Shown piece by piece: positions 1 through 64,000 of a DNA stretch of 64,000 bases. Within the stretch, counting starts at the first letter, position 1; the number at the start of each line of letters is the position of its first letter. The translations under genes were made by a program, and so were the position numbers. Where the stretch lies: the NCBI RefSeq assembly GCF_054482595.1, contig NZ_CM137008.1; one strand, 5' to 3'. The notes beneath the pieces are model-generated. The model made no database searches and was not told the origin of the DNA. It saw nothing but the letters and a program-made list of their open reading frames with translations.

Positions 1-1656
1 CGTGCATTGCGCTGCTGCGGAGTTTGGTTCGACATAGGCCAGGCGTTTACCGGCGAGGCACTGGGTGGATGGCCCTTCAATAATAATGTTCGGGTTCAGA
101 TCGAGATTAATGTGGAACCAGAAAGTTGAACCGCGATTCGGCTGGCTATGGAACGAAATATCGCCGCCCATTTCATTAACCAGTTTTTGTGTAATCACCA
201 GCCCCAGCCCGGTGCCACCATGACGGCGGGAAATACTGGCATCAGCCTGTCGGAAGGCCTGGAATAAGCGCGATTGATCGCGTTCAGGAATACCAATGCC
301 GGTATCCCGAATCTGCACTTCAATCTGCACTTTGGTATTACTCAGCGCACGTTTTTCTACCAGAATATCAATGTTGCCATTCTCGGTGAATTTAATTGCA
401 TTCCCCACCAGGTTAGTGATGATTTGCTGTAATCGCAGTGGGTCGCCGATCACGTTATCAGGCACGTCGCTTTTAATATTGAGCGTCAGTTCCAACCCTT
501 TATCGTGAGAAGAATGTGCCAGCAGAGTAACGACTTCATCCAGCGTGCTGCGTAGTGGGAATGGAATACTTTCCAGAATCAGCTTACCTGCTTCCAGTTT
601 CGAGAAGTCGAGAACATCATTAATAATTGCCAGCAAATTATTTGCCGAACGTTCAATCGTATTCAGGTGATCGCGCTGCGTTGGTGTTAATTCTGTTTTC
701 AGCGTCAGGCGGGTAAAGCCAATAACACCATTCAGTGGTGTACGCAGCTCGTGTGACATATTTGCCAGAAACTCGGATTTAATACGTGCCGCTTCCTGGG
801 CGCGCTTTTTCGCCAGATCCAACTCAACGTTCTGAATTTCCATCTGCTCCAGCGTTTCACGCAGATCGGACGTCGCCTGGTCGATATTGTGCTGCATCTC
901 TTCGTGATAAGCAGCCAGCGACATTGCCATCGAGTTGATACCGTTTTTCAGCATATCCAGCTCGCCGAGCATAAATCCTTCCACCCGGCTGTCGAGTTGC
1001 CCGCGACGGATGCGGTCGACGGTATTCACCATGTTGCGAATCGGACCGGTTACATCGCGCATTAAGCGCCAGCCAAAAATAAGCGCAATACCGATACAAA
1101 ACAGCATCATCACGCTGGAAATAAAGATCTCTTTATATTGCTGCAAGCGAACCGATTTAAGATCCAGCTCAAGCGCAATATATCCCAACATATTTTGACT
1201 ATTTTTGGCATCGCTACTGGGCGATTCGTCGGGGGAGTAACTCTCAGAAATAATCGGCGTGCGGAGGATCATAATATCGCCGTCACGAGTGACAGTGAGC
1301 TGGCGAGGAAACGGCACGTTGCTGCCGAGCTGCATTGATGAGGGATCAAGATGAAAATTGGAGGTGACAAAGAGTCGGTTATTTTCATCATAAACCGAAA
1401 TCGCGCGAACAATATCGGAATGGCGACGATGCAGTACGCTTATTAACTGACCGATAGATTCGCGATTTTGCAGGCTCATGCCATATTCAGTAGAAACTGC
1501 AAGCGGCTCAATAATGCTGGCACCGGCATCTTCCAGTTGACGCTGCAAGTCGTTATAGCGATGCACGACGAAAAAGATACTCAGCAATAAACCAATAAGG
1601 ACGGTCGGTGCCAGGATCAGAATCATCATGCGTGCGCGCAGGCTGTAGTTGGTCAT
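1..1656 (-). CDS. barA: BarA hybrid sensor histidine kinase, N-terminal part; 3' end lies beyond the window start
   Basis: Reverse-strand translation from the ATG (complement of 1654-1656) reads [12 protein letters not shown]..., the BarA N-terminus as I remember it; absent from ORF track because no stop falls in the window. Confidence 0.85.
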
Positions 1657-1712
1657 GGAGTTCCGTTATGGGACAATTAAGGTCACACTGTTAAATTGAG
1701 AAAGTCTCGCCA

Positions 1713-3014
1713 ATGGCGCAATTCTACTCTGCAAAACGACGCACGACGACGCGTCAGATCATAACCGTTTCAGTCAACGACCTCGACTCTTTTGGTCAGG
1801 GCGTGGCGCGACATAACGGCAAAACGCTATTTATCCCCGGATTATTGCCGCAGGAAAACGCGGAAGTTACTGTTACTGAAGATAAAAAACAGTATTCCCG
1901 CGCTAAAGTCGTACGCCGGTTAAGCGATAGCCCGGAACGCGAAACGCCACGCTGTCCTCATTTTGGCGTATGCGGCGGCTGTCAGCAACAACACGCCAGC
2001 GTGGATTTACAGCAGCGAAGCAAAAGTGCGGCACTCGCCCGATTAATGAAACACGAAGTCTCTGAAGTGATCGCCGATGTTCCCTGGGGCTATCGCCGTC
2101 GCGCGCGTTTAAGTCTGAACTACTTACCGAAAACACAGCAACTTCAGATGGGGTTTCGCAAAGCGGGCTCCAGTGACATTGTCGACGTTAAACAATGCCC
2201 CATTTTAGTGCCCCAACTTGAAGCATTGCTGCCCAAAGTCAGGGCATGCCTGGGCAGCTTACAAGCTATGCGCCATCTTGGTCATGTTGAACTAGTACAG
2301 GCAACCAGCGGCACGCTGATGATTTTGCGCCATACCGCACCGCTAAGTTCGGCAGATCGCGAAAAACTGGAACGCTTTTCGCATTCTGAAGGCCTGGATC
2401 TGTATCTCGCCCCCGATAGTGAGATACTCGAAACCGTCTCTGGTGAGATGCCCTGGTATGACTCAAACGGGTTGCGCTTAACTTTTAGCCCGCGCGATTT
2501 TATTCAGGTCAATGCGGGTGTGAACCAAAAAATGGTAGCGCGTGCGTTGGAATGGCTGGATGTGCAACCTGAAGATCGCGTACTGGATCTGTTCTGCGGT
2601 ATGGGCAACTTTACACTGCCATTGGCGACACAAGCAGCCAGTGTGGTGGGTGTAGAAGGTGTTCCGGCGCTGGTGGAAAAAGGCCAGCAGAATGCGCGTC
2701 TTAATGGCTTACAGAATGTGACGTTTTATCATGAAAATCTTGAAGAAGATGTCACAAAGCAGCCGTGGGCGAAAAACGGCTTCGATAAAGTGTTGCTGGA
2801 CCCGGCGCGAGCAGGTGCCGCAGGTGTTATGCAGCAAATTATAAAACTGGAACCTATTCGTATAGTTTATGTATCCTGTAACCCTGCAACGCTGGCTCGG
2901 GATAGCGAAGCGTTATTAAAAGCAGGATATACCATTGCGCGACTGGCGATGCTGGATATGTTCCCACACACGGGACATCTGGAATCGATGGTACTTTTCT
3001 CGCGCGTTAAATAG
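1713..3014 (+). CDS. rlmD: 23S rRNA (uracil1939-C5)-methyltransferase RlmD (RumA)
   Basis: 433 aa ORF starting [21 protein letters not shown]; Cys cluster and SAM-methyltransferase motif (DLFCGMGNF). Confidence 0.93.
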
Positions 3015-3061
3015 TTGCGATTTGCCGATTTCGGCAGGTCTGGTCCCTAAAGGAGAGGACG

Positions 3062-5296
3062 ATGGTTGCGGTAAGAAGTGCACATATCAATAAGGCTGGT
3101 GAATTTGATCCGGAAAAATGGATCGCAAGTCTGGGTATTACCAGCCAGAAGTCGTGTGAGTGCTTAGCCGAAACCTGGGCGTATTGTCTGCAACAGACGC
3201 AGGGGCATCCGGATGCCAGTCTGTTATTGTGGCGTGGTGTTGAGATGGTGGAGATCCTCTCGACATTAAGTATGGACATTGACACGCTGCGGGCGGCGCT
3301 GCTGTTCCCTCTGGCTGATGCCAACGTAGTCAGCGAAGATGTGCTGCGTGAGAGCGTCGGTAAGTCGGTCGTTAACCTTATTCACGGCGTGCGTGATATG
3401 GCGGCGATCCGCCAGCTGAAAGCGACGCACACTGATTCTGTTTCCTCCGAACAGGTCGATAACGTTCGCCGGATGTTATTGGCGATGGTCGATGATTTTC
3501 GCTGCGTGGTCATCAAACTGGCGGAGCGTATTGCTCATCTGCGCGAAGTAAAAGATGCGCCGGAAGATGAACGCGTACTGGCGGCAAAAGAGTGCACCAA
3601 TATCTACGCGCCGTTGGCGAACCGTCTTGGGATTGGGCAACTGAAATGGGAGCTGGAAGATTACTGCTTCCGTTATCTCCACCCGACCGAATACAAACGC
3701 ATCGCAAAACTGCTGCATGAACGCCGTCTCGACCGCGAACACTATATCGAAGAGTTTGTCGGCCATCTGCGCGCTGAGATGAAAGCTGAAGGCGTTAAAG
3801 CTGAAGTGTATGGTCGTCCGAAACACATCTACAGTATCTGGCGCAAAATGCAGAAAAAGAACCTCGCCTTCGATGAGCTGTTTGATGTGCGTGCGGTACG
3901 TATTGTCGCCGAGCGTTTACAGGATTGTTATGCCGCACTGGGGATAGTGCACACTCACTATCGCCACCTGCCGGATGAGTTTGACGATTATGTCGCTAAC
4001 CCGAAACCAAACGGTTATCAGTCTATTCATACCGTGGTTCTGGGGCCAGGTGGCAAAACCGTTGAGATCCAAATCCGCACCAAACAGATGCATGAAGATG
4101 CAGAGTTGGGTGTTGCTGCGCACTGGAAATATAAAGAGGGCGCGGCAGCTGGCGGCGCACGTTCGGGACATGAAGACCGGATTGCCTGGCTGCGTAAACT
4201 GATTGCGTGGCAGGAAGAGATGGCTGATTCCGGCGAAATGCTCGACGAAGTACGCAGCCAGGTCTTTGACGACCGGGTGTATGTCTTTACGCCGAAAGGT
4301 GATGTCGTTGATTTGCCTGCGGGATCAACGCCGCTGGACTTCGCTTACCACATCCACAGTGATGTCGGACACCGCTGCATCGGGGCAAAAATTGGCGGGC
4401 GCATTGTGCCGTTCACCTACCAGCTGCAGATGGGCGACCAGATTGAAATTATCACCCAGAAACAGCCGAACCCCAGCCGTGACTGGTTAAACCCAAACCT
4501 CGGTTACGTCACAACCAGCCGTGGGCGTTCGAAAATTCACGCCTGGTTCCGTAAACAGGACCGTGACAAAAACATTCTGGCTGGGCGGCAAATCCTTGAC
4601 GACGAGCTGGAACATCTGGGGATCAGCCTGAAAGAAGCAGAAAAACATCTGCTGCCGCGTTACAACTTTAATGATGTCGACGAGTTGCTGGCGGCGATTG
4701 GTGGCGGGGATATCCGTCTCAATCAGATGGTGAACTTCCTGCAATCGCAATTTAATAAGCCGAGTGCCGAAGAGCAGGACGCCGCCGCGCTGAAGCAACT
4801 TCAGCAAAAAAGCTACACGCCGCAAAACCGCAGTAAAGATAACGGTCGCGTGGTGGTCGAAGGTGTTGGCAACCTGATGCACCACATCGCGCGCTGCTGC
4901 CAGCCGATTCCTGGAGATGAGATTGTCGGCTTCATTACCCAGGGGCGCGGTATTTCAGTACACCGCGCCGATTGCGAACAACTGGCGGAACTGCGCTCCC
5001 ATGCGCCAGAACGCATTGTTGACGCGGTATGGGGTGAGAGCTACTCCGCCGGATATTCGCTGGTGGTCCGCGTGGTGGCTAATGATCGTAGTGGGTTGTT
5101 ACGTGATATCACGACCATTCTCGCCAACGAGAAGGTGAACGTGCTTGGCGTTGCCAGCCGTAGCGACACCAAACAGCAACTGGCGACCATCGACATGACC
5201 ATTGAGATTTACAACCTGCAAGTGCTGGGGCGCGTGCTGGGTAAACTCAACCAGGTGCCGGATGTTATCGACGCGCGTCGGTTGCACGGGAGTTAG
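3062..5296 (+). CDS. relA: GTP pyrophosphokinase RelA ((p)ppGpp synthetase I)
   Basis: 744 aa ORF starting MVAVRSAHINKAGEFDPEKW; full-length RelA. Confidence 0.95.
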   Translation: MVAVRSAHINKAGEFDPEKWIASLGITSQKSCECLAETWAYCLQQTQGHPDASLLLWRGVEMVEILSTLSMDIDTLRAALLFPLADANVVSEDVLRESVGKSVVNLIHGVRDMAAIRQLKATHTDSVSSEQVDNVRRMLLAMVDDFRCVVIKLAERIAHLREVKDAPEDERVLAAKECTNIYAPLANRLGIGQLKWELEDYCFRYLHPTEYKRIAKLLHERRLDREHYIEEFVGHLRAEMKAEGVKAEVYGRPKHIYSIWRKMQKKNLAFDELFDVRAVRIVAERLQDCYAALGIVHTHYRHLPDEFDDYVANPKPNGYQSIHTVVLGPGGKTVEIQIRTKQMHEDAELGVAAHWKYKEGAAAGGARSGHEDRIAWLRKLIAWQEEMADSGEMLDEVRSQVFDDRVYVFTPKGDVVDLPAGSTPLDFAYHIHSDVGHRCIGAKIGGRIVPFTYQLQMGDQIEIITQKQPNPSRDWLNPNLGYVTTSRGRSKIHAWFRKQDRDKNILAGRQILDDELEHLGISLKEAEKHLLPRYNFNDVDELLAAIGGGDIRLNQMVNFLQSQFNKPSAEEQDAAALKQLQQKSYTPQNRSKDNGRVVVEGVGNLMHHIARCCQPIPGDEIVGFITQGRGISVHRADCEQLAELRSHAPERIVDAVWGESYSAGYSLVVRVVANDRSGLLRDITTILANEKVNVLGVASRSDTKQQLATIDMTIEIYNLQVLGRVLGKLNQVPDVIDARRLHGS

Positions 5297-5309
5297 GCCG
5301 AAATTTGCT

Positions 5310-5352
5310 CGTATCTACAATGTAGATTGATATATACTGTATCTACATATGA
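5310..5352 (+). promoter_or_regulatory. mazEF promoter/operator region with palindromic repeats
   Basis: atctacaatgtagat palindrome and second tgtatctacatatgata copy directly upstream of mazE; matches the autoregulated mazEF operator known from K-12. Confidence 0.5.
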
Positions 5353-5373
5353 TAGCGGTTTGAGGAAAGGGTT

Positions 5374-5622
5374 ATGATCCACAGTAGCGTAAAGCGTTGG
5401 GGAAATTCACCGGCGGTGCGGATCCCGGTTACGTTAATGCAGGCGCTCAATCTGAATATTGATGATGAAGTGAAGATTGACCTGGTGGATGGCAAATTAA
5501 TTATTGAGCCAGTGCGTAAAGAGCCCGTATTTACGCTTGCTGAACTGGTCAACGACATCACGCCGGAAAACCTCCACGAGAATATCGACTGGGGAGAGCC
5601 GAAAGATAAGGAAGTCTGGTAA
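5374..5622 (+). CDS. mazE: MazE antitoxin
   Basis: 82 aa [30 protein letters not shown]; overlaps mazF start. Confidence 0.95.
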
Positions 5623-5957
5623 TGGTAAGCCGATACGTACCCGATATGGGCGATCTGATTTGGGTTGATTTTGACCCGACAAAAGGTAGCGAGCAAGCTG
5701 GACATCGTCCAGCTGTTGTCCTGAGTCCTTTCATGTACAACAACAAAACAGGTATGTGTCTGTGTGTTCCTTATACAACGCAATCAAAAGGATATCCGTT
5801 CGAAGTTGTTTTATCCGGTCAGGAACGTGATGGCGTAGCGTTAGCTGATCAGGTAAAAAGTATCGCCTGGCGGGCAAGAGGAGCAACGAAGAAAGGAACA
5901 GTTGCCCCAGAGGAATTACAACTCATTAAAGCCAAAATTAACGTACTGATTGGGTAG
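5622..5957 (+). CDS. mazF: MazF mRNA interferase toxin
   Basis: 111 aa [38 protein letters not shown]. Confidence 0.95.
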   Translation: MVSRYVPDMGDLIWVDFDPTKGSEQAGHRPAVVLSPFMYNNKTGMCLCVPYTTQSKGYPFEVVLSGQERDGVALADQVKSIAWRARGATKKGTVAPEELQLIKAKINVLIG

Positions 5958-6027
5958 TGTTACTAACTCACTTCTATTCTGGTCACAGGTTTCCACCTGA
6001 CAGACCCGCAATTTTCAGGACAATTCA

Positions 6028-6819
6028 ATGAATCAAATCGACCGTTTGCTCACTATTATGCAGCGCCTGCGCGATCCGGAAAACGGCTGCCCGTGGGATA
6101 AAGAGCAGACATTTGCCACCATTGCGCCTTACACCCTTGAAGAAACCTACGAAGTGCTGGACGCCATCGCCCGTGAAGATTTTGACGATCTTCGCGGTGA
6201 ACTGGGCGATCTGCTATTCCAGGTGGTGTTTTACGCGCAAATGGCTCAGGAAGAAGGGCGCTTTGACTTTAATGATATTTGCGCTGCTATTAGCGATAAA
6301 TTAGAGCGTCGCCATCCGCATGTTTTTGCTGATAGTTCTGCCGAAAACAGTAGTGAAGTGCTTGCCCGTTGGGAGCAAATCAAAACCGAAGAGCGCGCGC
6401 AGAAAGCGCAGCATTCGGCGCTGGACGATATTCCTCGTAGTTTACCGGCTTTAATGCGTGCGCAAAAAATCCAGAAACGTTGCGCCAACGTTGGCTTCGA
6501 CTGGACGACGCTTGGCCCAGTGGTTGATAAAGTCTACGAAGAGATCGACGAGGTGATGTACGAGGCACGGCAGGCTGTTATCGACCAGGCTAAACTGGAG
6601 GAGGAAATGGGTGACCTGCTGTTTGCCACGGTCAATCTGGCTCGTCATTTAGGGACAAAAGCGGAAATCGCATTGCAAAAAGCGAACGAAAAATTCGAGC
6701 GTCGTTTTCGCGAAGTGGAGCGTATTGTTGCCGCGCGTGGATTGGAAATGACAGGTGTTGACCTCGAAACAATGGAAGAAGTCTGGCAACAGGTAAAACG
6801 GCAGGAAATTGATCTCTAA
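6028..6819 (+). CDS. mazG: Nucleoside triphosphate pyrophosphohydrolase MazG
   Basis: 263 aa ORF MNQIDRLLTIMQRLRDPENGCPWDKEQTF. Confidence 0.93.
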   Translation: MNQIDRLLTIMQRLRDPENGCPWDKEQTFATIAPYTLEETYEVLDAIAREDFDDLRGELGDLLFQVVFYAQMAQEEGRFDFNDICAAISDKLERRHPHVFADSSAENSSEVLARWEQIKTEERAQKAQHSALDDIPRSLPALMRAQKIQKRCANVGFDWTTLGPVVDKVYEEIDEVMYEARQAVIDQAKLEEEMGDLLFATVNLARHLGTKAEIALQKANEKFERRFREVERIVAARGLEMTGVDLETMEEVWQQVKRQEIDL

Positions 6820-6832
6820 GGGAATTACGCGG

Positions 6833-6874
6833 TCAAGCGCCATTTGTGTCATTTTTTAAATGACAAGCGCTTGA
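6833..6874 (+). terminator. Nested imperfect hairpin downstream of mazG (possible terminator or protein-binding palindrome)
   Basis: tcaagcgc ... tgtcattt ttt aaatgaca ... gcgcttga; outer 8-bp and inner 8-bp arms; only a short T-run follows. Confidence 0.35.
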
Positions 6875-7031
6875 TTTGCGTCAAAAACATTTACCCCAAA
6901 GGGGCTATTTTCTCACTCCTGATTTCAATAGTGCGCTGGCGAAGAGGAGGGATAATGAAAGTTTGTGGCACAGGTCATGTTCGGGTATACTGCTTTCCCG
7001 TCCTGGTTATTCCATCGTCTTTTCAACCTAA

Positions 7032-8684
<1,653 letters not shown>

Positions 8685-8756
8685 GTAAAAAAGTTAGAAC
8701 GGCAACGCGTACCCTGGGTACGCGTTGTTTGTCTGGAGTTTCAGTTTAACTAGTGA

Positions 8757-10070
<1,314 letters not shown>

Positions 10071-10090
10071 GACTGACTTTATCTGATTTA

Positions 10091-10121
10091 AAAATGCCAG
10101 CCTCCGGGCTGGCATTTTTTA
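10091..10121. terminator. Rho-independent terminator shared by convergent eno and TPM operon
   Basis: aaaaa tgccagcc tccg ggctggca tttttt; GC stem flanked by A-run and T-run, so it works in both directions. Confidence 0.8.
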
Positions 10122-10129
10122 TGGTTGAG

Positions 10130-11023
10130 TTACCAGCGGCCGGATGCGCCGCCACCTCCAGAAGAACCGCCCCCGCCGCTAAATCCGCCGCCACTTGAGC
10201 CTCCACCGGAAGAGGATGAAGAAGAACCTTTTCTTGAAGCTCTTTCTTTACTGAGTTTTTTGTATTTGGCGCGTAGCTTTTTATTGACGATAAGCCAAAA
10301 AATAACCAGTGGTACGATCGCAAAAGGCGTTAACATACCGCAGGCAACGATTAAATTGGTCCATGGTCCTGGCTCGGCAACATAGAGGAATACCATCCCG
10401 TAAATGGCGCCAGTGAGAGTGATCCAGGGTAAATTCGACGGATCGGTAAAAACAATAAAATATGAAAGTACCGCCAGCAATATAATTACAGCAAGCGATA
10501 ATGGAATAGGGGGATTGATACTGTAATAATCCCCCCTGTCTTCCGGTAATTCACCATTTAACAGAAGCGCGCCGATATTTTCGCTTGCCAGTGTTAATCC
10601 ACCCATCAGGTCATCACTTTTGAAGGCAGGGATCAATATATCCCTGATAATCTTCGCCGCTTGCAGGTCGGTAACCACCCCTTCCAGCCCGTAGCCAACC
10701 TCAATACGAACAGCATGATCCTCCCAGGCAACCAGAAGTAAAATACCATCGTTTCTCTGCTTATCTCCCAGTTTCCAGCTATCAAAAACCCTTGTAGCAT
10801 ATTGTTCAATGGAATCGTCTCCGGTGGACGGCACTACTAATACAGCGACCTGCGCCCGTGTTTTATGTGTAATATCCTGCAGTTGCTGTGTCAGTGATTG
10901 TTGTTCAGAAGTGCTTAACGTACCAGTAATATCGGTCACCTGTTGGCGCAGTTCCGGCACAGCAATTTGCTGGGCAAGCCCAGGAAGACACCACAAAGTG
11001 AATAGAATAAAGATTAAGCGCAT
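10130..11023 (-). CDS. ygcG: TPM-domain (YgcG-like) membrane protein, paralog 1, with Gly/Ser-rich C-terminal tail
   Basis: ORF 10130..11035; likely ATG at 11021-11023 giving MRLIFILFTLWCLPGLA signal peptide; TPM core GILLLVAWEDHAVRIEVGYGLEG; predicted TM helices; tail SGGGGSSGGGGASGRW. Confidence 0.8.
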   Translation of the reverse strand: MRLIFILFTLWCLPGLAQQIAVPELRQQVTDITGTLSTSEQQSLTQQLQDITHKTRAQVAVLVVPSTGDDSIEQYATRVFDSWKLGDKQRNDGILLLVAWEDHAVRIEVGYGLEGVVTDLQAAKIIRDILIPAFKSDDLMGGLTLASENIGALLLNGELPEDRGDYYSINPPIPLSLAVIILLAVLSYFIVFTDPSNLPWITLTGAIYGMVFLYVAEPGPWTNLIVACGMLTPFAIVPLVIFWLIVNKKLRAKYKKLSKERASRKGSSSSSSGGGSSGGGFSGGGGSSGGGGASGRW

Positions 11024-11028
11024 TACGA

Positions 11029-12177
11029 TCACCAACGGCCGGATGAACCGCCGCCTCCTGAAGAACCGCCACCACCGCGGAAAGAATTTCTCGACGAAGA
11101 GCGAGAGTGAGCATTACGATTCCCCGTTTTCCTGTTGCTTTTTTCTCCTGATCCCAGCTTAAGATTGCCAGTAAATTTGGCCACAATGATCAGCAGAACG
11201 ATGCCAGCAATGGTTATTGGACCGATAAAATGATCAATTAACCCAATAATTGTTGAGATGAATGCAATATCTTTAATACTGGCGAACACCAGGCACCATC
11301 CCACAATAATTATCAGCATCACGACAAACAATGAATTTCGTCCTGATTCACGAACCTGCGGAGTCTTCTTTTGTTTTTTCACTTTAGCGTTTTTATTTTT
11401 TGGGGCCAGCATCATAGGAAATACGCGGCACAAATTAAAAACTACCGCGAGACGCTGCTTGCAGGTTGTTGCTAACAATAAACTAAAACAAACGATCGAC
11501 ACCCGCCGAATGATGACATCGTCCTGAAAGGAGAAAAACCAGACCATAGGGGTAATCATCGATATCATCCATATGCCACGCCGTGGGCGGCTGGCAAATC
11601 GCCAGAGGACAACGATGGCAACGATCATCAGCAGTGTCCAGGCAAGACATGGCAGCGAACGTTGCGGATTAGCAAACAGATGATTGGCTAAAGCATCCAA
11701 AGGGCTAAGGTTCGCTTTGATATGGGTAAACTGTGCGATGCTTTCAATTCCGCCCGTTAATCCAGCAAAGAGATTGTTTTTTTCGAATTCTGGCTGCATA
11801 TGGTAACGAACAATTTGCGCAGCTTGTTCCGGCGGCAACATCTGTTCCAGTCCATGTCCAATCTTCATTGACGCCAGCCCTTCCGGCCATACGACGAGAA
11901 TTAAGATACCTTCGCCATATCGCTTCTCTCCAACGGGTTTCCAGTGATATACCCCGTATCTCTGCGAGGCTGCAAGTTTAATGTTTTTGCCCCCTGTGGT
12001 CGGCGTAACCAACACGGCCACCTGGAAGTGGTTTTGCTGCTCGAGAGTCTGTAATTGTTGAGTTAAAGCAGTTTGTTCTTCTGTCGTTAATGTCCCGGTT
12101 AAGTCAGTCACTGAAGGCAATCGTTCAGCGAATACCTGAAAACCGCATAGCATCAGAAGTAAGAGAAAAATACGCAT
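11029..12177 (-). CDS. TPM-domain membrane protein, paralog 2 (382 aa, extended membrane region)
   Basis: MRIFLLLLMLCGFQVFA signal peptide; TPM core GILILVVWPEGLASMKIGHGLEQ; several hydrophobic segments; Lys-rich linker; tail GGGGSSGGGGSSGRW; stop 5 nt from paralog 1 start. Confidence 0.75.
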   Translation of the reverse strand: MRIFLLLLMLCGFQVFAERLPSVTDLTGTLTTEEQTALTQQLQTLEQQNHFQVAVLVTPTTGGKNIKLAASQRYGVYHWKPVGEKRYGEGILILVVWPEGLASMKIGHGLEQMLPPEQAAQIVRYHMQPEFEKNNLFAGLTGGIESIAQFTHIKANLSPLDALANHLFANPQRSLPCLAWTLLMIVAIVVLWRFASRPRRGIWMISMITPMVWFFSFQDDVIIRRVSIVCFSLLLATTCKQRLAVVFNLCRVFPMMLAPKNKNAKVKKQKKTPQVRESGRNSLFVVMLIIIVGWCLVFASIKDIAFISTIIGLIDHFIGPITIAGIVLLIIVAKFTGNLKLGSGEKSNRKTGNRNAHSRSSSRNSFRGGGGSSGGGGSSGRW

Positions 12178-12191
12178 ATCAATTCCTTTTG

Positions 12192-13115
12192 TTACCAGCG
12201 CCCGGAAGCGCCACCGCCACCAGATGAACCGCCACCACCGCTAAAATTGTCATTGTCGAATGAAGAGGATGACGATGATGAATAGTGGGAGAAAGAATTG
12301 CTTCTTGTATGGCGTGATGGCTGGTTGGCATCACGCATCAAATCCCGAACTTTTTTGCCGAAGGGGGTAAAAGCGATGGCGACAGCCAGGAACGGTGTGG
12401 CGAAGCAGAGTAATGTTGTGAGTACTCCCCAGCTTCCGCTGAAACCTGCTATAGGTAAAACAAAGGCCAGTACAATAGCTGCGAAGCAAATTACTCCCAG
12501 CGTTTTGATATATCCTCTGGCAGAAATAAACGTCAGTACTATCGCCCAGGCTAACAAGGCCCACCAACCGCTAAAAGGTAAAGGGTGATCGGCCGGTGCT
12601 ATCGTCGCTAAATTATTCCCTGCCAAACGGTTTTCAATATCGCTGAGTCCCTTTTGCAAGCCGCCAGCAAGATCACCATTTTTAAATGCCGGAATAATAC
12701 TGTTGCGAATAATTTGCCCGGACTGCGCATCCGTAATAATACCTTCCAGTCCGTAACCGATTTCAATACGCACGGTATGATCCTGCCAGGCGACTAACAG
12801 TAGAACGCCATCATCGCTGTCTTTATCACCCGGTTTCCAGCTATCGAATACCCGCGTTGCGTACTGCTCGATGGTTTCATCGCCTGTTGTATCAACCACT
12901 AACACGACCAACTGTGCGTGGTTTTTTTGCGTCAGGGCTTTAATCTGGTTGGTCAGGGTGTTTACTTCGCTGTTTGTTAATGTGCCGGTTAAGTCATTCA
13001 CATACTTGGGGGATTCAGGTACTGGAATTTGTGTGGCAAACACAGATGAACAGAAGAAAGCCATAAGGAAGATAAAATTTCGCACAGAACTTCCCCGCTT
13101 AATGAGCATTAGCAT
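12192..13115 (-). CDS. TPM-domain membrane protein, paralog 3
   Basis: 307 aa ORF; TPM core GVLLLVAWQDHTVRIEIGYGLEG; TM helices; tail SGGGGSSGGGGASGRW; start ATG at 13115 or 13109, overlapping the lemA 3' end. Confidence 0.75.
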   Translation of the reverse strand: MLMLIKRGSSVRNFIFLMAFFCSSVFATQIPVPESPKYVNDLTGTLTNSEVNTLTNQIKALTQKNHAQLVVLVVDTTGDETIEQYATRVFDSWKPGDKDSDDGVLLLVAWQDHTVRIEIGYGLEGIITDAQSGQIIRNSIIPAFKNGDLAGGLQKGLSDIENRLAGNNLATIAPADHPLPFSGWWALLAWAIVLTFISARGYIKTLGVICFAAIVLAFVLPIAGFSGSWGVLTTLLCFATPFLAVAIAFTPFGKKVRDLMRDANQPSRHTRSNSFSHYSSSSSSSFDNDNFSGGGGSSGGGGASGRW

Positions 13116-13701
13116 TCTGGCTAAAATCTATTGTTGGGGCTTTACTTACTGCGGCGACATCATCCGGTAAATAATTTTTCTTTGGCGTGTAATCCATGAC
13201 CTTTGCGGTTAATACAGCGGGGAATTTGCGGATAGTGACATTATATTGTTCAATGGCTTTAATATATCTTCCTCGCGCAACGGCAATTCTATTTTCACTT
13301 CCTTCGAGCTGTACCATTAAGTTTTGATAGAGTTCCTGAGATTTTAACTCAGGGTAACGCTCACTAATTATCGTTAACTGACCGAGAGTGCGAGTCACCT
13401 GCGCTTGAGCCTGTTGCCAGGCTTGTAATTTTTGTTCATCTCCCGGAGTTTGCTGAAGATCGCTACTGGCGCGATTAGCCTGGCTACGAGCCAATGTTAC
13501 GGCTTCCAGTACATCTCGTTCATGGCTGGAATAACCTTTAATGCTGGCGACAAGATTAGGAATAAGATCGGCGCGACGTTGATATTGATTCAATACCTCA
13601 GACCAGGAGGCGTTAACCTGCTCATCATAGGTTTGAATATCGTTATATCCACAGCCTGATAAATTGAAAATAAATATAATTACGATGAATATTCTGAGCA
13701 T
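13099..13701 (-). CDS. LemA-family protein, probable lipoprotein
   Basis: 200 aa ORF MLRIFIVIIFIFNLSGC with lipobox LSGC; LemA-like helical region; first gene of lemA-TPM-TPM-TPM operon. Confidence 0.75.
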   Translation of the reverse strand: MLRIFIVIIFIFNLSGCGYNDIQTYDEQVNASWSEVLNQYQRRADLIPNLVASIKGYSSHERDVLEAVTLARSQANRASSDLQQTPGDEQKLQAWQQAQAQVTRTLGQLTIISERYPELKSQELYQNLMVQLEGSENRIAVARGRYIKAIEQYNVTIRKFPAVLTAKVMDYTPKKNYLPDDVAAVSKAPTIDFSQNANAH

Positions 13702-13873
13702 GTTTAAATCCCTTTTAATTAATTCCTTAAAACATAATACTCTGCTTCATTTTATTCTTTATGATCTAATCCACTTTTTGCCATAAACCTGCCTGTAACA
13801 GAATGTTAATAAGACATGATTGTTGTGGCAGGATCTGCAATAATTAACAATTATCCACTTCACAGAGAATGCT

Positions 13874-14545
13874 ATGCAGTACCCGATTAACGAGATGTTC
13901 CAGACCCTGCAAGGTGAGGGTTACTTTACCGGCGTCCCCGCCATTTTTATTCGTTTACAGGGATGCCCGGTTGGCTGTGCCTGGTGCGACACCAAACACA
14001 CCTGGGAAAAGCTTGAGGATCGGGAAGTCTCCCTTTTCAGCATTCTGGCGAAGACCAAAGAGAGTGATAAGTGGGGGGCGGCGAGCAGTGAAGACTTGCT
14101 GGCTGTCATTGGTCGCCAGGGATATACCGCGCGGCATGTGGTGATTACGGGTGGTGAGCCTTGCATTCATGATTTGCTGCCACTGACTGACCTGCTCGAA
14201 AAGAACGGTTTTAGCTGCCAGATCGAAACCAGTGGTACTCATGAGGTACGCTGCACACCGAATACCTGGGTTACCGTATCGCCAAAGCTGAACATGCGCG
14301 GCGGCTATGAAGTGTTGTCACAGGCACTGGAGCGAGCCAACGAAATCAAGCATCCAGTGGGGCGCGTACGTGATATTGAAGCACTGGATGAACTTTTGGC
14401 GACGCTGACCGATGATAAACCGCGAGTCATTGCACTGCAGCCGATTAGCCAAAAGGATGATGCCACACGTTTGTGCATTGAAACCTGCATTGCGCGTAAT
14501 TGGCGTTTGTCGATGCAAACCCATAAATATTTAAATATTGCCTGA
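13874..14545 (+). CDS. queE: 7-carboxy-7-deazaguanine synthase QueE (YgcF)
   Basis: 223 aa ORF MQYPINEMFQTLQGEGYFTGVPAIFIRLQGCPVGCAWCDTKH; radical-SAM Cys motif. Confidence 0.93.
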   Translation: MQYPINEMFQTLQGEGYFTGVPAIFIRLQGCPVGCAWCDTKHTWEKLEDREVSLFSILAKTKESDKWGAASSEDLLAVIGRQGYTARHVVITGGEPCIHDLLPLTDLLEKNGFSCQIETSGTHEVRCTPNTWVTVSPKLNMRGGYEVLSQALERANEIKHPVGRVRDIEALDELLATLTDDKPRVIALQPISQKDDATRLCIETCIARNWRLSMQTHKYLNIA

Positions 14546-14883
14546 TTAAACATTTATAAGCGTTATAAATGGGTGGAACCTGTAAAGACTTCTACTCATT
14601 TATATTCTTTGTCGTCTCTGAAAAACCTCCATTTTGCCCATCCTGAACTAATCATTATCATTCTCTACAAATTCTGTGGCGTTAATTTTTCGCTGGAGTG
14701 AAAATTATTGCGGTAAAGTTTGGTAGATTTTAGTTTGTATAGAGTTATTTTAAATATTTACCTTTTTAATCAATTGGTTAAGTGCTCTTTAACATAATGG
14801 ATGTGTTGTTTGTGTGATACTGTAAAGTTGGTAGATTGTGACTGGCTTAAAAAATCATTAATTAATAATAGGTTATGTTTAGA
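14546..14883 (+). promoter_or_regulatory. AT-rich CRISPR leader for array A
   Basis: AT-rich segment ending ...ctggcttaaaaaatcattaattaataataggttatgtttaga immediately before first repeat; same ttaga junction as the cas2-proximal leader. Confidence 0.75.
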
Positions 14884-15339
14884 GAGTTCCCCGCGCCAGC
14901 GGGGATAAACCGGCCTGGCGATTTCTCGTCAGGCCTTGCGGTGTGAGTTCCCCGCGCCAGCGGGGATAAACCGTCAGTAAAGCGGCGCCCACTGATATCG
15001 GATTAGAGTTCCCCGCGCCAGCGGGGATAAACCGAGGGGCAGGGAGTGACGCTGGAGCAGGCGATCGAGTTCCCCGCGCCAGCGGGGATAAACCGGGAAA
15101 TTAGGCAAATGTGAACACGGCGGCCCCGAGTTCCCCGCGCCAGCGGGGATAAACCGCCAGTATTTTGTCGTGGATTGCGGGATCACCAGAGTTCCCCGCG
15201 CCAGCGGGGATAAACCGTTGAGTTTGTTCGTAACAACGCGGGTCATCTGGAGTTCCCCGCGGCAGCGGGGATAAACCGGGTACAAAAGAGGCCCCATTCT
15301 GGCAGGGCTCAAGTTCCCCGCGCCAGTGGGGATAAACCA
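14884..15339 (+). CRISPR. Type I-E CRISPR array A: 8 repeats, 7 spacers of 32 nt
   Basis: Repeat gagttccccgcgccagcggggataaaccg at 14884, 14945, 15006, 15067, 15128, 15189, 15250 (c13g variant), 15311 (degenerate terminal); exact 61-bp period. Confidence 0.97.
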
Positions 15340-15793
15340 CCATATAACCCGTTATCTCTTTCTCAAGTTTTTATATTAGCAGTACTCGTAATAAGCAACA
15401 TATCCACGTAACACCTCATGTTCAAAATAGTTCCCCATGCCAGATAAGTTCACAATTATCGATACAAAAAATCAAATTTAATCAAAGTGTTATTTGTATA
15501 ATCCTTAAACCGTTAAGAAATTTTAATGTATTATTTTTTTTAATATTAATTAATGCCTGTTAATTTTTTCTTTAGAATAACAGTGTGTTTTTTAAGCTTG
15601 TTATTCATTGATTAAGTAATAAATCTGGAAATTTGTCTTTGTTTTGAGGCTAATGAGTGGTTTTACATAACCGCCTCTATACGCTGTTGATGAATGGTTC
15701 TTATGAATAAAGATATCCAGTTCATACTTTAAGTGTAAATTGATAAAGTGCGATTCGTATTGTCTTTTATTCTAAAGACATCGAGTGTAGTTA

Positions 15794-15932
15794 ATATTCC
15801 TTGTAAAAACAGGGATAAACCGAACTAGTTAAAGTTTTTATTATGTTCCCTGCATCAGCGGGGATAAACCGGACTTGTTATCATTTTTTAAGTTGTCGAA
15901 CTTATGTTCCCCGCGTCAGCGGGGATAACCAT
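15794..15932 (+). CRISPR. Decayed CRISPR remnant (3 degenerate repeats)
   Basis: Degenerate repeats at about 15794, 15843 (atgttccctgcatcagcggggataaaccg) and 15904 (atgttccccgcgtcagcggggataaccat); spacers 20 and 32 nt. Confidence 0.7.
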
Positions 15933-15977
15933 TCAGGTATGTTCAGGCCGGGCTGTTTCCCGCCCGGCCTTCCTCAC

Positions 15978-17456
15978 TTACGCATTCGACCAGCTCTGGA
16001 TCGAATCCGCATTTCCCAATTCCCCATGCATCACTTCATACGATTTTTTCAGAATCACATCAGTATGTTTGGTTAGGTCTTTGAAAATGCCTTTATTCAT
16101 CGCGTCGTAGCGTTTGGCATTGCTCTCAATCGGTATAAAGATATCTTTCACGCGAACCATTTTATCGACAGCCGTTGCGTAATCCGGGTATAGCCCCAGA
16201 CCTACCGCTGTATTAATCGCTGCCCCCAGGCTTGCACAACCGTTAATGGCGTTACGTCGTGCCGGAAGGTTGAACACGTCGGCAAAAATCTGCATAAACA
16301 GATCGCTGTTCGAACCGCCGCCAGTAATGATTACATGCTTCGCAAAGTGATTCATTTCATTACACATATTGTCGTAATTGTTCTTCAGCGTCAGCGCCAC
16401 GCTTTCCAGTATCGAACGATATATCCATGCGTAATCCATGCTGGAATCAAAGCCGATCATAATCCCGCGTTTGTACGGTTCCCACGGATTGGTCAGCCAG
16501 TCCAGCACCGTCATCAGCCCATTACAGCCAGGTGGCACACTAGAGGCTTTCTTGTTGAGTAAATCTTCCGGTGAAAGATCCTGCGCCCTGGCATCCTGAA
16601 TTAACGACTCGCCTAACATGTCGCGCAGCCAGCTCACCGTCCACATGCCTTTGCGAATACCGTAACCTTCATACAGCAATGTTTGCGGAATAGAAGACAT
16701 AATCGGCCAGTACGCCACCGGATCTTTCGGCAAGGCTTTGCCGTTCATCATCAATGCGATGTAAGTGCCAAGAGAAATTACCGCAGTTTCATCATCCAGT
16801 AATCCGGCCCCCAGAGCTTCTACCGGTTTATCACTGGTGGTACAAACAACCGGCAGTCCTGCCGGGAAATGTGTCGCCAGTGCGGCTTGTGGTGTGATCT
16901 GTCCAAGGACGGTGCCAGGCATTTGCACATCAAACAGCATATGACGGGGGATATTAAACTTATCCATTACCGCAGCATCTTCACTCCATGCCCAGGTCTT
17001 ATAATCCACCGGCCACTGACCAAAATAGTTGGCGATATTGTCTTTAAACTCGCCGGTTAAGCGATGCGTCAGATAACCCGAAAAAGAGGTGACATAGGCC
17101 ACGTCAGGATTAGTGTGTTCGTAGGGACGCGTTACGCGTGCATCCTGCCAGCTAATCAATGGCGCAGCTGGCGTGCCATCGGCTTTCAATAACGCACGGC
17201 AGCAACGGATGGATCCCAGACCAATACCGACAATATCTTCTTTATTCCCGGCAAACTGACTCATCAAATCGTGACCGGCAAAACATAATGATGCCCATAA
17301 ATCGTCGTCAGGATGTTCTGCGGTATCGGCATCTGGCGTGTGCATCGGCTGCAATAAACCTTTGCCTTCGCAAACCACGTTACCTTCCAGATCGTACATC
17401 ACCACTTTTGTGCTCTGACTTCCGCCATCAATCCCTATGATGTATTTCTTCGACAT
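15978..17456 (-). CDS. ygcE: FGGY-family carbohydrate kinase YgcE
   Basis: 492 aa ORF MSKKYIIGIDGGSQSTKVVMYDLEGNVV. Confidence 0.9.
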   Translation of the reverse strand: MSKKYIIGIDGGSQSTKVVMYDLEGNVVCEGKGLLQPMHTPDADTAEHPDDDLWASLCFAGHDLMSQFAGNKEDIVGIGLGSIRCCRALLKADGTPAAPLISWQDARVTRPYEHTNPDVAYVTSFSGYLTHRLTGEFKDNIANYFGQWPVDYKTWAWSEDAAVMDKFNIPRHMLFDVQMPGTVLGQITPQAALATHFPAGLPVVCTTSDKPVEALGAGLLDDETAVISLGTYIALMMNGKALPKDPVAYWPIMSSIPQTLLYEGYGIRKGMWTVSWLRDMLGESLIQDARAQDLSPEDLLNKKASSVPPGCNGLMTVLDWLTNPWEPYKRGIMIGFDSSMDYAWIYRSILESVALTLKNNYDNMCNEMNHFAKHVIITGGGSNSDLFMQIFADVFNLPARRNAINGCASLGAAINTAVGLGLYPDYATAVDKMVRVKDIFIPIESNAKRYDAMNKGIFKDLTKHTDVILKKSYEVMHGELGNADSIQSWSNA

Positions 17457-17482
17457 GATTTTTCTCCTGTAATTTTCCTGGC

Positions 17483-18760
17483 TTACTTGCTGCTAGCCAT
17501 TGCGGGGGCGCTATCAGCAGTACGAATTTTTTGGAACAGCAAAAAGGTAAAGACAATCACCATGGCAAGCGCCGCCATGCCCATCAGCCACATATTGCGG
17601 TAGGCTTCTGCTGCGGGCAGGGTGTCTTGCCAGTGGCCGATAATTGGGTAAACGAAGACATCCGGCAGGAATCCAATCACCGAGCAAATACCTACCGTGG
17701 TGCCCATAATGTAAGACGGTGTTCTCGCTTCGCCAGGGCAGGCCCAGTACAGCCCGCGTGAGGCGTAACAGGTGAATCCCAGCAGTAAAATCAGGCCAAT
17801 CCCCATCGCGACCGATTGCGGGTTAGAGTTCGTGACGAGCAGGGCAGTTAACGCCAGCAGGCCGAGTACGGAAAGGATTTGGATCACGCGGGTAGGGGAT
17901 TTCACTTTGCTGTAGGTGGTGATTATGCCGCCAAGTGGGCCGCACAGCGCGCGGAAGATTTTGTTGATCACAATCCCCATGTAGCTCGCCGCCACCAGCG
18001 ACATGCCGTACATTTCGGTCAGATAGTTGGTGGAGTAACTCAGAATGGCGTAGATGGTGAAGACACCAAAAATCACCATGCTGCAATACCAGGTGGTACT
18101 GATACGCAAAACGGCCAGGATATCGCTAAGCTGGAATGACTGTTTTTCTTCGTTATTGGCACTGCGCAGGTTGTTGTTATCGCTAACAAAAAACCAGCAC
18201 AGAAGCCCCAACAAGATGTAAACCACACTGTAGATGATAATGACCGTTTTCAGGCTGGCGCTGTCATCCGGTGCAAAGCGAGAAAAGACCCACATGGTAA
18301 ACACCGCCAGCGACATTACACCGACGCCGCGCAGCCCTTCCATCCAGCCCATAATTTTCCCTTGCTCGCTATGATCGCCAAGCAACGATGCGGCTTTAAT
18401 CGACACCGACCACAGCATTAAAATCGTCGTTATCGCAAAGGCGACCTGAATACAGAGCATTACCCACAGCGGTGGATACGTTGCCATTAACAGACCCAGT
18501 AATCCGGTAATGATCATCGCGGAAGTAATCATTTTGCGATGTGAGAATTTATCAGCAATAACGCCGCTGGGGGCATAAAGAATAATAGCTGCAATACCAA
18601 AGGTACTCATTATTAAACCTATCTCGGTATTGCTGAATCCCATAAATTTCGCCATGGGAATTTGATAAATATAACGTAAATAAGCCAGGTCGAAACTAAC
18701 GCCGCCGCTAAAACTAATTATCGCGAGGGTTATCCAACGGCGATATGAGTTGTGTTGCAT
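17483..18760 (-). CDS. yqcE: MFS transporter YqcE
   Basis: 425 aa ORF, strongly hydrophobic, about 12 predicted TM helices; co-oriented upstream of ygcE. Confidence 0.88.
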   Translation of the reverse strand: MQHNSYRRWITLAIISFSGGVSFDLAYLRYIYQIPMAKFMGFSNTEIGLIMSTFGIAAIILYAPSGVIADKFSHRKMITSAMIITGLLGLLMATYPPLWVMLCIQVAFAITTILMLWSVSIKAASLLGDHSEQGKIMGWMEGLRGVGVMSLAVFTMWVFSRFAPDDSASLKTVIIIYSVVYILLGLLCWFFVSDNNNLRSANNEEKQSFQLSDILAVLRISTTWYCSMVIFGVFTIYAILSYSTNYLTEMYGMSLVAASYMGIVINKIFRALCGPLGGIITTYSKVKSPTRVIQILSVLGLLALTALLVTNSNPQSVAMGIGLILLLGFTCYASRGLYWACPGEARTPSYIMGTTVGICSVIGFLPDVFVYPIIGHWQDTLPAAEAYRNMWLMGMAALAMVIVFTFLLFQKIRTADSAPAMASSK

Positions 18761-19006
18761 ATCGTATTCCCATTTGTAATAGACAAAAAAAAGAGAAAAG
18801 TAAGCCGCCCTTTCAGGTGGATTACTTTTCTCAGGTCTCTAGTAATTGAAATAATAAATAACATGGAAAGCAGAGGTGTTGTGTGAGAGTAATCACGCTT
18901 CTGCTTTTTAAAACTATTTGATAATGCGAATATCACACTGTGATTACGATCACATTAGCAGTTATGCCCTTATGCTAAAAATTATCTCCAGTTACCAGAG
19001 ATAATG

Positions 19007-19054
19007 AGAAAGGTAACTTCCCTCTCGCGGGGGAAGTTACCTTTCTTTTTTTTT
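19007..19054 (+). terminator. Intrinsic terminator-like hairpin in ygcW 5' leader (candidate attenuator)
   Basis: 18-bp stem 19007-19024 / 19029-19046 (one G-U), 4-nt loop tcgc, then 8 T; ends 24 nt before ygcW ATG. Confidence 0.6.
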
Positions 19055-19078
19055 GCCTTACGGAAATTGGAGCTAACT

Positions 19079-19864
19079 ATGTCAATCGAATCTCTCAATG
19101 CGTTCTCAATGGATTTTTTCTCCCTGAAAGGTAAAACCGCAATTGTTACCGGCGGGAATAGCGGTTTAGGCCAGGCATTTGCCATGGCGTTGGCCAAAGC
19201 AGGCGCAAATGTCTTTATTCCTAGCTTCGTCAAAGATAACGGCGAAACAAAGGAAATGATTGAAAAACAGGGTGTTGAAGTTGATTTTATGCAGGTGGAT
19301 ATCACCGCAGAAGGCGCGCCGCAGAAGATTATCGCTGCTTGCTGTGAGCGTTTCGGAACAGTTGATATTCTGGTTAACAATGCCGGTATTTGTAAGCTGA
19401 ATAAGGTGCTGGACTTTGGTCGAGCCGACTGGGACCCGATGATTGATGTGAACCTGACCGCCGCATTCGAGTTAAGCTACGAAGCGGCAAAAATTATGAT
19501 CCCGCAGAAAAGCGGTAAAATTATTAATATCTGTTCATTGTTCTCTTACTTAGGTGGACAATGGTCACCTGCATATTCTGCCACTAAACATGCTCTTGCC
19601 GGATTCACCAAAGCTTATTGTGATGAACTAGGTCAATATAATATTCAGGTAAATGGTATCGCCCCTGGCTATTATGCAACAGATATTACGCTGGCGACAC
19701 GCAGTAATCCAGAAACCAATCAGCGCGTTCTTGATCATATTCCGGCAAACCGTTGGGGCGATACTCAGGATTTAATGGGCGCAGCCGTGTTTCTCGCAAG
19801 TCAGGCATCGAATTATGTCAACGGGCATTTATTAGTGGTCGATGGCGGTTATTTAGTGCGCTAA
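19079..19864 (+). CDS. ygcW: Short-chain dehydrogenase/reductase YgcW
   Basis: Start MSIESLNAF at 19079 with GGAG 8 nt upstream; TGGNSGLG Rossmann motif; ORF-track start 19004 is an in-frame upstream extension through the hairpin. Confidence 0.9.
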   Translation: MSIESLNAFSMDFFSLKGKTAIVTGGNSGLGQAFAMALAKAGANVFIPSFVKDNGETKEMIEKQGVEVDFMQVDITAEGAPQKIIAACCERFGTVDILVNNAGICKLNKVLDFGRADWDPMIDVNLTAAFELSYEAAKIMIPQKSGKIINICSLFSYLGGQWSPAYSATKHALAGFTKAYCDELGQYNIQVNGIAPGYYATDITLATRSNPETNQRVLDHIPANRWGDTQDLMGAAVFLASQASNYVNGHLLVVDGGYLVR

Positions 19865-19933
19865 CCCATAACGGTGGTTTCTGTTTTCTCTTATTAATGA
19901 TTATTCCATTTTTATTATCAGGAAGGAATTACT

Positions 19934-21388
19934 ATGTCTTTATCTCGCGCAGCGATTGTCGACCAGCTAAAGGAAATTGTTGGTGCAGATCGCGTAATTA
20001 CCGATGAAACAGTATTAAAGAAGAACAGTATTGACCGTTTTCGTAAATTTCCGGATATTCATGGCATTTATACTTTGCCGATTCCGGCAGCGGTCGTAAA
20101 ACTCGGTTCCACAGAACAAGTCTCCCGTGTGCTGAATTTTATGAATGCGCACAAAATTAACGGTGTGCCGCGTACCGGTGCTTCCGCCACCGAAGGTGGG
20201 CTGGAAACTGTTGTAGAAAACTCGGTGGTGCTCGACGGCTCCGCCATGAATCAAATCATTAATATTGATATTGAGAATATGCAGGCGACGGCGCAATGTG
20301 GCGTTCCCCTGGAAGTGCTGGAAAACGCGTTGCGTGAAAAAGGTTACACCACGGGGCATTCTCCGCAGTCAAAGCCGCTGGCGCAGATGGGCGGCCTGGT
20401 AGCAACCCGCAGTATCGGGCAGTTCTCCACACTCTACGGCGCAATCGAAGATATGGTCGTTGGTCTGGAAGCAGTATTGGCTGATGGCACCGTCACACGC
20501 ATTAAAAACGTGCCACGCCGCGCGGCTGGCCCGGACATTCGTCACATCATCATCGGCAACGAAGGTGCATTGTGCTATATCACTGAAGTAACAGTGAAAA
20601 TCTTTAAATTCACCCCGAAAAACAACCTCTTCTACGGCTATATCCTGGAAGACATGAAAACCGGCTTCAACATCCTGCGTGAAATCATGGTGGAAGGGTA
20701 TCGTCCGTCGATCGCTCGTTTGTATGACGCTGAAGATGGCACCCAACACTTCACCCATTTTGCCGACGGAAAATGTGTGCTGATCTTTATGGCTGAAGGT
20801 AACCCTCGCATTGCGAAGGCGACGGGCGAAGGGATTGCGGAAATCGTTGCCCGCTACCCGCAGTGCCAGCGCGTGGACAGCAAACTGATCGAAACCTGGT
20901 TTAACAACCTGAACTGGGGACCGGATAAAGTGGCTGCCGAACGTGTGCAAATCCTCAAAACCGGCAACATGGGCTTTACCACTGAAGTGTCCGGCTGCTG
21001 GAGCTGCATCCACGAAATCTACGAAAGCGTTATTAACCGTATTCGTATCGAGTTCCCGCACGCCGACGACATCACTATGCTGGGTGGTCACTCCTCTCAT
21101 AGCTATCAGAACGGCACCAACATGTACTTCGTCTACGACTACAACGTTGTCAACTGTAAGCCGGAAGAGGAAATCGACAAGTACCACAATCCGCTCAACA
21201 AAATCATCTGCGAAGAAACCATTCGCCTCGGCGGTTCGATGGTGCACCACCACGGCATTGGTAAACATCGCGTTCACTGGAGCAAGCTGGAACACGGCAG
21301 CGCGTGGGCGTTGCTGGAAGGGCTGAAAAAGCAATTCGATCCTAACGGCATTATGAATACGGGTACTATCTATCCGATTGAAAAATAA
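19934..21388 (+). CDS. ygcU: FAD-linked oxidase YgcU
   Basis: 484 aa ORF MSLSRAAIVDQLKEIVGADRVITDETVLKKNSIDRF. Confidence 0.9.
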   Translation: MSLSRAAIVDQLKEIVGADRVITDETVLKKNSIDRFRKFPDIHGIYTLPIPAAVVKLGSTEQVSRVLNFMNAHKINGVPRTGASATEGGLETVVENSVVLDGSAMNQIINIDIENMQATAQCGVPLEVLENALREKGYTTGHSPQSKPLAQMGGLVATRSIGQFSTLYGAIEDMVVGLEAVLADGTVTRIKNVPRRAAGPDIRHIIIGNEGALCYITEVTVKIFKFTPKNNLFYGYILEDMKTGFNILREIMVEGYRPSIARLYDAEDGTQHFTHFADGKCVLIFMAEGNPRIAKATGEGIAEIVARYPQCQRVDSKLIETWFNNLNWGPDKVAAERVQILKTGNMGFTTEVSGCWSCIHEIYESVINRIRIEFPHADDITMLGGHSSHSYQNGTNMYFVYDYNVVNCKPEEEIDKYHNPLNKIICEETIRLGGSMVHHHGIGKHRVHWSKLEHGSAWALLEGLKKQFDPNGIMNTGTIYPIEK

Positions 21389-21481
21389 TGTGTCAGGCAG
21401 CGTTCCGCGATGATGGGGCGTTGCCTTTTCGGCTTCTCAGGCGAGAAGCCGTTCTTATTACCGGACAATGAAGGGGTAAAG

Positions 21482-22819
21482 ATGAACACTTCACCGGTGC
21501 GAATGGATGATTTACCGCTTAACCGTTTTCACTGTCGAATTGCTGCGCTCACTTTCGGCGCACACCTGACCGACGGTTATGTTCTCGGCGTCATTGGTTA
21601 CGCCATTATTCAACTTACGCCCGCCATGCAACTGACGCCGTTTATGGCGGGAATGATCGGCGGCTCGGCGCTCCTTGGTTTGTTTCTTGGCAGCCTGGTT
21701 CTTGGGTGGATCTCCGACCATATTGGTCGGCAAAAAATCTTCACCTTCAGCTTTTTGCTGATTACGCTCGCTTCGTTCCTGCAATTTTTTGCCACCACGC
21801 CAGAGCATCTTATTGGACTGCGCATTTTGATCGGCATTGGTCTGGGAGGCGATTACTCAGTAGGTCACACCTTGCTGGCTGAATTTTCCCCGCGCCGCCA
21901 TCGCGGTGTTTTGCTGGGCGCATTCAGCGTGGTGTGGACCGTAGGCTATGTGTTAGCAAGTATTGCCGGACATCACTTTATTAGCGAAAGCCCGGAGGCC
22001 TGGCGCTGGCTGCTGGCATCGGCAGCTATGCCCGCGTTGTTGATTACGTTATTACGCTGGGGAACGCCAGAATCGCCACGCTGGCTACTGCGCCAGGGGC
22101 GTTTTGCAGAAGCTCACGCTATCGTGCATCGCTATTTTGGTCCCCATGTTTTACTGGGCGATGAAGTGGCAACGGCGACCCATAAACACATCAAAACCTT
22201 GTTCTCTTCGCGCTACTGGCGGCGCACGGCGTTTAACAGCGTCTTCTTTGTCTGCCTCGTAATCCCATGGTTTGTGATTTATACCTGGCTGCCAACTATC
22301 GCCCAGACTATTGGTCTAGAAGATGCGCTGACTGCCAGCCTGATGCTTAATGCGTTGTTAATTGTGGGCGCGCTGCTGGGATTAGTTCTGACGCACCTGC
22401 TGGCACATCGCAAATTTTTGCTGGGAAGTTTTTTGCTGCTGGCGGCAACGCTGGTAGTAGTGGCCTGTTTGCCTTCCGGCAGTTCATTAACGCTGCTGCT
22501 TTTTGTTCTCTTCAGCACCACCATTTCGGCAGTCAGTAATCTGGTGGGCATTTTGCCTGCGGAAAGTTTTCCTACTGACATTCGCTCGCTGGGCGTCGGT
22601 TTTGCCACCGCCATGAGCCGGTTGGGCGCGGCGGTAAGTACTGGCCTGCTGCCGTGGGTGCTGGCGCAGTGGGGAATGCAAGTTACCTTATTGATCCTGG
22701 CGGCAGTGTTGTTGGTTGGTTTTGTTGTGACCTGGCTATGGGCACCAGAAACCAAAGCACTCCCGCTGGTGGCGGCGGGAAATGTAGGAGGTGCGAATGA
22801 ACATTCTGTTAGCGTTTAA
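21482..22819 (+). CDS. ygcS: MFS sugar-type transporter YgcS
   Basis: Start MNTSPVRMDDLPLNRF inside ORF 21410..22819; sugar-transporter-like PESPRWL motif. Confidence 0.88.
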   Translation: MNTSPVRMDDLPLNRFHCRIAALTFGAHLTDGYVLGVIGYAIIQLTPAMQLTPFMAGMIGGSALLGLFLGSLVLGWISDHIGRQKIFTFSFLLITLASFLQFFATTPEHLIGLRILIGIGLGGDYSVGHTLLAEFSPRRHRGVLLGAFSVVWTVGYVLASIAGHHFISESPEAWRWLLASAAMPALLITLLRWGTPESPRWLLRQGRFAEAHAIVHRYFGPHVLLGDEVATATHKHIKTLFSSRYWRRTAFNSVFFVCLVIPWFVIYTWLPTIAQTIGLEDALTASLMLNALLIVGALLGLVLTHLLAHRKFLLGSFLLLAATLVVVACLPSGSSLTLLLFVLFSTTISAVSNLVGILPAESFPTDIRSLGVGFATAMSRLGAAVSTGLLPWVLAQWGMQVTLLILAAVLLVGFVVTWLWAPETKALPLVAAGNVGGANEHSVSV

Positions 22820-23576
22820 AGCCGAACCGGATGCCGGAATGCTGGCGGAAAAAGAGTGGCAGGCGGCGGCTCAGGGTAATAGCGGACCGGATGTTTCGCT
22901 ACTGCGAAGTTTACTCGGTGCTGATGAACAGGCTGCCGCCGCGCTGCTGTTGGCGCAGAGAAAAAACGGTACGCCGATGTCTTTAACCGCGTTGAGCATG
23001 GGGGATGAACGGGCGTTACACTGGCTGCGCTATCTCATGGCTCTTGGGTTTGAGGAAGCTGTATTGCTGGAGACGGCGGCAGATCTGCGCTTTGCGTCGG
23101 AATTTGTCGCTCGCCATATTGCCGAATGGCAGCGTCAGAATCCGCTGGATCTGATAATTACCGGCTGCCAAAGCAGCGAAGGGCAGAATGGGCAAACGCC
23201 ATTTTTGCTGGCGGAAACGCTGGGCTGGCCCTGCTTCACCCAGGTGGAGCGTTTCACTCTCGACGCGCTGTTTATCACCCTCGAACAGCGTACTGAACAT
23301 GGGCTGCGCTGTTGCCGGGTTCGCTTGCCTGCGGTGATTGCCGTGCGCCAGTGCGGTGAAGTGGCCTTGCCAGTACCGGGAATGCGCCAGCGAATGGCTG
23401 CGGGGAAAGCGGAAATTATCCGTAAAACTGTTGCTGCCGAATTGCCAGCGATGCAGTGTCTGCAACTGGCAAGAGCAGAGCAACGACGCGGAGCGACGCT
23501 GATTGATGGGCAAACGGTAGCAGAAAAAGCGCAAAAGCTATGGCAGGACTATTTACGCCAAAGGATGCAGCCATGA
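22797..23576 (+). CDS. ygcR: Electron-transfer-flavoprotein beta-like (FixA-like) YgcR
   Basis: ATG at 22797 (MNILLAFKAEPDAG); overlaps ygcS 3' end and ygcQ start. Confidence 0.85.
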   Translation: MNILLAFKAEPDAGMLAEKEWQAAAQGNSGPDVSLLRSLLGADEQAAAALLLAQRKNGTPMSLTALSMGDERALHWLRYLMALGFEEAVLLETAADLRFASEFVARHIAEWQRQNPLDLIITGCQSSEGQNGQTPFLLAETLGWPCFTQVERFTLDALFITLEQRTEHGLRCCRVRLPAVIAVRQCGEVALPVPGMRQRMAAGKAEIIRKTVAAELPAMQCLQLARAEQRRGATLIDGQTVAEKAQKLWQDYLRQRMQP

Positions 23577-24433
23577 ATATCGCAATTGTGACAATAAATC
23601 AGGAGAATGCCGCAATAGCAAGCTGGCTGGCGGCGCAGGATTTCAGCGGTTGTACCCTGGCGCACTGGCAGATTGAACCTCAGCCCGTAGTGGCGGAACA
23701 GGTGCTGGATGCGCTGGTGGAACAGTGGCAGCGAACGCCTGCGAACGTTGTTCTCTTTCCGCCGGGAACGTTTGGCGATGAACTGTCGACCCGGCTGGCC
23801 TGGCGTTTACATGGTGCAAGCATCTGCCAGGTGACTTCGTTAGAGATTCCAACCGTAAGCGTGCGCAAATCCCACTGGGGAAATGCGCTAACGGCGACGC
23901 TGCAAACAGAAAAACGCCCGCTATGCCTTTCCCTGGCGCGTCAGGCGGGAGCAGCGAAAAACGCCACGTTGCCCTCTGGAATGCAACAACTGAACATTGT
24001 CCCGGGTGCGCTTCCGGACTGGCTGGTTAGCATAGAGAACCTGAAAAATGTTACCCGCGACCCATTAGCTGAGGCCAGACGGGTGTTGGTGGTGGGGCAG
24101 GGCGGAGAGGCAGATAACCAGGAAATCGCTATGCTGGCAGAAAAGCTGGGAGCCGAAGTGGGCTACAGTCGGGCGCGAGTGATGAACGGTGGCGTTGATG
24201 CTGAAAAAGTGATTGGTATTTCCGGACATCTGCTGGCACCTGAGGTGTGTATTGTTGTTGGCGCTTCTGGCGCAGCAGCGTTAATGGCGGGCGTACGCAA
24301 TAGCAAGTTTGTGGTGGCGATTAATCATGACGCCAGCGCAGCGGTATTTTCACAGGCAGATGTTGGCGTGGTTGATGACTGGAAAGTGGTGCTGGAGGCA
24401 CTGGTGACAAACATTGACGCAGATTGCCAATAA
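23573..24433 (+). CDS. ygcQ: Electron-transfer-flavoprotein alpha-like (FixB-like) YgcQ
   Basis: ATG at 23573 (MNIAIVTINQENAAIASWL); C-terminal FAD-binding-like region. Confidence 0.85.
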   Translation: MNIAIVTINQENAAIASWLAAQDFSGCTLAHWQIEPQPVVAEQVLDALVEQWQRTPANVVLFPPGTFGDELSTRLAWRLHGASICQVTSLEIPTVSVRKSHWGNALTATLQTEKRPLCLSLARQAGAAKNATLPSGMQQLNIVPGALPDWLVSIENLKNVTRDPLAEARRVLVVGQGGEADNQEIAMLAEKLGAEVGYSRARVMNGGVDAEKVIGISGHLLAPEVCIVVGASGAAALMAGVRNSKFVVAINHDASAAVFSQADVGVVDDWKVVLEALVTNIDADCQ

Positions 24434-24439
24434 CGTGTT

Positions 24440-24545
24440 GCCGGATGATCCTGCCTACGGTTCTGGACTGGGGACCTGTAGGCCTGATAAGACGCGTTAA
24501 GCGTCGCATCAGGCGCTGAATGTCGGATGTGGCGTGCGGCCTACA
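24440..24545. repeat. REP/BIME palindromic units between convergent ygcQ and ygcP
   Basis: ggcctgataagacgcgttaagcgtcgcatcaggc plus gatgtggcgtgcggcctac; classic enterobacterial REP sequence. Confidence 0.8.
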
Positions 24546-24580
24546 AATCAAACCAAATTCAATTGGTTACGATTATCCCG

Positions 24581-25156
24581 TCAAAGCAATTTTTTCGCTA
24601 ACGTCCAGACTCCGGTATTCGTGGTGGAAAGCGCCACGACACCCGCGTTAATCGCATTACGCGCATCTTCTTCATCGCATACCAGCCCGCCAGCAATCAG
24701 CGGTTGGCGGATTTTTTCCGTCACCCAGCCCAGCACTTTGGGCATGCAGCCTGGCAGGATCTCAATACAATCCGGATTCGATTGCGCAACTTGCTTATCA
24801 ATGTTGTGAAACGAAATCGAATCAACAATAAACAGGCGATGAATACAGAAAAAACCTTCCGCTCTTGCCGCTTTCAACATTGAGGCTTTGGTACTGATAA
24901 TGCCGTCCGCCTCGGTCACCAGTTTCAAAAACTGAATCACGACTTCTTTATTTGACGCGCCTTCCAGCAAATCAACATGAATAAAAGCATATTTCCCGGC
25001 GTTCTTAATCTTTTTAACGATATTACTGATGGTGCAGATATTGCCGTACAACACGGAAATAAACTGGCATTCAGAGTCGATTGCCAGTTGTAGGCTGGCA
25101 TTATCTTTAACGGCAGCAATCACCGGATTCTGGCGGAGCAGGTGTAAGAGGGGCAT
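24581..25156 (-). CDS. ygcP: GlpP-family antiterminator-like protein YgcP
   Basis: 191 aa ORF MPLLHLLRQNPVIAAVKDNASLQLAIDSECQFISVLYGNI; GlpP-family assignment recalled from annotation, not derived here. Confidence 0.8.
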   Translation of the reverse strand: MPLLHLLRQNPVIAAVKDNASLQLAIDSECQFISVLYGNICTISNIVKKIKNAGKYAFIHVDLLEGASNKEVVIQFLKLVTEADGIISTKASMLKAARAEGFFCIHRLFIVDSISFHNIDKQVAQSNPDCIEILPGCMPKVLGWVTEKIRQPLIAGGLVCDEEDARNAINAGVVALSTTNTGVWTLAKKLL

Positions 25157-25172
25157 AAATTATCCTTATTAT

Positions 25173-25433
25173 TTATCCAAAACGGTAGGTGATGCCGAAT
25201 CCGGAAGGCGGATAGCGCCACTGTTGTAGTGTTGATTCGTCGCACAGCAAACGGCAGGTGCCACACTCCAGGCAACTGCGATAGTCAATACGTAAGTCAC
25301 CTTCCGGTGTGAGCGAAAAAAGACCTGCCGGACAGGCGTTAATCAACCGTTCTGCCGTCTGGCGCTCAACGGAGTCAGCCGGAACAATATGTGGCGCATC
25401 AGCAGCGCGCCAGAGATTACGGGCTACAGACAT
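25173..25433 (-). CDS. ygcO: Ferredoxin-like protein YgcO (FixX-like)
   Basis: Start MSVARNLWRAAD inside ORF 25173..25469; CxxCxxC motif (CLECGTCRLLC). Confidence 0.85.
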   Translation of the reverse strand: MSVARNLWRAADAPHIVPADSVERQTAERLINACPAGLFSLTPEGDLRIDYRSCLECGTCRLLCDESTLQQWRYPPSGFGITYRFG

Positions 25434-26695
25434 CGCAGACTCCTGATAACGTCGCCCGCCAGATGCCACAGGCCGTGACGACGTAAATGACGCCAGAATA
25501 ACTGGCGCAGCGGTGGAACAGGTTTATCACCCTGATCCCATAAATCGCGGGAAATATCCTGCATTAACGCAGGCCACGCCCAATACCAGCCAGGGCGTTG
25601 CAAAAGCGCCGGAACATGCTGATAACGCTGTAGAACATCCCACAGCAGGCTGCGCTCGACGTTGTGATGATAAAGCGGAAACAGATTTTGCGGCTCGCAG
25701 TGCTGGCAGGCGCTTATCAGCGTTTGTGCCGCCGCCTGTGCGCCAGTCAGCGCCATATCCATGCCGCGCACGGAGATTCCGGTATTGACGCAACTGCGTA
25801 ACGCATCGCCCACCAGCAGCCAGCCGTTACCGGCGTATTGCACTGGCATACTGTGCAAGCCACCTTCTGGCACCAGATGCGCACCATACTCCAGTGATTC
25901 CGTGTTTTTGATAAGCGGGCGCACTGCCGGATACGTTTTAAAGCGAGCCAGCAGCTCGCTTGCCGGAACACGACTTTGCGTAAGGGAAGAGAGCGGGCAA
26001 ACAATCCCTAACGAGAGCGTTTGTTGATTAGTATAAAGAAATGCGCCGCCGGGAAAGTCATCACAGATTCCGCCGCTGAACAGCAACGCTGCGCCTTCGT
26101 TATTCTCCAGATGAAAACGTTCTTCAATAGCGGATGTTTCCAGCGACAGCACTTCTTTGATCCCCAACGCCATCGCTTCGCCAGCAGGACGAGTCACTAA
26201 TCCGTGACGTTCAGCCAGGACGCTGTTGGCACCTTCTGCCAGCACCACATAACGGGCGCGGAGAATATCGTCACCACAAATGACACCACACACTCTGCCG
26301 TTTTCTTCATACAGTGCATCCACCGTCGCTCCGGGGATACATTCGACACCTTCTTTTTCGGCTTCGGCAACCAGCCACGGATCGAACCGTGCACGTAATA
26401 CACTCCAGGATTCACCGCCGGGCTGTAAGCTGGAAAACGTCGTTGCGCCATCCGGCGTTAACAGGGAAAGGCTTTCGTGAGTGATGCGTCGTTCAAGAGG
26501 CGCGGTCAGATGAAACTGAGGGAGGAGTTCCGCGAGTGCATGGGTATATAACCGCCCGCCGGAAAGATTTTTGCTGCCGGGGATTTCAGCGCGTTCCAGT
26601 AACAAAACGGATAAACCCGCTCGCGCGCAGCGTAACGCGCAAGCGGTGCCTGCAATACCGGCACCAATAATAATAATGTCGCAGTCGTCTTCCAT
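25424..26695 (-). CDS. ygcN: FAD-dependent oxidoreductase YgcN (FixC-like)
   Basis: Start MEDDCDIIIIGAGIAGTACA inside ORF 25424..26725; N-terminal FAD dinucleotide-binding motif. Confidence 0.87.
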   Translation of the reverse strand: MEDDCDIIIIGAGIAGTACALRCARAGLSVLLLERAEIPGSKNLSGGRLYTHALAELLPQFHLTAPLERRITHESLSLLTPDGATTFSSLQPGGESWSVLRARFDPWLVAEAEKEGVECIPGATVDALYEENGRVCGVICGDDILRARYVVLAEGANSVLAERHGLVTRPAGEAMALGIKEVLSLETSAIEERFHLENNEGAALLFSGGICDDFPGGAFLYTNQQTLSLGIVCPLSSLTQSRVPASELLARFKTYPAVRPLIKNTESLEYGAHLVPEGGLHSMPVQYAGNGWLLVGDALRSCVNTGISVRGMDMALTGAQAAAQTLISACQHCEPQNLFPLYHHNVERSLLWDVLQRYQHVPALLQRPGWYWAWPALMQDISRDLWDQGDKPVPPLRQLFWRHLRRHGLWHLAGDVIRSLRCL

Positions 26696-26772
26696 GTCAT
26701 GCCCCAGATATCCTGAACACAACACCCTAACATAGCGTTACTTAAGGGAAATTGACCGCCGACACACTCTTA

Positions 26773-27138
26773 TCATTCGCCGCGATAGATACAACCAGCG
26801 GTGCAGGTTTCTTTTACCATCACCGCACTTAACAGCGGCACAACGGGTTTAACCTGATCCCAAATCCATTTTGCTAAAACTTCGCTGGTCGGGTTTTCCA
26901 GACCTGGAATATCATTGAGATAATGGTGATCGAGGCGCTCATAAGTTGGCTTAAACGCCGCTTTCAGTTCAGCGAAATCGATAATCCAGCCCGTATGCGG
27001 ATCGACTTCCCCGGTAATTTCCAGTCGCACCATAAAGGAATGCCCGTGCAGGCGACCACATTTATGCCCTTCCGGGACGTGTGGTAAGCGGTGAGCGGCT
27101 TCGAAGGTGAAATCTTTAAATAACGTGGTGGACATCAT
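26773..27138 (-). CDS. queD: 6-carboxy-5,6,7,8-tetrahydropterin synthase QueD (YgcM)
   Basis: Start [33 protein letters not shown] inside ORF 26773..27222; 121 aa. Confidence 0.9.
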
Positions 27139-27222
27139 AATTTCTCTACAGGACGATAAAACCGCCGTAGAGTACCGGAAAGGCTGTTTTTTCGCATTAT
27201 CTAAAACGACTTTGTTGCGCAA

Positions 27223-27453
27223 AATCGCTGATTTATCTTAATGATTGGCTAAATTCATTTGTTTTTCATTAGGTTGGTTAATCTATTTTGTTGTTAAAGA
27301 CTATTGCTAAAACAGGTTAGTCGATTTGGTTATTAGTTATCGCTATCCCGTCTTTAATCCACACCGTTCACCCCGTTAACCTTACCTTCTCTTCTGTTTT
27401 ATGGGCGCTGACAGGGCGCAGAAACAGCTTTGCTTACTGGAACATAACGACGC
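27223..27453 (+). promoter_or_regulatory. cysJIH promoter region (CysB-activated in K-12)
   Basis: 231-bp AT-rich region between divergent queD and cysJ; regulation assigned from knowledge of cysJIH, no site mapped here. Confidence 0.45.
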
Positions 27454-29253
27454 ATGACGACACAGGTCCCACCTTCCGCGTTGCTTCCGTTGAACCCGGA
27501 GCAACTGGCACGCCTTCAGGCGGCCACGACCGATTTAACTCCCACCCAGCTTGCCTGGGTTTCTGGCTATTTCTGGGGCGTGCTCAATCAGCAGCCTGCT
27601 GCGCTTGCAGCGACGCCAGCGCCAGCCGCAGAAATGCCGGGTATAACTATTATCTCTGCTTCGCAAACCGGCAATGCGCGCCGGGTTGCTGAAGCATTAC
27701 GCGATGATTTATTAGCAGAAAAACTGAACGTTAAGCTGGTGAACGCGGGCGACTATAAATTCAAACAAATCGCCAGCGAAAAACTGCTCATCGTAGTGAC
27801 GTCAACGCAAGGGGAAGGGGAACCGCCGGAAGAAGCCGTCGCGCTGCATAAGTTCCTGTTCTCCAAAAAAGCGCCGAAGCTGGAAAATACCGCTTTTGCC
27901 GTGTTTAGCCTCGGCGATAGTTCTTATGAATTTTTCTGCCAGTCCGGGAAAGATTTCGACAGCAAGCTGGCGGAACTGGGCGGTGAACGCCTGCTCGACC
28001 GTGTCGACGCCGACGTTGAATACCAGGCTGCTGCCAGCGAGTGGCGCGCCCGCGTGGTTGATGCGCTTAAATCGCGTGCGCCTGTCGCGGCACCTTCGCA
28101 ATCCGTCGCTACTGGCGCGGTAAATGAAATCCACACCAGCCCGTACAGCAAAGACGCGCCGCTGGTGGCTAGCCTCTCTGTTAACCAGAAAATTACCGGG
28201 CGTAACTCTGAAAAAGACGTTCGCCATATCGAAATTGACTTAGGTGACTCGGGCCTGCGCTATCAGCCGGGCGACGCGCTGGGCGTGTGGTATCAGAACG
28301 ATCCGGCACTGGTGAAAGAACTTGTCGAACTGCTGTGGCTGAAAGGCGATGAAACTGTCACCGTTGACGGCAAAACGCTGACCCTGCGCGAAGCGCTACA
28401 GTGGCACTTCGAACTGACGGTTAACACCGCCAATATCGTTGAGAACTATGCCACGCTTACCCGCAGTGAAACGCTGCTGCCGCTGGTGGGCGATAAAGCG
28501 AAGTTGCAGCATTACGCCGCGACCACGCCGATTGTCGATATGGTGCGTTTCTCTCCGGCACAGCTTGATGCTGAAGCGCTGATTAACCTGCTGCGCCCGC
28601 TGACGCCGCGCCTCTATTCCATCGCCTCATCGCAGGCTGAAGTGGAAAGTGAAGTGCACGTCACCGTTGGTGTCGTTCGTTATGACATTGAAGGCCGCGC
28701 CCGTGCGGGTGGTGCCTCCAGCTTCCTCGCGGACCGCGTGGAAGAAGAGGGTGAAGTCCGCGTCTTTATCGAACATAACGATAACTTCCGCCTGCCCGCT
28801 AACCCGGAAACCCCGGTGATTATGATTGGCCCAGGCACCGGTATCGCGCCGTTCCGCGCCTTTATGCAGCAACGTGCTGCCGATGAAGCACCGGGTAAAA
28901 ACTGGCTGTTCTTTGGCAACCCGCATTTTACGGAAGATTTCCTCTACCAGGTGGAGTGGCAGCGCTACGTCAAAGAGGGTGTGCTGACGCGGATCGATCT
29001 CGCCTGGTCGCGCGATCAAAAAGAAAAAGTTTACGTACAAGACAAACTGCGCGAACAGGGCGCGGAGCTGTGGCGCTGGATCAATGACGGTGCCCACATT
29101 TATGTCTGCGGCGACGCTAATCGCATGGCGAAAGACGTTGAGCAGGCACTTCTGGAAGTGATTGCCGAATTTGGTGGCATGGACACCGAAGCGGCGGATG
29201 AATTTTTAAGTGAGCTGCGCGTAGAGCGCCGTTATCAGCGAGATGTCTACTAA
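27454..29253 (+). CDS. cysJ: Sulfite reductase flavoprotein alpha subunit
   Basis: 599 aa [33 protein letters not shown]. Confidence 0.95.
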
Positions 29254-30965
29254 TGAGCGAAAAACATCCAGGGCCTTTAGTGGTTGAAGGAAAACTGACA
29301 GACGCCGAGCGCATGAAGCTTGAAAGCAACTACCTGCGCGGCACCATTGCGGAAGATTTAAACGACGGCCTGACCGGCGGCTTTAAGGGCGATAACTTCC
29401 TGCTGATCCGCTTCCACGGCATGTATCAGCAGGATGACCGCGACATCCGCGCCGAACGTGCTGAACAGAAGCTGGAGCCGCGCCACGCGATGCTGCTTCG
29501 CTGTCGTCTGCCGGGGGGAGTGATTACCACTAAACAGTGGCAGGCGATCGACAAATTTGCCGGTGAAAACACCATCTATGGCAGCATTCGCCTGACCAAC
29601 CGCCAGACGTTTCAGTTCCACGGCATTCTGAAAAAGAACGTCAAACCGGTGCACCAGATGCTGCACTCGGTCGGTCTTGATGCGCTGGCGACCGCTAACG
29701 ACATGAACCGTAACGTACTCTGCACCTCGAACCCTTACGAGTCGCAGCTGCACGCAGAAGCGTACGAGTGGGCGAAGAAAATCTCTGAACATCTGCTGCC
29801 TCGTACCCGCGCGTATGCGGAGATCTGGCTCGATCAGGAAAAAGTCGCCACCACTGATGAAGAACCGATCCTCGGCCAGACCTACCTGCCGCGTAAATTC
29901 AAAACCACGGTAGTGATCCCGCCACAGAACGATATCGATCTGCACGCCAACGACATGAACTTCGTGGCGATCGCCGAAAACGGCAAGCTGGTGGGCTTTA
30001 ACCTGTTGGTGGGCGGTGGGCTTTCTATCGAACACGGCAACAAGAAAACCTACGCCCGCACGGCGAGTGAGTTTGGCTATCTGCCGCTAGAGCATACGCT
30101 AGCGGTGGCGGAAGCCGTCGTGACAACTCAGCGTGACTGGGGTAACCGAACCGATCGTAAAAATGCCAAAACCAAATACACGCTGGAGCGAGTGGGAGTT
30201 GAGACGTTTAAAGCGGAAGTGGAGCGTCGCGCGGGGATCAAATTTGAACCGATCCGTCCGTATGAGTTCACCGGACGTGGAGATCGTATTGGCTGGGTTA
30301 AGGGCATTGATGATAACTGGCACCTGACGCTGTTTATCGAAAATGGTCGCATCCTTGATTATCCGGGGCGTCCGCTGAAAACCGGCCTGCTGGAGATCGC
30401 GAAGATCCACAAAGGTGATTTCCGCATTACGGCGAACCAGAATCTGATCATCGCCGGTGTGCCGGAAAGCGAGAAAGCGAAGATCGAGAAGATCGCCAAA
30501 GAGAGCGGGTTAATGAATGCCGTCACGCCGCAGCGTGAAAACTCAATGGCCTGCGTCTCGTTCCCGACTTGCCCGCTGGCGATGGCGGAAGCGGAGCGTT
30601 TCCTGCCGTCTTTTATCGACAACATCGATAATTTAATGGCGAAACATGGTGTCAGCGATGAGCATATCGTGATGCGTGTAACAGGCTGCCCGAACGGTTG
30701 TGGTCGCGCGATGCTGGCGGAAGTGGGCCTGGTGGGTAAAGCGCCGGGTCGCTACAACCTGCATCTTGGCGGCAACCGTATTGGGACACGTATCCCACGG
30801 ATGTATAAAGAAAACATCACCAAGCCGGAAATCCTGGCGTCGCTTGATGAACTGATAGGGCGCTGGGCGAAAGAGCGCGAAGCGGGTGAAGGCTTCGGCG
30901 ACTTTACGGTGCGTGCGGGCATCATTCGCCCGGTGCTCGATCCGGCGCGCGATTTGTGGGATTAA
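29253..30965 (+). CDS. cysI: Sulfite reductase hemoprotein beta subunit
   Basis: 570 aa [33 protein letters not shown]; start overlaps cysJ stop. Confidence 0.95.
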
Positions 30966-30974
30966 CCATCAGCC

Positions 30975-31022
30975 CGGTCTTGTAGGCCTGATAAGACGCG
31001 TGAGCGTCGCATCAGGCAAGGC
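30975..31022. repeat. REP element in cysI-cysH intergenic region
   Basis: tgtaggcctgataagacgcgtgagcgtcgcatcaggc. Confidence 0.8.
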
Positions 31023-31038
31023 AAACAGTGAGGAATCT

Positions 31039-31773
31039 ATGTCCAAACTCGATCTAAACGCCCTGAACGAACTGCCGAAGGTAGATCGCATTCTGGCGCT
31101 GGCGGAAACTAACGCCCAACTGGAAAAACTGGACGCTGAAGGCCGCGTAGCCTGGGCGCTGGATAATCTGCCCGGTGAATATGTGCTTTCTTCCAGCTTC
31201 GGCATTCAGGCGGCGGTGAGCCTGCATCTGGTGAATCAGATTCGCCCGGATATTCCAGTGATCCTCACCGATACCGGTTACTTGTTCCCGGAAACCTACC
31301 GCTTTATCGATGAGTTAACGGACAAACTCAAGCTCAACCTGAAAGTGTACCGTGCTACCGAAAGCGCAGCCTGGCAGGAAGCACGCTACGGAAAACTGTG
31401 GGAACAGGGCGTTGAAGGCATTGAAAAGTACAATGACATCAACAAAGTCGAACCGATGAACCGGGCGCTGAAAGAACTTAACGCGCAAACGTGGTTTGCT
31501 GGCCTGCGCCGTGAACAATCCGGCAGCCGCGCCAATTTACCGGTGCTGGCAATTCAGCGTGGCGTATTTAAAGTGCTGCCGATTATCGACTGGGATAACC
31601 GAACGATATATCAGTATCTGCAAAAGCATGGCCTGAAATATCACCCATTATGGGACGAAGGATATTTATCGGTGGGCGATACCCATACAACCCGTAAATG
31701 GGAACCCGGCATGGCGGAAGAAGAAACGCGTTTCTTTGGCTTAAAAAGGGAATGTGGGTTACACGAAGGGTAA
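31039..31773 (+). CDS. cysH: Phosphoadenosine phosphosulfate reductase
   Basis: Start [21 protein letters not shown] inside ORF 30886..31773; 244 aa. Confidence 0.93.
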
Positions 31774-31790
31774 ATATTGCCGGATAAATT

Positions 31791-31830
31791 AAACGCCTCT
31801 GTCAGAAATGATGGGGGCGTTTTTATTTTG
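31791..31830 (+). terminator. cysJIH rho-independent terminator
   Basis: aacgcc ... ggcgtt hairpin followed by tttttatttt. Confidence 0.7.
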
Positions 31831-32130
31831 CGAGCAGCATTCCTGATTTTAAACGTGAACGCCGCTGGAAGAATTATCAGGTATAGAATGGCGTCGGGTG
31901 CTTGAGGCTGTCTGGCGTTAAGCATTCGCGAGGTTCCAGATGGACAAAAGCCCCAGGCGATATTTCTATCAACCTGAGGCTCGCGTTCGAACGTAGCAAT
32001 TCGGATGTTAGTCTCTTCTTTGCAGGGAGGCAAGACATGTGTATATCACTGTAATTCGATATTTATGAGCAGCATCGAAAAATAGCCCGCTGATATCATC
32101 GATAATACTAAAAAAACAGGGAGGCTATTA

Positions 32131-34797
32131 ATGGAACCTTTTAAATATATATGCCATTACTGGGGAAAATCCTCAAAAAGCCTGACGAAAGGAAATGATA
32201 TTCATCTGTTAATTTATCATTGCCTTGATGTTGCTGCTGTTGCAGATTGCTGGTGGGATCAATCAGTCGTACTGCAAAATACTTTTTGCCGAAATGAAAT
32301 GCTATCAAAACAGAGGGTGAAGGCCTGGCTGTTATTTTTCATTGCTCTTCATGATATTGGAAAGTTTGATATACGATTCCAATATAAATCAGCAGAAAGT
32401 TGGCTGAAATTAAATCCTGCAACGCCATCACTTAATGGTCCATCAACACAAATGTGCCGTAAATTTAATCATGGTGCAGCCGGTCTGTATTGGTTTAACC
32501 AGGATTCACTTTCAGAGCAATCTCCCGGGGATTTTTTCAGTTTTTTTGATGCCGCTCCTCATCCTTATGAGTCCTGGTTTCCATGGGTAGAGGCCGTTAC
32601 AGGACATCATGGTTTTATATTACATTCCCAGGATCAAGATAAGTCGCGTTGGGAAATGCCAGCTTCTCTGGCATCTTATGCTGCGCAAGATAAACAGGCT
32701 CGTGAGGAGTGGATATCTGTACTCGAAGCATTATTTTTAACGCCAGCCGGGTTATCTATAAACGATATACCACCTGATTGTTCATCACTGTTAGCAGGTT
32801 TTTGCTCGCTTGCTGACTGGTTAGGTTCCTGGACCACAACGGATACCTTTCTTTTCAAAGAAGATGCACCTTCAGGAATACAAGCGCTAAGAACATATTT
32901 TCAGGATAGACAGCAGGATGCGTGTCGGGTACTGGCGCTGAGTGGCCTTGTATCAAATAAGCGTCGTTATGACGGTGTACATGCCTTACTGGACAATGGC
33001 TATCAACCAAGACAATTACAGGTGTTGGTCGATGCTCTTCCTACAGCTCCCGGGCTGACGGTGATTGAGGCACCTACGGGATCAGGTAAAACCGAAACAG
33101 CGCTGGCCTATGCCTGGAAACTTATTGACCAACAACTTGCGGAGAGTGTTATTTTTGCCCTCCCTACACAAGCTACTGCAAATACAATGCTCAGCAGAAT
33201 GGAAGCGAACGCGAGCCGTTTATTTACCTCCCCAAATCTTATTCTTGCTCATGGTAATTCACGTTTTAACCACCTTTTTCAATCAATAAAATCACGCGCA
33301 TTTACTGAGCAGGGGCAAGAAGAAGCGTGGGTTCAGTGTTGTCAGTGGTTGTCACAAAGCAATAAGAAAGTGTTTCTTGGGCAAATCGGCGTTTGCACTA
33401 TTGATCAGGTGTTGATATCGGTATTGCCAGTTAAACACCGCTTTATCCGTGGTTTGGGAATTGGTCGAAGTGTTTTAATTGTTGATGAAGTTCATGCTTA
33501 CGACACCTATATGAACGGCTTGCTGGAGGCAGTGCTCAAGGCTCAGGCTGATGTGGGAGGGAGTGTTATTCTTCTTTCCGCAACCCTACCAATGAAACAA
33601 AAACAGAAACTTCTGGATACTTATGGTCTGCATACAGATCCAGTGGAAAATAACTCCGCATATCCACTTATTAACTGGCGAGGTGTGAATGGTGCGCAAC
33701 GTTTTGATCTGCCAGCTCATCCAGAACAACTCCCGCCCCGCTTTTCGATTCAGCCAGAACCTATTTATTTAGCTGACATGTTACCTGACCTTACGATGTT
33801 AGAGCGAATGATCGCAGCGGCAAACGCGGGTGCACAAGTCTGCCTCATTTGCAATTTGGTTGACGTTGCACAACTATGCTTCCAACGGCTAAAGGAACTA
33901 AATGACACGCAAGTAGATATAGATTTGTTTCATGCGCGCTTTACGCTGAACGATCGTCGTGAAAAAGAGAATCGTGTCATTAGCAATTTCGGAAAAAATG
34001 GGGAGCGAAATGTTGGACGAATACTTGTCGCCACCCAGGTCGTGGAACAATCACTCGATGTAGATTTTGATTGGTTAATTACCCAGCATTGTCCCGCTGA
34101 TTTGCTTTTCCAACGATTAGGCCGTTTACATCGCCATCATCGTAAATATCGTCCCGCCGGTTTTGAGATTCCTCTGGCAACCGTTTTGCTGCCTGATGGC
34201 GAAGGTTACGGACGACATGAGCATATTTATAGCAACGTTAGAGTCATGTGGCGGACGCAGCAACATATTGAGGAACTTAATGGAGCATCCTTATTTTTCC
34301 CTGATGCCTACCGGCAATGGCTGGATAGCATTTACGATGATGCTGAAATGGATGAGCCAGAATGGGTCATCAAAGGCATGGATAAGTTTGAAAGCGCTGA
34401 GTGTGAAAAGAGGTTCAAGGCTCGCAAGGTTCTGCAGTGGGCTGAAGAATATAGTTTGCAGGATAACGATGAAACCATTCTTGCGGTAACGAGGGATGGG
34501 GAAATGAGCCTGCCATTATTGCCTTATGTACAAACGTCTTCAGGTAAACAACTGCTCGATGGCCAGGTCTACGAGGACCTAAGTCATGAACAGCAGTATG
34601 AGGCTTTAGCACTTAATCGCGTCAATGTGCCATTTACCTGGAAACGTAGTTTTTCTGAAGTAGTCGATGAAGATGGGTTACTTTGGCTGGAAGGAAGGCA
34701 GAATCAGGATGGATGGATCTGGCAGGGTAACAGTATTGTTATTACCTACACTCGGGATGAAGGGATGACCAGAGTCATCCCTGCAAATCCCAAATAA
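32131..34797 (+). CDS. cas3: Cas3 helicase-nuclease (type I-E)
   Basis: 888 aa ORF MEPFKYICHYWGKSS; HD motif region (HDIGKF), Walker A APTGSGKT, DEVH box (VLIVDEVHAYD). Confidence 0.96.
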   Translation: MEPFKYICHYWGKSSKSLTKGNDIHLLIYHCLDVAAVADCWWDQSVVLQNTFCRNEMLSKQRVKAWLLFFIALHDIGKFDIRFQYKSAESWLKLNPATPSLNGPSTQMCRKFNHGAAGLYWFNQDSLSEQSPGDFFSFFDAAPHPYESWFPWVEAVTGHHGFILHSQDQDKSRWEMPASLASYAAQDKQAREEWISVLEALFLTPAGLSINDIPPDCSSLLAGFCSLADWLGSWTTTDTFLFKEDAPSGIQALRTYFQDRQQDACRVLALSGLVSNKRRYDGVHALLDNGYQPRQLQVLVDALPTAPGLTVIEAPTGSGKTETALAYAWKLIDQQLAESVIFALPTQATANTMLSRMEANASRLFTSPNLILAHGNSRFNHLFQSIKSRAFTEQGQEEAWVQCCQWLSQSNKKVFLGQIGVCTIDQVLISVLPVKHRFIRGLGIGRSVLIVDEVHAYDTYMNGLLEAVLKAQADVGGSVILLSATLPMKQKQKLLDTYGLHTDPVENNSAYPLINWRGVNGAQRFDLPAHPEQLPPRFSIQPEPIYLADMLPDLTMLERMIAAANAGAQVCLICNLVDVAQLCFQRLKELNDTQVDIDLFHARFTLNDRREKENRVISNFGKNGERNVGRILVATQVVEQSLDVDFDWLITQHCPADLLFQRLGRLHRHHRKYRPAGFEIPLATVLLPDGEGYGRHEHIYSNVRVMWRTQQHIEELNGASLFFPDAYRQWLDSIYDDAEMDEPEWVIKGMDKFESAECEKRFKARKVLQWAEEYSLQDNDETILAVTRDGEMSLPLLPYVQTSSGKQLLDGQVYEDLSHEQQYEALALNRVNVPFTWKRSFSEVVDEDGLLWLEGRQNQDGWIWQGNSIVITYTRDEGMTRVIPANPK

Positions 34798-34840
34798 CTT
34801 CGGGAATGATTGGTATCAATGACGATAACAAGACCAATAA

Positions 34841-34869
34841 CGGTTTATCCCTACTTAAGTAGGGAAGGT
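34841..34869 (-). repeat. Orphan degenerate CRISPR repeat-like hairpin, antisense to the arrays
   Basis: Plus strand cggtttatccctacttaagtagggaaggt versus repeat reverse complement cggtttatccccgctggcgcggggaactc: 19/29 identical including first 11 nt; hairpin kept by compensatory pairs. Confidence 0.6.
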
Positions 34870-35211
34870 GCACAATGTACATCTTCTTTTAATTTCCCGG
34901 TATGAGATTTTATATTCGCAGTATGAATATTTTATGTAATAAAATTTATGGTAATTATTATAACTAAAAGTTTCTTTGATAATAAAACGAATAACTTGCA
35001 GATTTGAAATGCATGCATTATTGTCTTTAAACAATTCAACACATCTTAATATATGTATAGGTTAATTGTATTAAACCAATGAATATATTTTTGCAGTGAA
35101 TGTGATTATTGAATTAATTACGCCGTATTTTTTCTTTGTTTTTACCGATAACGGAAGTGTGCCGACGTATAGAAATGCAGGAGAAATGTCGGAGCATATG
35201 AAGGAGAACAA
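34870..35211 (+). promoter_or_regulatory. AT-rich cas3-cse1 intergenic region; Pcas promoter for Cascade operon (H-NS/LeuO-controlled in K-12)
   Basis: Visibly AT-rich block between cas3 stop and cse1 start; role assigned from K-12 literature, promoter elements not mapped here. Confidence 0.55.
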
Positions 35212-36720
35212 ATGAATTTGCTTATTGATAACTGGATCCCTGTACGCCCGCGAAACGGGGGGAAAGTCCAAATCATAAATCTGCAATCGCTATACTGCAG
35301 TAGAGATCAGTGGCGATTAAGTTTGCCCCGTGACGATATGGAACTGGCCGCTTTAGCACTGCTGGTTTGCATTGGGCAAATTATCGACCCGGCAAAAGAT
35401 GACGTTGAATTTCGACATCGCATAATGAATCCGTTCACTGAAGATGGGTTTCAACAACTCATCGCGCCGTGGATAGATATGTTCTACCTTAATCACGCAG
35501 AACATCCCTTTATGCAGACCAAAGGTGTCAAAGCAAATGATGTGACTCCAATGGAAAAACTGTTGGCAGGGGTAAGCGGCGCGACGAATTGTGCTTTTGT
35601 CAATCAACCGGGTCAGGGTGAAGCATTATGTGGTGGATGCACTGCGATTGCGTTATTCAACCAGGCGAATCAGGCACCTGGTTTTGGTGGTGGCTTTAAA
35701 AGTGGTTTACGTGGAGGAACACCTATAACCACCTTCGTACGTGGGATCGATCTTCGCTCGACGGTGTTACTCAATGTCCTCACAATACCTCGTCTTCAAA
35801 AACAATTTCCCAATGAATCACATACGGAAAACCAACCTACCTGGGTTAAGCCTGTCAAACCCAATGAATCTGTGCCAGCTTCGTCAATTGGCTTTGTCCG
35901 CGGCTTATTCTGGCAACCAGCGCATATTGAATTATGCGACCCCATTGGGATTGGAAAATGTTCTTGCTGTGGGCAGGAAAGCAATTTGCGTTATACCGGT
36001 TTTCTTAAGGAAAAATTTACCTTTACAGTTAATGGGCTATGGCCCCATCCGCATTCCCCTTGTCTGGTAACAGTCAAGAAAGGGGAGGTTGAGGAAAAAT
36101 TTCTTGCTTTCACCACCTCCGCACCATCATGGACACAAATCAGCCGAGTTGTGGTAGATAAGATTATTCAAAATGAAAATGGAAATCGCGTGGCGGCGGT
36201 TGTGAATCAATTCAGAAATATTGCGCCGCAAAGTCCTCTTGAATTGATTATGGGGGGATATCGTAATAATCAAGCATCTATTCTTGAACGGCGTCATGAT
36301 GTGTTGATGTTTAATCAGGGGTGGCAACAATACGGCAATGTGATAAACGAAATAGTGACTGTTGGTTTGGGATATAAAACAGCCTTACGCAAGGCGTTAT
36401 ATACCTTTGCAGAAGGGTTTAAAAATAAAGACTTCAAAGGGGCCGGAGTTTCTGTTCATGAGACTGCAGAAAGGCATTTCTATCGACAGAGTGAATTATT
36501 AATTCCCGATGTACTGGCGAATATTAATTTTTCCCAGGCTGATGAGGTAATAGCTGATTTACGAGACAAACTTCATCAATTGTGTGAAATGCTATTTAAT
36601 CAATCTGTAGCTCCCTATGCACATCATCCTAAATTAATAAACACATTAGCGCTTGCCCGCGCCACGCTATACAAACATTTACGGGAGTTAAAACCGCAAG
36701 GAGGGCCATCAAATGGCTGA
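35212..36720 (+). CDS. casA: Cse1 (CasA, Cas8e) Cascade large subunit
   Basis: 502 aa ORF MNLLIDNWIPVRPRNGGKVQIINLQSLY. Confidence 0.95.
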   Translation: MNLLIDNWIPVRPRNGGKVQIINLQSLYCSRDQWRLSLPRDDMELAALALLVCIGQIIDPAKDDVEFRHRIMNPFTEDGFQQLIAPWIDMFYLNHAEHPFMQTKGVKANDVTPMEKLLAGVSGATNCAFVNQPGQGEALCGGCTAIALFNQANQAPGFGGGFKSGLRGGTPITTFVRGIDLRSTVLLNVLTIPRLQKQFPNESHTENQPTWVKPVKPNESVPASSIGFVRGLFWQPAHIELCDPIGIGKCSCCGQESNLRYTGFLKEKFTFTVNGLWPHPHSPCLVTVKKGEVEEKFLAFTTSAPSWTQISRVVVDKIIQNENGNRVAAVVNQFRNIAPQSPLELIMGGYRNNQASILERRHDVLMFNQGWQQYGNVINEIVTVGLGYKTALRKALYTFAEGFKNKDFKGAGVSVHETAERHFYRQSELLIPDVLANINFSQADEVIADLRDKLHQLCEMLFNQSVAPYAHHPKLINTLALARATLYKHLRELKPQGGPSNG

Positions 36721-37195
36721 TGAAATTGATGCAATGGCTTTATATCGAGCCTGGCAACAACTGGATAATGGAGCATGTGCGCAAATTAGACGTGTTTCAG
36801 AACCTGATGAATTACGCGATATCCCTGCGTTTTATAGGCTGGTGCAACCTTTTGGTTGGGAAAACCCACGTCACCAGCAGGCTCTTTTGCGCATGGTGTT
36901 TTGCCTGAGCGCAGGAAAGAATGTCATCCGACATCAGGACAAAAAACCGGAGCAAACAACAGGTATCTCGTTGGGAAGAGCTTTAGCCAATAGTGGAAGA
37001 ATTAACGAGCGCCGTATCTTTCAATTAATTCGGGCTGACAGAACAGCCGATATGGTCCAGTTACGTCGATTACTTACTCACGCCGAACCCGTACTTGACT
37101 GGCCATTAATGGCCAGGATGTTGACCTGGTGGGGAAAGCGCGAACGCCAGCAACTTCTGGAAGATTTTGTATTGACCACAAACAAAAATGCGTAA
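36713..37195 (+). CDS. casB: Cse2 (CasB) Cascade small subunit
   Basis: 160 aa ORF MADEIDAMALYRAWQQLDNG; 8-nt overlap with casA. Confidence 0.95.
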   Translation: MADEIDAMALYRAWQQLDNGACAQIRRVSEPDELRDIPAFYRLVQPFGWENPRHQQALLRMVFCLSAGKNVIRHQDKKPEQTTGISLGRALANSGRINERRIFQLIRADRTADMVQLRRLLTHAEPVLDWPLMARMLTWWGKRERQQLLEDFVLTTNKNA

Positions 37196-37207
37196 GGAAA
37201 CCTTTCT

Positions 37208-38299
37208 ATGTCTAACTTTATCAATATTCATGTTCTGATCTCTCACAGCCCTTCATGTCTGAACCGCGACGATATGAACATGCAGAAAGACGCTATTTTC
37301 GGCGGGAAAAGACGAGTAAGAATTTCAAGTCAAAGCCTTAAACGTGCGATGCGTAAAAGTGATTATTACGCACAAAATATTGGTGAATCCAGTCTCAGAA
37401 CAATTCATCTTGCACAATTACGTGATGTTCTTCGGCAAAAACTTGGTGAACGTTTTGACCAAAAAATCATCGATAAGACATTAGCGCTGCTCTCCGGTAA
37501 ATCAGTTGATGAAGCCGAAAAGATTTCTGCCGATGCGGTTACTCCCTGGGTTGTGGGAGAAATAGCCTGGTTCTGTGAGCAGGTTGCAAAAGCAGAGGCT
37601 GATAATCTGGATGATAAAAAGCTGCTCAAAGTTCTTAAGGAAGATATTGCCGCCATACGTGTGGATTTACAGCAGGGTGTTGATATTGCGCTTAGTGGAA
37701 GAATGGCAACCAGCGGCATGATGAGTGAGTTGGGAAAAGTTGATGGTGCAATGTCCATTGCGCATGCGATCACTACTCATCAGGTTGATTCTGATATTGA
37801 CTGGTTCACCGCTGTAGATGATTTACAGGAACAAGGTTCTGCACATCTGGGAACTCAGGAATTTTCATCGGGTGTTTTTTATCGTTATGCCAACATTAAC
37901 CTCGCTCAACTTCAGGAAAATTTAGGTGGTGCCTCCAGGGAGCAGGCTCTGGAAATTGCAACCCATGTTGTTCATATGCTGGCAACAGAGGTCCCTGGAG
38001 CAAAACAGCGTACTTATGCCGCTTTTAACCCTGCGGATATGGTAATGGTTAATTTCTCCGATATGCCACTTTCTATGGCAAATGCTTTTGAAAAAGCGGT
38101 TAAAGCGAAAGATGGCTTTTTGCAACCGTCTATACAGGCGTTTAATCAATATTGGGATCGCGTTGCCAATGGATATGGTCTGAACGGAGCTGCTGCGCAA
38201 TTCAGCTTATCTGATGTAGACCCAATTACTGCTCAAGTTAAACAAATGCCTACTTTAGAACAGTTAAAATCCTGGGTTCGTAATAATGGCGAGGCGTGA
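37208..38299 (+). CDS. casC: Cas7e (CasC) Cascade backbone subunit
   Basis: 363 aa [36 protein letters not shown]. Confidence 0.95.
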
Positions 38300-38301
38300 A
38301 C

Positions 38302-38976
38302 ATGAGATCTTATTTGATCTTGCGGCTTGCTGGGCCAATGCAAGCCTGGGGGCAGCCGACCTTTGAAGGAACGCGACCTACCGGAAGATTTCCGACCCGA
38401 AGCGGGTTATTAGGGCTACTCGGGGCTTGTCTTGGGATCCAACGTGATGATACTTCTTCATTACAGGCGTTATCAGAGAGTGTGCAATTTGCAGTGCGCT
38501 GCGATGAACTCATTCTTGACGATCGTCGTGTGTCTGTAACGGGGTTGCGTGATTACCATACAGTCCTTGGAGCGCGAGAAGATTACCGTGGTTTGAAAAG
38601 TCATGAAACGATTCAAACATGGCGCGAATATTTATGTGATGCCTCCTTTACCGTCGCTCTCTGGTTAACACCCCATGCAACGATGGTTATCTCAGAACTT
38701 GAAAAAGCAGTATTAAAGCCTCGGTATACACCCTACCTGGGGCGGAGAAGTTGCCCACTAACACACCCGCTTTTTTTGGGGACATGTCAGGCATCGGATC
38801 CTCAGAAGGCGCTATTAAATTATGAGCCCGTTGGCGGCGATATATATAGTGAGGAATCAGTTACAGGGCATCATTTAAAATTTACGGCGCGCGACGAACC
38901 GATGATCACCTTACCTCGACAATTTGCTTCCCGAGAATGGTATGTGATTAAAGGAGGTATGGATGTATCTCAGTAA
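38302..38976 (+). CDS. casD: Cas5e (CasD)
   Basis: ATG at 38302 (MRSYLILRLAGPMQAWGQPTFEG), 224 aa; ORF-track start 38296 is GTG two codons upstream. Confidence 0.93.
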   Translation: MRSYLILRLAGPMQAWGQPTFEGTRPTGRFPTRSGLLGLLGACLGIQRDDTSSLQALSESVQFAVRCDELILDDRRVSVTGLRDYHTVLGAREDYRGLKSHETIQTWREYLCDASFTVALWLTPHATMVISELEKAVLKPRYTPYLGRRSCPLTHPLFLGTCQASDPQKALLNYEPVGGDIYSEESVTGHHLKFTARDEPMITLPRQFASREWYVIKGGMDVSQ

Positions 38977-39562
38977 AGTCATCATTGCCAGGGCCTGGAG
39001 CAGGGATCTTTACCAACTTCACCAGGGATTATGGCATTTATTTCCAAACAGACCGGATGCTGCTCGTGATTTTCTTTTTCATGTTGAGAAGCGAAACACA
39101 CCAGAAGGCTGTCATGTTTTATTGCAGTCAGCGCAAATGCCTGTTTCAACTGCCGTTGCGACAGTCATTAAAACTAAACAGGTTGAATTTCAACTTCAGG
39201 TTGGTGTTCCACTCTATTTTCGGCTTCGGGCAAATCCGATCAAAACTATTCTCGACAATCAAAAGCGCCTGGACAGTAAAGGGAATATTAAACGCTGTCG
39301 GGTTCCGTTAATAAAAGAAGCAGAACAAATCGCGTGGTTGCAACGTAAATTGGGCAATGCGGCGCGCGTTGAAGATGTGCATCCCATATCGGAACGGCCA
39401 CAGTATTTTTCTGGTGATGGTAAAAGTGGAAAGATCCAAACGGTTTGCTTTGAAGGTGTGCTCACCATCAACGACGCGCCAGCGTTAATAGATCTTGTAC
39501 AGCAAGGTATTGGGCCAGCTAAATCGATGGGATGTGGCTTGCTATCTTTGGCTCCACTGTGA
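38963..39562 (+). CDS. casE: Cas6e (CasE) crRNA endoribonuclease
   Basis: 199 aa ORF MYLSKVIIARAWSRDLYQLHQGLWHLF; overlaps casD 3' end. Confidence 0.95.
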   Translation: MYLSKVIIARAWSRDLYQLHQGLWHLFPNRPDAARDFLFHVEKRNTPEGCHVLLQSAQMPVSTAVATVIKTKQVEFQLQVGVPLYFRLRANPIKTILDNQKRLDSKGNIKRCRVPLIKEAEQIAWLQRKLGNAARVEDVHPISERPQYFSGDGKSGKIQTVCFEGVLTINDAPALIDLVQQGIGPAKSMGCGLLSLAPL

Positions 39563-39577
39563 TTGAGGTGTAATAAA

Positions 39578-40780
<1,203 letters not shown>

Positions 40781-40885
40781 AAACAAAGAATTAGCTGATC
40801 TTTAATAATAAGGAAATGTTACATTAAGGTTGGTGGGTTGTTTTTATGGGAAAAAATGCTTTCAGAACAAATGTATACTTTTAGA
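40781..40885 (+). promoter_or_regulatory. CRISPR leader for array B
   Basis: AT-rich, ends ...gggaaaaaatgctttcagaacaaatgtatacttttaga directly before first repeat. Confidence 0.8.
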
Positions 40886-41768
40886 GAGTTCCCCGCGCCA
40901 GCGGGGATAAACCGCATTTAATGCAAAACTAATTGCACAATAAATAGAGTTCCCCGCGCCAGCGGGGATAAACCGGCGATAAACCTCCTCATCGCTGATA
41001 TCAATAAGAGTTCCCCGCGCCAGCGGGGATAAACCGATAAAGGCTCGGCGGCGCAAAAAATGGCACGGGAGTTCCCCGCGCCAGCGGGGATAAACCGCTC
41101 TCGTTGTTGTGCCTCAGTACCGGTGCGCGGAGTTCCCCGCGCCAGCGGGGATAAACCGCACACCGGTGCGACGGGAAACGTTCAGCGGCCGAGTTCCCCG
41201 CGCCAGCGGGGATAAACCGGGAATAGTTAATTTCGGTGATGGCTGCGTAAAGAGTTCCCCGCGGCAGCGGGGATAAACCGAGTAATGCTGCGTTGAGATG
41301 ACCAGGCGGGCTGAGTTCCCCGCGGCAGCGGGGATAAACCGTTGACGCCAGCGGCGACCCGCGCCACGGGCTTGAGTTCCCCGCGCCAGCGGGGATAAAC
41401 CGTAGCCAGACGTACTCGCAATCTGTCGGCGGTCGAGTTCCCCGCGCCAGCGGGGATAAACCACCAGTTCTCCGTATTCTGTGGTTATCGTTGCTGAGTT
41501 CCCCGCGCCAGCGGGGATAAACCGGGAGTTCAGACATAGGTGGAATGATGGACTACGAGTTCCCCGCGTTAGCGGGGATAAACCGCCCGGTAGCCAGGTT
41601 TGCAACGCCTGAACCGAGAGTTCCCCGCGCCAGCAGGGATAAACCGGCAACGACGGTGAGATTTCACGCCTGACGCTGGTGTTCCCCGCGCCAGCGGGGA
41701 TAAACCGGGCGCACTGGATGCGATGATGGATATCACTGAGAATTCCCCGCCCCTGCGGTAGAACACCC
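40886..41768 (+). CRISPR. Type I-E CRISPR array B: 15 repeats, 14 spacers of 32 nt
   Basis: Repeats every 61 bp from 40886 to 41740; variants at repeats 7-8 (c13g), 10 (3' a), 12 (cc to tt), 13 (g to a), 14 (a2t); terminal repeat 41740-41768 degenerate. Confidence 0.97.
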
Positions 41769-41788
41769 AGCTCCCATTTTCCAACCCA

Positions 41789-42826
41789 TCAAGACGCCTT
41801 CGCCAGCTCCTTCACCAACGGTAGCATTATCCGCATAACATCACGGCAGCGACGTTCTATTCTTCCAGGAAGTGCCTTATCAATATGTTGTTGATTATCC
41901 AGTCTTACGTCATGCCAGCTATTTCCCGCCGGGAAGGCAGGTGTTTTTGCGCGTTGCTGATAACCATCCTTATTCCCAAGATTCCAGTTAGTCGCTTCCA
42001 CCGAAAGTACAGCAATGCCCGCTTTGTCGAATATTTCTGCGTCATTACAACACCCAGTGCCTTTCGGATAATTTTTATTCAAACCCGGATTGGTCGTTGC
42101 GGCAATTCCATGACTACGCGCAATTGCCAGCGCCCTGTCGCGCGTTAATTTCCTTACTGCTTCAGGGGTTTTTACACCGCTGTTGAAATACAATTTATCG
42201 CCAACAATTAAGTTATCGAGATTAATCACCAGCAGCGTATTTTTCTTTTCGGTGTCACTCATCCGCTTGAGTAAATTCTCAGCGCCTAATTTCCCTTCCT
42301 CTTCGCCGCTGGTCGCCACAAATCGAATACCATACTCGGTAGGCGTATTTTTCAGGCGTTCTGCCAATTCCAGCATGACACCTAAACCTGCGGCGTTATC
42401 ATCCATTCCTTGTAACGTCAGCCCGCCGAGATTGGCATCGGCGTCAGCATCGCTCAGCGGGGCGTAAGTATCCAGATGCGCCATAATGATGATCTGCTGC
42501 GGGGCTTTGCCTTCATGAGCGGCAATCACCGTACTTCCCGTCACGTTATGCCAGCTCTTACGATTATCGCGGGCGGTATAAATATACCGACTATTAAATG
42601 TCCGAATATCACTGCGATAACCCATTTGCTGAAACTGTTGGCGAATATAATCGGCAGATAACATTTCTGCAGGAGTTCCGGTCATGCGTCCCGGAAAGAA
42701 AGTAGCAATATGTCGTGCCTGAGTATTAGCAAAATCGCCAGGTTTAGGTGACGAGGCGTGTACGGGGAGAATAAAGCATACGCCGAGCGCCAAGGCAGCG
42801 GTACGGTGGCGCAATGCGGAAAACAT
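41789..42826 (-). CDS. iap: Alkaline phosphatase isozyme conversion aminopeptidase
   Basis: 345 aa ORF MFSALRHRTAALALGVCFILPVHA with signal peptide. Confidence 0.92.
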   Translation of the reverse strand: MFSALRHRTAALALGVCFILPVHASSPKPGDFANTQARHIATFFPGRMTGTPAEMLSADYIRQQFQQMGYRSDIRTFNSRYIYTARDNRKSWHNVTGSTVIAAHEGKAPQQIIIMAHLDTYAPLSDADADANLGGLTLQGMDDNAAGLGVMLELAERLKNTPTEYGIRFVATSGEEEGKLGAENLLKRMSDTEKKNTLLVINLDNLIVGDKLYFNSGVKTPEAVRKLTRDRALAIARSHGIAATTNPGLNKNYPKGTGCCNDAEIFDKAGIAVLSVEATNWNLGNKDGYQQRAKTPAFPAGNSWHDVRLDNQQHIDKALPGRIERRCRDVMRIMLPLVKELAKAS

Positions 42827-43077
42827 AGTGAGTCCTTAAATACCATGCAAATTTTTTTACCGCCATAGTATGAAACTGCCGCTGCGCTAAAACAATTTCA
42901 AATCTTCCTAAACGCCCGAAATCCGGTGCCTTAAGCACTTTTTGATATTAGCTTTGCCAAATCGTTATTCCGTTAAGGAACTACTCATTCTAATTGGTAA
43001 TTTCATTCGTTCTCTTACGCTCCCTATAGTCGAAACATCTGATGGCAAGAAAATAGCGGTATTGCAAAGGAACGGTT

Positions 43078-43986
43078 ATGGATCAAAAACGACTTACTCA
43101 CCTGCGGCAACTGGAGGCGGAAAGCATCCACATTATTCGCGAGGTGGCGGCAGAATTCTCAAATCCGGTGATGCTCTACTCTATCGGTAAAGATTCCAGC
43201 GTCATGCTGCATCTGGCGCGCAAGGCGTTTTATCCAGGTACGCTGCCTTTCCCGTTGCTGCATGTTGATACCGGCTGGAAATTCCGCGAGATGTATGAGT
43301 TCCGCGATCGTACTGCTAAAGCCTACGGCTGCGAGCTGCTGGTGCATAAAAACCCGGAAGGCGTGGCGATGGGGATTAATCCATTCATACACGGCAGCGC
43401 GAAACATACCGATATTATGAAAACTGAAGGCCTGAAACAGGCCCTGAACAAATACGGTTTTGATGCCGCCTTCGGTGGTGCGCGCCGTGACGAAGAGAAA
43501 TCCCGCGCAAAAGAGCGAATCTACTCTTTCCGTGACCGCTTCCATCGCTGGGATCCGAAAAATCAGCGCCCGGAGCTGTGGCACAACTACAACGGGCAAA
43601 TTAACAAAGGCGAAAGCATCCGCGTCTTCCCGCTCTCTAACTGGACCGAGCAGGATATCTGGCAATACATCTGGCTGGAAAATATCGACATTGTGCCGCT
43701 GTATCTCGCTGCGGAACGTCCGGTTCTGGAACGCGACGGTATGTTGATGATGATTGATGACAACCGTATCGACCTGCAACCGGGCGAAGTGATCAAAAAA
43801 CGGATGGTGCGTTTCCGTACGCTGGGCTGCTGGCCGCTGACCGGTGCGGTGGAGTCAAATGCACAAACACTGCCGGAAATCATCGAAGAGATGCTGGTTT
43901 CCACCACCAGTGAACGTCAGGGTCGCGTGATTGACCGCGACCAGGCTGGTTCTATGGAGCTGAAAAAACGTCAGGGGTATTTTTAA
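43078..43986 (+). CDS. cysD: Sulfate adenylyltransferase subunit 2
   Basis: 302 aa [30 protein letters not shown]. Confidence 0.95.
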
Positions 43987-43987
43987 G

Positions 43988-45415
43988 ATGAACACCGCAC
44001 TTGCACAACAAATCGCCAATGAAGGCGGCGTCGAAGCCTGGATGATTGCGCAACAACATAAAAGCCTGCTGCGTTTTCTGACCTGTGGTAGCGTCGATGA
44101 CGGCAAAAGTACCCTGATTGGTCGTCTGCTGCACGATACCCGCCAAATCTATGAAGATCAGCTCTCATCGCTGCATAACGACAGCAAACGACACGGTACC
44201 CAGGGCGAGAAACTGGATTTGGCGTTGCTGGTGGATGGCCTGCAAGCTGAACGCGAACAGGGTATTACTATCGACGTGGCTTACCGTTATTTCTCTACCG
44301 AGAAGCGTAAATTTATTATCGCCGACACCCCCGGGCACGAGCAGTATACCCGCAATATGGCGACCGGCGCCTCAACGTGTGAGCTGGCGATCTTATTGAT
44401 CGACGCCCGTAAAGGCGTGCTCGATCAAACCCGTCGTCACAGTTTTATCTCCACGCTGCTGGGGATCAAACATCTGGTCGTAGCGATCAACAAAATGGAT
44501 CTGGTGGATTACAGTGAAGAGACATTCACCCGCATTCGTGAAGACTACCTGACTTTCGCCGAACAGTTACCTGGCAATCTGGATATTCGCTTTGTGCCGC
44601 TCTCTGCGCTGGAAGGCGACAACGTGGCTTCGCAAAGTGAAAGTATGCCGTGGTACAGCGGTCCGACACTGCTCGAAGTGCTGGAAACCGTGGAGATCCA
44701 GCGAGTGGTGGATGTCCAGCCAATGCGCTTCCCAGTGCAGTACGTTAACCGCCCAAATCTCGATTTTCGTGGCTACGCCGGAACGCTGGCATCCGGTCGC
44801 GTGGAAGTCGGGCAACGTGTAAAAGTGCTGCCCTCTGGTGTGGAATCAAACGTCGCGCGGATCGTGACTTTTGATGGTGATCGCGAAGAAGCCTTTGCCG
44901 GAGAAGCGATCACCCTGGTGCTGACGGATGAGATCGACATCAGCCGTGGCGATCTGCTGCTGGCGGCAGACGAAGCGTTACCAGCTGTGCAGAGCGCGTC
45001 GGTGGATGTGGTATGGATGGCGGAACAGCCGCTTTCCCCGGGCCAGAGTTATGACATCAAAATTGCCGGTAAGAAGACGCGTGCTCGTGTTGATGGCATT
45101 CGTTATCAGGTTGATATTAATAACCTTACCCAACGCGAAGTTGAAAACCTGCCGCTGAACGGCATCGGCCTGGTGGATCTCACTTTTGACGAGCCACTGG
45201 TGTTAGATCGTTATCAGCAAAACCCGGTTACCGGTGGGCTGATTTTTATCGATCGCCTGAGCAATGTGACCGTAGGTGCCGGTATGGTGCATGAGCCAGT
45301 TAGCCAGGCAACTGCTGCGCCATCTGAATTTAGTGCATTCGAACTGGAATTGAATGCCCTGGTTCGCCGCCACTTTCCACACTGGGGCGCGCGCGATTTG
45401 CTGGGGGATAAATAA
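43988..45415 (+). CDS. cysN: Sulfate adenylyltransferase subunit 1 (GTPase)
   Basis: 475 aa ORF; GTP-binding motifs GSVDDGKST and DTPGHEQY. Confidence 0.95.
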
Positions 45416-46020
45416 TGGCGCTGCATGACGAAAACGTCGTCTGGCATAGCCATCCGGTCACTGTGCAACAACGCGAGCTACACCACGGTCATCGTGGTGT
45501 AGTGCTGTGGTTTACCGGCCTCTCCGGGTCCGGTAAATCAACGGTCGCCGGGGCGCTGGAGGAGGCGTTACATAAACTCGGCGTTAGTACGTATCTGCTG
45601 GATGGCGATAATGTTCGCCACGGATTATGCAGCGATCTCGGTTTTAGCGATGCCGATCGTAAAGAGAATATCCGTCGCGTCGGTGAAGTGGCGAATTTGA
45701 TGGTTGAAGCCGGACTGGTGGTGCTGACCGCATTTATCTCGCCACACCGCGCCGAACGCCAGATGGTTCGCGAACGCGTAGGAGAAGGGCGCTTTATCGA
45801 AGTGTTTGTCGATACGCCGCTGGCGATTTGCGAAGCCCGCGATCCAAAAGGCTTATATAAGAAAGCGCGTGCCGGTGAACTGCGCAACTTTACGGGAATA
45901 GATTCCGTTTACGAAGCGCCTGAATCGGCAGAAATTCATCTCAATGGTGAACAATTAGTAACAAATTTGGTACAGCAATTATTAGATCTGTTGAGACAGA
46001 ACGATATTATCAGATCCTGA
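45415..46020 (+). CDS. cysC: Adenylylsulfate kinase
   Basis: 201 aa ORF; P-loop GLSGSGKST. Confidence 0.95.
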
Positions 46021-46069
46021 GACACCACCGGGTTTCCATGCCCGGTTCGTCAAAGTAACAGGATCAAAT

Positions 46070-46393
46070 ATGCGTAATAGCCATAACATTACACTAACAA
46101 ATAACGACAGCCTTACTGAGGATGAAGAAACCACATGGTCACTGCCTGGTGCCGTGGTCGGTTTTATCTCCTGGTTATTTGCGCTGGCGATGCCGATGTT
46201 GATTTATGGCTCTAACACGCTGTTCTTCTTTATCTACACCTGGCCTTTCTTTCTGGCACTGATGCCTGTCGCGGTAGTGGTGGGGATTGCGCTGCATTCA
46301 TTGATGGACGGAAAGCTACGCTACAGTATTGTTTTCACCCTGATGACAGTAGGCATTATGTTTGGCGCACTGTTTATGTGGCTACTGGGCTAA
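46070..46393 (+). CDS. ygbE: Small inner-membrane protein YgbE
   Basis: 107 aa hydrophobic ORF MRNSHNITLTNNDSLTEDEETTW. Confidence 0.8.
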   Translation: MRNSHNITLTNNDSLTEDEETTWSLPGAVVGFISWLFALAMPMLIYGSNTLFFFIYTWPFFLALMPVAVVVGIALHSLMDGKLRYSIVFTLMTVGIMFGALFMWLLG

Positions 46394-46586
46394 TTTGTAC
46401 TTTCCCGTCTCCTCTGTTCATAATTCAAACCGTAACTAATAATGAGATTATGTTCTGCACGCCCTGGGTATACGTAACAATGGACAAATGTGGTACATTT
46501 GCCCGCGTTGTCGCGGTATCCCCAACAGAGGATGTAGAGTCGTCTTCGGATGCATGGGATGATGATGCCGTTTTTCAGGGGGCAGG

Positions 46587-46898
46587 ATGGGTAAACTAAC
46601 GCTGCTGTTGCTGGCTATTCTGGTCTGGCTACAGTATTCGCTGTGGTTCGGTAAGAACGGTATACATGACTATACCCGCGTCAATGATGATGTGGCGGCA
46701 CAGCAAGCTACAAACGCGAAACTTAAAGCGCGAAACGATCAACTTTTTGCCGAAATTGACGATCTCAATGGCGGCCAGGAGGCGCTCGAAGAGCGTGCGC
46801 GTAATGAACTCAGCATGACCAGGCCGGGCGAAACTTTTTATCGTCTGGTACCTGACGCGTCGAAGCGCGCACAGTCTGCGGGGCAAAACAATCGATAA
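46587..46898 (+). CDS. ftsB: Cell division protein FtsB
   Basis: 103 aa [32 protein letters not shown]. Confidence 0.93.
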
Positions 46899-46916
46899 AT
46901 CAGCCCGGGAATTAAC

Positions 46917-47627
46917 ATGGCAACCACTCATTTGGATGTTTGCGCCGTGGTTCCGGCGGCCGGATTTGGCCGTCGAATGCAAACGGAATGTCCTAAGCAA
47001 TATCTCTCAATCGGTAATCAAACCATTCTTGAACACTCGGTGCATGCGCTGCTGGCGCATCCCCGGGTGAAACGTGTCGTCATTGCCATAAGTCCTGGCG
47101 ATAGCCGTTTTGCACAACTTCCTCTGGCGAATCATCCGCAAATCACCGTTGTAGATGGCGGTGATGAGCGTGCCGATTCCGTGCTGGCAGGTTTGAAAGC
47201 CGCTGGCGACGCGCAGTGGGTATTGGTGCATGACGCCGCTCGTCCTTGTCTGCATCAGGATGACCTCGCGCGATTGTTGGCGTTGAGCGAAACCAGCCGC
47301 ACGGGAGGGATCCTAGCAGCACCAGTGCGCGATACTATGAAACGTGCCGAACCGGGCAAAAATGCCATTGCTCATACCGTTGATCGCAACGGCTTATGGC
47401 ACGCGCTGACGCCGCAATTTTTCCCTCGTGAGCTGTTACATGACTGTCTGACGCGCGCTCTAAATGAAGGCGCGACTATTACCGACGAAGCCTCGGCGCT
47501 GGAATATTGCGGATTCCATCCTCAGTTGGTCGAAGGCCGTGCGGATAACATTAAAGTCACGCGCCCGGAGGATTTGGCACTGGCCGAGTTTTACCTCACC
47601 CGAACCATCCATCAGGAGAATACATAA
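46917..47627 (+). CDS. ispD: 2-C-methyl-D-erythritol 4-phosphate cytidylyltransferase
   Basis: 236 aa [25 protein letters not shown]. Confidence 0.94.
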
Positions 47628-48106
47628 TGCGAATTGGACACGGTTTTGACGTACACGCCTTTGGCGGTGAAGGCCCAATTATCATTGGTGGCGTACGCAT
47701 TCCTTACGAAAAAGGATTGCTGGCGCATTCTGATGGCGACGTGGCGCTCCATGCGTTGACCGATGCATTGCTTGGCGCGGCGGCGCTGGGGGATATCGGC
47801 AAACTGTTCCCGGATACCGATCCGGCATTTAAAGGTGCCGATAGCCGCGAGCTGCTACGCGAAGCCTGGCGTCGTATTCAGGCGAAGGGTTATACCCTTG
47901 GCAACGTCGATGTCACTATCATAGCTCAGGCACCGAAGATGTTGCCGCACATTCCACAAATGCGCGTGTTTATTGCCGAAGATCTCGGCTGCCATATGGA
48001 TGATGTTAACGTGAAAGCCACTACTACGGAAAAACTTGGATTTACCGGACGTGGGGAAGGGATTGCCTGTGAAGCGGTGGCGCTACTCATTAAGGCAACA
48101 AAATGA
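47627..48106 (+). CDS. ispF: 2-C-methyl-D-erythritol 2,4-cyclodiphosphate synthase
   Basis: 159 aa [42 protein letters not shown]. Confidence 0.95.
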
Positions 48107-49132
48107 TTGAGTTTGATAATCTCACTTACCTCCACGGTAAACCGCAAGGCACCGGGCTGCTGAAAGCCAATCCGGAAGACTTTGTGGTGGTGGAAGATTT
48201 GGGCTTTGAGCCTGATGGTGAAGGTGAGCATATTCTGGTTAGAATCCTCAAAAACGGCTGCAATACCCGTTTTGTGGCGGATGCACTGGCGAAATTCCTG
48301 AAAATTCATGCCCGTGAAGTCAGCTTTGCTGGGCAAAAAGACAAACATGCTGTTACAGAACAGTGGTTATGCGCTCGCGTGCCGGGCAAGGAAATGCCCG
48401 ATCTGAGCGCCTTTCAATTGGAAGGCTGCCAGGTACTGGAGTATGCGCGGCACAAGCGCAAGCTGCGTTTAGGGGCGCTGAAAGGTAACGCCTTTACCCT
48501 GGTTCTGCGCGAAGTGAGCAATCGCGATGACGTTGAACAACGTCTGATCGATATTTGCGTAAAAGGTGTACCGAACTACTTCGGTGCCCAACGTTTTGGG
48601 ATTGGCGGTAGCAACTTGCAGGGCGCGCTGCGCTGGGCGCAAACCAATACTCCGGTGCGCGATCGCAATAAACGGAGTTTTTGGTTGTCGGCAGCCCGCA
48701 GTGCGTTGTTTAATCAGATTGTTGCTGAGCGCCTCAAAAAAGCAGACGTTAATCAAGTTGTTGACGGCGATGCGCTACAATTAGCCGGACGTGGTAGCTG
48801 GTTTGTAGCAACCACCGAAGAATTGGCGGAATTACAGCGTCGCGTCAACGATAAAGAGCTGATGATAACCGCCGCATTGCCGGGCAGTGGCGAATGGGGA
48901 ACTCAGCGTGAAGCGCTGGCATTCGAACAAGCAGCTGTCGCCGCAGAAACTGAATTACAAGCTTTACTGGTGCGCGAAAAAGTTGAAGCCGCGCGCAGAG
49001 CGATGCTGCTGTATCCGCAACAATTAAGCTGGAATTGGTGGGATGACGTCACCGTAGAGATCCGTTTCTGGCTTCCGGCGGGTAGTTTTGCAACCAGCGT
49101 TGTCAGGGAACTTATCAACACAACAGGTGATT

Positions 49133-49152
<20 letters not shown>
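48103..49152 (+). CDS. truD: tRNA pseudouridine13 synthase
   Basis: 349 aa [38 protein letters not shown]. Confidence 0.93.
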
Positions 49153-50514
<1,362 letters not shown>

Positions 50515-50653
50515 AACGTGAGGAAATACCTGGATTTTTCCTGGTTATTTTGCCGCAGGTCAGCGTATCGTGAACATCTTTTCCAGTGTTCAGTATGGTG
50601 CCTTGCACGGTAATTATGTCACTGGTTATTAACCAATTTTTCCTGGGGGATAA

Positions 50654-51793
50654 ATGAGCGCGGGAAGCCCAAAATTCACCGTTCGCCGCATTGCGGCTTT
50701 GTCACTGGTTTCGCTATGGCTGGCAGGCTGTTCTGACACTTCAAATCCACCGGCACCGGTCAGCTCCGTTAATGGCAATGCGCCTGCAAATACCAATTCT
50801 GGTATGTTGATTACGCCGCCGCCGAAAATGGGGACGACGTCTACAGCGCAGCAACCGCAAATTCAGCCGGTACAGCAGCCACAAATTCAGGCTACTCAAC
50901 AACCGCAAATCCAGCCAGTGCAGCCAGTAGCTCAGCAGCCGGTACAGATGGAAAACGGACGAATCGTCTACAACCGTCAGTATGGGAACATTCCGAAAGG
51001 CAGTTATAGCGGCAGTACATACACCGTGAAAAAAGGCGACACACTTTTCTATATCGCCTGGATTACTGGCAACGATTTCCGTGACCTTGCTCAGCGCAAC
51101 AATATTCAGGCACCATACGCGCTGAACGTTGGTCAGACCTTACAGGTGGGGAATGCTTCCGGTACGCCAATCACTGGCGGAAATGCCATTACCCAGGCCG
51201 ACGCAGCAGAGCAAGGAGTTGTGATCAAGCCTGCACAAAATTCCACCGTTGCTGTTGCGTCGCAACCGACAATTACGTATTCTGAGTCTTCGGGTGAACA
51301 GAGTGCTAACAAAATGTTGCCGAACAACAAGCCAACTGCGACCACGGTCACAGCGCCTGTAACGGTACCAACAGCAAGCACAACCGAGCCGACTGTCAGC
51401 AGTACATCAACCAGTACGCCTATCTCCACCTGGCGCTGGCCGACTGAGGGCAAAGTGATCGAAACCTTTGGCGCTTCTGAGGGGGGCAACAAGGGGATTG
51501 ATATCGCAGGCAGCAAAGGACAGGCAATTATCGCGACCGCAGATGGCCGCGTTGTTTATGCTGGTAACGCGCTGCGCGGCTACGGTAATCTGATTATCAT
51601 CAAACATAATGATGATTACCTGAGTGCCTACGCCCATAACGACACAATGCTGGTCCGGGAACAACAAGAAGTGAAGGCGGGGCAAAAAATAGCAACCATG
51701 GGTAGCACCGGAACCAGTTCAACACGCTTGCATTTTGAAATTCGTTACAAGGGGAAATCCGTAAACCCGCTGCGTTATTTGCCGCAGCGATAA
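50654..51793 (+). CDS. nlpD: Lipoprotein NlpD (LysM + M23 peptidase-like)
   Basis: 379 aa ORF with lipobox LAGC and QPQIQ repeats; rpoS promoter/leader lies inside the 3' half in K-12. Confidence 0.93.
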
Positions 51794-51855
51794 ATCGGCG
51801 GAACCAGGCTTTTGCTTGAATGTTCCGTCAAGGGATCACGGGTAGGAGCCACCTT

Positions 51856-52848
51856 ATGAGTCAGAATACGCTGAAAGTTCATGATTTAAATGAAGATGCG
51901 GAATTTGATGAGAACGGAGTTGAGGTTTTTGACGAAAAGGCCTTAGTAGAAGAGGAACCCAGTGATAACGATTTGGCCGAAGAGGAACTGTTATCGCAGG
52001 GAGCCACACAGCGTGTGTTGGACGCGACTCAGCTTTACCTTGGTGAGATTGGTTATTCACCACTGTTAACGGCCGAAGAAGAAGTTTATTTTGCGCGTCG
52101 CGCACTGCGTGGAGATGTCGCCTCTCGCCGCCGGATGATCGAGAGTAACTTGCGTCTGGTGGTAAAAATTGCCCGCCGTTATGGCAATCGTGGTCTGGCG
52201 TTGCTGGACCTTATCGAAGAGGGCAACCTGGGGCTGATCCGCGCGGTAGAGAAGTTTGACCCGGAACGTGGTTTCCGCTTCTCAACATACGCAACCTGGT
52301 GGATTCGCCAGACGATTGAACGGGCGATTATGAACCAAACCCGTACTATTCGTTTGCCGATTCACATCGTAAAGGAGCTGAACGTTTACCTGCGAACCGC
52401 ACGTGAGTTGTCCCATAAGCTGGACCATGAACCAAGTGCGGAAGAGATCGCAGAGCAACTGGATAAGCCAGTTGATGACGTCAGCCGTATGCTTCGTCTT
52501 AACGAGCGCATTACCTCGGTAGACACCCCGCTGGGTGGTGATTCCGAAAAAGCGTTGCTGGACATCCTGGCCGATGAAAAAGAGAACGGTCCGGAAGATA
52601 CCACGCAAGATGACGATATGAAGCAGAGCATCGTCAAATGGCTGTTCGAGCTGAACGCCAAACAGCGTGAAGTACTGGCACGTCGATTCGGTTTGCTGGG
52701 GTACGAAGCGGCAACACTGGAAGATGTAGGTCGTGAAATTGGCCTCACCCGTGAACGTGTTCGCCAGATTCAGGTTGAAGGCCTGCGCCGTTTGCGCGAA
52801 ATCCTGCAAACGCAGGGGCTGAATATCGAAGCGCTGTTCCGCGAATAA
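51856..52848 (+). CDS. rpoS: RNA polymerase sigma factor RpoS (sigma-38), apparently intact
   Basis: ATG at 51856 ([20 protein letters not shown]), 330 aa, no internal stop; ORF-track start 51820 is an upstream extension. Confidence 0.95.
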
Positions 52849-52861
52849 GTAAGCATCTGTC

Positions 52862-52898
52862 AGAAAGGCCAGTCTCAAGCGAGGCTGGCCTTTTTCTT
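52862..52898 (+). terminator. rpoS rho-independent terminator
   Basis: gaaaggccagtctcaagcgaggctggcctttttctttt. Confidence 0.8.
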
Positions 52899-52967
52899 TT
52901 GTTTGGGAAGCTTGTGTTTTTGTCGCCTGGATAAGACACGTCAGCGTCCTACCCGGCAATTTGCATC

Positions 52968-53375
52968 CTATGTGTTCATCATCTTGCGCACCAGCTGCAC
53001 AAACAGCTCCTGCTCTTCTGCACTCAAACGCCCCAAAAATTCCTCATCCACGCTGTCACCAATCGGTATCGCCGCAGCAAGTATCTTTTCTCCTTCGGCA
53101 GTCAGCCAGACAAAGCGACGCCGCTTGTCAGCGGCATCATGTTCACGTCTGACTAAGCCACGATTCTCCATTCTTGCCAACATTTCTGCCAACGTTGCTT
53201 TGGTGCTGACTGCTGCTTCTATCAGTGCCACCTGTTCGATACCAGGCTTATCAGCAATGGCGCGCATCACCGCATACTGTGGTTTGGTCAGGTCAGGTAA
53301 CTCGTGCTGCCAGCGAGCCGTGTGCTGCTGAAAAAGCTGTCGTAACTGATGGAACGCTTTATTTCGTAACGCCAT
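52968..53375 (-). CDS. hosA: MarR/SlyA-family transcriptional regulator (HosA-like)
   Basis: Likely start MALRNKAFHQLRQLFQQ inside ORF 52968..53408; winged-helix MarR-like region; symbol recalled from pathogenic E. coli literature. Confidence 0.75.
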   Translation of the reverse strand: MALRNKAFHQLRQLFQQHTARWQHELPDLTKPQYAVMRAIADKPGIEQVALIEAAVSTKATLAEMLARMENRGLVRREHDAADKRRRFVWLTAEGEKILAAAIPIGDSVDEEFLGRLSAEEQELFVQLVRKMMNT

Positions 53376-53521
53376 GTAAACTCCGGGCAAACTATCTGCC
53401 GCTATCATAGCGGTTTTTCAGTGACGAAGGGGATGTTGTTACTTTTCAGTGCTTGCCGCAATGAGAACAGAGGCGTATTTTAATAATAACGTTCGTATAC
53501 GAACAATTAAGAGAGTAAGCA

Positions 53522-54115
53522 ATGAAACTGATCGTCGGTATGACAGGGGCTACCGGTGCGCCTCTTGGTGTGGCATTACTGCAAGCGCTGCGGGAGATGC
53601 CGAATGTCGAGACTCATCTGGTGATGTCGAAGTGGGCGAAAACCACCATTGAACTGGAAACGCCTTACAGCGCCCGCGATGTTGCTGCCCTCGCTGACTT
53701 CAGCCATAACCCGGCGGATCAGGCGGCGACCATCTCCTCAGGTTCCTTTCGTACCGACGGCATGATCGTTATTCCGTGCAGTATGAAAACGCTCGCCGGT
53801 ATCCGCGCTGGTTACGCTGATGGCCTGGTAGGGCGCGCGGCGGACGTCGTGCTCAAAGAAGGCCGCAAACTGGTGCTGGTGCCGCGTGAAATGCCGCTTA
53901 GCACCATCCATCTCGAAAATATGCTCGCACTTTCACGCATGGGCGTGGCGATGGTGCCGCCGATGCCTGCCTTTTATAACCATCCCGAAACGGTAGATGA
54001 CATTGTCCACCATGTAGTAGCCCGCGTGCTGGATCAATTTGGCCTCGAACATCCCCACGCCAGGCGCTGGCAAGGATTGCCGCAGGTCCGGAATTTTTAT
54101 CAGGAGAATGAATAA
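53522..54115 (+). CDS. ecdB: UbiX-like flavin prenyltransferase (decarboxylase B subunit)
   Basis: 197 aa ORF MKLIVGMTGATGAPLGVALLQALREMPNVETHLVMSKWA. Confidence 0.85.
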   Translation: MKLIVGMTGATGAPLGVALLQALREMPNVETHLVMSKWAKTTIELETPYSARDVAALADFSHNPADQAATISSGSFRTDGMIVIPCSMKTLAGIRAGYADGLVGRAADVVLKEGRKLVLVPREMPLSTIHLENMLALSRMGVAMVPPMPAFYNHPETVDDIVHHVVARVLDQFGLEHPHARRWQGLPQVRNFYQENE

Positions 54116-55542
54116 TGGCATTTGATGATTTACGCAGCTTTTTACAGGCGCTTGATGACCACGGCCAGTTACTGAAAATCAGCGAAGAGGTGAACGCGGA
54201 ACCGGATCTGGCTGCCGCTGCCAACGCCACCGGGCGTATCGGCGATGGTGCACCGGCGCTGTGGTTTGATAATATTCGCGGTTTTACCGATGCCCGCGTG
54301 GCGATGAATACCATCGGTTCCTGGCAGAACCACGCGATTTCCCTGGGCCTGCCGCCAAACACCCCGGTTAAAAAACAGATTGATGAGTTTATCCGCCGCT
54401 GGGATAACTTCCCGATCGCCCCGGAGCGCCGCGCCAATCCAGCCTGGGCGCAGAACACCGTCGATGGTGACGAGATTAATCTGTTCGATATCCTGCCGCT
54501 GTTTCGTTTAAACGACGGTGATGGCGGTTTCTATCTCGACAAAGCGTGCGTGGTTTCCCGCGATCCGCTCGACCCGGATAACTTCGGCAAGCAGAACGTC
54601 GGCATCTACCGCATGGAAGTGAAGGGCAAGCGTAAGCTCGGCCTGCAACCGGTGCCGATGCACGATATCGCCCTGCATCTGCATAAAGCAGAAGAGCGCG
54701 GTGAAGATCTACCTATTGCGATCACGCTCGGTAACGATCCGATCATCACGCTGATGGGCGCAACGCCACTGAAATACGATCAGTCTGAGTATGAAATGGC
54801 AGGCGCGCTGCGTGAAAGCCCGTACCCGATCGCCACCGCCCCGCTGACCGGTTTTGATGTGCCGTGGGGTTCAGAAGTGATCCTCGAAGGGGTCATCGAA
54901 AGCCGTAAACGCGAAATTGAAGGGCCGTTCGGTGAGTTTACCGGACACTACTCCGGCGGGCGTAACATGACCGTGGTGCGCATCGATAAAGTCTCTTACC
55001 GCACCAGGCCGATTTTCGAATCGCTGTACCTCGGCATGCCGTGGACCGAAATCGACTACCTGATGGGGCCAGCCACCTGTGTGCCGCTGTATCAGCAACT
55101 TAAAGCCGAGTTCCCGGAAGTACAGGCGGTGAACGCCATGTACACCCACGGCCTGCTGGCGATTATCTCCACCAAAAAACGCTACGGCGGCTTTGCCCGC
55201 GCGGTGGGCCTGCGTGCGATGACCACGCCGCACGGTCTGGGCTACGTAAAGATGGTGATTATGGTCGATGAAGACGTTGACCCGTTCAACCTGCCGCAGG
55301 TGATGTGGGCGCTCTCCTCGAAAGTAAATCCGGCAGGGGATTTGGTGCAGTTGCCGAATATGTCCGTGCTGGAACTCGACCCTGGCTCAAGCCCGGCGGG
55401 GATCACCGACAAGCTGATTATCGACGCCACCACGCCTGTCGCCCCGGACAACCGTGGTCACTACAGCCAGCCGGTGGTGGATTTGCCGGAAACCAAAGCC
55501 TGGGCTGAAAAACTGACCGCTATGCTGGCCGCACGTAAATAA
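54115..55542 (+). CDS. ecdC: UbiD-family aromatic acid decarboxylase (C subunit)
   Basis: 475 aa ORF MAFDDLRSFLQALDDHGQLLKISEEVNAEPDLAAAANA; start overlaps ecdB stop. Confidence 0.85.
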   Translation: MAFDDLRSFLQALDDHGQLLKISEEVNAEPDLAAAANATGRIGDGAPALWFDNIRGFTDARVAMNTIGSWQNHAISLGLPPNTPVKKQIDEFIRRWDNFPIAPERRANPAWAQNTVDGDEINLFDILPLFRLNDGDGGFYLDKACVVSRDPLDPDNFGKQNVGIYRMEVKGKRKLGLQPVPMHDIALHLHKAEERGEDLPIAITLGNDPIITLMGATPLKYDQSEYEMAGALRESPYPIATAPLTGFDVPWGSEVILEGVIESRKREIEGPFGEFTGHYSGGRNMTVVRIDKVSYRTRPIFESLYLGMPWTEIDYLMGPATCVPLYQQLKAEFPEVQAVNAMYTHGLLAIISTKKRYGGFARAVGLRAMTTPHGLGYVKMVIMVDEDVDPFNLPQVMWALSSKVNPAGDLVQLPNMSVLELDPGSSPAGITDKLIIDATTPVAPDNRGHYSQPVVDLPETKAWAEKLTAMLAARK

Positions 55543-55552
55543 GGAGAACAAG

Positions 55553-55789
55553 ATGATTTGTCCACGTTGTGCCGATGAACAGATTGAAGTGATGGCGAAA
55601 TCGCCGGTGAAAGATGTCTGGACGGTATATCAGTGCCAGCATTGCCTTTATACCTGGCGCGATACCGAACCGCTGCGCCGTACCAGCCGCGAACATTATC
55701 CCGAAGCGTTCCGCATGACGCAGAAAGATATTGATGACGCGCCAATGGTGCCGAGCATCCCGCCGCTGCTGGCGGAAGGTAAGCGCTAA
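55553..55789 (+). CDS. ecdD: Small decarboxylase D subunit with 4-Cys zinc-ribbon-like motif
   Basis: 78 aa ORF MICPRCADEQIEVMAKSPVKDVWTVYQCQHCLYTWRD. Confidence 0.8.
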   Translation: MICPRCADEQIEVMAKSPVKDVWTVYQCQHCLYTWRDTEPLRRTSREHYPEAFRMTQKDIDDAPMVPSIPPLLAEGKR

Positions 55790-55829
55790 TAAAAAGTGCC
55801 GGGTAGTGGCTTTGCTTTACCCGGCCTCA

Positions 55830-56486
55830 TTACTTTATTTTATAAAATGACAGCCGCCCGCTTTTCGGCGATCCGGTATCAATATAAATCTGGTTAGCGA
55901 ACGTCTGAATGTTATCAAACATCATATGTCCAAATATAAAATAATCAGCGCCGTTTATTTGTTGTAACTCGCCATTAAGCGATTTCTGCACACGATCAAC
56001 AGGCCAGAGTAATTCGCTCTCCGCTATTTCTTTACCAAAGAGATATTCACTCCCCGGATAATCTGCATGTGCGATGACATATTTTATGTTGTCGTTAGTG
56101 ATTTCAATAATATGTGGAAGGTGATGGAATTTCAGCAACAGATCTGTAGCTTCTTTTTGCTCTGAATCATTTAAATCGAAAAACCAGTCACCACCGCTGG
56201 CAAGCCACATATTGCCATCGCCGGTCGCGAACGCATCCAGCGCCATTGCTTCGTGGTTGCCTTTAACGGAGATAAACCAGGGCTGGTTTAGCAGGCGCAG
56301 GACGTTAAGACTCTCCGGCCCACGATCAATATTATCGCCGACAGAAATAAGTAAGTCGGTTTCGGGGAAAAAAGAGAGTTGATGTAAGCGGGATTGTAAT
56401 AACTGATATTCACCATGAATATCACCAACGACCCATATATGGCGATAGTGATGGGCATTGATTTTTTGATAGCGTGTAGATGGCAT
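55830..56486 (-). CDS. pphB: Serine/threonine protein phosphatase 2
   Basis: 218 aa ORF MPSTRYQKINAHHYRHIWVVGDIHGEYQLL; metallophosphatase GDxHG motif. Confidence 0.92.
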   Translation of the reverse strand: MPSTRYQKINAHHYRHIWVVGDIHGEYQLLQSRLHQLSFFPETDLLISVGDNIDRGPESLNVLRLLNQPWFISVKGNHEAMALDAFATGDGNMWLASGGDWFFDLNDSEQKEATDLLLKFHHLPHIIEITNDNIKYVIAHADYPGSEYLFGKEIAESELLWPVDRVQKSLNGELQQINGADYFIFGHMMFDNIQTFANQIYIDTGSPKSGRLSFYKIK

Positions 56487-56591
56487 GGTTTTACCCTGTA
56501 AAATAAGCTTTCCTATTATACAGGGTATTTTTATTTGATTCGTCAGTTATCGTTAATATTCCCGATAGCAAAAGACTATCGGGAATTATTA

Positions 56592-59153
56592 TTACACCAG
56601 ACTCTTCAGGCGATAAATCCATTCCAGCGCCTGACGCGGGGTGAGTGAATCCGGATCGAGGTTTTCCAGTGCCTCGACCGCAGGCGAGGTTTCTTCCGGT
56701 ACGGACAGCAAAGACATTTGTGTACCATCCACTTGCGTAGCGGCGGCGTTCGGCGAAATGCTTTCCAGCTCACGCAGTTTTTGCCGTGCGCGCTTAATCA
56801 CCTCTTTTGGCACGCCCGCCAGAGCTGCAACCGCCAGGCCGTAGCTTTTGCTCGCCGCGCCATCCTGCACGCTATGCATAAAGGCAATGGTGTCGCCGTG
56901 CTCCAGTGCATCGAGATGCACGTTGGCGACGCCTTCCATTTTCTCCGGTAACTGGGTCAGCTCGAAATAGTGGGTAGCAAACAGCGTCAATGCCTTAATC
57001 TTATTCGCCAGATTTTCCGCGCACGCCCATGCCAGTGACAGACCATCGTAAGTGGACGTTCCACGCCCGATCTCATCCATTAACACCAGACTGTATTCGG
57101 TGGCGTTATGTAAAATATTGGCGGTTTCAGTCATCTCCACCATAAAGGTTGAGCGCCCGGAAGCCAGGTCATCTGCCGCGCCTACGCGGGTAAAGATGCG
57201 ATCGATAGGTCCAATCTCGACTTTTTGTGCCGGTACATAGCTGCCGATGTAGGCCATCAGCGCAATCAGTGCGGTCTGGCGCATATAGGTACTTTTACCG
57301 CCCATGTTCGGGCCGGTAATAATCAACATCCGGCGCTGCGGTGACAGATTCAGCGGGTTGGCGATAAATGGCTCGTTCAGCACCTGTTCAACCACCGGAT
57401 GGCGGCCTTCGGTAATGCGAATGCCCGGTTTATCAATAAAGGTCGGGCAGGTGTAGTTCAGGGTATAGGCCCGTTCCGCCAGGTTCACCAGCACGTCGAG
57501 TTCCGCCAGCGCGCTCGCGCTCTGTTGCAACGCTTCCAGATGCGGCAACAGCAGGTCGAACAACTCTTCATAAAGCTGTTTTTCCAGTGCCAGTGCTTTG
57601 CCTTTTGAAGTGAGGACTTTGTCTTCGTACTCTTTCAGCTCTGGAATAATGTAACGCTCGGCGTTTTTCAGCGTCTGGCGACGCATGTAGTTGATGGGTG
57701 CCAGATGGCTTTGTCCACGGCTGATTTGAATGTAGTAGCCGTGCACCGCATTAAAGCCAACTTTCAGCGTGTCCAGGCCGGTACGTTCACGCTCGCGGAC
57801 TTCCAGACGCTCCAGATAATCGGTCGCGCCGTCAGCCAGCGCACGCCACTCATCCAGCTCTTCGTTATAGCCCGATGCGATAACACCACCGTCGCGTACC
57901 AGCACCGGCGGTGTGTCGATGATTGCTCGCTCCAGCAGATCGCGCAGCTCGGCAAACTCGCCCATCTTCTCACGCAGCGCCTGTACCGGTGCACTATCGA
58001 CAGTTTCTAACTGCGCACGCAGCTCCGGCAGTTGCTGGAAAGCGTGGCGCATACGGGCCAGATCGCGTGGGCGAGCAGTTCGTAAAGCCAGACGTGCCAG
58101 AATACGTTCCAGGTCGCCGACCTGACGCAGTACCGGCTGTAGCCCGGCGGTGAAATCCTGCAATGCGCCAATAGTTTGCTGGCGCTCAAGCAACACGCGG
58201 GTATCGCGCACTGGCATATGCAGCCAGCGTTTCAGCATACGGCTGCCCATCGGCGTGACGGTGCAGTCGAGCACAGAAGCCAGCGTATTTTCCGCACCAC
58301 CCGCCAGGTTCTGGGTGATTTCCAGATTACGACGCGTCGCGGCATCCATAATGATGCTGTCCTGCTCACGTTCCATGGTGATGGAACGAATATGCGGCAG
58401 AGTCGTACGTTGGGTATCTTTCGCATACTGCAACAGACAACCGGCAGCACAAAGTCCGCGCGGCGCGTTCTCGACGCCAAAACCGACCAGATCGCGGGTG
58501 CCAAATTGCAGATTCAACTGCTGGCGCGCGGTGTCGATTTCAAACTCCCACAGCGGGCGACGGCGCAGGCCGCGACGGCCTTCAATCAGCGACATCTCGG
58601 CGAAATCTTCTGCATACAGCAGTTCCGCCGGATTAGTGCGTTGCAATTCTGCCGCCATCGTTTCGCGGTCGGCCGGTTCGCTAAGGCGAAAACGCCCGGA
58701 ACTGATATCCAGCGTCGCGTAGCCGAAACCTTTGCTGTCCTGCCAGATAGCCGCCAGCAGGTTGTCCTGACGCTCCTGCAACAGGGCTTCATCGCTGATG
58801 GTGCCTGGCGTAACGATACGCACAACTTTGCGCTCAACCGGACCTTTGCTGGTCGCCGGATCGCCAATTTGTTCGCAGATGGCAACGGACTCGCCCTGAT
58901 TCACCAGTTTGGCGAGGTAGTTTTCCACCGCATGGTAGGGGATCCCCGCCATCGGGATCGGCTCTCCCGCTGAAGCACCTCGTTTGGTCAGTGAAATATC
59001 CAGCAGTTGCGACGCGCGTTTTGCGTCGTCATAAAACAGTTCATAAAAATCACCCATCCGGTAAAACAGCAGGATCTCGGGATGCTGGGCTTTCAGCTTG
59101 AGATACTGCTGCATCATGGGCGTATGGGCGTCGAAATTTTCTATTGCACTCAT
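56592..59153 (-). CDS. mutS: DNA mismatch repair protein MutS
   Basis: 853 aa [43 protein letters not shown]; Walker [10 protein letters not shown]. Confidence 0.97.
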
Positions 59154-59391
59154 GGGGTTATGTCCGGTTCCCTGATATTAAATGGGGTGTGATGGTTTTT
59201 ATTTTCGTTGTAATCACATAAGGCGCACATGATACCGGAGTTAATCATTTCAGGGGAAGAAGCGAACGGCGAGTTCTTGATGCTGGTTCCGGGAAAGATG
59301 CTGTTTTGCAGCTTTTGCGTGATGCTTATGAAGCAAGTACGCAAAATTGTATCGGTTGGCGAACCCTTCTTCTTTAGAGTCATAGTGCCCT

Positions 59392-59425
59392 TTAAGATTA
59401 AGTTGTAATATAAATGCATCTTAAT
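59392..59425 (+). promoter_or_regulatory. NsrR-operator-like inverted repeat upstream of ygbA (approximate coordinates)
   Basis: aagttgtaatataaatgcatctt about 20-45 nt upstream of ygbA ATG; right half aaatgcatctt matches NsrR half-site as I remember it. Confidence 0.45.
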
Positions 59426-59439
59426 GAGGTGGAGGCATC

Positions 59440-59793
59440 ATGTCCGGCAAGCGTATCTCTCGTGAAAAACTGACGATTAAAAAAATGATCGATCTTTATC
59501 AAGCGAAATGCCCGCAGGCGTCAGCGGAGCCGAAGCATTACGAGGCGTTGTTTGTTTACGCGCAAAAGCGGCTGGATAAATGTGTGTTCGGCGAAGAGAA
59601 GCCAGCCTGTAAGCAGTGTCCGGTGCACTGTTACCAGCCTGCAAAGCGTGAAGAGATGAAACAGATTATGCGTTGGGCCGGGCCGAGAATGCTGTGGCGT
59701 CATCCGATCTTAACCGTGCGTCATCTCATCGATGACAAGCGTCCGGTGCCAGAACTGCCGGAAAAATATCGTCCGAAAAAACCTCGTGAATAG
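59440..59793 (+). CDS. ygbA: YgbA (NsrR-regulon, Cys-rich small protein)
   Basis: 117 aa ORF MSGKRISREKLTIKKMIDLYQAKCPQASAEPKHYEALFVYAQKRLDKCVFGEEKPACKQCPVHCY. Confidence 0.9.
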   Translation: MSGKRISREKLTIKKMIDLYQAKCPQASAEPKHYEALFVYAQKRLDKCVFGEEKPACKQCPVHCYQPAKREEMKQIMRWAGPRMLWRHPILTVRHLIDDKRPVPELPEKYRPKKPRE

Positions 59794-59829
59794 TATGCCG
59801 GACAGTCAGATCTGTCCGGCAATTTGCAG

Positions 59830-61908
59830 TTAAATCAATGCCGATTTATCAATTCCCAGTCGCTTCATCCGTGACAGCAGGGTCGTGCGTTTCAGCCCCA
59901 GACGTTGCGCAGCGCCTTTAGGCCCGGCAACCACGCCGTTAGTTTCTTTCAGCACGCGAACAATCAACTGATATTCATCTTCGCCCTCCTGAGCGACAAC
60001 CGTTGCGGCAGGCGGCGTTTCAGGCTCCGGTAAAGCAATATCTGGCAATGACAGCTGCAGCACGTTGCCGCGTGTTAGCAATACCGCGCGCTCAATGACG
60101 TTTTCCAGTTCGCGTACGTTACCCGGCCACTCCATATTGCTCAAGGTGCGCAACGTCTCGGCAGGAATGCTGTCGATATTGCGCCCCAGACGACGGGCAA
60201 TTTTGAAGGTAAAGGCTTTCGCCAGCAGCGGAATATCTTCCGGACGCTCGCGTAGTGGCGGAAGGTGAATCGGGAATACGTTCAGGCGGTAATAGAGATC
60301 GCTACGGAACTCACGGTCGGCGACCATTTTTTTCAGATCGCGGTTAGTCGCGGCGATTAGACGCACGTCCGTCTGAATGATTTTGTTGCTGCCGAGGCGT
60401 TCAAACTCCTGTTCCTGCAATACACGCAGCAACTTCGGCTGTAACTCCAGTGGCATATCGCCCACTTCGTCGAGGAACAGGGAGCTTTTATCCGCCAGTT
60501 CAAAACGACCGATACGCTGGGCGCTGGCACCGGTAAAAGCCCCACGCTCATGACCAAACAGATCGCTCTCCAGCAATCCGGCAGGCATCGCCGCGCAGTT
60601 CATTTTGACCATGCGGCGATTATTACGCCCACTGAGATTATGGATAGCACGGGCAATCAGCTCTTTACCCGTGCCAGTTTCACCGAGGATCAGCACGGTA
60701 CTGTCACTTTGCGCCACCATTTCAACTTGTTTAAGCACGCTGTACATGGCTTCGCTGCGGCCAATAATCTCGCCAAATTCACTATCAACATTGTTGAGCT
60801 GCTCGGTCAGGGCGAGGTTTTCATCAACCAGCCGTTCTTTCAGACGATGGATTTCCTGATAGGCGAGGGCGTTATCGACAGCGATTGCCACACGTTCGGC
60901 AATCTGGCGCAGTAAATTCAGATTGGTAGTGGTAAACACTTTCTCTTCACATTGCGCCAGTTTCAGCACGCCCAGCATGGTGTCGCCAGACATCAGCGGT
61001 AACAGGCACAAGGTTTGAATCTGGTTGCCCCAGGTATCGAACAACATGCGTTCATACGGGGCTAAATCATCCCGCTCGTGGAGATTAATCAGCAGCATCT
61101 CTTTACTTTTGAACACGCGTTCGGTGAGGGTTCCGGCTTCATCGACTTCGCTCTGTTCGTGGGCGGGATGCTGTTTATCAAGATAGTGAGTGGAGTAGAT
61201 GTTGAGTTTGTTTTTACGGTGGCTGCGTAAGACGATACTGATATCGTCAATATCGAAATAGTAATGGATTTCTTTGGCGACTTCGCTGACCAGTTCGTCC
61301 ATATCCAGGCGGGAAAGCACCGCGTTGGTGATGGCGACCAGGATGCGGAAGTTATCGCGTTCCCGGCATAACAACTCATAGTCGACATTGTTAACGACGC
61401 GGCTCTGGATTTGTTCGGTGACGACAGAAACGATCTGCGTAAATGTTTGCAGACGATTGAACTCTTTTTCGCTCCAGGGGCGATCGTCATAACGAATAAA
61501 TTCACAGCCACCAAAAATATGCCCTTCCGCCGCCAGTGGCATCAGGCAATAGTGACCAAATTTGGGGTATAGCCCACCTGCGGCCAGCTGCGGCCAGGTT
61601 TCACAAAATTCTTCGTAACTGCAATGCAGCGTATCAGGGCGCGACAAAATGCTGCGTACCGGACCGTGTGCCAGAACAGTTTCGTCTTCATATTTAATGG
61701 GGGTGTCTTTTTCACGCGATGCGTAATAAGACGCACGTTGAGTCTGCGCTTGCCACAACACAATAGCCGCGTTGTCGGCGAGCGCAGAACGCTTTACCAG
61801 TTGCGAAAGAGCCTCACACAGCGAGGCCAGATCGGGCTGCTGCAATAGTGTCCGAGTGATGTCGAACAACCCTTGCTGTCCGAGATCACTCATCGGTGTA
61901 TATGACAT
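59830..61908 (-). CDS. fhlA: Formate hydrogenlyase transcriptional activator FhlA (sigma-54 dependent)
   Basis: Start MSYTPMSDLGQQGLFDITRTLLQ inside ORF 59830..61944; AAA+ sigma-54 activator domain with GESGTGKE; C-terminal HTH. Confidence 0.94.
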   Translation of the reverse strand: MSYTPMSDLGQQGLFDITRTLLQQPDLASLCEALSQLVKRSALADNAAIVLWQAQTQRASYYASREKDTPIKYEDETVLAHGPVRSILSRPDTLHCSYEEFCETWPQLAAGGLYPKFGHYCLMPLAAEGHIFGGCEFIRYDDRPWSEKEFNRLQTFTQIVSVVTEQIQSRVVNNVDYELLCRERDNFRILVAITNAVLSRLDMDELVSEVAKEIHYYFDIDDISIVLRSHRKNKLNIYSTHYLDKQHPAHEQSEVDEAGTLTERVFKSKEMLLINLHERDDLAPYERMLFDTWGNQIQTLCLLPLMSGDTMLGVLKLAQCEEKVFTTTNLNLLRQIAERVAIAVDNALAYQEIHRLKERLVDENLALTEQLNNVDSEFGEIIGRSEAMYSVLKQVEMVAQSDSTVLILGETGTGKELIARAIHNLSGRNNRRMVKMNCAAMPAGLLESDLFGHERGAFTGASAQRIGRFELADKSSLFLDEVGDMPLELQPKLLRVLQEQEFERLGSNKIIQTDVRLIAATNRDLKKMVADREFRSDLYYRLNVFPIHLPPLRERPEDIPLLAKAFTFKIARRLGRNIDSIPAETLRTLSNMEWPGNVRELENVIERAVLLTRGNVLQLSLPDIALPEPETPPAATVVAQEGEDEYQLIVRVLKETNGVVAGPKGAAQRLGLKRTTLLSRMKRLGIDKSALI

Positions 61909-61981
61909 TTTGTTCTTCCAGGAAAGCACCGCAAAGCGGTGCAAAAGGTCATTGACTAACTATAGGAGATTTAGAATTTTA

Positions 61982-62992
61982 TTAGCATATACGCGGAAGC
62001 GGTTCGGCGTGTGGTAAATCGAGGGTTCGTTTCACGCCATATAGACCGGCAAGACGAACACCTTTACGTTCCACCACTTCACCAATCAGCGCCGCGTCTT
62101 TCCCCAGTGGATGGGAATGTAACGCTGCCAGCACTTGCTCTGCCGCGTTGCGTTCAACGGCGATCACCAGTTTGCCTTCGTTGGCAAAGTTCAGGGCGTC
62201 CAGTCCCAGCAATTCGCAAACGCCGCGCACGGCAGGTTTAACCGGCAGCGCTGATTCAGAAATTTCAATACCGCAACCGCAGGCTGCCGCGAACTCATGA
62301 ACCACCGCGTTTACACCACCACGGGTGGCATCACGCAGCGCTTTCACGCCGGGAATGTCACGCAGCGTCTGAATAAGCGGCGTCAGCACCGCGCAGTCGC
62401 TGACCAGTTCGCCATCCAGCCCCAGCTGCTCACGCAGGTTAAGGATAGTCGCCCCGTGGTCGCCGAGTGTACCGCTCACCAGCAATACATCGCCTGCGGT
62501 TAGCGTCTGTGCGCCCCAGTGAATATTCGCCGGAATTGCGCCCATGCCCGCGGTGTTGATAAACAGTTTATCTGCCGCGCCGCGCTGCACCACTTTAGTA
62601 TCGCCAGTAACGATGGCAATGCCTGCCGTGCGGGCGGTTTCTGCCATGCTGGTCACTACGGCTTTCAGTGTCTCCATCGGCAATCCTTCTTCGAGGATAA
62701 AGCCACAGGAGAGATAGCGCGGAATAGCGCCACTGACCGCAACGTCATTGGCGGTGCCGCAAATCGCCAGCTTGCCGATATTACCGCCAGGGAAGAACAG
62801 CGGGTCAATAACGTAACTGTCGGTGGAGAACGCCAGACGGTCGCCTTCCGCTACCAGCTGCGCCAGATCAAGACGTGCCTGATCTTCCTGCTCTGCCAGC
62901 CACGGGTTGGCAAAGGCTTCCATAAACAGGCTGTTGATTAATTGCTGCATCGCCTGGCCGCCGCTGCCGTGGGCGAGTTGGATATTATTCAC
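61982..62992 (-). CDS. hypE: Hydrogenase maturation factor HypE
   Basis: 336 aa ORF MNNIQLAHGSGGQAMQQLINSLFMEAF, ends in Cys (PRIC). Confidence 0.93.
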   Translation of the reverse strand: MNNIQLAHGSGGQAMQQLINSLFMEAFANPWLAEQEDQARLDLAQLVAEGDRLAFSTDSYVIDPLFFPGGNIGKLAICGTANDVAVSGAIPRYLSCGFILEEGLPMETLKAVVTSMAETARTAGIAIVTGDTKVVQRGAADKLFINTAGMGAIPANIHWGAQTLTAGDVLLVSGTLGDHGATILNLREQLGLDGELVSDCAVLTPLIQTLRDIPGVKALRDATRGGVNAVVHEFAAACGCGIEISESALPVKPAVRGVCELLGLDALNFANEGKLVIAVERNAAEQVLAALHSHPLGKDAALIGEVVERKGVRLAGLYGVKRTLDLPHAEPLPRIC

Positions 62993-64000
62993 GCTTCACT
63001 CTCCTGCTGACGATACTGATACCACGCGGCGCACGCTCCTTCGGAGGAAACCATCAGCGCACCAAACGCGGTTTGAGGATTACAGGTGTTACCAAACAGC
63101 GGGCATTGATGCGGCTTACATTTGCCCGTCAAGACTTCGCCACAACGCGCGCGCGGGTCATCGCAGACCTGCTGCGGTGCCGGGCGGAAATGTGCTTCGG
63201 CATCGAATCGTTGATAATCCGGCGTCAGGTGCACGCCAGAAGATTCAATCACGCCTAAGCCGCGCCATTCGCTGTCGCCGTTGACACAGAACACATCGGC
63301 AATCGCCTGTTGCGCCAGCAGGTTACCGGCATCCGGTACCACCCGACGATACTGATTCTCTACCTTGCTGTGGGCCGCTATTTTCTGCTCCACCAGCATC
63401 ACCACGCCTTGCAGTAGATCAAGGGGTTCGAAACCAGCGACCACCAGCGGACGATGAAAATCGCTGGCGATAAAATTATAGGCATCAGTGCCGATAACCA
63501 TACTAACGTGGCCCGGCGCGAGGAACGCGTCGATACCGTTATCCGGCTGTTCCAGCAAACTGCGAAGCGTCGGGATAAGCGTAATGTGCTGGCAGAAGAA
63601 GTAAAAATTCTGCACATCACGCGCTTTCGCCTGTTGCAGAGTGATAGCGGTGGTCGGCATGGTGGTTTCAAAACCTAAGCCGAAGAACACCACTTTGCGG
63701 GTTGGATTCTCCTGCGCCAGTTTCAACGCATCCATCGGCGAATAGACGATGCGCACATCGGCACCGCGTGCTTTTGCCTGCAACAGCGATCCCTGTTTCC
63801 CCGGCACGCGCATGGCGTCGCCAAAGGTACAGAAGATGACTTCCGGATGGCTGGCAATCTCCACGCAGGTGTCGATTCTGCCCATCGGCAGTACGCACAC
63901 CGGGCAACCCGGACCGTGGATAAACTCAACGTTTTCCGGCAGTAACTGGTCGAGGCCGAATTTAAAAATGGCGTGGGTATGACCACCGCACACTTCCATA
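62989..64000 (-). CDS. hypD: Hydrogenase maturation factor HypD, C-terminal part; 5' end beyond window end
   Basis: Translation MEVCGGHTHAIFKFGLDQLLPENVEFIHGPGCPVCVLP with CGGHTH and GPGCPVC motifs; reading frame continues past position 64000. Confidence 0.9.
   Translation of the reverse strand, partial: MEVCGGHTHAIFKFGLDQLLPENVEFIHGPGCPVCVLPMGRIDTCVEIASHPEVIFCTFGDAMRVPGKQGSLLQAKARGADVRIVYSPMDALKLAQENPTRKVVFFGLGFETTMPTTAITLQQAKARDVQNFYFFCQHITLIPTLRSLLEQPDNGIDAFLAPGHVSMVIGTDAYNFIASDFHRPLVVAGFEPLDLLQGVVMLVEQKIAAHSKVENQYRRVVPDAGNLLAQQAIADVFCVNGDSEWRGLGVIESSGVHLTPDYQRFDAEAHFRPAPQQVCDDPRARCGEVLTGKCKPHQCPLFGNTCNPQTAFGALMVSSEGACAAWYQYRQQESEA

Follow-up and report, generated by a model that had tools for sequence, protein, structure and literature searches.

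Analysis of a 64,000-nucleotide stretch of DNA (hereafter the window) showed that positions 5297-5957 almost certainly hold the Escherichia coli chromosomal type II toxin-antitoxin system mazEF (chpAI/chpAK), which is intact and occupies its canonical position between relA and mazG. The initial annotation was right to call it well known and of low interest: the mazEF locus in the window is already known, being the reference locus with two point substitutions.

The six-frame open reading frame (ORF) list placed mazE at 5374-5622 (82 aa) and mazF at 5622-5957 (111 aa), both on the + strand and both with an ATG start. The two genes share one nucleotide, A5622, which is common to the mazE stop codon TAA (5620-5622) and the mazF start codon ATG (5622-5624) within TAATGG at 5620-5625. 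Neither reading frame carries a frameshift or a premature stop in the window sequence. The ORF list and the sequence therefore confirmed the initial description of an intact mazEF pair after relA, with products of 82 and 111 aa and a 1-nt overlap. [quoted passage not shown] In the mazE product, which serves as antitoxin and autorepressor, an AbrB/SpoVT-type DNA-binding domain at the N-terminus is followed by a MazF-binding tail at the C-terminus.

The surroundings of the pair were also those of the chromosomal relA-mazEFG locus. The relA gene (3062-5296, 744 aa) lies upstream, position 5297, where the region under study starts, being the first base past its end, and mazG, encoding a nucleoside triphosphate pyrophosphohydrolase (6028-6819, + strand), lies downstream as context outside the toxin-antitoxin pair. 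The gene order rlmD-relA-mazE-mazF-mazG-pyrG-eno is the same as in K-12 MG1655 and likewise in XH990, and barA is located upstream of rlmD/relA on the opposite strand in the window. A purine-rich stretch, GAGGAAAGGG (5362-5371, + strand), situated 3 nt upstream of the mazE ATG, is the likely mazE ribosome-binding site. The mazG gene has been reported to be co-transcribed in a relA-mazEFG operon (PMC7167474). A scan for terminators over 5100-6100 found none past mazF on the + strand.

Comparison with protein family models showed that MazE scored 193.6 bits against the NCBIfam equivalog NF007312 (cut-off 113; residues 1-82 on model positions 1-82) and that MazF scored 225.6 bits against the equivalog NF007386 (cut-off 120; residues 1-111 on model positions 1-111). 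The broader Pfam models PF04014 (MazE_antitoxin; 49.1 bits, cut-off 24.7) and PF02452 (PemK_toxin; 83.9 bits, cut-off 23.1) were also matched by MazE and MazF, respectively. MazF is identical at 110 of 111 residues to the proteins in PDB entries 3nfc (3nfc_A), 5ck9 (5ck9_A) and 1ub4, with one mismatch each, and MazE at 81 of 82 residues to those in 1mvf (1mvf_D) and 1ub4, again with one mismatch each. The alignment with characterised mazEF that had been put forward as a check thus placed each protein one residue away from its K-12 crystal sequence. On public record, exactly the same MazE protein is present as MazE on 783 contigs and exactly the same MazF protein as MazF on at least 1000 contigs. 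Matches to mazE/mazF in complete E. coli genomes were found at 4421 places, all of them chromosomal and none on a plasmid.

The closest characterised system is mazEF of E. coli K-12 (chpA; b2783/b2782; PDB 1UB4, 1MVF, 3NFC, 5CK9, 2MRU), which has the same gene lengths (82/111 aa), the same 1-nt overlap, an identical relA-mazE spacer, the same relA and mazG flanks and the same expected unit for the antisense RNA aMEF. It differs from the window at two of 661 bases over 5297-5957 (659 identical), that is, at MazE A19V and MazF C51Y. A gap-free alignment of the longer interval 5263-5957 with MG1655 gave the same two base differences only, both of them non-synonymous. Thirteen complete genomes, XH990, O157:H16 Santai, THO-010, TUM18780 and nine others, match 5297-5957 at 100%, and the RefSeq labels there are mazE and mazF.

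The first substitution, C>T at 5429 relative to K-12, produces MazE A19V in the DNA-binding domain. The A19V allele is rare: it was detected in 13 of 5426 complete E. coli genomes, and these coincide with the 13 genomes that are 100% identical over the entire region. In an alignment of 96 homologues, position 19 is Ala in 88 and Val in 7, and Val occurs in some otherwise intact proteins, among them a Pantoea MazE. The residues K7, R8, W9, N11 and R16, listed as DNA contacts of the MazE AbrB-type domain (PMC4333400), are all present in the window protein, as is S12. It has been shown that the NMR signal of A19 shifts upon DNA binding, and in an NMR-driven docking model this residue contacts DNA through a backbone amide hydrogen bond and not through its side chain (PMC4333400). 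Since it is the backbone that contacts DNA and Val is a conservative replacement for Ala, MazE A19V would be expected to retain function. On the other side, A19V could alter operator affinity, since A19 is strongly conserved and its signal shifts on DNA binding.

The second substitution, G>A at 5773 relative to K-12, produces MazF C51Y, next to T52. Counted with 55-nt queries centred on the variant base, in which each 28-nt megablast seed word must include that base, this allele is common (1010 of 5426 complete E. coli genomes); it occurs in O26, O103 and O111 strains among others, and stands in mazF genes annotated as intact. Position 51 proved variable among 116 aligned MazF homologues (C 69, M 14, L 9, T 8, V 7, Y 5, I 4), and Tyr was seen there only in E. 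coli-like sequences. E24, R29, C48, P50 and T52 are nearly invariant in the same alignment and all are present here; R29 and T52 we take to be the catalytic pair of E. coli MazF. In related MazFs, the equivalent Arg and Thr are essential for activity. The E24A mutant of MazF has been described as inactive (PMC5888573). The frequency of the allele argues that C51Y is tolerated, and it is probably a neutral, common lineage allele. The mazF sequence in the window contains nine ACA triplets, some of them overlapping. The idea that C51Y creates or destroys an ACA self-cleavage site was rejected, as the ACA at 5775 lies past the changed base and is found in both alleles.

The two substitutions raise the question of whether the module is intact in structure and attenuated in function, with C51Y lowering the RNase activity and A19V weakening autorepression in a decaying or re-tuned lineage module. 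Both K-12 differences in the 661-bp region are non-synonymous, C51 adjoins a nearly invariant Thr whose equivalent is needed for activity in related MazFs, A19 is a well-conserved residue whose amide bonds to DNA in the published model, the A19V allele is rare, and the cassette as a whole is dispensable, being missing in about 1010 of 5426 genomes. However, position 51 is the most variable residue around the active site, the C51Y allele persists in 1010 genomes with its reading frame unbroken, it is the backbone of A19 that contacts DNA, Val is a conservative change that also occurs in otherwise intact homologues, and there is no other sign of decay, with K-12-identical start codons, overlap, operator and aMEF promoter region. 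Attenuation is therefore unlikely. A related proposal, that the rare pair MazE(A19V) plus MazF(C51Y) found in 13 of the 5426 complete genomes is a functionally re-tuned module, in which A19V would alter operator occupancy or the autoregulatory set-point and C51Y the RNase activity or the sensitivity to MazE, we regard as slightly less probable still. By homology, A19V and C51Y would both be expected to leave function unchanged.

The reading of the pair as another member of the MazF/PemK superfamily was given hardly any credence. The candidates are chpBIK (ChpS/ChpB) of E. coli and pemIK/kis-kid of plasmids R100/R1, which belong to the same superfamily, combine an AbrB-type antitoxin with an RNase of the PemK/MazF fold and, like mazEF here, are autoregulated two-gene systems; they differ from mazEF here in being distant in sequence, Kid matching the window MazF at E 9e-9, and in lying at other loci or on plasmids. 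Such a reading could draw on Pfam, which places the toxin only in the broad PemK_toxin family, and on weak, sub-threshold matches to the ChpS and ChpB models. However, with cut-offs of 101 and 129, the ChpS and ChpB matches reached 33.8 and 54.8 bits, respectively, whereas the MazE and MazF equivalog cut-offs were exceeded by a wide margin. In addition, each protein is one residue away from its K-12 counterpart of known crystal structure, and the locus is the chromosomal relA-mazEF-mazG locus, with 4421 of 4421 matching places chromosomal. A chpBIK or pemIK identity is thus ruled out by the NCBIfam cut-offs, the PDB matches and the chromosomal location.

The 77-bp relA-mazE spacer is identical base for base to that of K-12 MG1655. 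Zorzini et al. (2015) described an operator of 47 bp in which MazE dimers have three sites, named c, a and b (PMC4333400). When the published oligonucleotides were located in the window, they mapped exactly, giving a promoter-operator region ('cab') at 5308-5357 on the + strand with site c at 5311-5329, the core of site a, TGATATATACTG, at 5328-5339 (ATATAT at 5330-5335) and site b at 5332-5350. MazE binds this operator DNA specifically with micromolar affinity (Kd about 0.5-5 µM), as established by ITC, EMSA and NMR, and MazF boosts the binding near a 1:1 ratio, the boost being lost at a high MazF excess (PMC4333400). Site a is the one on which the NMR-based MazE-DNA model was built (PMC4333400). 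The identity of the spacer with K-12 and the exact mapping of the MazE-binding oligonucleotides onto 5308-5357 substantiated the initial view of an autoregulated mazEF operator.

The 'alternating palindrome', a name from Marianovsky et al. (2001) as cited in PMC5888573 and PMC1626106, spans 5313-5348, and its arms are ATCTACA (5313-5319), TGTAGAT/ATGTAGAT (5320-5327) and ATCTACAT (5341-5348). A repeat search showed that ATCTACA (5313-5319) and TGTAGAT (5321-5327) form 7-nt arms separated by a 1-nt gap with 100% complementarity, and that ATGTAGAT (5320-5327) pairs perfectly with ATCTACAT (5341-5348), which lies in site b. The middle arm is accordingly able to pair with either outer arm. The palindrome ATCTACAATGTAGAT (5313-5327; given as atctacaatgtagat) that had been picked out at the outset corresponds to site c and has perfect 7-nt arms. 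A 'second related palindrome' had been proposed as well; its pairing is real and lies in site b, but it is not a separate element, being a third arm that shares the middle one. The spacer also holds a 9-nt direct repeat, GTATCTACA, at 5311 and 5339, and short palindromes, ATATAT (5330-5335) and CATATG (5346-5351). The site a ATATAT core (5330-5335), aMEF and both amino-acid substitutions had been overlooked in the initial annotation.

The exact 15-mer ATCTACANTGTAGAT is found a single time in the 64 kb; when up to two mismatches were allowed, 2 matches were counted against 0.10 expected, a number that none of 100 shuffles reached. The 7-mer ATCTACA occurs 10 times in the window against 4.9 expected, and three of these copies fall within 36 bp at the operator. 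It is scarcely believable that the palindromes arose by chance in an AT-rich spacer and form no operator: the arms are short (7-8 nt), the spacer is AT-rich and ATCTACA is found 10 times in the window, but the exact 15-mer is unique there and above every shuffle, three ATCTACA copies are packed into 36 bp, and the reading is ruled out by published MazE binding, demonstrated as specific by ITC, EMSA and NMR, to the identical sequence.

A sigma-70 consensus scan of 5100-6100 showed no convincing promoter inside the operator, and the sole sigma-70 match in the spacer, at 5349-5378, overlaps the mazE start codon. According to reviews, MazE and MazF jointly exert negative autoregulation on transcription from promoter P2, and ClpPA degrades MazE (PMC1626106).

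The antisense RNA aMEF (K-12 ameF, b4844) is expected at about 5263-5662 on the - strand, a position transferred from the MG1655 annotation (2911051-2911450) through the gap-free alignment. The expected span runs from the 5' part of mazF through mazE and the operator to the 3' end of relA. Its expected promoter lies inside mazF codons just above 5662, and the promoter region is K-12-identical. In K-12, the aMEF promoter is located within mazF, and its knockdown lowers both MazE and MazF to half and alters the balance of mazE versus mazEF transcripts in an RNase III-independent manner (PMC8749433). The predicted aMEF transcript of the window would carry the change at 5429.

The steps of the proposed mechanism are those of the K-12 literature (PMC4333400, PMC5888573, PMC8749433, PMC1626106), all of them inferred here from near-identity. 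The mazE and mazF genes would be co-transcribed from one or more promoters embedded in the 5308-5357 operator, and the one-base stop/start overlap would couple their translation. The dimeric MazF endoribonuclease would cut single-stranded RNA at ACA, its own mRNA included, as has been described for MazF (PMC5888573); the ACA specificity is predicted for the MazF encoded here because of its 110/111 identity. Given the 81/82 identity of MazE and the identical operator, MazE would be expected to neutralise its cognate MazF and to repress its own promoter. In this process, the C-terminal tail of MazE would bind and block MazF, and the N-terminal AbrB-type domain of the MazE dimer would bind sites c, a and b. 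MazF would raise the operator affinity of MazE near a 1:1 ratio and lower it in excess; because MazF raises the affinity near 1:1, the complex would repress its own promoter. MazE is labile and would be degraded by ClpAP and Lon, so that free MazF would build up when expression stops, leading to growth arrest. The antisense RNA aMEF, read from within mazF, would raise the levels of MazE and MazF, by about two-fold if it acts as in K-12.

Of 5426 complete E. coli genomes, 4415-4418 carry the mazEF cassette, and in about 1010 relA and mazG are adjacent. The presence/absence polymorphism covers approximately 5296-5990, as delimited by alignment with O2:H1 HM670, a strain without the cassette, in which similarity to the window breaks off at the third base of the relA stop codon and is restored about 35-40 bp ahead of the mazG ATG. 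The left junction coincides exactly with the final base of that stop codon, which reads TAG in the presence of the cassette and TAA in its absence. In relA-mazG loci without the insert (e.g. UTI89 and O2:H1 HM670), relA and mazG are about 97-98% identical and stand in the same order, whereas a short unrelated spacer of about 60 bp replaces the roughly 690-bp cassette. The polymorphism is already known (PMC7167474), Fraikin et al. (2020) having described an undisturbed relA-mazG operon in strains such as UTI89 (PMC7167474).

Differences from K-12 are unevenly distributed along the locus, with about 35 substitutions in the middle of relA (3500-4300), about 14 in the 3' half of mazG (6500-6750) and 2 in about 700 bp of mazEF. 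Such a mosaic, with differences clustered in relA and mazG and only two in mazEF, is suggestive of recombination tracts flanking a highly conserved mazEF cassette.

The physiological role of mazEF is disputed, the proposals being programmed death, reversible stasis, phage defence and a selfish element (PMC7167474). A scan of MazE, MazF and MazG against PADLOC-DB v2 gave no match at E <= 0.001, which shows only that mazEF is uncatalogued there, and an effect on phage is still compatible with this result. The label 'defence system' was dropped because no PADLOC match was found: of the phrase 'defence or stress-related module' used initially, the word 'defence' lacks backing from PADLOC, and 'stress-related toxin-antitoxin module' is the safer label.

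Several other features of the window were recorded in passing. The interval 31896-32051 (+ strand), between cysH (31039-31773) and cas3 (32131-34797), matches the Rfam family RF01794 ('sok antitoxin') over its full length (97.5 bits, gathering score 59, E 8.5e-21). No intact Hok peptide could be recognised among the small ORFs near 31896-32051. The interval appears to be a hok/sok-type type I toxin-antitoxin remnant and a third toxin-antitoxin-related element in the window. The cas1e gene of the type I-E CRISPR-Cas locus (39563-40494, + strand) is split into two ORFs, 39563-40051 and 40048-40494, and is a frameshifted pseudogene in XH990 according to RefSeq; cas3, casABCDE and cas2 look intact. 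The split in cas1e suggests that spacer acquisition is probably disabled. Two CRISPR arrays, at about 14884-15339 and from about 40886 onward, were transferred as features from XH990, and 15128-15278 showed a 61-nt periodicity. Up to 41219 (the first 41 kb), the window and XH990 are separated by only 3 mismatches, and from 41220, within the second CRISPR array, the two sequences diverge. As the match ends at 41220 within that array, the spacer content seems to differ from that of XH990 in an otherwise near-identical strain. In the TPM and LemA cluster downstream of eno, a TPM-domain gene at 12414-13085 (- strand) corresponds in the XH990 annotation to an incomplete pseudogene without a C-terminus.

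The mazEF system of E. coli is among the first and best-characterised chromosomal toxin-antitoxin systems, and the copy in the window is essentially the reference locus. The annotation is confirmed as safe, and the anatomy of the operator (c, a and b) and the antisense RNA aMEF can be supplied to it. The allele frequencies at MazF position 51 and MazE position 19 can be used in considering natural variation in toxin-antitoxin set-points. If the improbable re-tuning proposal were true, natural lineages would carry mazEF alleles with different activation thresholds, which would be of modest interest.

Follow-up and report, generated by a model that had tools for sequence, protein, structure and literature searches.

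A lemA operon with three TPM-domain genes at the eno-queE locus of Escherichia coli, a lineage-specific variant of the widespread LemA-TPM pair

Introduction

Few bacterial envelope proteins without a known function are as widespread as LemA (COG1704) and YgcG/TPM (COG1512), and full-text literature searches turned up no work on what LemA-TPM pairs do. TPM domains have been described as auxiliary or assembly subunits (PMC11237479; PMC12419801; PMC8267372). The family was named after a phosphatase activity reported for TLP18.3, and BA41 has been reported to act as an ATPase/ADPase, both being known here through their citation in PMC11237479; in two comparative analyses an assembly role is preferred and phosphatase activity considered unlikely (PMC11237479; PMC12419801). 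LemA has been presented as a membrane-proximal scaffold (2026 bioRxiv preprint 10.64898/2026.07.15.738315).

In E. coli K-12, the interval between eno and queE holds ygcG and, at the position of lemA, the 46-codon yqcG, the product of which carries the RefSeq name 'cell envelope stress response protein'; lemA itself is absent. The equivalent K-12 spacer is bound by sigma-S RNA polymerase (PMC4447067; PMC5493296), and phospho-PhoP binds within the 300-bp region upstream of queE (PMC4974570). Here, another form of this locus, with lemA and three TPM genes, is analysed in a window of 64,000 nucleotides from contig NZ_CM137008.1 (RefSeq assembly GCF_054482595.1). All four genes are already annotated, the NCBI name for members of the cluster being 'YgcG family protein', and the locus represents one lineage's variant of a LemA-TPM pair that is itself widespread and annotated.

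Organisation of the locus

Four intact, co-oriented and tightly packed open reading frames occupy the minus strand at positions 10130-13701 of the window (Table 1). The genes are separated by 13 nt (lemA/TPM-A) and 14 nt (TPM-A/TPM-B), TPM-B and TPM-C lie 5 nt apart or, with the alternative TPM-C start, overlap by 4 nt, Shine-Dalgarno sequences precede all four starts, and no strong internal terminator was found within the cluster. One strong terminator, common to TPM-C and the convergent eno, follows the last gene; the RNA fold of positions 10060-10140 reaches -27.7 kcal/mol (z=-3.6), and 1 of 200 shuffled sequences was equally stable. Together these features mark the genes as a single unit, and, as far as the sequence can tell, lemA and the three TPM genes are a genuine four-gene E. 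coli operon, as the preliminary description had proposed.

Table 1. Features of the lemA-TPM locus in the window
Feature	Position	Strand	Detail
lemA	13099-13701	-	200 aa
TPM-A	12192-13085	-	297 aa, GTG start at 13085
TPM-B	11029-12177	-	382 aa, AAGGAA 6 nt before ATG
TPM-C	10130-11023	-	297 aa, ATG behind GGTGA
Bidirectional intrinsic terminator	10090-10119		13-bp stem, A and U runs on flanks
AT-rich spacer between lemA and divergent queE, 172 bp	13702-13873	-	sequence
Tail-coding direct repeat, copy 3 of 3 (TPM-A 3' end)	12191-12245	-	repeat family D1
Tail-coding direct repeat, TPM-B copy	11028-11082	-	repeat family D1
Tail-coding direct repeat, TPM-C copy	10129-10183	-	repeat family D1

The most likely start of TPM-A, judged from its sequence context, is the GTG behind GGGGAA, which is ATG in O157-type strains and is also the start chosen by PGAP. 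A 307-aa reading frame from ATG 13115 would overlap lemA, so that of the three TPM lengths first given (307, 382 and about 297 aa) the last two stand and the first is replaced by 297 aa. For TPM-C, PGAP places the start at GTG 11032, which yields a GTGA overlap with the TPM-B stop. The spacer between lemA and queE presumably carries the putative operon promoter; its queE-proximal 90 nt or so are identical to K-12 and similarity decays beyond, and a consensus scan of the minus strand gave no convincing sigma-70 site. A CRISPR array lies one gene away from the locus.

The LemA lipoprotein

The first gene product matches the Pfam LemA profile PF04011 over all of model positions 1-149 of 149 (E=5.6e-48), and a profile comparison with PDB 2ETD, 'lemA protein', gives E=1e-50. 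The signal peptide, MLRIFIVIIFIFNLSG, ends directly before the C of the lipobox LSGC, which follows the hydrophobic h-region and is kept in all 15 proteobacterial LemA homologues read; this lipobox had been pointed out in the preliminary description. The AF2 model (pLDDT about 80) consists of helices 2-67, 72-104 and 106-141. Thus, both the whole-domain match and the N-terminal membrane anchor with a helical bundle expected of the family were found, the anchor being a lipid and not a transmembrane helix. Because the lipobox is conserved, the helical-bundle domain is predicted to be lipid-anchored in the periplasm, and since Asp is not at +2, the usual rule predicts sorting to the outer membrane. 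Assignment as MamQ was rejected (NCBIfam equivalog NF040966, 89.9 bits against a cut-off of 250). Phages of Enterococcus and Listeria also carry LemA homologues. With LemA joined by a linker to the periplasmic domain of TPM-A, AF2 modelling reached a pTM of 0.47 (34 paired sequences), which gives no evidence for a defined LemA-TPM complex.

Three TPM paralogues

TPM_phosphatase (PF04536) was matched in all three paralogues at E<=0.001, best in TPM-A (5.6e-41), and profile, PDB-sequence and fold comparisons agree with the LemA and TPM assignments made earlier from the sequence. The fold comparison covered the TPM-A model alone among the three; this model (mean pLDDT 78, above 90 in the TPM domain) has the TPM alpha/beta fold, with a TM-score of 0.89 to BA41 (5ANP) and a Foldseek probability of 1.00 against 5ANP, 7TBR, 2KW7, 3PVH, 8C7I and 4OA3. 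Assignment to Psb32 was rejected, since TPM-B had no match to the NCBIfam equivalog NF047379 and the two other scores, 34.5 and 31.1 bits, fell below its cut-off of 160.

As first described, each paralogue has a signal peptide, a TPM core, hydrophobic helices and a Gly/Ser tail, here GGGGSSGGGG[AS]SGRW, and each thus shows the architecture of LemA-associated long TPM proteins encoded next to lemA. In TPM-A, three transmembrane helices (173-189, 193-212 and 218-239 in the model) are followed by a K/R-rich stretch and a tail ending in GGGGASGRW, and TPM-C is built alike with the same ending. TPM-B is a divergent paralogue in which a hydropathy scan finds about five transmembrane helices, a Lys-rich loop and the ending GGGGSSGRW. 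It agrees with the family at 29 of 46 conserved positions (39-40 in TPM-A and TPM-C) and has lost several family-invariant residues; among its changes are D119->P, R106->S, R78->Q and E70->K. The core motif once quoted for all three proteins fits TPM-A and TPM-C, whereas TPM-B has GILILVVWPEGLASMKIGHGLEQ. Relatives of full-length TPM-B, including the membrane region, were found solely in Escherichia; the exact 297-aa TPM-A is recorded from 642 contigs.

The cleavable signal peptides predict periplasmic TPM domains. These are followed by three (A, C) or about five (B) hydrophobic helices, a strongly basic stretch and the Gly-rich tail, which hydropathy, charge and the positive-inside rule would place in the cytoplasm. 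The end of this tail is highly conserved: over 58 sequences, A stands at -5 in 56 and S at -4 in 57, while G at -3 and W at -1 are found in every one; in TPM-B, S replaces the A at -5. In the TPM-A model, the last residues form a beta-strand (mean pLDDT 89) after 35 disordered residues. GGGGASGxW is thereby a precise, testable motif to come from the survey.

LemA-TPM pairs in Proteobacteria and the origin of the Escherichia locus

Among 80 proteobacterial lemA loci, 59 have lemA followed by a same-strand TPM protein ending in W, and several of the others lie on contigs that stop before a downstream gene could show. In 33 of the 80 loci a short TPM protein (about 170 aa) is encoded as well, the example read being without a signal peptide, and no further gene family recurs in more than 10 of the loci. 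These loci outline a canonical three-part system of periplasmic lipoprotein, membrane-spanning TPM and cytoplasmic TPM (predicted locations). Three long TPM copies were seen in Escherichia only, and the short TPM is absent from Escherichia and Klebsiella loci, where the GGGGASGxW tail is still conserved.

The paralogues are an old set, as had been supposed: protein identity between paralogues is 33-47% in the window and 31-47% in the comparison with E. albertii, against 87% (A), 80% (B) and 92% (C) with the E. albertii orthologues. E. albertii has all four genes in the same order, E. marmotae has lemA, TPM-A and TPM-C without TPM-B, and the Klebsiella order is queE-lemA-TPM-eno. From these arrangements and the yqcG relic described below, the Escherichia eno-queE 'ygcG' locus most likely had the four-gene form ancestrally, and the K-12 allele most likely arose from it by decay or replacement. 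The opposite reading, in which the roughly 2.7 kb are an insertion, was rejected on the strength of E. albertii, Klebsiella and the same relic.

Variation within E. coli

The strain variability of this segment was borne out: of the 5426 complete E. coli genomes, 1454 have lemA (3972, or 73%, lack it) and 1102 the full four-gene form. At least four haplotypes occupy the one site, namely the K-12 type, another class of ygcG alleles whose protein identity is about 81%, lemA with three TPM genes, and lemA with a TPM gene and a 120-aa membrane protein. The K-12 locus (b2778 region) lies at the same eno-queE site and its YgcG has a like architecture (signal peptide, TPM, transmembrane helices) with an identical tail, GGGGSSGGGGASGRW; however, it has a single TPM gene against three here, with an identity of 38-44% to TPM-A and TPM-C. 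That K-12 has a single ygcG and no lemA was correctly stated in the preliminary description, which omitted yqcG in lemA's place. At the DNA level K-12 ygcG is closest to TPM-C (70% in the TPM core and 97% over the final 141 nt, a stretch that takes in the spacer to eno). K-12 yqcG aligns with the upstream region and start of lemA at 84% over 207 nt, with the signal-peptide codons IIFIF in frame, and by this alignment its 5' end is a relic of the lemA start. The lemA-less E. coli genomes examined carry such a reduced allele, with the lemA 5' relic inside yqcG and a single divergent ygcG.

Smaller losses are also seen. DNA repeats among the paralogues are confined to the 55-nt tail-coding ends (80-85% identity), the copies of which are spaced 899 and 1163 nt apart, and in O157:H7 strain RV06 exactly 1163 bp are missing, which is TPM-B. 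As the loss equals the repeat spacing, this fits a change of TPM copy number by recombination between tail-coding repeats. In the O157 lineage, at least 1000 contigs encode a TPM-A cut to 224 aa, and strain HZDC01 has lost the whole region to a deletion mediated by IS1. The module is therefore dispensable in E. coli: lemA is absent in 73% of genomes, TPM-A is truncated in O157 and one culture mutant has lost TPM-B.

Pseudogene status of the middle genes, raised earlier as a possible objection, is excluded here, because the frames run intact to the tail and truncation is seen in other strains only. Against E. albertii, dN/dS is 0.04 for lemA, 0.14 for TPM-A, 0.24 for TPM-B and 0.12 for TPM-C, at dS of 0.36-0.75 across the four genes, which shows purifying selection on functional genes. 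In RefSeq XH990 (100% identical), a 'pseudogene' flag on TPM-A spans the first 224 codons of a frame that runs uninterrupted to the conserved tail, and at least two RefSeq records flag the intact gene in this way.

Possible function of the module

The four-gene locus may be, as a whole, a self-contained, non-enzymatic module for envelope maintenance or assembly, a tentative reading to which we assign a probability of about 0.45. The TPM domains would be auxiliary or chaperone-like subunits sitting where membrane complexes, or the membrane itself, face the periplasm, with LemA as their constant partner. Such is the role of their solved relatives, namely Psb32 and TLP18.3 on photosystem II, the TPM-fold subunit of the mycobacterial CIII2CIV2 supercomplex, and CcoZ with cbb3 oxidase. 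The C-terminal GGGGASGxW would tie assembly to a cytoplasmic partner, in other Proteobacteria plausibly the adjacent short TPM protein that lacks a signal peptide. The three Escherichia paralogues would have subfunctionalised, A and C being canonical and B combining a degenerate TPM pocket with an Escherichia-only membrane domain. Expression is probably linked to stationary phase or envelope stress, like that of the K-12 allele, a lead given by the sigma-S polymerase and PhoP binding at the K-12 spacer and by the RefSeq name of YqcG. Points that speak against this reading are the pTM of 0.47 for LemA with TPM-A, the dispensability of the module in E. coli and, for the proposed tail partner, the conserved tails of Escherichia and Klebsiella loci in which no short TPM is encoded.

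A more specific and unlikely version, drawn from the modelled strand, treats the tail as a beta-strand 'plug' that docks on a TPM domain, so that LemA-YgcG assembly or signalling across the inner membrane would proceed by tail-to-TPM strand complementation. The tail would dock on the cytoplasmic short TPM where one is encoded, and in Escherichia on another partner or between paralogues; with LemA in the outer membrane, the whole could form a trans-envelope stress device. If so, the K-12 'envelope stress' small protein YqcG would be the translated wreck of lemA, and the haplotype would alter the PhoP-bound region upstream of queE.

The TPM domains could also be enzymes, either periplasmic acid phosphatases or ATP/ADP-hydrolysing nucleotidases, positioned by LemA and the membrane anchors and differing in substrate between paralogues. 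The activities cited for TLP18.3 and BA41 speak for this, as does the standing of BA41 as the closest solved relative, and the family-invariant or near-invariant D31, E70, R78, D92, D102, R106, E114 and D119 are kept in TPM-A, TPM-C (with D for E70) and K-12 YgcG. Such acidic and basic residues would also suit a metal or ligand binder. However, TPM-B is under constraint (dN/dS 0.24) without four of them, TPM proteins solved in context are non-catalytic subunits or assembly factors, and PMC11237479 and PMC12419801 prefer assembly. An enzymatic role would moreover leave the invariant cytoplasmic tail and the constant LemA partner unexplained, and we consider it doubtful.

Two further explanations start from the variability of the locus and seem still less probable. 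One sees the E. coli cluster as a decaying, redundant leftover without present function, kept by drift and by linkage to eno and queE; the frequent lack of lemA, the truncated TPM-A of the O157 lineage, the absence of TPM-B from RV06 (by repeat recombination) and E. marmotae, and the HZDC01 deletion would all be expected, but the four intact frames, their dN/dS of 0.04-0.24, the gene order kept in E. albertii and a tail motif kept in every copy (S for A at -5 in TPM-B) argue against it. The other, a conflict module that excludes phages, colicins or contact-dependent toxins, or a receptor under diversifying selection, would explain the divergent haplotypes at one chromosomal site, and the nearby CRISPR array and the phage-borne LemA homologues may be counted in its favour. 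Yet none of the four proteins matches a PADLOC-DB 2.0 family at E<=0.01, neither true E. coli plasmids nor phages yielded a close relative (the plasmid set has a single close match, to an E. coli record of 4.9 Mb that is evidently a chromosome), and no mobility genes lie at the haplotype borders. Furthermore, lemA is strongly conserved and, across Proteobacteria, LemA-TPM forms a stable unit of two or three genes in differing chromosomal surroundings, so such a role would be quite surprising.

Whichever function is served, natural E. coli alleles at one site range from none to three TPM genes, some with lemA and some lacking it, and offer a ready genetic series for finding it in the best model organism. 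Conclusions based on K-12 miss the LemA partner.

Comparison with known systems

BA41 and BA42 of Bizionia, Rhom172_1776 and PG0361 share the TPM fold of TPM-A with Foldseek TM-scores of 0.63-0.90, and TLP18.3, Psb32, LMTP1 and the mycobacterial CIII2CIV2 subunit fall in the same range; BA41 is also matched in sequence (E=1.7e-26, 33% identity). Known client complexes set the photosynthetic and respiratory TPM proteins apart from TPM-A, TPM-B and TPM-C. T. maritima TM0961 (PDB 2ETD), magnetosome MamQ and Listeria LemA have the LemA domain in common with the present protein from end to end, with a long-helix bundle predicted here, but are anchored by a transmembrane helix in place of a lipobox. 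B. subtilis YdjH, likened by description, is encoded in an operon with a pspA homologue (ydjFGHI), and its partners are PspA and band-7 proteins, not LemA. A similar arrangement is that of Pseudomonas, Xanthomonas, Bradyrhizobium and Burkholderiales, in which lemA is followed, often with overlap, by a long TPM gene (280-350 aa) with transmembrane helices and a GGGGASGxW end; loci of the Pseudomonas/Xanthomonas type have one long TPM, joined in 33 of the 80 loci by a short one, whereas Escherichia has three long TPM proteins and no short one.

Operon layout and domain assignments

The window is a piece of E. coli DNA. Its eno-queE interval is 100% identical to that of strain XH990, and the genes run in the order pyrG, eno, four minus-strand open reading frames (ORFs), queE, a CRISPR array and ygcE. 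The minus-strand set consists of lemA and three genes for YgcG-family proteins with a TPM domain, TPM-A, TPM-B and TPM-C. From lemA to TPM-C they are separated by 13, 14 and 5 nt; with the alternative TPM-C start, GTG at 11032, the 5-nt gap gives way to a GTGA overlap of start and stop. In O157-type strains, an ATG stands at the TPM-A start position where the window has GTG. The hairpin between TPM-C and eno has a folding energy of -27.7 kcal/mol (z=-3.6), and no terminator of comparable strength was found within the four-gene cluster. The close spacing and the single strong terminator argue for the layout of one operon, as the preliminary description had proposed for this tight cluster beside eno.

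Features of the eno-queE interval and of the loci compared with it (positions refer to the window unless a comparison locus is named)
Feature	Position	Strand	Remarks
eno	8772-10070	+	
Hairpin terminator	10090-10119		Between TPM-C and convergent eno; 13-bp stem, A and U runs on either side
TPM-C	10130-11023	-	297 aa; ATG start, GGTGA in front
Tail-coding repeat	11028-11082		
TPM-B	11029-12177	-	382 aa; AAGGAA precedes ATG
Tail-coding repeat	12191-12245		
TPM-A	12192-13085	-	297 aa; GTG start preceded by GGGGAA; PGAP start identical
Last residues of TPM-A	12192-12218		GASGRW
lemA	13099-13701	-	
Region homologous to 5' part of K-12 yqcG	13631-13873		lemA upstream region and start
PhoP-box-like match	13701-13717		2 mismatches
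PhoP-box-like match	13784-13800		2 mismatches
queE	13874-14545	+	
CRISPR array	14884-15340		Type I-E-like repeats (GAGTTCCCCGCGCCAGCGGGGATAAACCG); one gene from the operon
sok antitoxin RNA (Rfam)	31896-32051		97.5 bits
888-aa ORF	32131-34797		Presumably in the place that cas3 has in K-12
TPM-A, strain XH990	L001 6344-7015		'Incomplete, missing C-terminus' (PGAP)
yqcG, K-12	L002 3946-4086		46 codons
224-aa TPM-A, O157:H7 RV06	L003 2688-3362		
120-aa predicted membrane ORF, strain EC0885	L004 2603-2965		Annotated hypothetical
TPM-A, strain EC0885	L004 3235-3906		'Incomplete, missing C-terminus' (PGAP)
IS1-flanked deletion, strain HZDC01	L007 4209-6146		
224-aa TPM-A, O157-type strain 137	L008 3851-4525		
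TPM-B, E. albertii	L013 7546-8682		
Short TPM gene, example read	L060 8135-8659		

The LemA and TPM assignments, first made from the sequence alone, are upheld by profile searches. LemA matches Pfam PF04011 from end to end (E=5.6e-48) and PDB entry 2ETD, the sole solved LemA protein (E=1e-50), and all three downstream proteins match the TPM domain PF04536 (best E=5.6e-41). An AF2 model of TPM-A built from 58 homologues has pLDDT >90 throughout the TPM domain and superposes on BA41, Rhom172_1776, PG0361, TLP18.3, Psb32, BA42 and LMTP1, as well as on the TPM-fold subunit of the mycobacterial CIII2CIV2 supercomplex. The sole NCBIfam matches, to the MamQ and Psb32 equivalogs, scored far under the cut-offs, so the four proteins are family members and not equivalogs. 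A Pfam match of TPM-A residues 264-302 to 'YxzE-like putative bacteriocin' (E=9e-5) falls on the Gly/Ser tail and was for this reason taken as a low-complexity match. A PADLOC scan of all four proteins gave zero matches, and hence no known defence system is involved.

Haplotypes in E. coli

The locus had been expected to vary between strains, and a search of 5426 complete E. coli genomes found lemA in 1454, TPM-B in 1114 and at least 80% of the whole lemA-TPM interval in 1102, which leaves about 340 genomes with lemA and without TPM-B. K-12 has yqcG and a ygcG of 290 aa, in line with the preliminary description (one ygcG, no lemA), and in a second ygcG allele class yqcG is frameshifted. In strain EC0885, which represents a third haplotype, lemA is accompanied by a TPM-A-like gene of full length and by an unrelated membrane ORF of 120 aa. 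All four genes are present in the O157-type strain 137, where TPM-A ends at 224 aa; the laboratory 'culture mutant' O157:H7 RV06 is without TPM-B. In HZDC01, two IS1 copies flank a deletion of lemA/ygcG-queE-CRISPR-ygcE downstream of eno. The 120-aa ORF of EC0885 lies between TPM-A and eno, in the place of TPM-B and TPM-C.

Changes in TPM copy number can be related to the repeats within the operon. Three tail-coding repeats of 55 nt are 80-85% identical, and two of them are spaced 1163 nt apart. Relative to strain 137, the interval in RV06 has lost exactly 1163 bp, corresponding to TPM-B. The agreement between this loss and the repeat spacing points to the tail-coding repeats as recombination substrates that alter TPM copy number.

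Pseudogenes within the cluster would have spoken against a functional module, and PGAP does flag TPM-A in both XH990 and EC0885. However, the TPM-A ORF is uninterrupted up to the conserved tail, and 642 contigs carry a record of the identical 297-aa protein. The 224-aa allele of O157-type strains has a premature stop that removes the last transmembrane helix and the tail, and it is found on at least 1000 contigs. Given the open ORF and its many records, the pseudogene flag looks like an annotation artefact of this abundant shorter allele.

A close relative of LemA was not found on a genuine plasmid or phage in the plasmid and phage sets; the only 100% match among the plasmid entries belongs to an E. 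coli record that, at 4.9 Mb, is evidently chromosomal. Phages do encode members of the LemA family, in 23 records from Enterococcus phages and 4 from Listeria phages.

Ancestry and the origin of K-12 yqcG

lemA-bearing arrangements extend beyond E. coli: Klebsiella has the order queE-lemA-TPM (296 aa)-eno, E. albertii has lemA and a set of three TPM genes in the corresponding place, and E. marmotae has lemA, an intact though uncalled TPM-A, and TPM-C. Between E. coli and E. albertii, orthologues are 87% (A-A), 80% (B-B) and 92% (C-C) identical, compared with only 31-47% from paralogue to paralogue. Since orthologues are closer than paralogues, the triplication is older than the E. coli/E. albertii split, in keeping with the old paralogous set first described. 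Values of dN/dS for the same species pair (lemA 0.04, A 0.14, B 0.24, C 0.12) indicate purifying selection on all four genes. In a protein search for the origin of the K-12-type ygcG, E. coli alleles at 81-98% identity filled the list of matches, so that no source outside E. coli came up among those listed. With moderate confidence, the lemA-bearing form can be regarded as probably ancestral and the K-12 form as derived.

K-12 and the window share 97% identity over the 141 nt that adjoin eno and 84% over 207 nt beside queE, a stretch that extends 35 nt into the 5' end of lemA. The 5' part of yqcG is homologous to the upstream region and start of lemA; the lemA signal-peptide codons ATT ATA TTT ATT TT(C/T) (IIFIF) lie in frame inside yqcG, and the position of the lemA ATG is now occupied by the codons CAT GTC. 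The 5' homology and the in-frame IIFIF codons argue that the small protein YqcG of K-12 is built on a relic of the lemA start. A related explanation, that yqcG is an internally deleted lemA, would require homology in the 3' part as well; the local alignment score of this part was equalled by 71 of 300 shuffles, and 3' homology is thus unsupported.

Regulatory context

A scan for sigma-70 consensus elements upstream of lemA found no usable promoter. Two PhoP-box-like matches lie in the lemA-queE spacer. Over the whole window such matches are enriched (30 against 14.8 expected), but no single one is proof by itself. In the equivalent region of K-12, phospho-PhoP binds the 300 bp upstream of queE as well as the 300 bp beyond, and queE expression rises when yqcG is deleted (PMC4974570). 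The queE/ygcG spacer of K-12 is also bound by sigma-S RNA polymerase, as seen by ChIP-seq and genomic SELEX (PMC4447067, PMC5493296). The RefSeq name of YqcG is cell envelope stress response protein. Only about 90 nt of the spacer, adjoining queE, are identical between K-12 and the four-gene haplotypes, and for this reason the allele types may differ in the control of both lemA/yqcG and queE.

The wider family and the divergence of TPM-B

LemA-TPM pairs had been described as widespread, and a survey of lemA loci with one genome per species (80 loci, nearly all from Proteobacteria) agrees with this. At 59 of the 80, the gene after lemA lies on the same strand, often overlaps it and encodes a TPM protein of 280-350 aa with W as its last residue; several of the other contigs are too short for a downstream gene to show. 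At 33 loci there is a third gene, whose product, a short TPM protein of some 170 aa, is presumably cytoplasmic because the example read is without a signal peptide. This gene is absent at the Escherichia and Klebsiella loci, and three long TPM genes were seen only in Escherichia. When the flanking ORFs of the 80 loci were clustered, the only recurring families were lemA and the long and short TPM, with no other in more than 10 loci. An ORF 'family' at 38 loci was rejected as an antisense shadow ORF of the kind typical of GC-rich genomes.

TPM-B is the divergent member of the set, as it keeps 29 of 46 family-conserved positions compared with 39-40 in TPM-A, TPM-C and the Klebsiella and K-12 YgcG proteins, and it has lost D119, R106, R78 and E70. 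Full-length relatives of TPM-B were found only in E. coli, E. albertii and one entry labelled 'MULTISPECIES: Escherichia'.

Predicted topology and the conserved tail

The N-terminus of LemA reads MLRIFIVIIFIFNLSG up to the cysteine of CGYND, and its lipobox is kept in the 15 proteobacterial homologues read. This conservation suggests that LemA in this lineage should be a periplasmic lipoprotein, and by the standard sorting rule the Gly at residue +2 would direct it to the outer membrane. Each TPM protein begins with a typical cleavable signal peptide (MR-F/I-hydrophobic-A, cleaved before Q), followed by the TPM domain, hydrophobic helices, a strongly basic stretch and the tail. The helices span 173-189, 193-212 and 218-239 in the TPM-A model, and TPM-B has about five together with a Lys-rich loop. 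From these odd helix numbers and the positive charge past the last helix, we infer cytoplasmic tails and periplasmic TPM domains.

The tail is under tight constraint: across 58 sequences it closes with the nine residues GGGGASGxW, in which A occupies -5 in 56, S occupies -4 in 57, and G at -3 and W at -1 are present in all 58. The TPM-B of E. albertii (loci L013 and L016) ends in ...GGGGASDR or ...GGGGASGR, without the otherwise invariant terminal Trp.

In the full-length TPM-A model, about 35 disordered residues (pLDDT <50) are followed by a beta-strand at 292-296; the final block has a mean pLDDT of 89, and its GASGRW end forms the strand. As a strand assigned by DSSP requires a pairing partner, the model hints at docking of the invariant tail onto a beta-sheet, perhaps that of a TPM domain; this is a lead and not a finding. 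With a cytoplasmic tail, docking to the TPM domain in cis would be topologically impossible. A TPM domain on the cytoplasmic side could be bound instead, and the short paralogue of many other Proteobacteria would fit such a role. When LemA and the periplasmic domain of TPM-A were fused by a linker and modelled together (AF2, 34 paired homologues), both domains were folded and undocked, with a pTM of 0.47; the model thus gives no evidence of a fixed LemA-TPM complex and leans against one.

Comparison with known systems

The function of the LemA-TPM operon is a matter of inference; full-text literature searches found no functional study of such pairs, of ygcG or of the eno-queE locus. TPM domains have been argued to be chaperone-like assembly factors and not phosphatases (PMC11237479, PMC12419801), and the TPM protein CcoZ is required for cbb3 oxidase activity (PMC8267372). 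LemA domains are regarded as membrane-proximal four-helix scaffolds (bioRxiv 10.64898/2026.07.15.738315). Furthermore, under membrane stress a Flavobacterium sppA mutant shows induction of both lemA and a TPM gene.

Nothing in the LemA-TPM operon itself is categorically new, because its genes are annotated in more than 1000 genomes and the pairing is widespread, and the initial observation and its interpretation were both right. What is added here is a population and phylogenetic picture with ancestral-state evidence, a probable origin for K-12 yqcG, putative repeat-mediated change in copy number and a divergent TPM-B confined to Escherichia, together with the definition of an invariant tail and of the canonical three-part system of other Proteobacteria.

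Follow-up and report, generated by a model that had tools for sequence, protein, structure and literature searches.

A 17-residue C-terminal motif covaries with the TPM domain in TPM proteins encoded beside lemA

The three adjoining TPM-domain genes in the window, which is the whole 64-kb stretch of E. coli DNA analysed here, encode proteins whose tails follow one pattern, F[SR]GGGGSSGGGG[AS]SGRW. The unit conserved across phyla is a positional 17-mer, [FWY]-S-GGGG-x-[SF]-GGGG-A-S-G-x-W-COOH, and two compensatory couplings shown here link it to the TPM domain of the same protein. Because the motif is restricted to TPM proteins, coevolves with their TPM domain and is predicted by AF2 to end in a β-strand, the tail is best understood as an element for docking or assembly on a tether, not as a passive linker, a sorting signal or a degron. 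The initial annotation of this DNA had likewise taken the tail for a conserved terminal signal and not a passive linker, and of the three roles it offered (recognition, processing or assembly) assembly fits best.

The three TPM genes lie downstream of lemA, between eno and queE, with all four genes on the minus strand. The first gene of the cluster, lemA (13,099–13,701), encodes a protein with the lipobox LSGC that matches PF04011 (E = 5 × 10−48) and is named LemA family protein in RefSeq. It adjoins P3 (12,192–13,115; 307 aa), which comprises a signal peptide, a TPM domain, three hydrophobic helices, a basic and Ser-rich linker and the 17-mer; the P3 ORF is intact in the window and is annotated as a partial pseudogene in RefSeq. 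In P2 (11,029–12,177; 382 aa) the TPM domain is divergent and the membrane region, with multiple helices, is larger. P1 (10,130–11,035, with the RefSeq start at 11,032; 301 aa) is laid out as a signal peptide, a TPM domain (residues 33–156), helices at 179–196, 199–219 and 224–250, a basic helix (252–267), a linker and the 17-mer. All three match Pfam TPM_phosphatase (PF04536) above the gathering cut-off of 22.1 bits (P1, 131 bits, E = 3 × 10−38; P2, 76 bits, E = 3 × 10−21; P3, 140 bits, E = 4 × 10−41). An N-terminal signal peptide or hydrophobic segment precedes the TPM domain in each, as it does in 98 of 111 family ORFs, and the strongly hydrophobic segments between TPM domain and tail number three in P1, three in P3 and more in P2. 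Of 50 fully visible loci from other species, 45 have LemA next to the tailed TPM gene and 39 (~78%) have a tail-less TPM gene of the BA42 type beside it; the median gap to LemA is 8 nt. No BA42-like ORF was found in the 64-kb window, where the only TPM matches are the three tailed genes.

The C-termini given in the initial annotation were confirmed as ...SSSSSGGGSSGGGFSGGGGSSGGGGASGRW for the ORF at 10,130–11,035, ...NSFRGGGGSSGGGGSSGRW for 11,029–12,177 and ...SSSSSSSFDNDNFSGGGGSSGGGGASGRW for 12,192–13,115, and the ORF translations bear out that a basic, Ser-rich stretch precedes each tail. In P1 the 17-mer FSGGGGSSGGGGASGRW (10,133–10,183, minus strand) follows a K/R-rich helix and then a Ser/Gly linker (10,184–10,282, minus strand). 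The P2 17-mer FRGGGGSSGGGGSSGRW (11,032–11,082, minus strand) follows a basic, Ser-rich linker at 11,083–11,172 (minus strand), and that of P3, FSGGGGSSGGGGASGRW (12,195–12,245, minus strand), fits the family motif and follows a basic, Ser-rich low-complexity linker at 12,246–12,356 (minus strand). P1 and P3 fit the family 17-mer at every position; P2 departs from it at −16 (R) and −5 (S), in minority states that are also found in the family. The paralogs are 35–44% identical overall, yet their tails share 15 to 17 of 17 residues. The tail DNA differs between paralogs, as had been claimed, with pS of 0.47–0.60 and pN of 0–0.056 over the last 17 codons. This combination of high pS and low pN indicates purifying selection on the peptide and not recent gene conversion.

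Across the family, conservation attaches to the 17 positions and not to the GRW tripeptide that had been proposed as the conserved unit. Among sequences no more than 50% identical to one another, W occupies −1 in 99%, G −3 in 88%, S −4 in 99% and A −5 in 90%, while −2 is R in 38%, S in 34%, G in 11%, D in 7% and N in 6%. GRW is therefore invariant in these paralogs and their enterobacterial relatives, but family-wide its R is variable and its W near-invariant. Near-invariant stretches run from −15 to −12 and from −9 to −3, and upstream of −17 there is only G/S/F/R/D low complexity, with nothing positional. When a tail-free query was run against representatives clustered at 50% identity, 109 of 150 matches ended in W. 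In a 116-sequence alignment the invariant residues were G289, G290, G294–296 and W301, plus only five residues of the TPM core; alignment of homologs, proposed earlier as a check on the tail, thus upheld its conservation. In a genome scan the motif was confined to TPM proteins: of the ORFs ending in GGGGA[ST]GxW, which came from many phyla, all 111 that could be evaluated have a TPM domain. None of 278 tailed sequences was a soluble TPM protein lacking a TM segment. Pfam and NCBIfam hold no curated model of the tail. The sole match, to the YxzE-like putative bacteriocin family (PF25184; 23.5 and 23.8 bits, cut-off 40), covers TM3 and the Gly/Ser region and looks like compositional resemblance. 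In the literature covered, which left the original BA41 paper outside its scope, neither the motif nor its coupling to the domain is described for YgcG, the TPM domain, LemA and BA41/BA42. [quoted passage not shown]

The first coupling is an exchange of volume between tail position −10 and HMM column 61, which lies in helix α2 of the TPM domain and corresponds to F84 of P1 (codon 10,784–10,786, minus strand). Of 136 sequences with S at −10, 129 have F in column 61; of 125 with F at −10, 119 have A, G or V there. The mutual information (MI) of this pair is 0.645, against 0.31 for the next-best (z = 9.9). On an NJ tree built from ~130 columns with the coupled columns excluded, on which the counts of independent events depend, at least 25 changes fall at −10 and at least 20 in column 61, while the joint state changes only 25 times. 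The second coupling is an exchange of charge between −2 and column 85, the first residue of strand β4 (A108 of P1; codon 10,712–10,714, minus strand). Tails with K/R at −2 go with a neutral column 85, and tails neutral at −2 go with K/R in column 85 (2 × 2 table, 111/123/33/3; P = 4 × 10−41, Fisher test). Among 92 close pairs differing in tail charge, the compensating change was seen in 71 and the opposite change in none. Both rules are obeyed by P1, K-12 YgcG, the Klebsiella ortholog and P3, which has F in column 61 with S at −10 and T in column 85 with R at −2. P2 breaks the first rule, having V in column 61 with S at −10.

In the AF2 model of full-length P1, the linker (residues 265–290) has pLDDT below 50, residues 291–300 average 79 and W301 reaches 96. 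Residues 295–300 form a strand; every other strand belongs to the TPM domain, and β4 (108–113) is of equal length. The interface was deduced from DSSP together with the covariation, which suggest that the terminal strand pairs with the TPM sheet. The P1 model superimposes on 5ANP with a TM-score of 0.92 (normalised to the target), and the fold also matches 7TBR and 3PTJ.

We therefore favour, with moderate confidence, the explanation that the 17-mer, carried on a low-complexity tether, docks on a TPM domain of its own type. The tail would have two parts, a disordered tether of variable length and composition and a strictly positional C-terminal 17-mer, and the TPM domain that it meets could belong to the same chain, to a neighbouring protomer or to a paralog. 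The last six or seven residues would add a β-strand beside β4 with the terminal Trp buried, and the −10 residue would pack on the α2 position held by F84 in P1. The tail may in this way complete or close the TPM domain, and it probably joins TPM proteins into an assembly that includes LemA. Docking in trans is plausible because in a P2-like protein of Klebsiella most of the TPM domain is gone, while the tail is intact and an intact paralog adjoins. The exact interface, the choice between cis and trans docking and the functional consequence are what we infer from these patterns.

β-strand addition by a terminal peptide is familiar from PDZ domains with C-terminal ligands and from chaperone-usher donor-strand complementation. 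By analogy, the window proteins would share with these systems a short tethered terminal peptide, a predicted strand at a sheet edge and a buried aromatic residue, and such strand addition could, as may be the case for the window tail, link subunits in trans. There is no homology, however: neither PDZ ligands nor pilin donor strands resemble the Gly-rich tail sequence, and in the tailed TPM proteins domain and terminal peptide are always separated by a membrane region.

Among characterised proteins, BA41 of Bizionia argentinensis (PDB 5ANP) is of the same family and architecture, with a membrane-anchored TPM domain encoded beside LemA and BA42. Its deposited sequence ends in ...GGGGFGGGGASGGW, the same 17-mer as in the window proteins, and its crystal structure resolves ~145 residues, the TPM domain only. 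Psb32 (TLP18.3), a photosystem II assembly factor, also combines an exported TPM domain with a membrane anchor downstream of it, in its case a C-terminal TM helix, but unlike the window proteins it has no C-terminal extension. Identity with Psb32 was rejected, the matches to its equivalog model (NCBIfam NF047379) scoring 31 and 34.5 bits against a cut-off of 160 bits. Modules of LemA and TPM proteins (YgcG/BA41) have a very wide bacterial range that includes E. coli, and are without an established function. Structural work so far has dealt with the isolated TPM domain and has regarded the tail as a low-complexity segment. Should the 17 residues prove to be part of the domain, or a link between protomers, truncated constructs would miss a structural element and published TPM activities might not reflect the native state. 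The P1 swap pairs F84/S292 and A108/R300 make a direct genetic and biochemical test possible in E. coli.

Membrane topology, as predicted from sequence, argues against direct contact between the tail and the TPM domain. The TPM domains have classical signal peptides, and in P1, P3 and K-12 YgcG three robust hydrophobic helices are followed by a K/R-rich stretch (9 K/R per 19 residues in P1), so the tail should start in the cytoplasm, opposite the TPM domain. By a crude count, the number of TM segments is odd in 99 of 111 family members. K/R density in the family is the same just past the last helix as just ahead of the first, and thus positive-inside analysis does not decide the topology outside Enterobacteria. 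No experimental topology of YgcG was found in the literature. The conflict between contact and topology implies either that topology prediction fails systematically for this family or that the chain crosses the membrane unusually, and both outcomes would be informative.

The predicted cytoplasmic location would suit a short linear motif, the tail end recruiting a cytoplasmic partner that would mostly be the tail-less BA42-type TPM paralog of the same operon. This is a possible explanation, though we think it rather unlikely. It is in keeping with the BA42-type gene lying beside the tailed gene at 39 of 50 loci and with the lack of signal peptides in BA42-type proteins. In an AF2 model, built from a paired alignment, of one BA42-like protein fused to the C-terminal 40 residues of its partner's tail, the linker came out disordered and the last five residues formed a strand with pLDDT 92. 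But the tail covaries with the TPM domain of the protein that carries it, and F51 of the BA42-like proteins, at the homologous position, is invariant whatever the partner's −10 residue. None of the BA42-like columns was conspicuous, the top MI with the tail being 0.34 against a null 95th percentile of 0.30, in a small sample with only 11 K/R tails. Because AF2 thus also docks the tail on a non-coevolving paralog, its docking of the tail is not specific. In E. coli, moreover, the BA42-type gene is absent, so the partner would have to be some other protein; the window has no tail-less TPM gene, yet its tails are strongly constrained.

Docking on the TPM domain could also be brought about by the Gly/Ser linker re-crossing the membrane, the 17-mer completing a periplasmic TPM domain, but we consider this improbable. 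The last TM helix would exit to the cytoplasm, a point that the K/R-rich helix would mark in E. coli, and the linker, small-residue and nearly uncharged, would return along a proteinaceous path such as its own TM bundle, an oligomer or LemA. Were this so, a loop closed around the membrane anchor would link the TPM domain with the state of the membrane region. A short hydrophobic patch (e.g. VPPIIFGG) was considered as a general re-crossing element and rejected, since E. coli lacks it and only 21% of linkers contain it.

It is very unlikely that the tail is a C-terminal sorting, processing or degradation signal (sortase or exosortase substrate, lipidation or cleavage site, C-degron or PDZ ligand). 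Its invariant C-terminal aromatic on a flexible tail does resemble PDZ ligands and C-degrons, and LPXTG, PEP-CTERM and GlyGly-CTERM are, as here, conserved C-terminal motifs on envelope proteins. In those three the order is motif, TM helix, basic tail, and they occur in many protein families, whereas the order in the window proteins is TM region, basic stretch, linker, motif. The TPM motif is the extreme C-terminus, beyond the TM region, and was found in TPM proteins only. What is conserved around the gene is LemA and another TPM gene; neither a protease nor a sortase is among the conserved neighbours, and no conserved reader gene of the PDZ-ligand or C-degron type was found in the family gene neighbourhoods. 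Nor would a generic recognition signal covary with buried or edge residues of its cargo domain. No sign of processing, or of a separate factor that recognises the tail, was found, although these were two of the roles first suggested; the motif is confined to TPM proteins (111 of 111) and coevolves with their own TPM domain.

A passive, compositionally driven linker or DNA-level repeat, its shared ending due to common ancestry, is scarcely credible and already contradicted: the low-complexity region upstream of −17, the slippage deletion and the allele boundary described below speak for it, but the last 17 positions are position-specific among sequences at most 50% identical, the peptide is kept while synonymous sites are nearly saturated, and the motif covaries with TPM residues.

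At the DNA level, E. albertii carries an in-frame deletion of seven residues, one GGGGSS unit, which points to slippage, and an allele boundary in E. coli lies within the DNA that encodes the tail.

The window was E. coli chromosomal DNA, with 100% identity to strain XH990. Between eno and queE it carried four minus-strand genes, lemA (13099-13701) and the TPM genes P3 (12192-13115), P2 (11029-12177) and P1 (10130-11035). In every TPM protein we found a signal peptide and a PF04536 domain, together with hydrophobic helices, a stretch rich in basic residues and Ser, and a Gly/Ser tail; that all three tails end in GRW behind such a stretch had been the claim of the initial annotation, and this was seen in all three ORFs. 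The complete four-gene cluster was present in 1102 of 5426 complete E. coli genomes, with a yqcG-ygcG arrangement occupying the same site in most of those without it. These TPM genes are already annotated and the family is known. We found no description in the literature of a positional 17-residue C-terminal motif (the 17-mer, numbered back from -1, the last residue), nor any account of its being confined to TPM proteins or coupled to the domain; we propose that it is a tethered terminal docking peptide.

The paralogs shared 35-44% identity overall, and their last 17 residues all fitted F[SR]GGGGSSGGGG[AS]SGRW. Comparison of the last 17 codons gave pS of 0.47-0.60 and pN of 0-0.056, so it is the peptide that is preserved and not the DNA; that the tail DNA differs had been noted earlier. 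Homologue searches used queries with the tail removed, so that a tail in a match is an independent observation; matches as low as approximately 40% identity kept the ...GGGGxxGGGGASGxW ending. With a TPM-domain-only query, 109 of 150 proteins (representatives clustered at 50% identity) ended in W, the remainder being mostly fragments or frameshifted products. In the tail profile, position -17 was aromatic (73%), -16 was S (68%), -15 to -12 were G (88-100%), -11 was variable, -10 was S (63%) or F (35%), -9 was G (88%), -5 was A (90%), -4 was S (99%), -3 was G (88%) and -1 was W (99%); the G at -8 to -6 was set by the filter that picked motif holders. Position -2 was variable (R 38%, S 34%, G 11%, D 7%, N 6%), and upstream of -17 the profile showed nothing but G and S, mixed roughly 40/40. 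The invariant columns of a 116-sequence alignment were five TPM-core residues together with G289, G290, G294-296 and W301 of P1, and hence the conserved unit, as judged from these alignments, is the 17-mer. It is conserved by position, beyond composition, in the alignment of TPM homologues that the initial annotation had suggested; of the GRW which that annotation saw as invariant among the three paralogs, the W and largely the G held across the family, and the R lies outside the invariant core.

The motif appeared to be a property of TPM proteins. A search of one genome per species for sequences encoding GGGGA[ST]GxW directly before a stop codon matched at least 120 loci, spanning Pseudomonadota, Bacteroidota, Verrucomicrobiota, Omnitrophota, Parcubacteria, Nitrospinota and other groups. 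Among the matches listed, all 111 motif ORFs that were complete within their locus had a TPM domain. In a set of 278 tailed proteins, none lacked a hydrophobic segment between that domain and the tail. The usual neighbourhood was lemA followed by the tailed gene, flanked on one side or the other by a small TPM gene of the BA42 type, without tail or signal peptide; LemA was found in 45 of 50 fully visible loci and a BA42-like gene in 39. The deposited sequence of BA41, the crystallised family member from Bizionia argentinensis (PDB 5ANP), ends GGGGASGGW, the same motif as in the window tails, and the resolved part of that structure is the domain only. BA42-type paralogs (at L004, L036, L043, L060 and other loci) had a conserved C-terminal motif of their own, HFP...NELP[DN]x, and some had a two-helix hydrophobic insertion within the TPM domain.

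We profile-aligned the TPM domains of approximately 270 distinct tailed proteins and looked through all domain columns for covariation with each of the variable tail positions. Position -10 paired with column 61 (F84 of P1, in helix alpha2) with a mutual information (MI) of 0.645 (z = 9.9), against 0.31 for the next column. Where -10 was S, column 61 was F in 129 of 136 sequences; where it was F, column 61 was A, G or V in 119 of 125. On a neighbour-joining tree built without these columns, we counted no fewer than 25 changes at -10 and 20 at column 61, yet only 25 in their joint state, so the switches were coordinated and repeated. Position -2 paired with column 85 (A108 of P1, the first residue of beta4; MI 0.53, next column 0.34) by charge: a K/R tail met a neutral column in 111 sequences and a neutral tail a K/R column in 123, with neither charged in 33 and both in 3 (Fisher P = 4 × 10−41). 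Among 92 disjoint close pairs differing in tail charge, the domain residue changed in the compensating direction in 71 and in the opposite direction in none. Paired exchanges of volume and of charge like these are what one classically expects of residues in contact. We consider this covariation the decisive evidence, at the level of sequence, for coupling of tail and TPM domain. P1, P3, K-12 YgcG and the Klebsiella ortholog obeyed both rules; P2 broke the -10/column 61 rule. In the BA42-like paralog, the Phe homologous to column 61 stayed the same regardless of which tail the partner had, and no column stood out when that paralog was compared with the partner's tail in a small sample with only 11 K/R tails.

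Several smaller observations concern the proposed interface. Escherichia albertii proteins P0017-P0021, in which an in-frame 7-residue deletion takes out one GGGGSS unit to leave ...FSGGGASGRW, accounted for the apparent exceptions to the -10/column 61 rule. The aromatic at -17 covaried more weakly with columns 6, 9 and 13 (MI 0.33-0.36, null 95th percentile 0.20, z = 3), in the N-terminal extended segment of the domain (approximately P1 residues 29-36), which may reflect a wider interface or phylogenetic signal. A Klebsiella P2-like gene (L122:5911-6696) kept the signal peptide, first TPM motif, membrane region and intact tail (SFRGGGGSSGGGGASGRW), but most of its TPM domain was gone and it had no Pfam match; this is a hint that docking of tails on a neighbouring paralog, in trans, can occur.

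In an AF2 model of full-length P1, built with the 116-sequence alignment, the TPM domain and three helices were confident, residues 265-290 had pLDDT below 50, residues 291-300 averaged 79 and W301 reached 96. DSSP assigned a strand at 295-300, equal in length to beta4 (108-113). All other strands were TPM strands, from which we infer that the tail end pairs with the TPM sheet. When the final 40 residues of the tail encoded by its operon partner were fused onto the cytoplasmic BA42-like protein of L036 and the construct was modelled with a paired alignment, the linker was disordered and the terminal strand confident (pLDDT 92); thus docking in AF2 was not confined to a single kind of TPM domain. 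The TPM fold of the P1 model (m7334cccbe3f1) also matched a subunit of the mycobacterial respiratory CIII2CIV2 supercomplex (6ADQ chain J, 8OVC chains V and a; E approximately 4 × 10−3 to 8 × 10−3).

The predicted topology conflicts with such docking. The signal peptides place the TPM domain in the periplasm, and in P1, P3 and K-12 YgcG three robust helices precede a K/R-rich stretch (nine K/R in 19 residues in P1), so the tails should start in the cytoplasm. A crude count gave an odd number of transmembrane segments in 99 of 111 family members, and is unreliable because in many lineages the second helix is weak, with a high Gly content. Clean two-helix members (L027, L010, L066, L081) also exist, an arrangement that would place the tail on the same side as the TPM domain. 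Three of these (L010:1573-2796, L066:5047-6396 and L081:1904-3505) carried a zinc-ribbon-like domain of approximately 130 residues with four CxxC pairs between the two robust helices and the Gly-rich tail, which by helix parity would be extracytoplasmic. Outside Enterobacteria, charge bias did not decide the side of the tail. Possibly the anchor crosses an even number of times and prediction fails for this family, or docking occurs by some other route; passage of the small-residue linker back across the membrane through a protein path is improbable. Approximately 21% of linkers (L011, L034, L040, L091 and others) had a short hydrophobic patch like [FY][VI]PPII[FW]GG behind a basic stretch, the strict PP form occurring in 4 of 266; E. 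coli linkers had no patch.

The predicted topology, the operon co-occurrence and the L036 fusion model support a rival reading in which the tail is a linear motif in the cytoplasm and recruits the BA42-type paralog; this reading is weakened by the covariation and by E. coli, where the 64-kb window contained no BA42-like gene. A passive low-complexity linker does fit the region upstream of the 17-mer; for the 17-mer itself, position-specific conservation, the purifying pS/pN pattern and the covariation contradict passivity, and the earlier view that the tail is no such linker stands. A sorting, processing or degron signal has the wrong anatomy, as the motif lies behind the transmembrane region and is restricted to one family, and would not covary with its cargo domain.

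In the docking mechanism that we propose, the tether would be a disordered leash and the 17-mer a docking element on a TPM domain of its own type, adding a strand beside beta4 with the terminal Trp buried and residue -10 packed on helix alpha2. Docking may occur in cis, or between protomers or paralogs; it would complete or close the TPM domain and probably build an assembly with LemA. Among the functions proposed in the literature for the TPM/LemA module are a weak activity as phosphatase or ATPase and chaperone-like help in membrane-complex assembly.

K-12-type YgcG was 41% identical to P1 overall, yet its last 25 residues were the same. Between the two arrangements (window 10050-10211 against L121), only the tail-coding end and downstream DNA were 95-99% identical, which places an allele or recombination boundary inside the tail-coding sequence. 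RefSeq/PGAP calls the P3 gene of XH990 a partial pseudogene 'missing C-terminus' (feature approximately 12414-13085); in the window the ORF at 12192-13115 is intact over 307 codons, tail included, and the pseudogene call may be an artefact of the low-complexity tail. Downstream of queE, from approximately 14900 onward, there is a CRISPR array (direct_repeat in the identical RefSeq record), where the translation of an ORF at 14974-15312 carries a repeated LSPLARGTL peptide. In two adaptive-evolution studies, a YgcG family protein of Cupriavidus necator switched at the same position, G253W and W253G, under salt or metal stress.

Follow-up and report, generated by a model that had tools for sequence, protein, structure and literature searches.

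CRISPR2.2 of Escherichia coli, a small remnant array under strong sequence constraint between queE and ygcE

Organization of the queE-ygcE interval

The window analysed here is a stretch of 64,000 nucleotides from contig NZ_CM137008.1 (RefSeq assembly GCF_054482595.1), within which Cas6e and the Cascade ORFs are encoded as well. Between queE and ygcE it carries the array CRISPR2.3 (array A), the last of whose eight repeats (15311-15339) has two changes, then an AT-rich tract of 454 nt (15340-15793; 28.4% GC, minimum 17% in 100-nt windows) and three further repeats, R1 to R3, interspaced with S1 and S2 (Table 1). The RefSeq annotation puts its CRISPR label on the CRISPR2.3 part only. The first-pass annotation had described about 450 bp of AT-rich sequence followed by three degenerate repeats at 15794, 15843 and 15904, with spacers of 20 and 32 nt and a last repeat ending 45 nt before the ygcE stop; the length of the tract agrees, the repeats and spacers proved exact to the base, and the 45-nt distance was confirmed. 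The segment just upstream of R1 contains a hairpin, GTCTTT/AAAGAC (15762-15779). The GC-rich inverted repeat next to the ygcE stop is found even in genera without CRISPR at this site. Another inverted repeat, of 9 nt, that flanks the block (15691-15699 and 15927-15935) is specific to the allele of this strain, as it is mismatched in most strains, and was set aside.

Table 1. Features from the queE stop to ygcE, in window positions
Feature	Position	Strand	Remarks
Leader 2.3 (AT-rich, of the active CRISPR2.3 array)	14546..14883	+	Between queE stop and first repeat; context
CRISPR2.3 (array A)	14884..15339	+	8 repeats, 7 spacers, 61-nt periodicity
Decayed CRISPR2.3 tail	15340..15455	+	33 nt spacer-like, ghost repeat 15373-15401, 26 nt spacer-like, ghost repeat 15428-15453
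AT-rich core, 17-33% GC	15456..15700	.	Neutral evolution; inside published K-12 "promoter island", H-NS-bound
Conserved block just upstream of R1	15701..15793	+	Low diversity; possible promoter or leader of the mini-array
R1, first CRISPR2.2 repeat, ATATTCCTTGTAAAAACAGGGATAAACCG	15794..15822	+	Variant stem CCTTGT/ACAGGG; 3' GGGATAAACCG intact
S1, 20-nt spacer	15823..15842	+	
R2, second CRISPR2.2 repeat, ATGTTCCCTGCATCAGCGGGGATAAACCG	15843..15871	+	3 mismatches to the 27-nt consensus core
S2, invariant 32-nt spacer	15872..15903	+	
R3, terminal repeat, ATGTTCCCCGCGTCAGCGGGGATAACCAT	15904..15932	+	Degenerate 3' end ATAACCAT
GC-rich inverted repeat between R3 and ygcE stop	15945..15970	.	Folds as a 9-bp stem; presumed ygcE terminator
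ygcE, FGGY-family sugar kinase	15978..17456	-	ORF, NCBIfam FGGY matches, RefSeq annotation; convergent with the arrays

Repeat identity and remnants of array A

The 27-nt repeat core, allowing up to 3 mismatches, has 23 matches in the window against 0.00 expected. If an array is defined by at least two direct repeats of ~29 nt related to the I-E consensus GAGTTCCCCGCGCCAGCGGGGATAAACCG, CRISPR2.2 has three, which depart from the consensus at 3-11 positions. R2 and R3 show 71% and 77% identity over a 35-nt register, and R1 is 74% identical to R2. The spacing of R2 and R3 is 61 nt, with a 32-nt spacer, and that of R1 and R2 is 49 nt, with a 20-nt spacer. S1 matches the start of S2 at 12/17 positions and has the look of a shortened, diverged copy of S2, not of a spacer gained by acquisition. 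R1 was also considered as a normal repeat of another organism's array: a metagenome scan with its stem returned 90 contigs with one match each, all of them the Escherichia locus.

Two ghost repeats lie between array A and the AT-rich core. The repeat-like fragment noticed earlier near 15428 was confirmed: GTTCCCCATGCCAG (15430-15443) agrees with the 5' half of the repeat at 12/14 positions, a type of match expected 0.55 times in the whole window (both strands) and seen twice outside the arrays. The other ghost repeat (15373-15401) is more decayed and is recognisable solely through its better-kept orthologue in the L008/L141 lineage, TCGTTCCCTGTATCAGCAATAAATAACAT, which follows the last good repeat of that lineage at exactly 61 nt. 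The tract thus begins with the decayed tail of array A (~115 nt, 15340-15455), which evolves neutrally (pi 0.05; divergence to L008 0.31). With three I-E repeats, and part of the tract being decayed array, the array ancestry first proposed for this third CRISPR array stands.

Relation to published descriptions

By its sequence and position, the feature is CRISPR2.2 together with the 0.45-kb separator of the E. coli CRISPR-II locus, and as such it has already been described. The same 139 nt, comprising three repeats and two spacers that do not vary, are found in K-12 and >4000 genomes at the same place, in the interval of queE/ygcF and ygcE and ~0.5 kb away from CRISPR2.3. PMC3903273, PMC4489801, PMC3737337, and PMC10910852 cite Diez-Villasenor et al. 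2010 for CRISPR2.2, and the position, orientation, repeat and spacer content, and 0.5-kb AT-rich gap reported in the accessible descriptions all match those observed here. As an object, CRISPR2.2 belongs to textbook-level E. coli CRISPR anatomy, and gene annotators skip it. The papers citing the 2010 study, as far as their accessible text goes, apparently do not state a quantitative constraint, the two ghost repeats, the likeness of S1 to S2, or the empty site outside Escherichia; any of these may already be in the 2010 paper itself.

The terminal repeats of CRISPR2 have been reported to be modified in 100% of cases (PMC2886076 Table 1). Leader-distal erosion, the usual pattern in CRISPR arrays, is seen in the eighth repeat of array A, in both ghost repeats (15373 and 15428), and at the 3' end of R3. 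In contrast, conservation in R1, R2, S1, and S2, on the far side of the eroded zone, exceeds that of the active leader, a gradient opposite to the usual one.

Age and distribution across lineages

In E. albertii, E. whittamii, and B2-type E. coli, the array ends next to ygcE with R3. The L008/L141 lineage has R3 as well, and in Escherichia sp. MOD1-EC7003 it is truncated to GGGGGGATAACCAT at ygcE. The queE-ygcE site is empty in ~25 other Enterobacteriaceae genomes (Citrobacter, Enterobacter, Klebsiella, and others). It follows from this comparison of lineages that the array which came into the queE-ygcE site in Escherichia had R3 as its terminal repeat from the start, so that CRISPR2.2 is its oldest, leader-distal piece. 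The earlier view of an older array at this locus is thereby borne out, and the comparison of the queE-ygcE interval among strains upholds its array ancestry across the Escherichia lineages with a CRISPR at this site.

Spacer content is invariant among strains: variants are unit deletions only, and there is no turnover by leader-proximal acquisition. Some O157 strains retain R1-S1-R3 and the L008 lineage R1-S2-R3; in L008/L141, S2 is identical at 30/32 positions and S1 is absent. In B2-type strains, deletions of the whole locus and merged "CRISPR2.2-3" arrays, a form known from the literature as occasional, are seen, the merged arrays with a hybrid repeat that combines the canonical 5' GAG with an R3-type 3' half, as expected for the product of a repeat-repeat deletion. 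Leader 2.3 retains 93-95% conservation as far away as E. albertii and the L008 lineage. By count, S2 is found in 4062 genomes and cas6e in 1182 + 2657, so that cas6e is missing from at least 223 of the genomes with S2.

Properties of the AT-rich tract

The tract is placed as a leader would be, i.e., it is AT-rich (28% GC), non-coding, and located upstream of R1. The first-pass annotation regarded it as the eroded leader of the three repeats, a view that found no support. Local alignments of the tract with leaders 2.3 and 2.1 score within shuffles (103/300 and 278/300, respectively), although the control alignment of 2.3 with 2.1 also failed and the power of the comparison is low. A simple scan of the + strand gives no consensus sigma-70 promoter facing R1. 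The junction with R1 reads ...GTGTAGTTA/A, unlike the ...TTTAGA/G of the I-E leader. The published descriptions of CRISPR2, in their accessible parts, name leaders for CRISPR2.1 and 2.3 only and speak of AT-rich DNA that "splits" the array.

Other origins of the tract were considered. A transition-tolerant repeat profile, applied to the AT core of the window and of L008 on the assumption that the whole gap is a decayed array, scores within shuffles. As to a foreign source, the AT core has no phage match, and its plasmid matches are mis-filed E. coli chromosomes only. All six frames of the tract are full of stops and the short ORFs are not conserved, the region gives nothing above noise in Rfam, and the tract has no paralogue elsewhere in the window.

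The tract largely coincides with a known element of a different kind. The promoter island 2901670_347 (ygcE/queE) of Panyukov & Ozoline 2013 (PMC3661553) corresponds to ~15359-15705 of the window, as converted from U00096.2 and checked via the neighbouring queE/ygcG island. It is described as AT-rich, bound by RNAP, bound by H-NS in all cited ChIP studies, and giving little transcript from many weak start points (PMC3661553); the tract overlaps its coordinates and shares its AT-richness and published RNAP and H-NS binding. In that paper, the island is seen as regulatory DNA of foreign genes that is kept silent, and no link to CRISPR2.2 is made.

Sequence constraint

Diversity was calculated in 10 diverse strains (11 for sliding 30-nt windows), with the L008 lineage as outgroup. 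Over its 139 nt, CRISPR2.2 has a pi of 0.005 and 2 segregating sites, compared with a pi of 0.07 in the AT core and 0.13 at ygcE 4-fold sites, of which 73/210 segregate (Fisher p = 2e-16 for CRISPR2.2 against the latter). Its divergence to L008 is 0.037, about seven times lower than the 0.27-0.31 of the neutral classes (0.27 in the AT core and 0.28 at the 4-fold sites). In sliding windows, a diversity valley ~10x below either flank extends over 15701-15910; in the segment upstream of R1 (15701-15793), pi is 0.000-0.012 per 30-nt window among the 11 strains and <=0.007 in 58 metagenome-augmented sequences. The valley is reproduced by 57 independent metagenome contigs, in which the conservation of R1 is partly ascertainment, as the search pattern fixed 21 R1 bases.

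Singletons per nucleotide are equally frequent in the block and the flank (0.058 vs 0.039, p = 0.39), whereas common polymorphisms are 8-fold rarer in the block (p = 8e-7); mutations therefore arise in the block yet fail to spread. At the scale of the species, S2 occurs in 4062 E. coli genomes, at a single genomic site, and matches at 32/32 positions in 4048 of them, and S1 shows zero substitutions in both the strain and the metagenome samples. Identity of the 139 nt reaches 99% or more in 3868/4156 genomes, compared with 15/4161 for the adjacent 300 nt. R1 is identical at 29/29 positions across a divergence of 0.28 per neutral site (L008/L141). For comparison, leader 2.3 has a pi of 0.026 over 61 sequences, its repeat-proximal 40 nt being invariant.

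The ~210 nt of 15701-15910, which comprise 93 nt upstream, R1, S1, R2, S2, and the start of the R3 hairpin, are thus under strong constraint. The word "decayed", originally applied to this array, does not fit it: few bases of the region vary as little as those of the repeats, the two spacers, and the ~90 nt upstream. Such near-invariance amid freely varying flanks suggests that the remnant is kept for a purpose. What may be of interest is the contrast between a "remnant" that surpasses the active leader 2.3 and cas6e in conservation and the DNA adjoining it on both sides, which drifts neutrally.

RNA hairpins, processing features, and spacer targets

On the + strand, R1, R2, R3, and the canonical repeat have an identical predicted dot-bracket structure (7-bp stem, 4-nt loop). 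The variant stem of R1 contains two compensatory pairs and one G-U, and its hairpin is predicted at -7.9 kcal/mol (z = -2.9) on the + strand and at -4.4 kcal/mol (z = -0.7) on the minus strand. The R2 hairpin is canonical (-12.1 kcal/mol), with a G-U that pairs on the + strand only, and that of R3 equals the canonical one (-15.1 kcal/mol). All stem pair cells are standard pairs (56/56), including 2 double-sided compensations and 3 G-U changes; on the minus strand, the R1 and R2 hairpins are mismatched. Since Cas6e-type 7-bp hairpins are kept by all three repeats on the + strand only, the constraint probably acts on the + (CRISPR-sense) RNA. On either strand, the predicted fold of the whole block is far better than that of shuffles (z = -6.6 and -6.0). 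A common variant, 15851 T>A, disrupts one pair of the R2 stem.

The 8-nt 5' handle ATAAACCG and the cleavage site are exact in R1 and R2, and R3 retains the hairpin only. A cleavage site with a handle in R1 and R2 and a hairpin alone in R3 are exactly the features that crRNA release needs.

The search of the two remnant spacers against phage and plasmid databases, proposed at the outset, returned no target, and IMG/VR, the E. coli genome collections, and the window likewise gave no protospacer for S1 or S2. The phage and plasmid matches are at chance level (E at least 0.02), and full matches are E. coli chromosomes only. In IMG/VR, with every sixth S2 base wild-carded, the matches are the locus itself and two isolated 20-mers; seed-plus-partial matches in the window yielded nothing convincing. 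Among the SMRT-Cappable-seq table entries listed, no transcript of the region appears.

Possible functions of CRISPR2.2

The E. coli I-E cas operon is silenced by H-NS, and Cas-dependent selection would therefore need rare conditions. The most likely joint reading of the age, the constraint, and the RNA features, to which we give an even chance, is that CRISPR2.2 is ancient, constrained on its + strand RNA, and retained as a mini-array giving crRNAs against a conserved target. Transcription of the mini-array would start in the conserved upstream block or reach it by read-through, and Cas6e would cut the transcript to a standard 61-nt crRNA carrying S2 (ATAAACCG-S2-ATGTTCCCCGCGTCAGCGGGG). In E. 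coli proper, an additional, shorter crRNA carrying S1 would be released. These crRNAs would serve some conserved target.

Several observations count against a retained mini-array: neither a protospacer nor a consensus promoter was found in the searches described above, S2 occurs in genomes lacking cas6e, and both single-unit forms and the loss of the locus in B2-type strains are tolerated. The resemblance of S1 to a duplicate of S2 and the R2 stem pair broken by 15851 T>A weigh in the same direction, as does the need for rare conditions under H-NS silencing.

Possible rather than probable is a domesticated mini-array, in which ~210 nt would have been held by purifying selection since before the split of E. 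coli and a sister lineage. These would comprise a control region close to the array, three hairpins suited to Cas6e, and one or two fixed guides, and the crRNA(s) or the hairpin RNA would act in a conserved host function, e.g., by controlling a target that is endogenous or ubiquitous. Non-immune roles are known for other conserved arrays, orphan or cas-distal, e.g., RliB-CRISPR in Listeria and self-regulatory crRNAs in Pseudomonas or Francisella. Like these, CRISPR2.2 is small, without adjacent cas genes, and fixed in content across a species, an analogy that concerns the domesticated mini-array only.

It is rather unlikely that the block is instead a Cas-independent cis element, i.e., a boundary, terminator, or insulator between the CRISPR2.3 and ygcE transcripts, or a cluster of protein-binding sites by the H-NS-silenced island, with the hairpins exapted for this role. 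Its location exactly between the convergent units would suit such an element, as would the neighbouring AT core with its published binding of RNAP and H-NS, the palindrome TATGAA-N13-TTCATA (15702-15726) within the most conserved upstream 30 nt, the conservation of the block in genomes without cas6e, and the strong predicted folding of both strands. However, terminators and insulators rarely demand the invariance of every base in two spacers, no terminator-like site is predicted in the block, and the G-U pairs make the hairpins specific to the crRNA sense. A cis element also leaves unexplained why the exact 8-nt handle is found in R1 and R2 and not in R3.

A neutral relic, i.e., a dead, eroding array with an eroded leader whose sameness reflects inertia or hitch-hiking, is improbable and already disfavoured by the diversity data. 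It would agree with repeats that are 3-11 positions off the consensus, the degenerate 3' end of R3, the lack of spacer turnover, the negative target and promoter searches, the dispensability of the locus in B2-type strains, and the fact that standard annotation skips CRISPR2.2. Against it stand the diversity ~10x below both flanks, the ~7x lower outgroup divergence, singletons that arise at the flank rate without rising in frequency, the retention of the variant R1 sequence across a neutral divergence of 0.28, and the compensated stem changes.

A product of the minus strand (a ygcE 3'UTR, an sRNA derived from it, or a small protein) is very improbable: the block does lie directly downstream of the ygcE stop on that strand, with a promoter-like site at 15739-15710 (minus strand) and short ORFs on both strands (including ATG starts at R2 and R3, of 77 and 68 aa), but the 45 nt between the ygcE stop and R3, terminator hairpin included, are less conserved than the block (pi 0.045, divergence 0.16), the R1 and R2 hairpins are mismatched on this strand, the ORFs are lost (the 61-nt O157 deletion and a 1-nt indel in L008 shift the frame, and a 20-aa minus-strand ORF is truncated in L008), and Rfam gives no match.

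Implications for the E. coli I-E system

The natural role of the H-NS-silenced I-E system of E. coli is a long-standing puzzle, and its arrays show little sign of recent immunity. If CRISPR2.2 is a domesticated mini-array, this "silent" system would gain a species-wide, non-adaptive role. Should its deletion change nothing, the block would be an example of strong non-coding constraint without an assigned function. In either case, an invariant and, as predicted, structurally competent guide offers a deletable handle on the role of the E. coli I-E system; the guide is present in ~75% of E. coli.

Locus organization and identity

The window is a segment of the Escherichia coli chromosome, and its two type I-E arrays represent the E. 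coli CRISPR-II / CRISPR-I layout. Three degenerate repeats (R1, R2, and R3), separated by a 20-nt (S1) and a 32-nt spacer (S2), lie downstream of array A, with 45 nt between the end of R3 and the ygcE stop, as the first-pass annotation had described; the repeat core occurs 23 times in the window with at most three mismatches, compared to 0.00 expected. Published E. coli CRISPR work already describes this feature under the name CRISPR2.2 (Diez-Villasenor et al. 2010, as cited in PMC3903273, PMC4489801, PMC3737337, and PMC10910852). It seems new from raw sequence because it is annotated neither by the RefSeq pipeline nor in the MG1655 record, and one CRISPRCasFinder-based survey missed it.

Features of the locus in window coordinates, with pi within E. 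coli and divergence to L008 (a divergent sister lineage used as outgroup)
Feature	Position	Strand	Remarks	pi	Divergence to L008
queE (ygcF)	13874-14545	+	ORF, NCBIfam support, RefSeq name		
Leader	14546-14883		between queE and array A		
Array A (CRISPR2.3)	14884-15339		type I-E, eight repeats, directly after leader		
AT-rich tract	15340-15793		454 nt, 28% GC, locally down to 17%		
Decayed tail	15340-15455			0.05	0.31
AT core	15456-15639			0.07	0.27
Upstream of R1	15640-15793			0.010	0.15
CRISPR2.2	15794-15932			0.005	0.037
R1	15794-15822				
S1	15823-15842		20 nt		
R2	15843-15871				
S2	15872-15903		exactly 32 nt		
R3	15904-15932				
ygcE	15978-17456	-	ORF, NCBIfam support, RefSeq name		
ygcE 4-fold sites				0.13	0.28
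ygcE codon positions 1+2				0.008	0.016
Second I-E array	40886-41709		with cas operon, ~25 kb from first		

Cas6e and the Cascade ORFs are full-length in the window, where cas3, cse1, cse2, cas7, cas5, cas6e, and cas2 all appear complete; cas1e is apparently frameshifted (39563-40494), with overlapping ORFs in different frames at 39563-40051 (162 aa) and 40048-40494 (148 aa). With cas1e split, the strain may be able to process crRNA and perhaps not to acquire spacers. In O157:H7 (locus L188, NZ_CP038309.1, 3881-4033), the I-E cas operon is directly preceded by a Hok/Gef-family toxin gene, which occupies the cysH-cas3 interval.

Both active arrays of the window strain carry the "A" repeat variant (GAGTTCC). 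In R2 and R3, repeat position 2 is T (xTGTTCC; cf. the published "CRISPR-T" variant), and so is position 13, where canonical repeats from E. albertii and the L008 lineage also have T. In the window strain, the last CRISPR2.3 repeat (15311-15339) starts with AAG and has C17>T, giving G-U in the stem; in ten other aligned strains the repeat starts with GAG (10/10), and position 17 is C in 8/10.

Constraint on CRISPR2.2

Diversity was estimated from an alignment of ten diverse E. coli strains and L008. Segregating sites occupy 2 of 139 nt in CRISPR2.2 versus 73 of 210 ygcE 4-fold sites (Fisher p = 2e-16), and the block is less diverse than the active leader 2.3 (pi 0.026). Sliding windows place a diversity valley at 15701-15910, which was reproduced in 57 independent metagenome contigs ascertained on 21 R1 bases, those positions being left out. 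In this sample, singleton density is similar in block and flank (0.058 vs 0.039 per nt, p = 0.39), whereas variants seen at least twice are 8-fold rarer (3/189 vs 48/361 sites, p = 8e-7); this combination is what purifying selection leaves behind, and not a reduced mutation rate. S2 is identical at 32/32 positions in 4048 of 4062 genomes, and the 139 nt of CRISPR2.2 are at least 99% identical in 3868/4156, compared to only 15/4161 for the adjacent 300 nt. Between L008 and L141, a metagenome contig of the same lineage, 18 of 489 positions differ upstream of R1 and 0 of 90 in R1-S2-R3. CRISPR2.2 is probably under selective constraint of some kind.

The measured constraint is the sole point worth following up. 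Touchon and Rocha had already raised the question for the best-conserved distal spacers: are they "more strongly selected for" (PMC2886076)? At CRISPR2.2, the contrast with flanking DNA makes it testable.

Anatomy of the AT-rich tract

The AT-rich tract, which 4123 of 5426 complete E. coli genomes carry at a coverage of at least 80%, is a composite and not one thing. Judging from the repeat register, its first ~115 nt are array sequence: in both L008 and L141 the last good repeat is followed, at a distance of exactly 61 nt, by another recognisable one, TCGTTCCCTGTATCAGCAATAAATAACAT. The window orthologue of this repeat lies at 15373-15401, and one unit further is the weak fragment near 15428 noticed earlier, which matches the repeat 5' half at 12/14 positions (0.55 such matches expected per whole window; only two outside arrays).

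The AT core (15456-15700) gave no residual signal in a repeat-profile scan, and the core contains no ORFs, no paralogue in the window, and no homologue among phages or plasmids. The first-pass annotation had suggested an eroded leader belonging to CRISPR2.2 itself, which is unproven: no similarity to leaders 2.3 and 2.1 was detectable, in a test of such low power that a true leader pair fails too, and published E. coli CRISPR work names leaders for CRISPR2.1 and CRISPR2.3 only. The core falls inside one of 78 K-12 "promoter islands" (entry 2901670_347, ygcE/queE), all of which are reported to bind RNAP; this one is H-NS-bound in all ChIP studies cited (Table 1 of PMC3661553). Converted via the MG1655 record, with the neighbouring queE/ygcG island as control, it corresponds to about 15359-15705. 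The window strain shares its core haplotype with MS14385; it is a rare one, with only 15 of 4161 genomes at least 99% identical.

Repeat structure and possible function

R1, R2, and R3 are each predicted to form the 7-bp stem and 4-nt loop of the canonical repeat (-7.9, -12.1, and -15.1 kcal/mol, respectively, vs -15.1). Two C-G pairs of the R1 stem (9-18 and 11-16) have become U-A through double-sided compensation, and the stem also has a G-U; the R2 stem has one G-U, and standard pairs fill 56/56 pair cells across eight repeat variants. The segment GGGATAAACCG, holding the Cas6e cut site and 8-nt 5' handle, is exact in R1 and R2; the R3 tail is degenerate, and R3 has only a 3' hairpin to supply. 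S1 is 12 nt shorter than S2, matches its start at 12/17 positions, and is absent from the L008/L141 lineage; its likeness to S2 makes duplication, not acquisition, the probable origin of the R-S1 unit.

The conserved features match those needed for crRNA release, and for this reason a crRNA mechanism is preferred here, tentatively and as a putative one: a transcript read toward ygcE would release one crRNA, or two in E. coli proper. Against this reading, no consensus promoter facing R1 was found, S2 occurs without any cas6e in at least 223 genomes, and one-unit and zero-unit forms are viable. Also against it, the target search proposed earlier gave no target for S1 or S2 in phage, plasmid, IMG/VR, and E. 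coli genome collections or the window. False "protospacer" matches to S1 and S2 arise from three E. coli chromosomes of 4.8-4.9 Mb that PLSDB lists as plasmids (NZ_OL790696.1, NZ_CP141089.1, and NZ_CP134663.1) and from an IMG/VR "viral" contig carrying the chromosomal CRISPR-II locus (IMGVR_UViG_2531839665_000019).

The chief competing explanation is a cis element that would act without Cas, lying beside the H-NS-silenced island where the CRISPR2.3 and ygcE units converge; the best-conserved 30-nt stretch ahead of R1 includes a palindrome, TATGAA-N13-TTCATA (15702-15726), that would suit binding by a protein. The block is unlikely to give rise to a small protein or an RNA from the minus strand, as on that strand the G-U pairs of R1 and R2 become A-C mismatches and their hairpins lose significance (z = -0.7 and -1.3). 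Pure neutral decay, which was the reading of the first-pass annotation, fits the data worst: CRISPR2.2 is not eroding, with pi of 0.005 vs 0.13 at ygcE 4-fold sites.

Together with the palindrome, a 6-7 bp hairpin, GTCTTT(T)/AAAGAC (15762-15779), 15 nt before R1, is a possible protein-binding or RNA element. The S2 3' half (15890-15903) is self-complementary (AAGTT-GTCG-AACTT), with a small hairpin predicted between those of R2 and R3.

History of the locus

The queE-ygcE interval was compared using one genome per species. No CRISPR separates queE from ygcE in Citrobacter, Enterobacter, Cedecea, Buttiauxella, Klebsiella spallanzanii, and others, where the two genes are convergent neighbours at a distance of 40-110 nt. 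Strain SCPM-O-B-8794 (L036, NZ_JAATUR010000008.1), labelled E. coli, with ygcE at ~91% nucleotide identity, also lacks CRISPR and has an unrelated 110-nt spacer (3860-3968 in window orientation, the reverse complement of the stored locus); it represents either an Escherichia lineage without CRISPR-II from the start or a clean loss.

E. albertii has leader 2.3 and three repeats without the AT tract, and E. whittamii a single repeat with a truncated leader. The ygcE-abutting repeat ends in ...GCGTCAGCGGGGATAACCAT, as R3 does, in both species and in B2-type E. coli L003; Escherichia sp. MOD1-EC7003 retains only a truncated copy, GGGGGGATAACCAT, at the R3 position. Since R3 abuts ygcE across these Escherichia, it is the ancestral terminal repeat of the Escherichia CRISPR-II array, of which CRISPR2.2 is the oldest end. 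The comparison confirmed array ancestry and an old array, and to this extent the earlier suggestion of a recorded locus history holds. In merged forms one repeat is a hybrid, with the canonical GAG at its 5' end and a 3' half of R3 type, which fits repeat-repeat deletions. L008 (filed as E. coli) and L141, whose flanks are 91-95% identical to the window, possess the AT tract and a CRISPR2.2 of two repeats (R1-S2-R3); therefore, the split form is older than E. coli proper, and B2 strains have lost it secondarily. Either a single array received the AT core by insertion, or E. albertii and E. whittamii have lost it.

In OkiPb01688 (L004, NZ_AP042535.1, 3001-3815), IS1 lies 62 nt into the AT tract, and a deletion extends from this point through ygcE plus several further genes. 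In LP50-1 (L089, NZ_CP101858.1, 2139-3095), a ~12-kb deletion leaves ygcE truncated and fused to queD, with CRISPR2.2 intact at its edge; a similar deletion has been described in O156:H8 isolates (PMC5359238).

Follow-up and report, generated by a model that had tools for sequence, protein, structure and literature searches.

The ether-lipid route uses an alkylglycerol kinase, an alkyl-DHAP reductase and alkyl-DHAP synthase (AGPS), the last of which is redox-neutral and needs no electron-transfer flavoprotein (ETF). FixABCX is believed to pass electrons to a reductase in the carnitine metabolism of E. coli. In Bacillus subtilis, GlpP with bound glycerol-3-phosphate relieves the leader terminators of the glpD, glpFK and glpTQ system (PMC9604022).

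The ygc cluster of E. coli resembles each of these in part. The ether-lipid route, read backwards, has counterparts in the cluster's kinase, SDR and AGPS-like enzyme, and the cluster includes a PF04309 protein (YgcP), as the GlpP system does. As in LctBCD of Acetobacterium woodii and in LDHD/D2HGDH with ETF/ETF-QO, an FAD_binding_4/FAD-oxidase_C protein stands beside ETF beta and alpha subunits, with an ETF:quinone oxidoreductase downstream. Together with caiTABCDE-fixABCX and ydiQRST, the cluster gives E. coli a third paralogous FixABCX-like set.

Gene content of the ygc cluster

We examined a stretch of 64,000 nucleotides from contig NZ_CM137008.1 (hereafter, the window), in which ten genes fill positions 15978–26695, the outer ends being exactly those of ygcE and ygcN (Table 1). 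Gene coordinates are those of the RefSeq annotation of an identical record, shifted by +8999 to window numbering; the listed open reading frames agree with them, as do the gene content and limits given in a first-pass annotation of this DNA. E. coli chromosomes match positions 15000–28000 at 100% identity, and at least 80% of that segment is present in 5031 of 5426 complete E. coli genomes.

All of the domains named in the first-pass annotation were recovered by domain and NCBIfam profile matches. None of the ten proteins reached an NCBIfam equivalog cut-off, so those models give no specific function. The earlier statement that no substrate has been assigned agrees with our searches of the open literature, which found none for the cluster; ygcU is still named just ‘FAD-binding oxidoreductase’ in a 2026 paper (PMC13012123).

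Table 1. Genes and regulatory features of the ygc cluster (window numbering)
Feature	Position	Strand	Description
ygcE	15978–17456	-	FGGY-family kinase, 492 aa
yqcE	17483–18760	-	MFS_1 transporter, 425 aa
yqcE leader RNA	18785–18851	-	covariance model R1, 71.3 bits, E 2e-12
yqcE leader terminator hairpin	about 18832–18793	-	U-run 18792–18785
yqcE leader antiterminator arms	18846–18841, 18826–18821	-	
Second CRP-like site TGTGAgagtaaTCACG	18882–18897		centre 18889.5, ~41.5 nt upstream of yqcE leader start
CRP site TGTGATTACGATCACA	18939–18954		centre 18946.5, ~41.5 nt upstream of ygcW leader start
ygcW leader RNA	18986–19054	+	R1, 73.1 bits, E 8e-13
ygcW leader antiterminator arms	18990–18996, 19012–19018	+	AGUUACC, GGUAACU
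ygcW leader terminator arms	19006–19024, 19029–19047	+	19 bp
ygcW	19079–19864	+	SDR dehydrogenase, near KduD and gluconate 5-dehydrogenase
ygcU	19934–21388	+	FAD-linked enzyme, alkyl-DHAP-synthase type, 484 aa
ygcS	21410–22819	+	MFS transporter, sugar-porter/organic-ion type
ygcR	22797–23576	+	ETF beta subunit, FixA-like
ygcQ	23573–24433	+	ETF alpha subunit, FixB-like
ygcP	24581–25156	-	GlpP-family (PF04309) antiterminator protein
ygcO	25173–25433	-	FixX-like ferredoxin
ygcN	25424–26695	-	FixC-like ETF:quinone oxidoreductase

Divergent promoters, leader RNAs and YgcP

The divergent operons yqcE-ygcE and ygcWUSRQ each begin with a CRP site followed by a common leader of ~67 nt. The site ahead of ygcW was predicted by PhyloScan (PMC1794230), coincides with an in vivo ChIP peak in ETEC (PMC4287617) and is bound in vitro with a Kd of 1.7 nM (PMC12871828). 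The CRP-like site ahead of yqcE was read from the sequence, its spacing entering as an inferred argument, and yqcE-ygcE is activated by CRP (PMC8085971); the transcription starts of both leaders were deduced from CRP spacing. It is well supported that yqcE-ygcE and ygcW-U-S-R-Q are transcribed from a pair of back-to-back promoters, both CRP-dependent. The ygcN-O-P genes have neither a leader match nor a recognised promoter of their own. Co-regulation, the lack of which would have counted against the first-pass annotation, was borne out for two of the three transcription units, each with a CRP site and a leader of this type; ygcN-O-P is the third unit.

Full matches to R1 occur only twice in the 64-kb window, directly 5′ of these two operons; an Rfam scan of the leader returned no family. 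The ygcW leader was matched by a terminator scan and folds at -41.8 kcal/mol (z -5.6), with a U-run that ends at 19054, 25 nt before the ygcW ATG. The fold of the yqcE leader has a z of -3.8, and this leader is a member of alignment A3, in which covariation appears. Across the leader alignment 96% of cells in the antiterminator helix are paired, and 6 of its 7 pairs show compensatory changes; none of 500 shuffles was as good, and slid controls were far lower. In the terminator helix 84.5% of cells are paired, and 11 of the 19 pairs show compensatory changes. Truncated leaders of E. coli, Halobacillus and Sporomusa, representing the nascent transcript, fold into the antiterminator, which is weak (-3 to -7 kcal/mol). 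Each leader has a strong intrinsic terminator and a weak alternative antiterminator hairpin, and covariation backs both.

YgcP matches G3P_antiterm (PF04309) with 210.6 bits and the Listeria GlpP structure 3KTS with an E-value of 1e-27. The leader and a GlpP-family YgcP co-occur in many phyla: both were found at 35 loci, neither at 5, the leader only at 1 and the protein only at 0 (Fisher p 8e-6, with loci taken as independent of phylogeny). Left to itself, the leader folds into a very stable intrinsic terminator. YgcP loaded with a phosphorylated pathway intermediate would stabilise the weak upstream hairpin, and read-through would follow because this hairpin takes up the 5′ terminator arm; we propose that expression is induced by this intermediate via YgcP.

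This arrangement is like that of the B. subtilis GlpP system in that the catabolic operons carry intrinsic terminators within their 5′ leaders, with catabolite control on top, and here too the effector is likely a phosphorylated compound made by the kinase of the pathway itself. Unlike the B. subtilis system, the ygc cluster belongs to a Gram-negative bacterium, serves a different pathway and uses CRP in place of CcpA, and the YgcP effector is predicted to be something other than glycerol-3-phosphate itself.

A conserved core of three enzymes

YgcW, YgcU and YgcE form a core that no complete locus lacks, the loci sampled coming from at least six phyla. Their identities in Firmicutes, Actinomycetes, Desulfobacterales and SAR324 are 63–82%, 63–75% and 43–58%, respectively, the range for YgcE applying to orthologues outside Enterobacterales. 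YgcW is an adh_short protein that scores 350.7 bits with the KduD model (under the cut-off of 369), and its closest solved structures are KduD and Gno. KduD and gluconate 5-dehydrogenase oxidise a CHOH group adjoining a terminal CH2OH. YgcE contains FGGY_N and FGGY_C domains; its best NCBIfam matches, XylB and LsrK, are both far under their cut-offs, and its closest solved structure is LsrK (E 1.5e-30).

YgcU consists of FAD_binding_4 and FAD-oxidase_C domains. Its nearest relative by sequence is AGPS (E 1e-39), which was also the top match in a fold search (E 3e-25; model pLDDT 71) with D-lactate dehydrogenases close behind (E 3e-23); it also matches GlcD (139 bits), LctD, LDHD and D2HGDH. 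Like AGPS (EC 2.5.1.26), it has the catalytic Arg, Tyr and HHH loop: Arg262, Tyr398 and His438–440 align with AGPS Arg419, Tyr578 and His615–617 and are invariant across alignment A1. Two further histidines, His386 and His389, are invariant and specific to the family. The LctD-like paralogue found in anaerobes carries GH..H and EHG metal motifs; YgcU has neither, with HHHG at the place of EHG, and in this comparison the Glu-His motif of D-2-hydroxyacid dehydrogenases was absent from it. YgcU also lacks the first ~190 residues of AGPS and differs from it in being soluble, bacterial, catabolic by context and flanked by ETF genes. Since AGPS is redox-neutral, the adjacent ETF fits an AGPS-like YgcU only if the reaction differs (an oxidative or reductive cleavage). 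In contrast to the long-chain lipid of AGPS, the YgcU substrate is presumably small and polar, because uptake is by BCCT or MFS carriers.

Electron-transfer genes

YgcR has an ETF domain and YgcQ has ETF and ETF_alpha domains, the closest solved structures to YgcQ being human ETF-alpha and LctC. YgcO scores 81.9 bits with the NCBIfam FixX model, under its cut-off. YgcN has FixC-like matches of 374 and 358 bits and aligns with FixC of the T. maritima EtfABCX complex (7KOE) at an E-value of 1e-55. Because YgcN resembles FixC/ETF-QO, a route for electrons through YgcRQ and YgcNO to quinone is plausible, as judged from sequence.

Unlike caiTABCDE-fixABCX and ydiQRST, the ETF genes of the cluster are split between two convergent units (ygcRQ and ygcNO) and are accompanied by a kinase, an SDR and an AGPS-like flavoenzyme rather than by CoA-transferase or acyl-CoA dehydrogenase genes. 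Among the loci sampled, ygcN is found only in Enterobacterales versions of the cluster; ygcR comes after ygcU in enteric bacteria and in anaerobes, and the aerobic Bacillaceae, actinomycete and Erwinia-type clusters have no ygcR. Clusters of anaerobes also contain an LctD-like dehydrogenase and a second ETF. In a further difference from LctBCD, those clusters encode the true LctD-like paralogue in a gene of its own, and E. coli has none.

Transporters and neighbouring genes

The yqcE product is an MFS_1 protein with weak likeness to galactonate and phosphoglycerate carriers; a Photobacterium MFS gene beside an FGGY kinase gene is 58% identical to YqcE and likewise has the leader ahead of it. 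YgcS has a Sugar_tr/MFS_1 match, and its orthologue in Erwinia and Serratia shares an operon with genes for Fae-like, aldo-keto reductase and aldehyde dehydrogenase proteins. Overexpression of YgcS led to a higher NMN titre, for which its authors suggested nicotinamide import (PMC8601175).

In other taxa BCCT, OpuA-type and MFS genes lie directly behind the same leader, and the transporters of ygc-like clusters in other phyla are of the BCCT or OpuA type and often leader-controlled. Neighbouring genes there encode MttB-like methyltransferase, BADH-like, aspartase-like, Fae-like and PanB proteins, together with Fe-ADH, Zn-ADH or AKR proteins. This link with BCCT transporters and quaternary amines recalls CaiT, and in those phyla the substrate very probably carries, as its substituent (X), a quaternary-ammonium alcohol of the kind represented by choline or homoserine betaine. 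As the E. coli cluster has MFS carriers, no BCCT transporter and no methylamine-handling neighbours, this conclusion may not transfer to E. coli.

Discussion

The first-pass annotation read the cluster as the flavin-linked oxidation of a sugar, polyol or sugar acid. Such a pathway would combine MFS uptake, oxidation by YgcW and a GlcD/LDHD-type YgcU, phosphorylation by YgcE and transfer of electrons from YgcU through ETF to quinone. It fits the domain content, the matches of YgcU to enzymes that have ETF as acceptor, the carrier resemblances of YqcE and the CRP control typical of sugar catabolism. We nevertheless consider it unlikely, since the reading is too unspecific and its chemistry probably mistaken: the enzyme nearest to YgcU is alkyl-DHAP synthase, and YgcU has, besides its HHHG, Tyr for the second metal-binding His, as AGPS does; the kinase, SDR and transporters all fall under equivalog cut-offs; and the regulator is GlpP-like, with no sugar-specific repressor. 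Clusters of other phyla moreover use betaine/choline/carnitine-type transporters and adjoin methylamine-handling genes, and BCCT and OpuA genes under the same leader with MttB-like and BADH-like neighbours are unfit for a neutral or acidic sugar. A signal related to autoinducer-2, a small diketone or ketose phosphorylated by an LsrK-like YgcE and disposed of by the remaining proteins, would account for the matches of YgcE to LsrK, which ranks first among solved structures and second among NCBIfam models. It is highly improbable given a score of 139 bits against a cut-off of 528, the absence of LsrF, LsrG, LsrR and ABC homologues, and conserved partners consisting of an SDR, an AGPS-like flavoenzyme and betaine-type transporters.

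The cluster might instead be a reductive electron sink resembling carnitine respiration (CaiA with FixABCX), in which quinol or ferredoxin would feed YgcNO, YgcRQ and then YgcU, and YgcU would reductively remove a substituent such as trimethylamine from an alpha-substituted ketone made by YgcE and YgcW. The paralogy of YgcNOQR with FixABCX and the parallel between the quaternary-amine link and caiT (BCCT) with fixABCX point this way, as does the pairing of dedicated ETF genes with YgcU in facultative and strict anaerobes, not aerobes; the LctD-like dehydrogenase and second ETF of anaerobes could supply electrons. We regard this as quite unlikely, since CRP activation suggests a carbon source over an electron acceptor, and aerobic Bacillaceae, actinomycetes and Erwinia keep the core without a clustered ETF, which would leave a strictly ETF-dependent reduction donorless, whereas an oxidation could use a housekeeping ETF or O2.

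Our tentative preference, with a probability of roughly 40%, is for an inducible catabolic island made up of the three-enzyme core and an electron-transfer chain, under leader/YgcP control and acting on a substrate of glycerol-like chemistry. We infer in which order the kinase and SDR act, what X is and which reaction YgcU carries out. A substrate with a glycerol-like end, X-CH2-CHOH-CH2OH, would enter via YqcE and/or YgcS. YgcE would phosphorylate the primary hydroxyl, the product, which resembles glycerol-3-phosphate, also being the proposed YgcP effector, and YgcW would oxidise the adjacent secondary hydroxyl, so that kinase and SDR, in keeping with the ether-lipid likeness, could make a 1-substituted dihydroxyacetone phosphate. 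Attack by YgcU at C1 would release X and send a C3 phosphate into glycolysis; if the cleavage is oxidative, two electrons would pass from YgcU through YgcR/YgcQ and YgcN/YgcO to the quinone pool. The conserved RNA switch and the enzyme trio, found across bacterial phyla, suggest for this catabolic island a glycerol-like substrate, linked with a molecule of the choline or betaine type, in place of an ordinary sugar.

Composition and conservation of the ygc cluster

The segment from 15000 to 28000 matches several E. coli chromosomes at 100% identity, and 5031 of the 5426 complete genomes of this species contain at least 80% of it. According to the RefSeq annotation of an identical record and the list of open reading frames (ORFs), ten genes make up the cluster, which runs from the outer edge of ygcE to that of ygcN. 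A first-pass annotation of this DNA had proposed such a cluster; its existence was borne out by annotation, ORFs and domain searches, and the domains named at that stage were all recovered, protein by protein, with Pfam and NCBIfam. None of the ten proteins reached an NCBIfam equivalog cut-off, and the curated models therefore assign no specific function.

On one side the cluster is bordered by queE and a CRISPR array, on the other by queD and cysJIH. The array directly adjoins ygcE and cas3 starts past cysJIH, which is the usual type I-E neighbourhood in E. coli. Three TPM-domain proteins and one LemA-family protein encoded upstream of queE are annotated without specific function.

Full-text searches of the open literature found no substrate assignment for any ygc gene, as the first-pass annotation had also stated, and found YgcE only as a stress-induced protein. 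Deletion of ygcU leaves D-serine responses unaffected, and other authors' test of YgcU as a D-serine deaminase was negative (PMC13012123). Overexpression of YgcS raises NMN production, possibly via nicotinamide uptake (PMC8601175), an effect that is indirect. The ‘ygcO’ of PMC13104625 is a misspelling of YcgO, a K+ exporter.

Positions of the ygc genes, their control elements and neighbouring features in the window
Feature	Position	Strand	Remarks
TPM-domain and LemA-family genes	10130–13701		upstream of queE
CRISPR repeat array	14884–15339
ygc cluster	15978–26695		ten genes
ygcE, yqcE		−
ygcW, ygcU, ygcS, ygcR, ygcQ		+
ygcP, ygcO, ygcN		−
yqcE/ygcW intergenic region	18761–19078		318 bp
yqcE leader, R1 match	18785–18851	−	71 bits
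yqcE leader terminator		−	before yqcE; hairpin similar to that of ygcW, then U8
Second CRP-like site	18882–18897		from sequence alone
CRP site TGTGATTACGATCACA	18939–18954		between yqcE and ygcW; sequence from this work, binding from published papers
ygcW leader, R1 match	18986–19054	+	73 bits
ygcW antiterminator helix	18990–18996/19012–19018
ygcW leader terminator	19006–19054	+	19-bp GC-rich stem, then U9; 25 nt before the ygcW ATG
REP/BIME-type palindromic element	24481–24554		convergent ygcQ/ygcP gap
cas3	starts near 32131

A conserved terminator-antiterminator leader precedes ygcW and yqcE

Both divergent operons begin with a leader containing an intrinsic terminator, with a predicted fold of −41.8 kcal/mol (z −5.6) for ygcW and a z of −3.8 for yqcE. 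The sequence GAGAAARGUAAY opens both terminator stems and, in a motif search of the window, was enriched at these two places only. Upstream of each terminator lies a partial copy of its 3′ arm (AGUUACC for ygcW and AUUACU for yqcE) that is able to pair with the terminator 5′ arm as an alternative. The same layout is found 5′ of ygcW orthologues in Enterobacterales, Photobacterium, Halobacillus, Thalassobacillus, Virgibacillus, Geosporobacter, Dethiosulfatibacter, Sporomusa, Saccharopolyspora, Prauserella and several Bacillota MAGs.

Covariation in both helices was counted in one alignment of 36 leader sequences. In the ygcW antiterminator helix, 96% of the alignment cells are paired and six of the seven pairs display compensatory changes; none of 500 shuffles was as good, and controls slid along the alignment were far lower. 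For the terminator helix, 84.5% of cells are paired and 11 of 19 pairs display compensatory changes. When truncated leaders were folded, the antiterminator formed a weak hairpin (−3 to −7 kcal/mol in most cases), as expected if a protein must stabilise it. Its loop of 14–17 nt holds a conserved AGAG...GAGAAA.

A covariance model of the leader (R1) matches the 64-kb window at full length in two places only, the ygcW and yqcE leaders. A scan of positions 15300–27500 against Rfam (E ≤ 1) placed no family at the leaders; its sole match was the REP-derived element between ygcQ and ygcP, which scored 32.8 bits against naRNA4, below the threshold of 59.5. A search for a third leader or motif before ygcN found none. 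The co-regulation that the first-pass annotation expected among the genes is thus supported for two of the three transcription units, through their shared leader, but not for ygcN-ygcO-ygcP, which has no leader.

Some Clostridia and Geosporobacter carry a second leader copy inside the operon, directly before ygcU (at 9848–9911, 9826–9912 and 8713–8797 of contigs L063, L067 and L069, respectively), an arrangement that would gate the flavoenzyme separately from the SDR and the kinase.

Promoter architecture also appears to be shared by the two leaders. The site TGTGATTACGATCACA is bound by CRP in vivo (PMC4287617) and in vitro, with a dissociation constant of 1.7 nM (PMC12871828), and yqcE-ygcE is activated by CRP (PMC8085971). 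The centres of this site and of the second CRP-like site are each located approximately 41.5 nt upstream of the first conserved position of a leader. From this spacing we infer class II promoters, and their arrangement suggests a back-to-back pair with starts deduced from the CRP spacing. A table from genomic SELEX also lists this intergenic region among H-NS sites (PMC3946193), and H-NS silencing together with the strong terminators could hold the cluster off under laboratory conditions.

YgcP is the predicted partner of the leader

YgcP matches PF04309 (G3P_antiterm) with 210.6 bits, against a cut-off of 27, and Listeria GlpP (3KTS) with an E-value of 1e-27. In B. subtilis, GlpP in complex with glycerol-3-phosphate relieves the leader terminators of glpD, glpFK and glpTQ (PMC9604022). 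Among loci with enough flanking sequence, leader and YgcP were both present in 35 and both absent from five; one had the leader without YgcP, and none had YgcP without the leader (Fisher p 8e-6, with the loci treated as unrelated and kinship ignored). The clusters of Desulfobacterales, SAR324 and Alkalihalobacillus lack both, and have LysR or sigma-54 regulators instead. The sole exception, from Serratia microhaemolytica (L033), has both leaders and no YgcP homologue found within 10 kb; its YgcP may be encoded elsewhere or lost.

Because of this co-occurrence we conclude that YgcP and the leader probably constitute one regulatory device. The likeness to GlpP-type antitermination comprises the PF04309 regulator domain of YgcP, the intrinsic terminators in the 5′ leaders of the ygcW and yqcE operons, a ygcW antiterminator that excludes the terminator, and the co-inheritance of the element with YgcP. 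From its sequence, the cluster is predicted to be a GlpP-type, leader-controlled regulon.

YgcU resembles alkyl-DHAP synthase at its active site

YgcU (484 residues) has an FAD_binding_4 plus FAD-oxidase_C architecture. Its closest solved relatives are alkyl-DHAP synthases (AGPS; E 1.2e-39, compared with 5.6e-26 for the best non-AGPS match), and glycolate oxidase, LctD, LDHD and D2HGDH are matched at 1e-26 to 1e-16. HMMER alignment equates Arg262, Tyr398 and His438–440 of YgcU with Arg419, Tyr578 and His615–617 of AGPS, the three defining elements of catalysis by that enzyme; Arg419 and Tyr578 were recognised from PDB entries of the mutants R419H and Y578F. None of these YgcU residues varies among 14 sequences drawn from several phyla. 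Where YgcU has HHHG and the AGPS-like tyrosine, aligned LctD-like paralogues have a metal-site histidine (GH..H) and EHG; the His/His/Glu site with (G)EHG of the D-2-hydroxyacid dehydrogenases (GlcD/LDHD/D2HGDH/LctD) is missing from YgcU. An AlphaFold model of moderate confidence (pLDDT 71) gave AGPS as the top fold match, barely ahead of D-lactate dehydrogenases; the separation is slight, and the AGPS argument therefore rests on the motifs rather than the fold.

YgcU also differs from AGPS. The full-length synthases contain approximately 580–660 residues, whereas YgcU lacks the N-terminal ∼190, its alignments beginning at AGPS residue ∼138 (Dictyostelium) or ∼193–215 (mammalian), and an invariant GGHSSHSY segment is YgcU's own. 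YgcU is predicted to be AGPS-type at the active site, yet lies outside AGPS proper. AGPS converts acyl-DHAP and a fatty alcohol to alkyl-DHAP in a redox-neutral reaction; we argue for a different reaction in YgcU because its operon is catabolic, the transporters are those of polar solutes and an ETF is adjacent.

The kinase and the SDR also fall short of curated families. YgcE falls below the cut-offs for XylB, LsrK, GlpK, GntK, AraB, FucK and RhaB, its best scores among curated FGGY kinases being 144.6 for XylB (cut-off 380) and 139.4 for LsrK (cut-off 528). YgcW scores 350.7 against the KduD model PRK06935 (cut-off 369) and 277.7 against TIGR01832 (cut-off 338.9), and is predicted to be a close paralogue of the KduD and gluconate 5-dehydrogenase SDRs rather than a member. 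An ETF beta and alpha pair, a FixC-like flavoprotein and a FixX-like ferredoxin resemble FixABCX/EtfABCX (YgcN matches FixC of 7KOE at E 1e-55), with all NCBIfam scores of these proteins under equivalog cut-offs.

Core and accessory genes in other taxa

Mapping of the ten E. coli proteins onto 80 loci defined a universal core of YgcW (64–82% identity), YgcU (63–75% in distant phyla) and YgcE (43–58%), with YgcP usually present too. In anaerobes and in most Enterobacterales, YgcU is followed by the YgcRQ pair; aerobic Bacillaceae, actinomycetes and a variant found in Erwinia, Pantoea and some Serratia lack this pair in their clusters. Among the 80 loci, YgcNO occurs in Enterobacterales only. 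Many anaerobe clusters add a second FAD-linked oxidase that is LctD-like, with GH..H and EHG motifs, in some cases accompanied by a second ETF with a ferredoxin domain. Two contigs, from a Planctomycetota MAG (L005; ygcU 99% identical to E. coli) and Chryseobacterium sp. 18061 (L028; 88%, with the full enterobacterial gene order), most likely reflect contamination or mis-binning of public assemblies rather than gene transfer.

The carriers differ between lineages: Enterobacterales have the MFS proteins YqcE and YgcS; Firmicutes, Photobacterium and SAR324 have one or two BCCT carriers; and Syntrophomonadaceae, other Bacillota and Virgibacillus have OpuA-type ABC systems. Halobacillus halophilus and Photobacterium gaetbulicola carry a minimal unit made up of a BCCT carrier, YgcW, YgcE and YgcU. 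In several genomes the leader lies immediately 5′ of a BCCT gene or of a YqcE-like MFS gene (YqcE is 58% identical to a leader-controlled Photobacterium MFS protein), and elsewhere immediately 5′ of an operon encoding an MttB-family methyltransferase, PanB, an OpuA-type ABC system and a proline-racemase-like protein. Neighbouring genes encode an aspartase-like lyase (466 bits, cut-off 510), a betaine-aldehyde-dehydrogenase-like enzyme and a Zn-ADH in Alkalihalobacillus (L002); an aspartase-like lyase, an MttB-like protein, an aldo-keto reductase and OpuAC in Desulfopila (L051); an aldo-keto reductase and an aldehyde dehydrogenase in SAR324 (L050), Erwinia (L034) and Serratia (L046), the latter two with YgcS in the operon; and an Fe-ADH and SurE in Dethiosulfatibacter (L064). 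A Fae-like gene (formaldehyde-activating enzyme family) recurs beside the core in the SAR324, Erwinia and Serratia loci; these organisms are not known to have tetrahydromethanopterin metabolism.

BCCT carriers, OpuA systems and MttB homologues of the non-pyrrolysine kind are known to act on quaternary ammonium compounds. Since such genes accompany the orthologous clusters, the compound handled by those systems very probably carries a quaternary ammonium group. The part released from it is probably an alcohol that is then oxidised to an acid.

A proposed pathway and its alternatives

In the pathway that we propose, the regulatory steps are the supported ones: transcription of both leader-bearing operons starts under CRP control and terminates in the leaders by default, and YgcP is predicted to relieve that termination. 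In the proposed chemistry, the substrate would carry a terminal vicinal diol, X-CH2-CHOH-CH2OH, where X is the group attached to the glycerol-like end. YgcE would phosphorylate the primary hydroxyl, yielding a glycerol-3-phosphate-like product that would serve as the YgcP effector. SDRs of the KduD and gluconate 5-dehydrogenase group oxidise the CHOH beside a terminal CH2OH, and YgcW would do likewise to form a 1-substituted DHAP. YgcU would then take a proton from C1, form an AGPS-like flavin adduct and expel X; alternatively, it may oxidise C1, with hydration freeing X and a 2-oxo-aldehyde phosphate. The C3 product would be DHAP after a hydrolytic cleavage, hydroxypyruvaldehyde phosphate after an oxidative one and acetol phosphate after a reductive one. 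The oxidative version would pass electrons through YgcRQ and YgcNO to quinone, and would account for a dedicated ETF in organisms without a housekeeping one. YgcE, YgcW and YgcU mirror alkylglycerol kinase, alkyl-DHAP reductase and AGPS of the ether-lipid route in reverse, and the core chemistry is probably an AGPS-like cleavage of a phosphorylated, oxidised glycerol-type conjugate.

Glyceryl-trimethylhomoserine, the head group of the betaine lipid DGTS, is a speculative candidate that would account for most accessory genes: homoserine betaine might be oxidised by the ADH and ALDH to aspartate betaine, which the aspartase-like lyase might split into fumarate and trimethylamine. Simple (dihydroxypropyl)ammonium compounds may also be substrates, as may glycerophosphocholine, which we set aside as the favoured one because simple diesterases exist for it; in E. 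coli, X may be another group. Three further candidates were set aside: plain glycerol or glycerol-3-phosphate, which has its canonical glp genes and is ill matched to BCCT carriers; DHPS, an anion to which BCCT carriers would be unsuited; and carnitine, which offers no terminal diol to an FGGY kinase.

Taken jointly, these steps would make YgcU a catabolic counterpart of AGPS that, with the kinase and the SDR, reverses the ether-lipid head-group route. Its targets would be small conjugates in which a glyceryl group is joined to a quaternary amine, and the bond cut would be C1-O (or C1-N), which is otherwise inert. Glyceryl-trimethylhomoserine, released by deacylation of DGTS, would fit best, and its breakdown would yield a triose phosphate plus a betaine or methylamine precursor in free form. 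The switch would be a GlpP-family leader RNA, new as judged against Rfam, distributed from E. coli to Firmicutes and Actinomycetes, and gut Enterobacteriaceae would possess an unrecognised route for dietary quaternary amines. We give this combined reading a probability of roughly 0.15. A generic sugar or polyol pathway, to which the domain content is well suited, is unlikely in view of the YgcU motifs, the transporters and the neighbouring genes. The first-pass annotation was right that the cluster is real and unassigned; its interpretation can be sharpened in two respects, towards GlpP-type leader control and towards a core chemistry that is probably an AGPS-like cleavage.

A reductive role as a Cai/Fix-like electron sink would agree with the distribution of the ETF in anaerobes; the clusters of aerobes that have no ETF and the control by CRP are harder to reconcile with it, and we consider it improbable. 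An AI-2-like role, for which the weak similarity of YgcE to LsrK is the sole basis, is very improbable indeed.

Implications

The ygc genes form one of the larger blocks of the E. coli core genome still without a function, and the analysis replaces an ‘unknown sugar cluster’ with specific objects of study: a defined RNA switch with its protein partner, three catalytic residues and a few classes of candidate substrate. Together, the leader and YgcP would provide a ligand-controlled antitermination switch that is portable and functions in E. coli. Should the proposed AGPS-like cleavage prove correct, new enzymology would be added to a flavoenzyme family that is so far known only for making ether lipids and oxidising 2-hydroxyacids. 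The cleavage would then also fill a gap in how betaine lipids or other glyceryl-quaternary amines are turned over in marine, saline and gut environments, and might bear on the production of methylamines by microbes.
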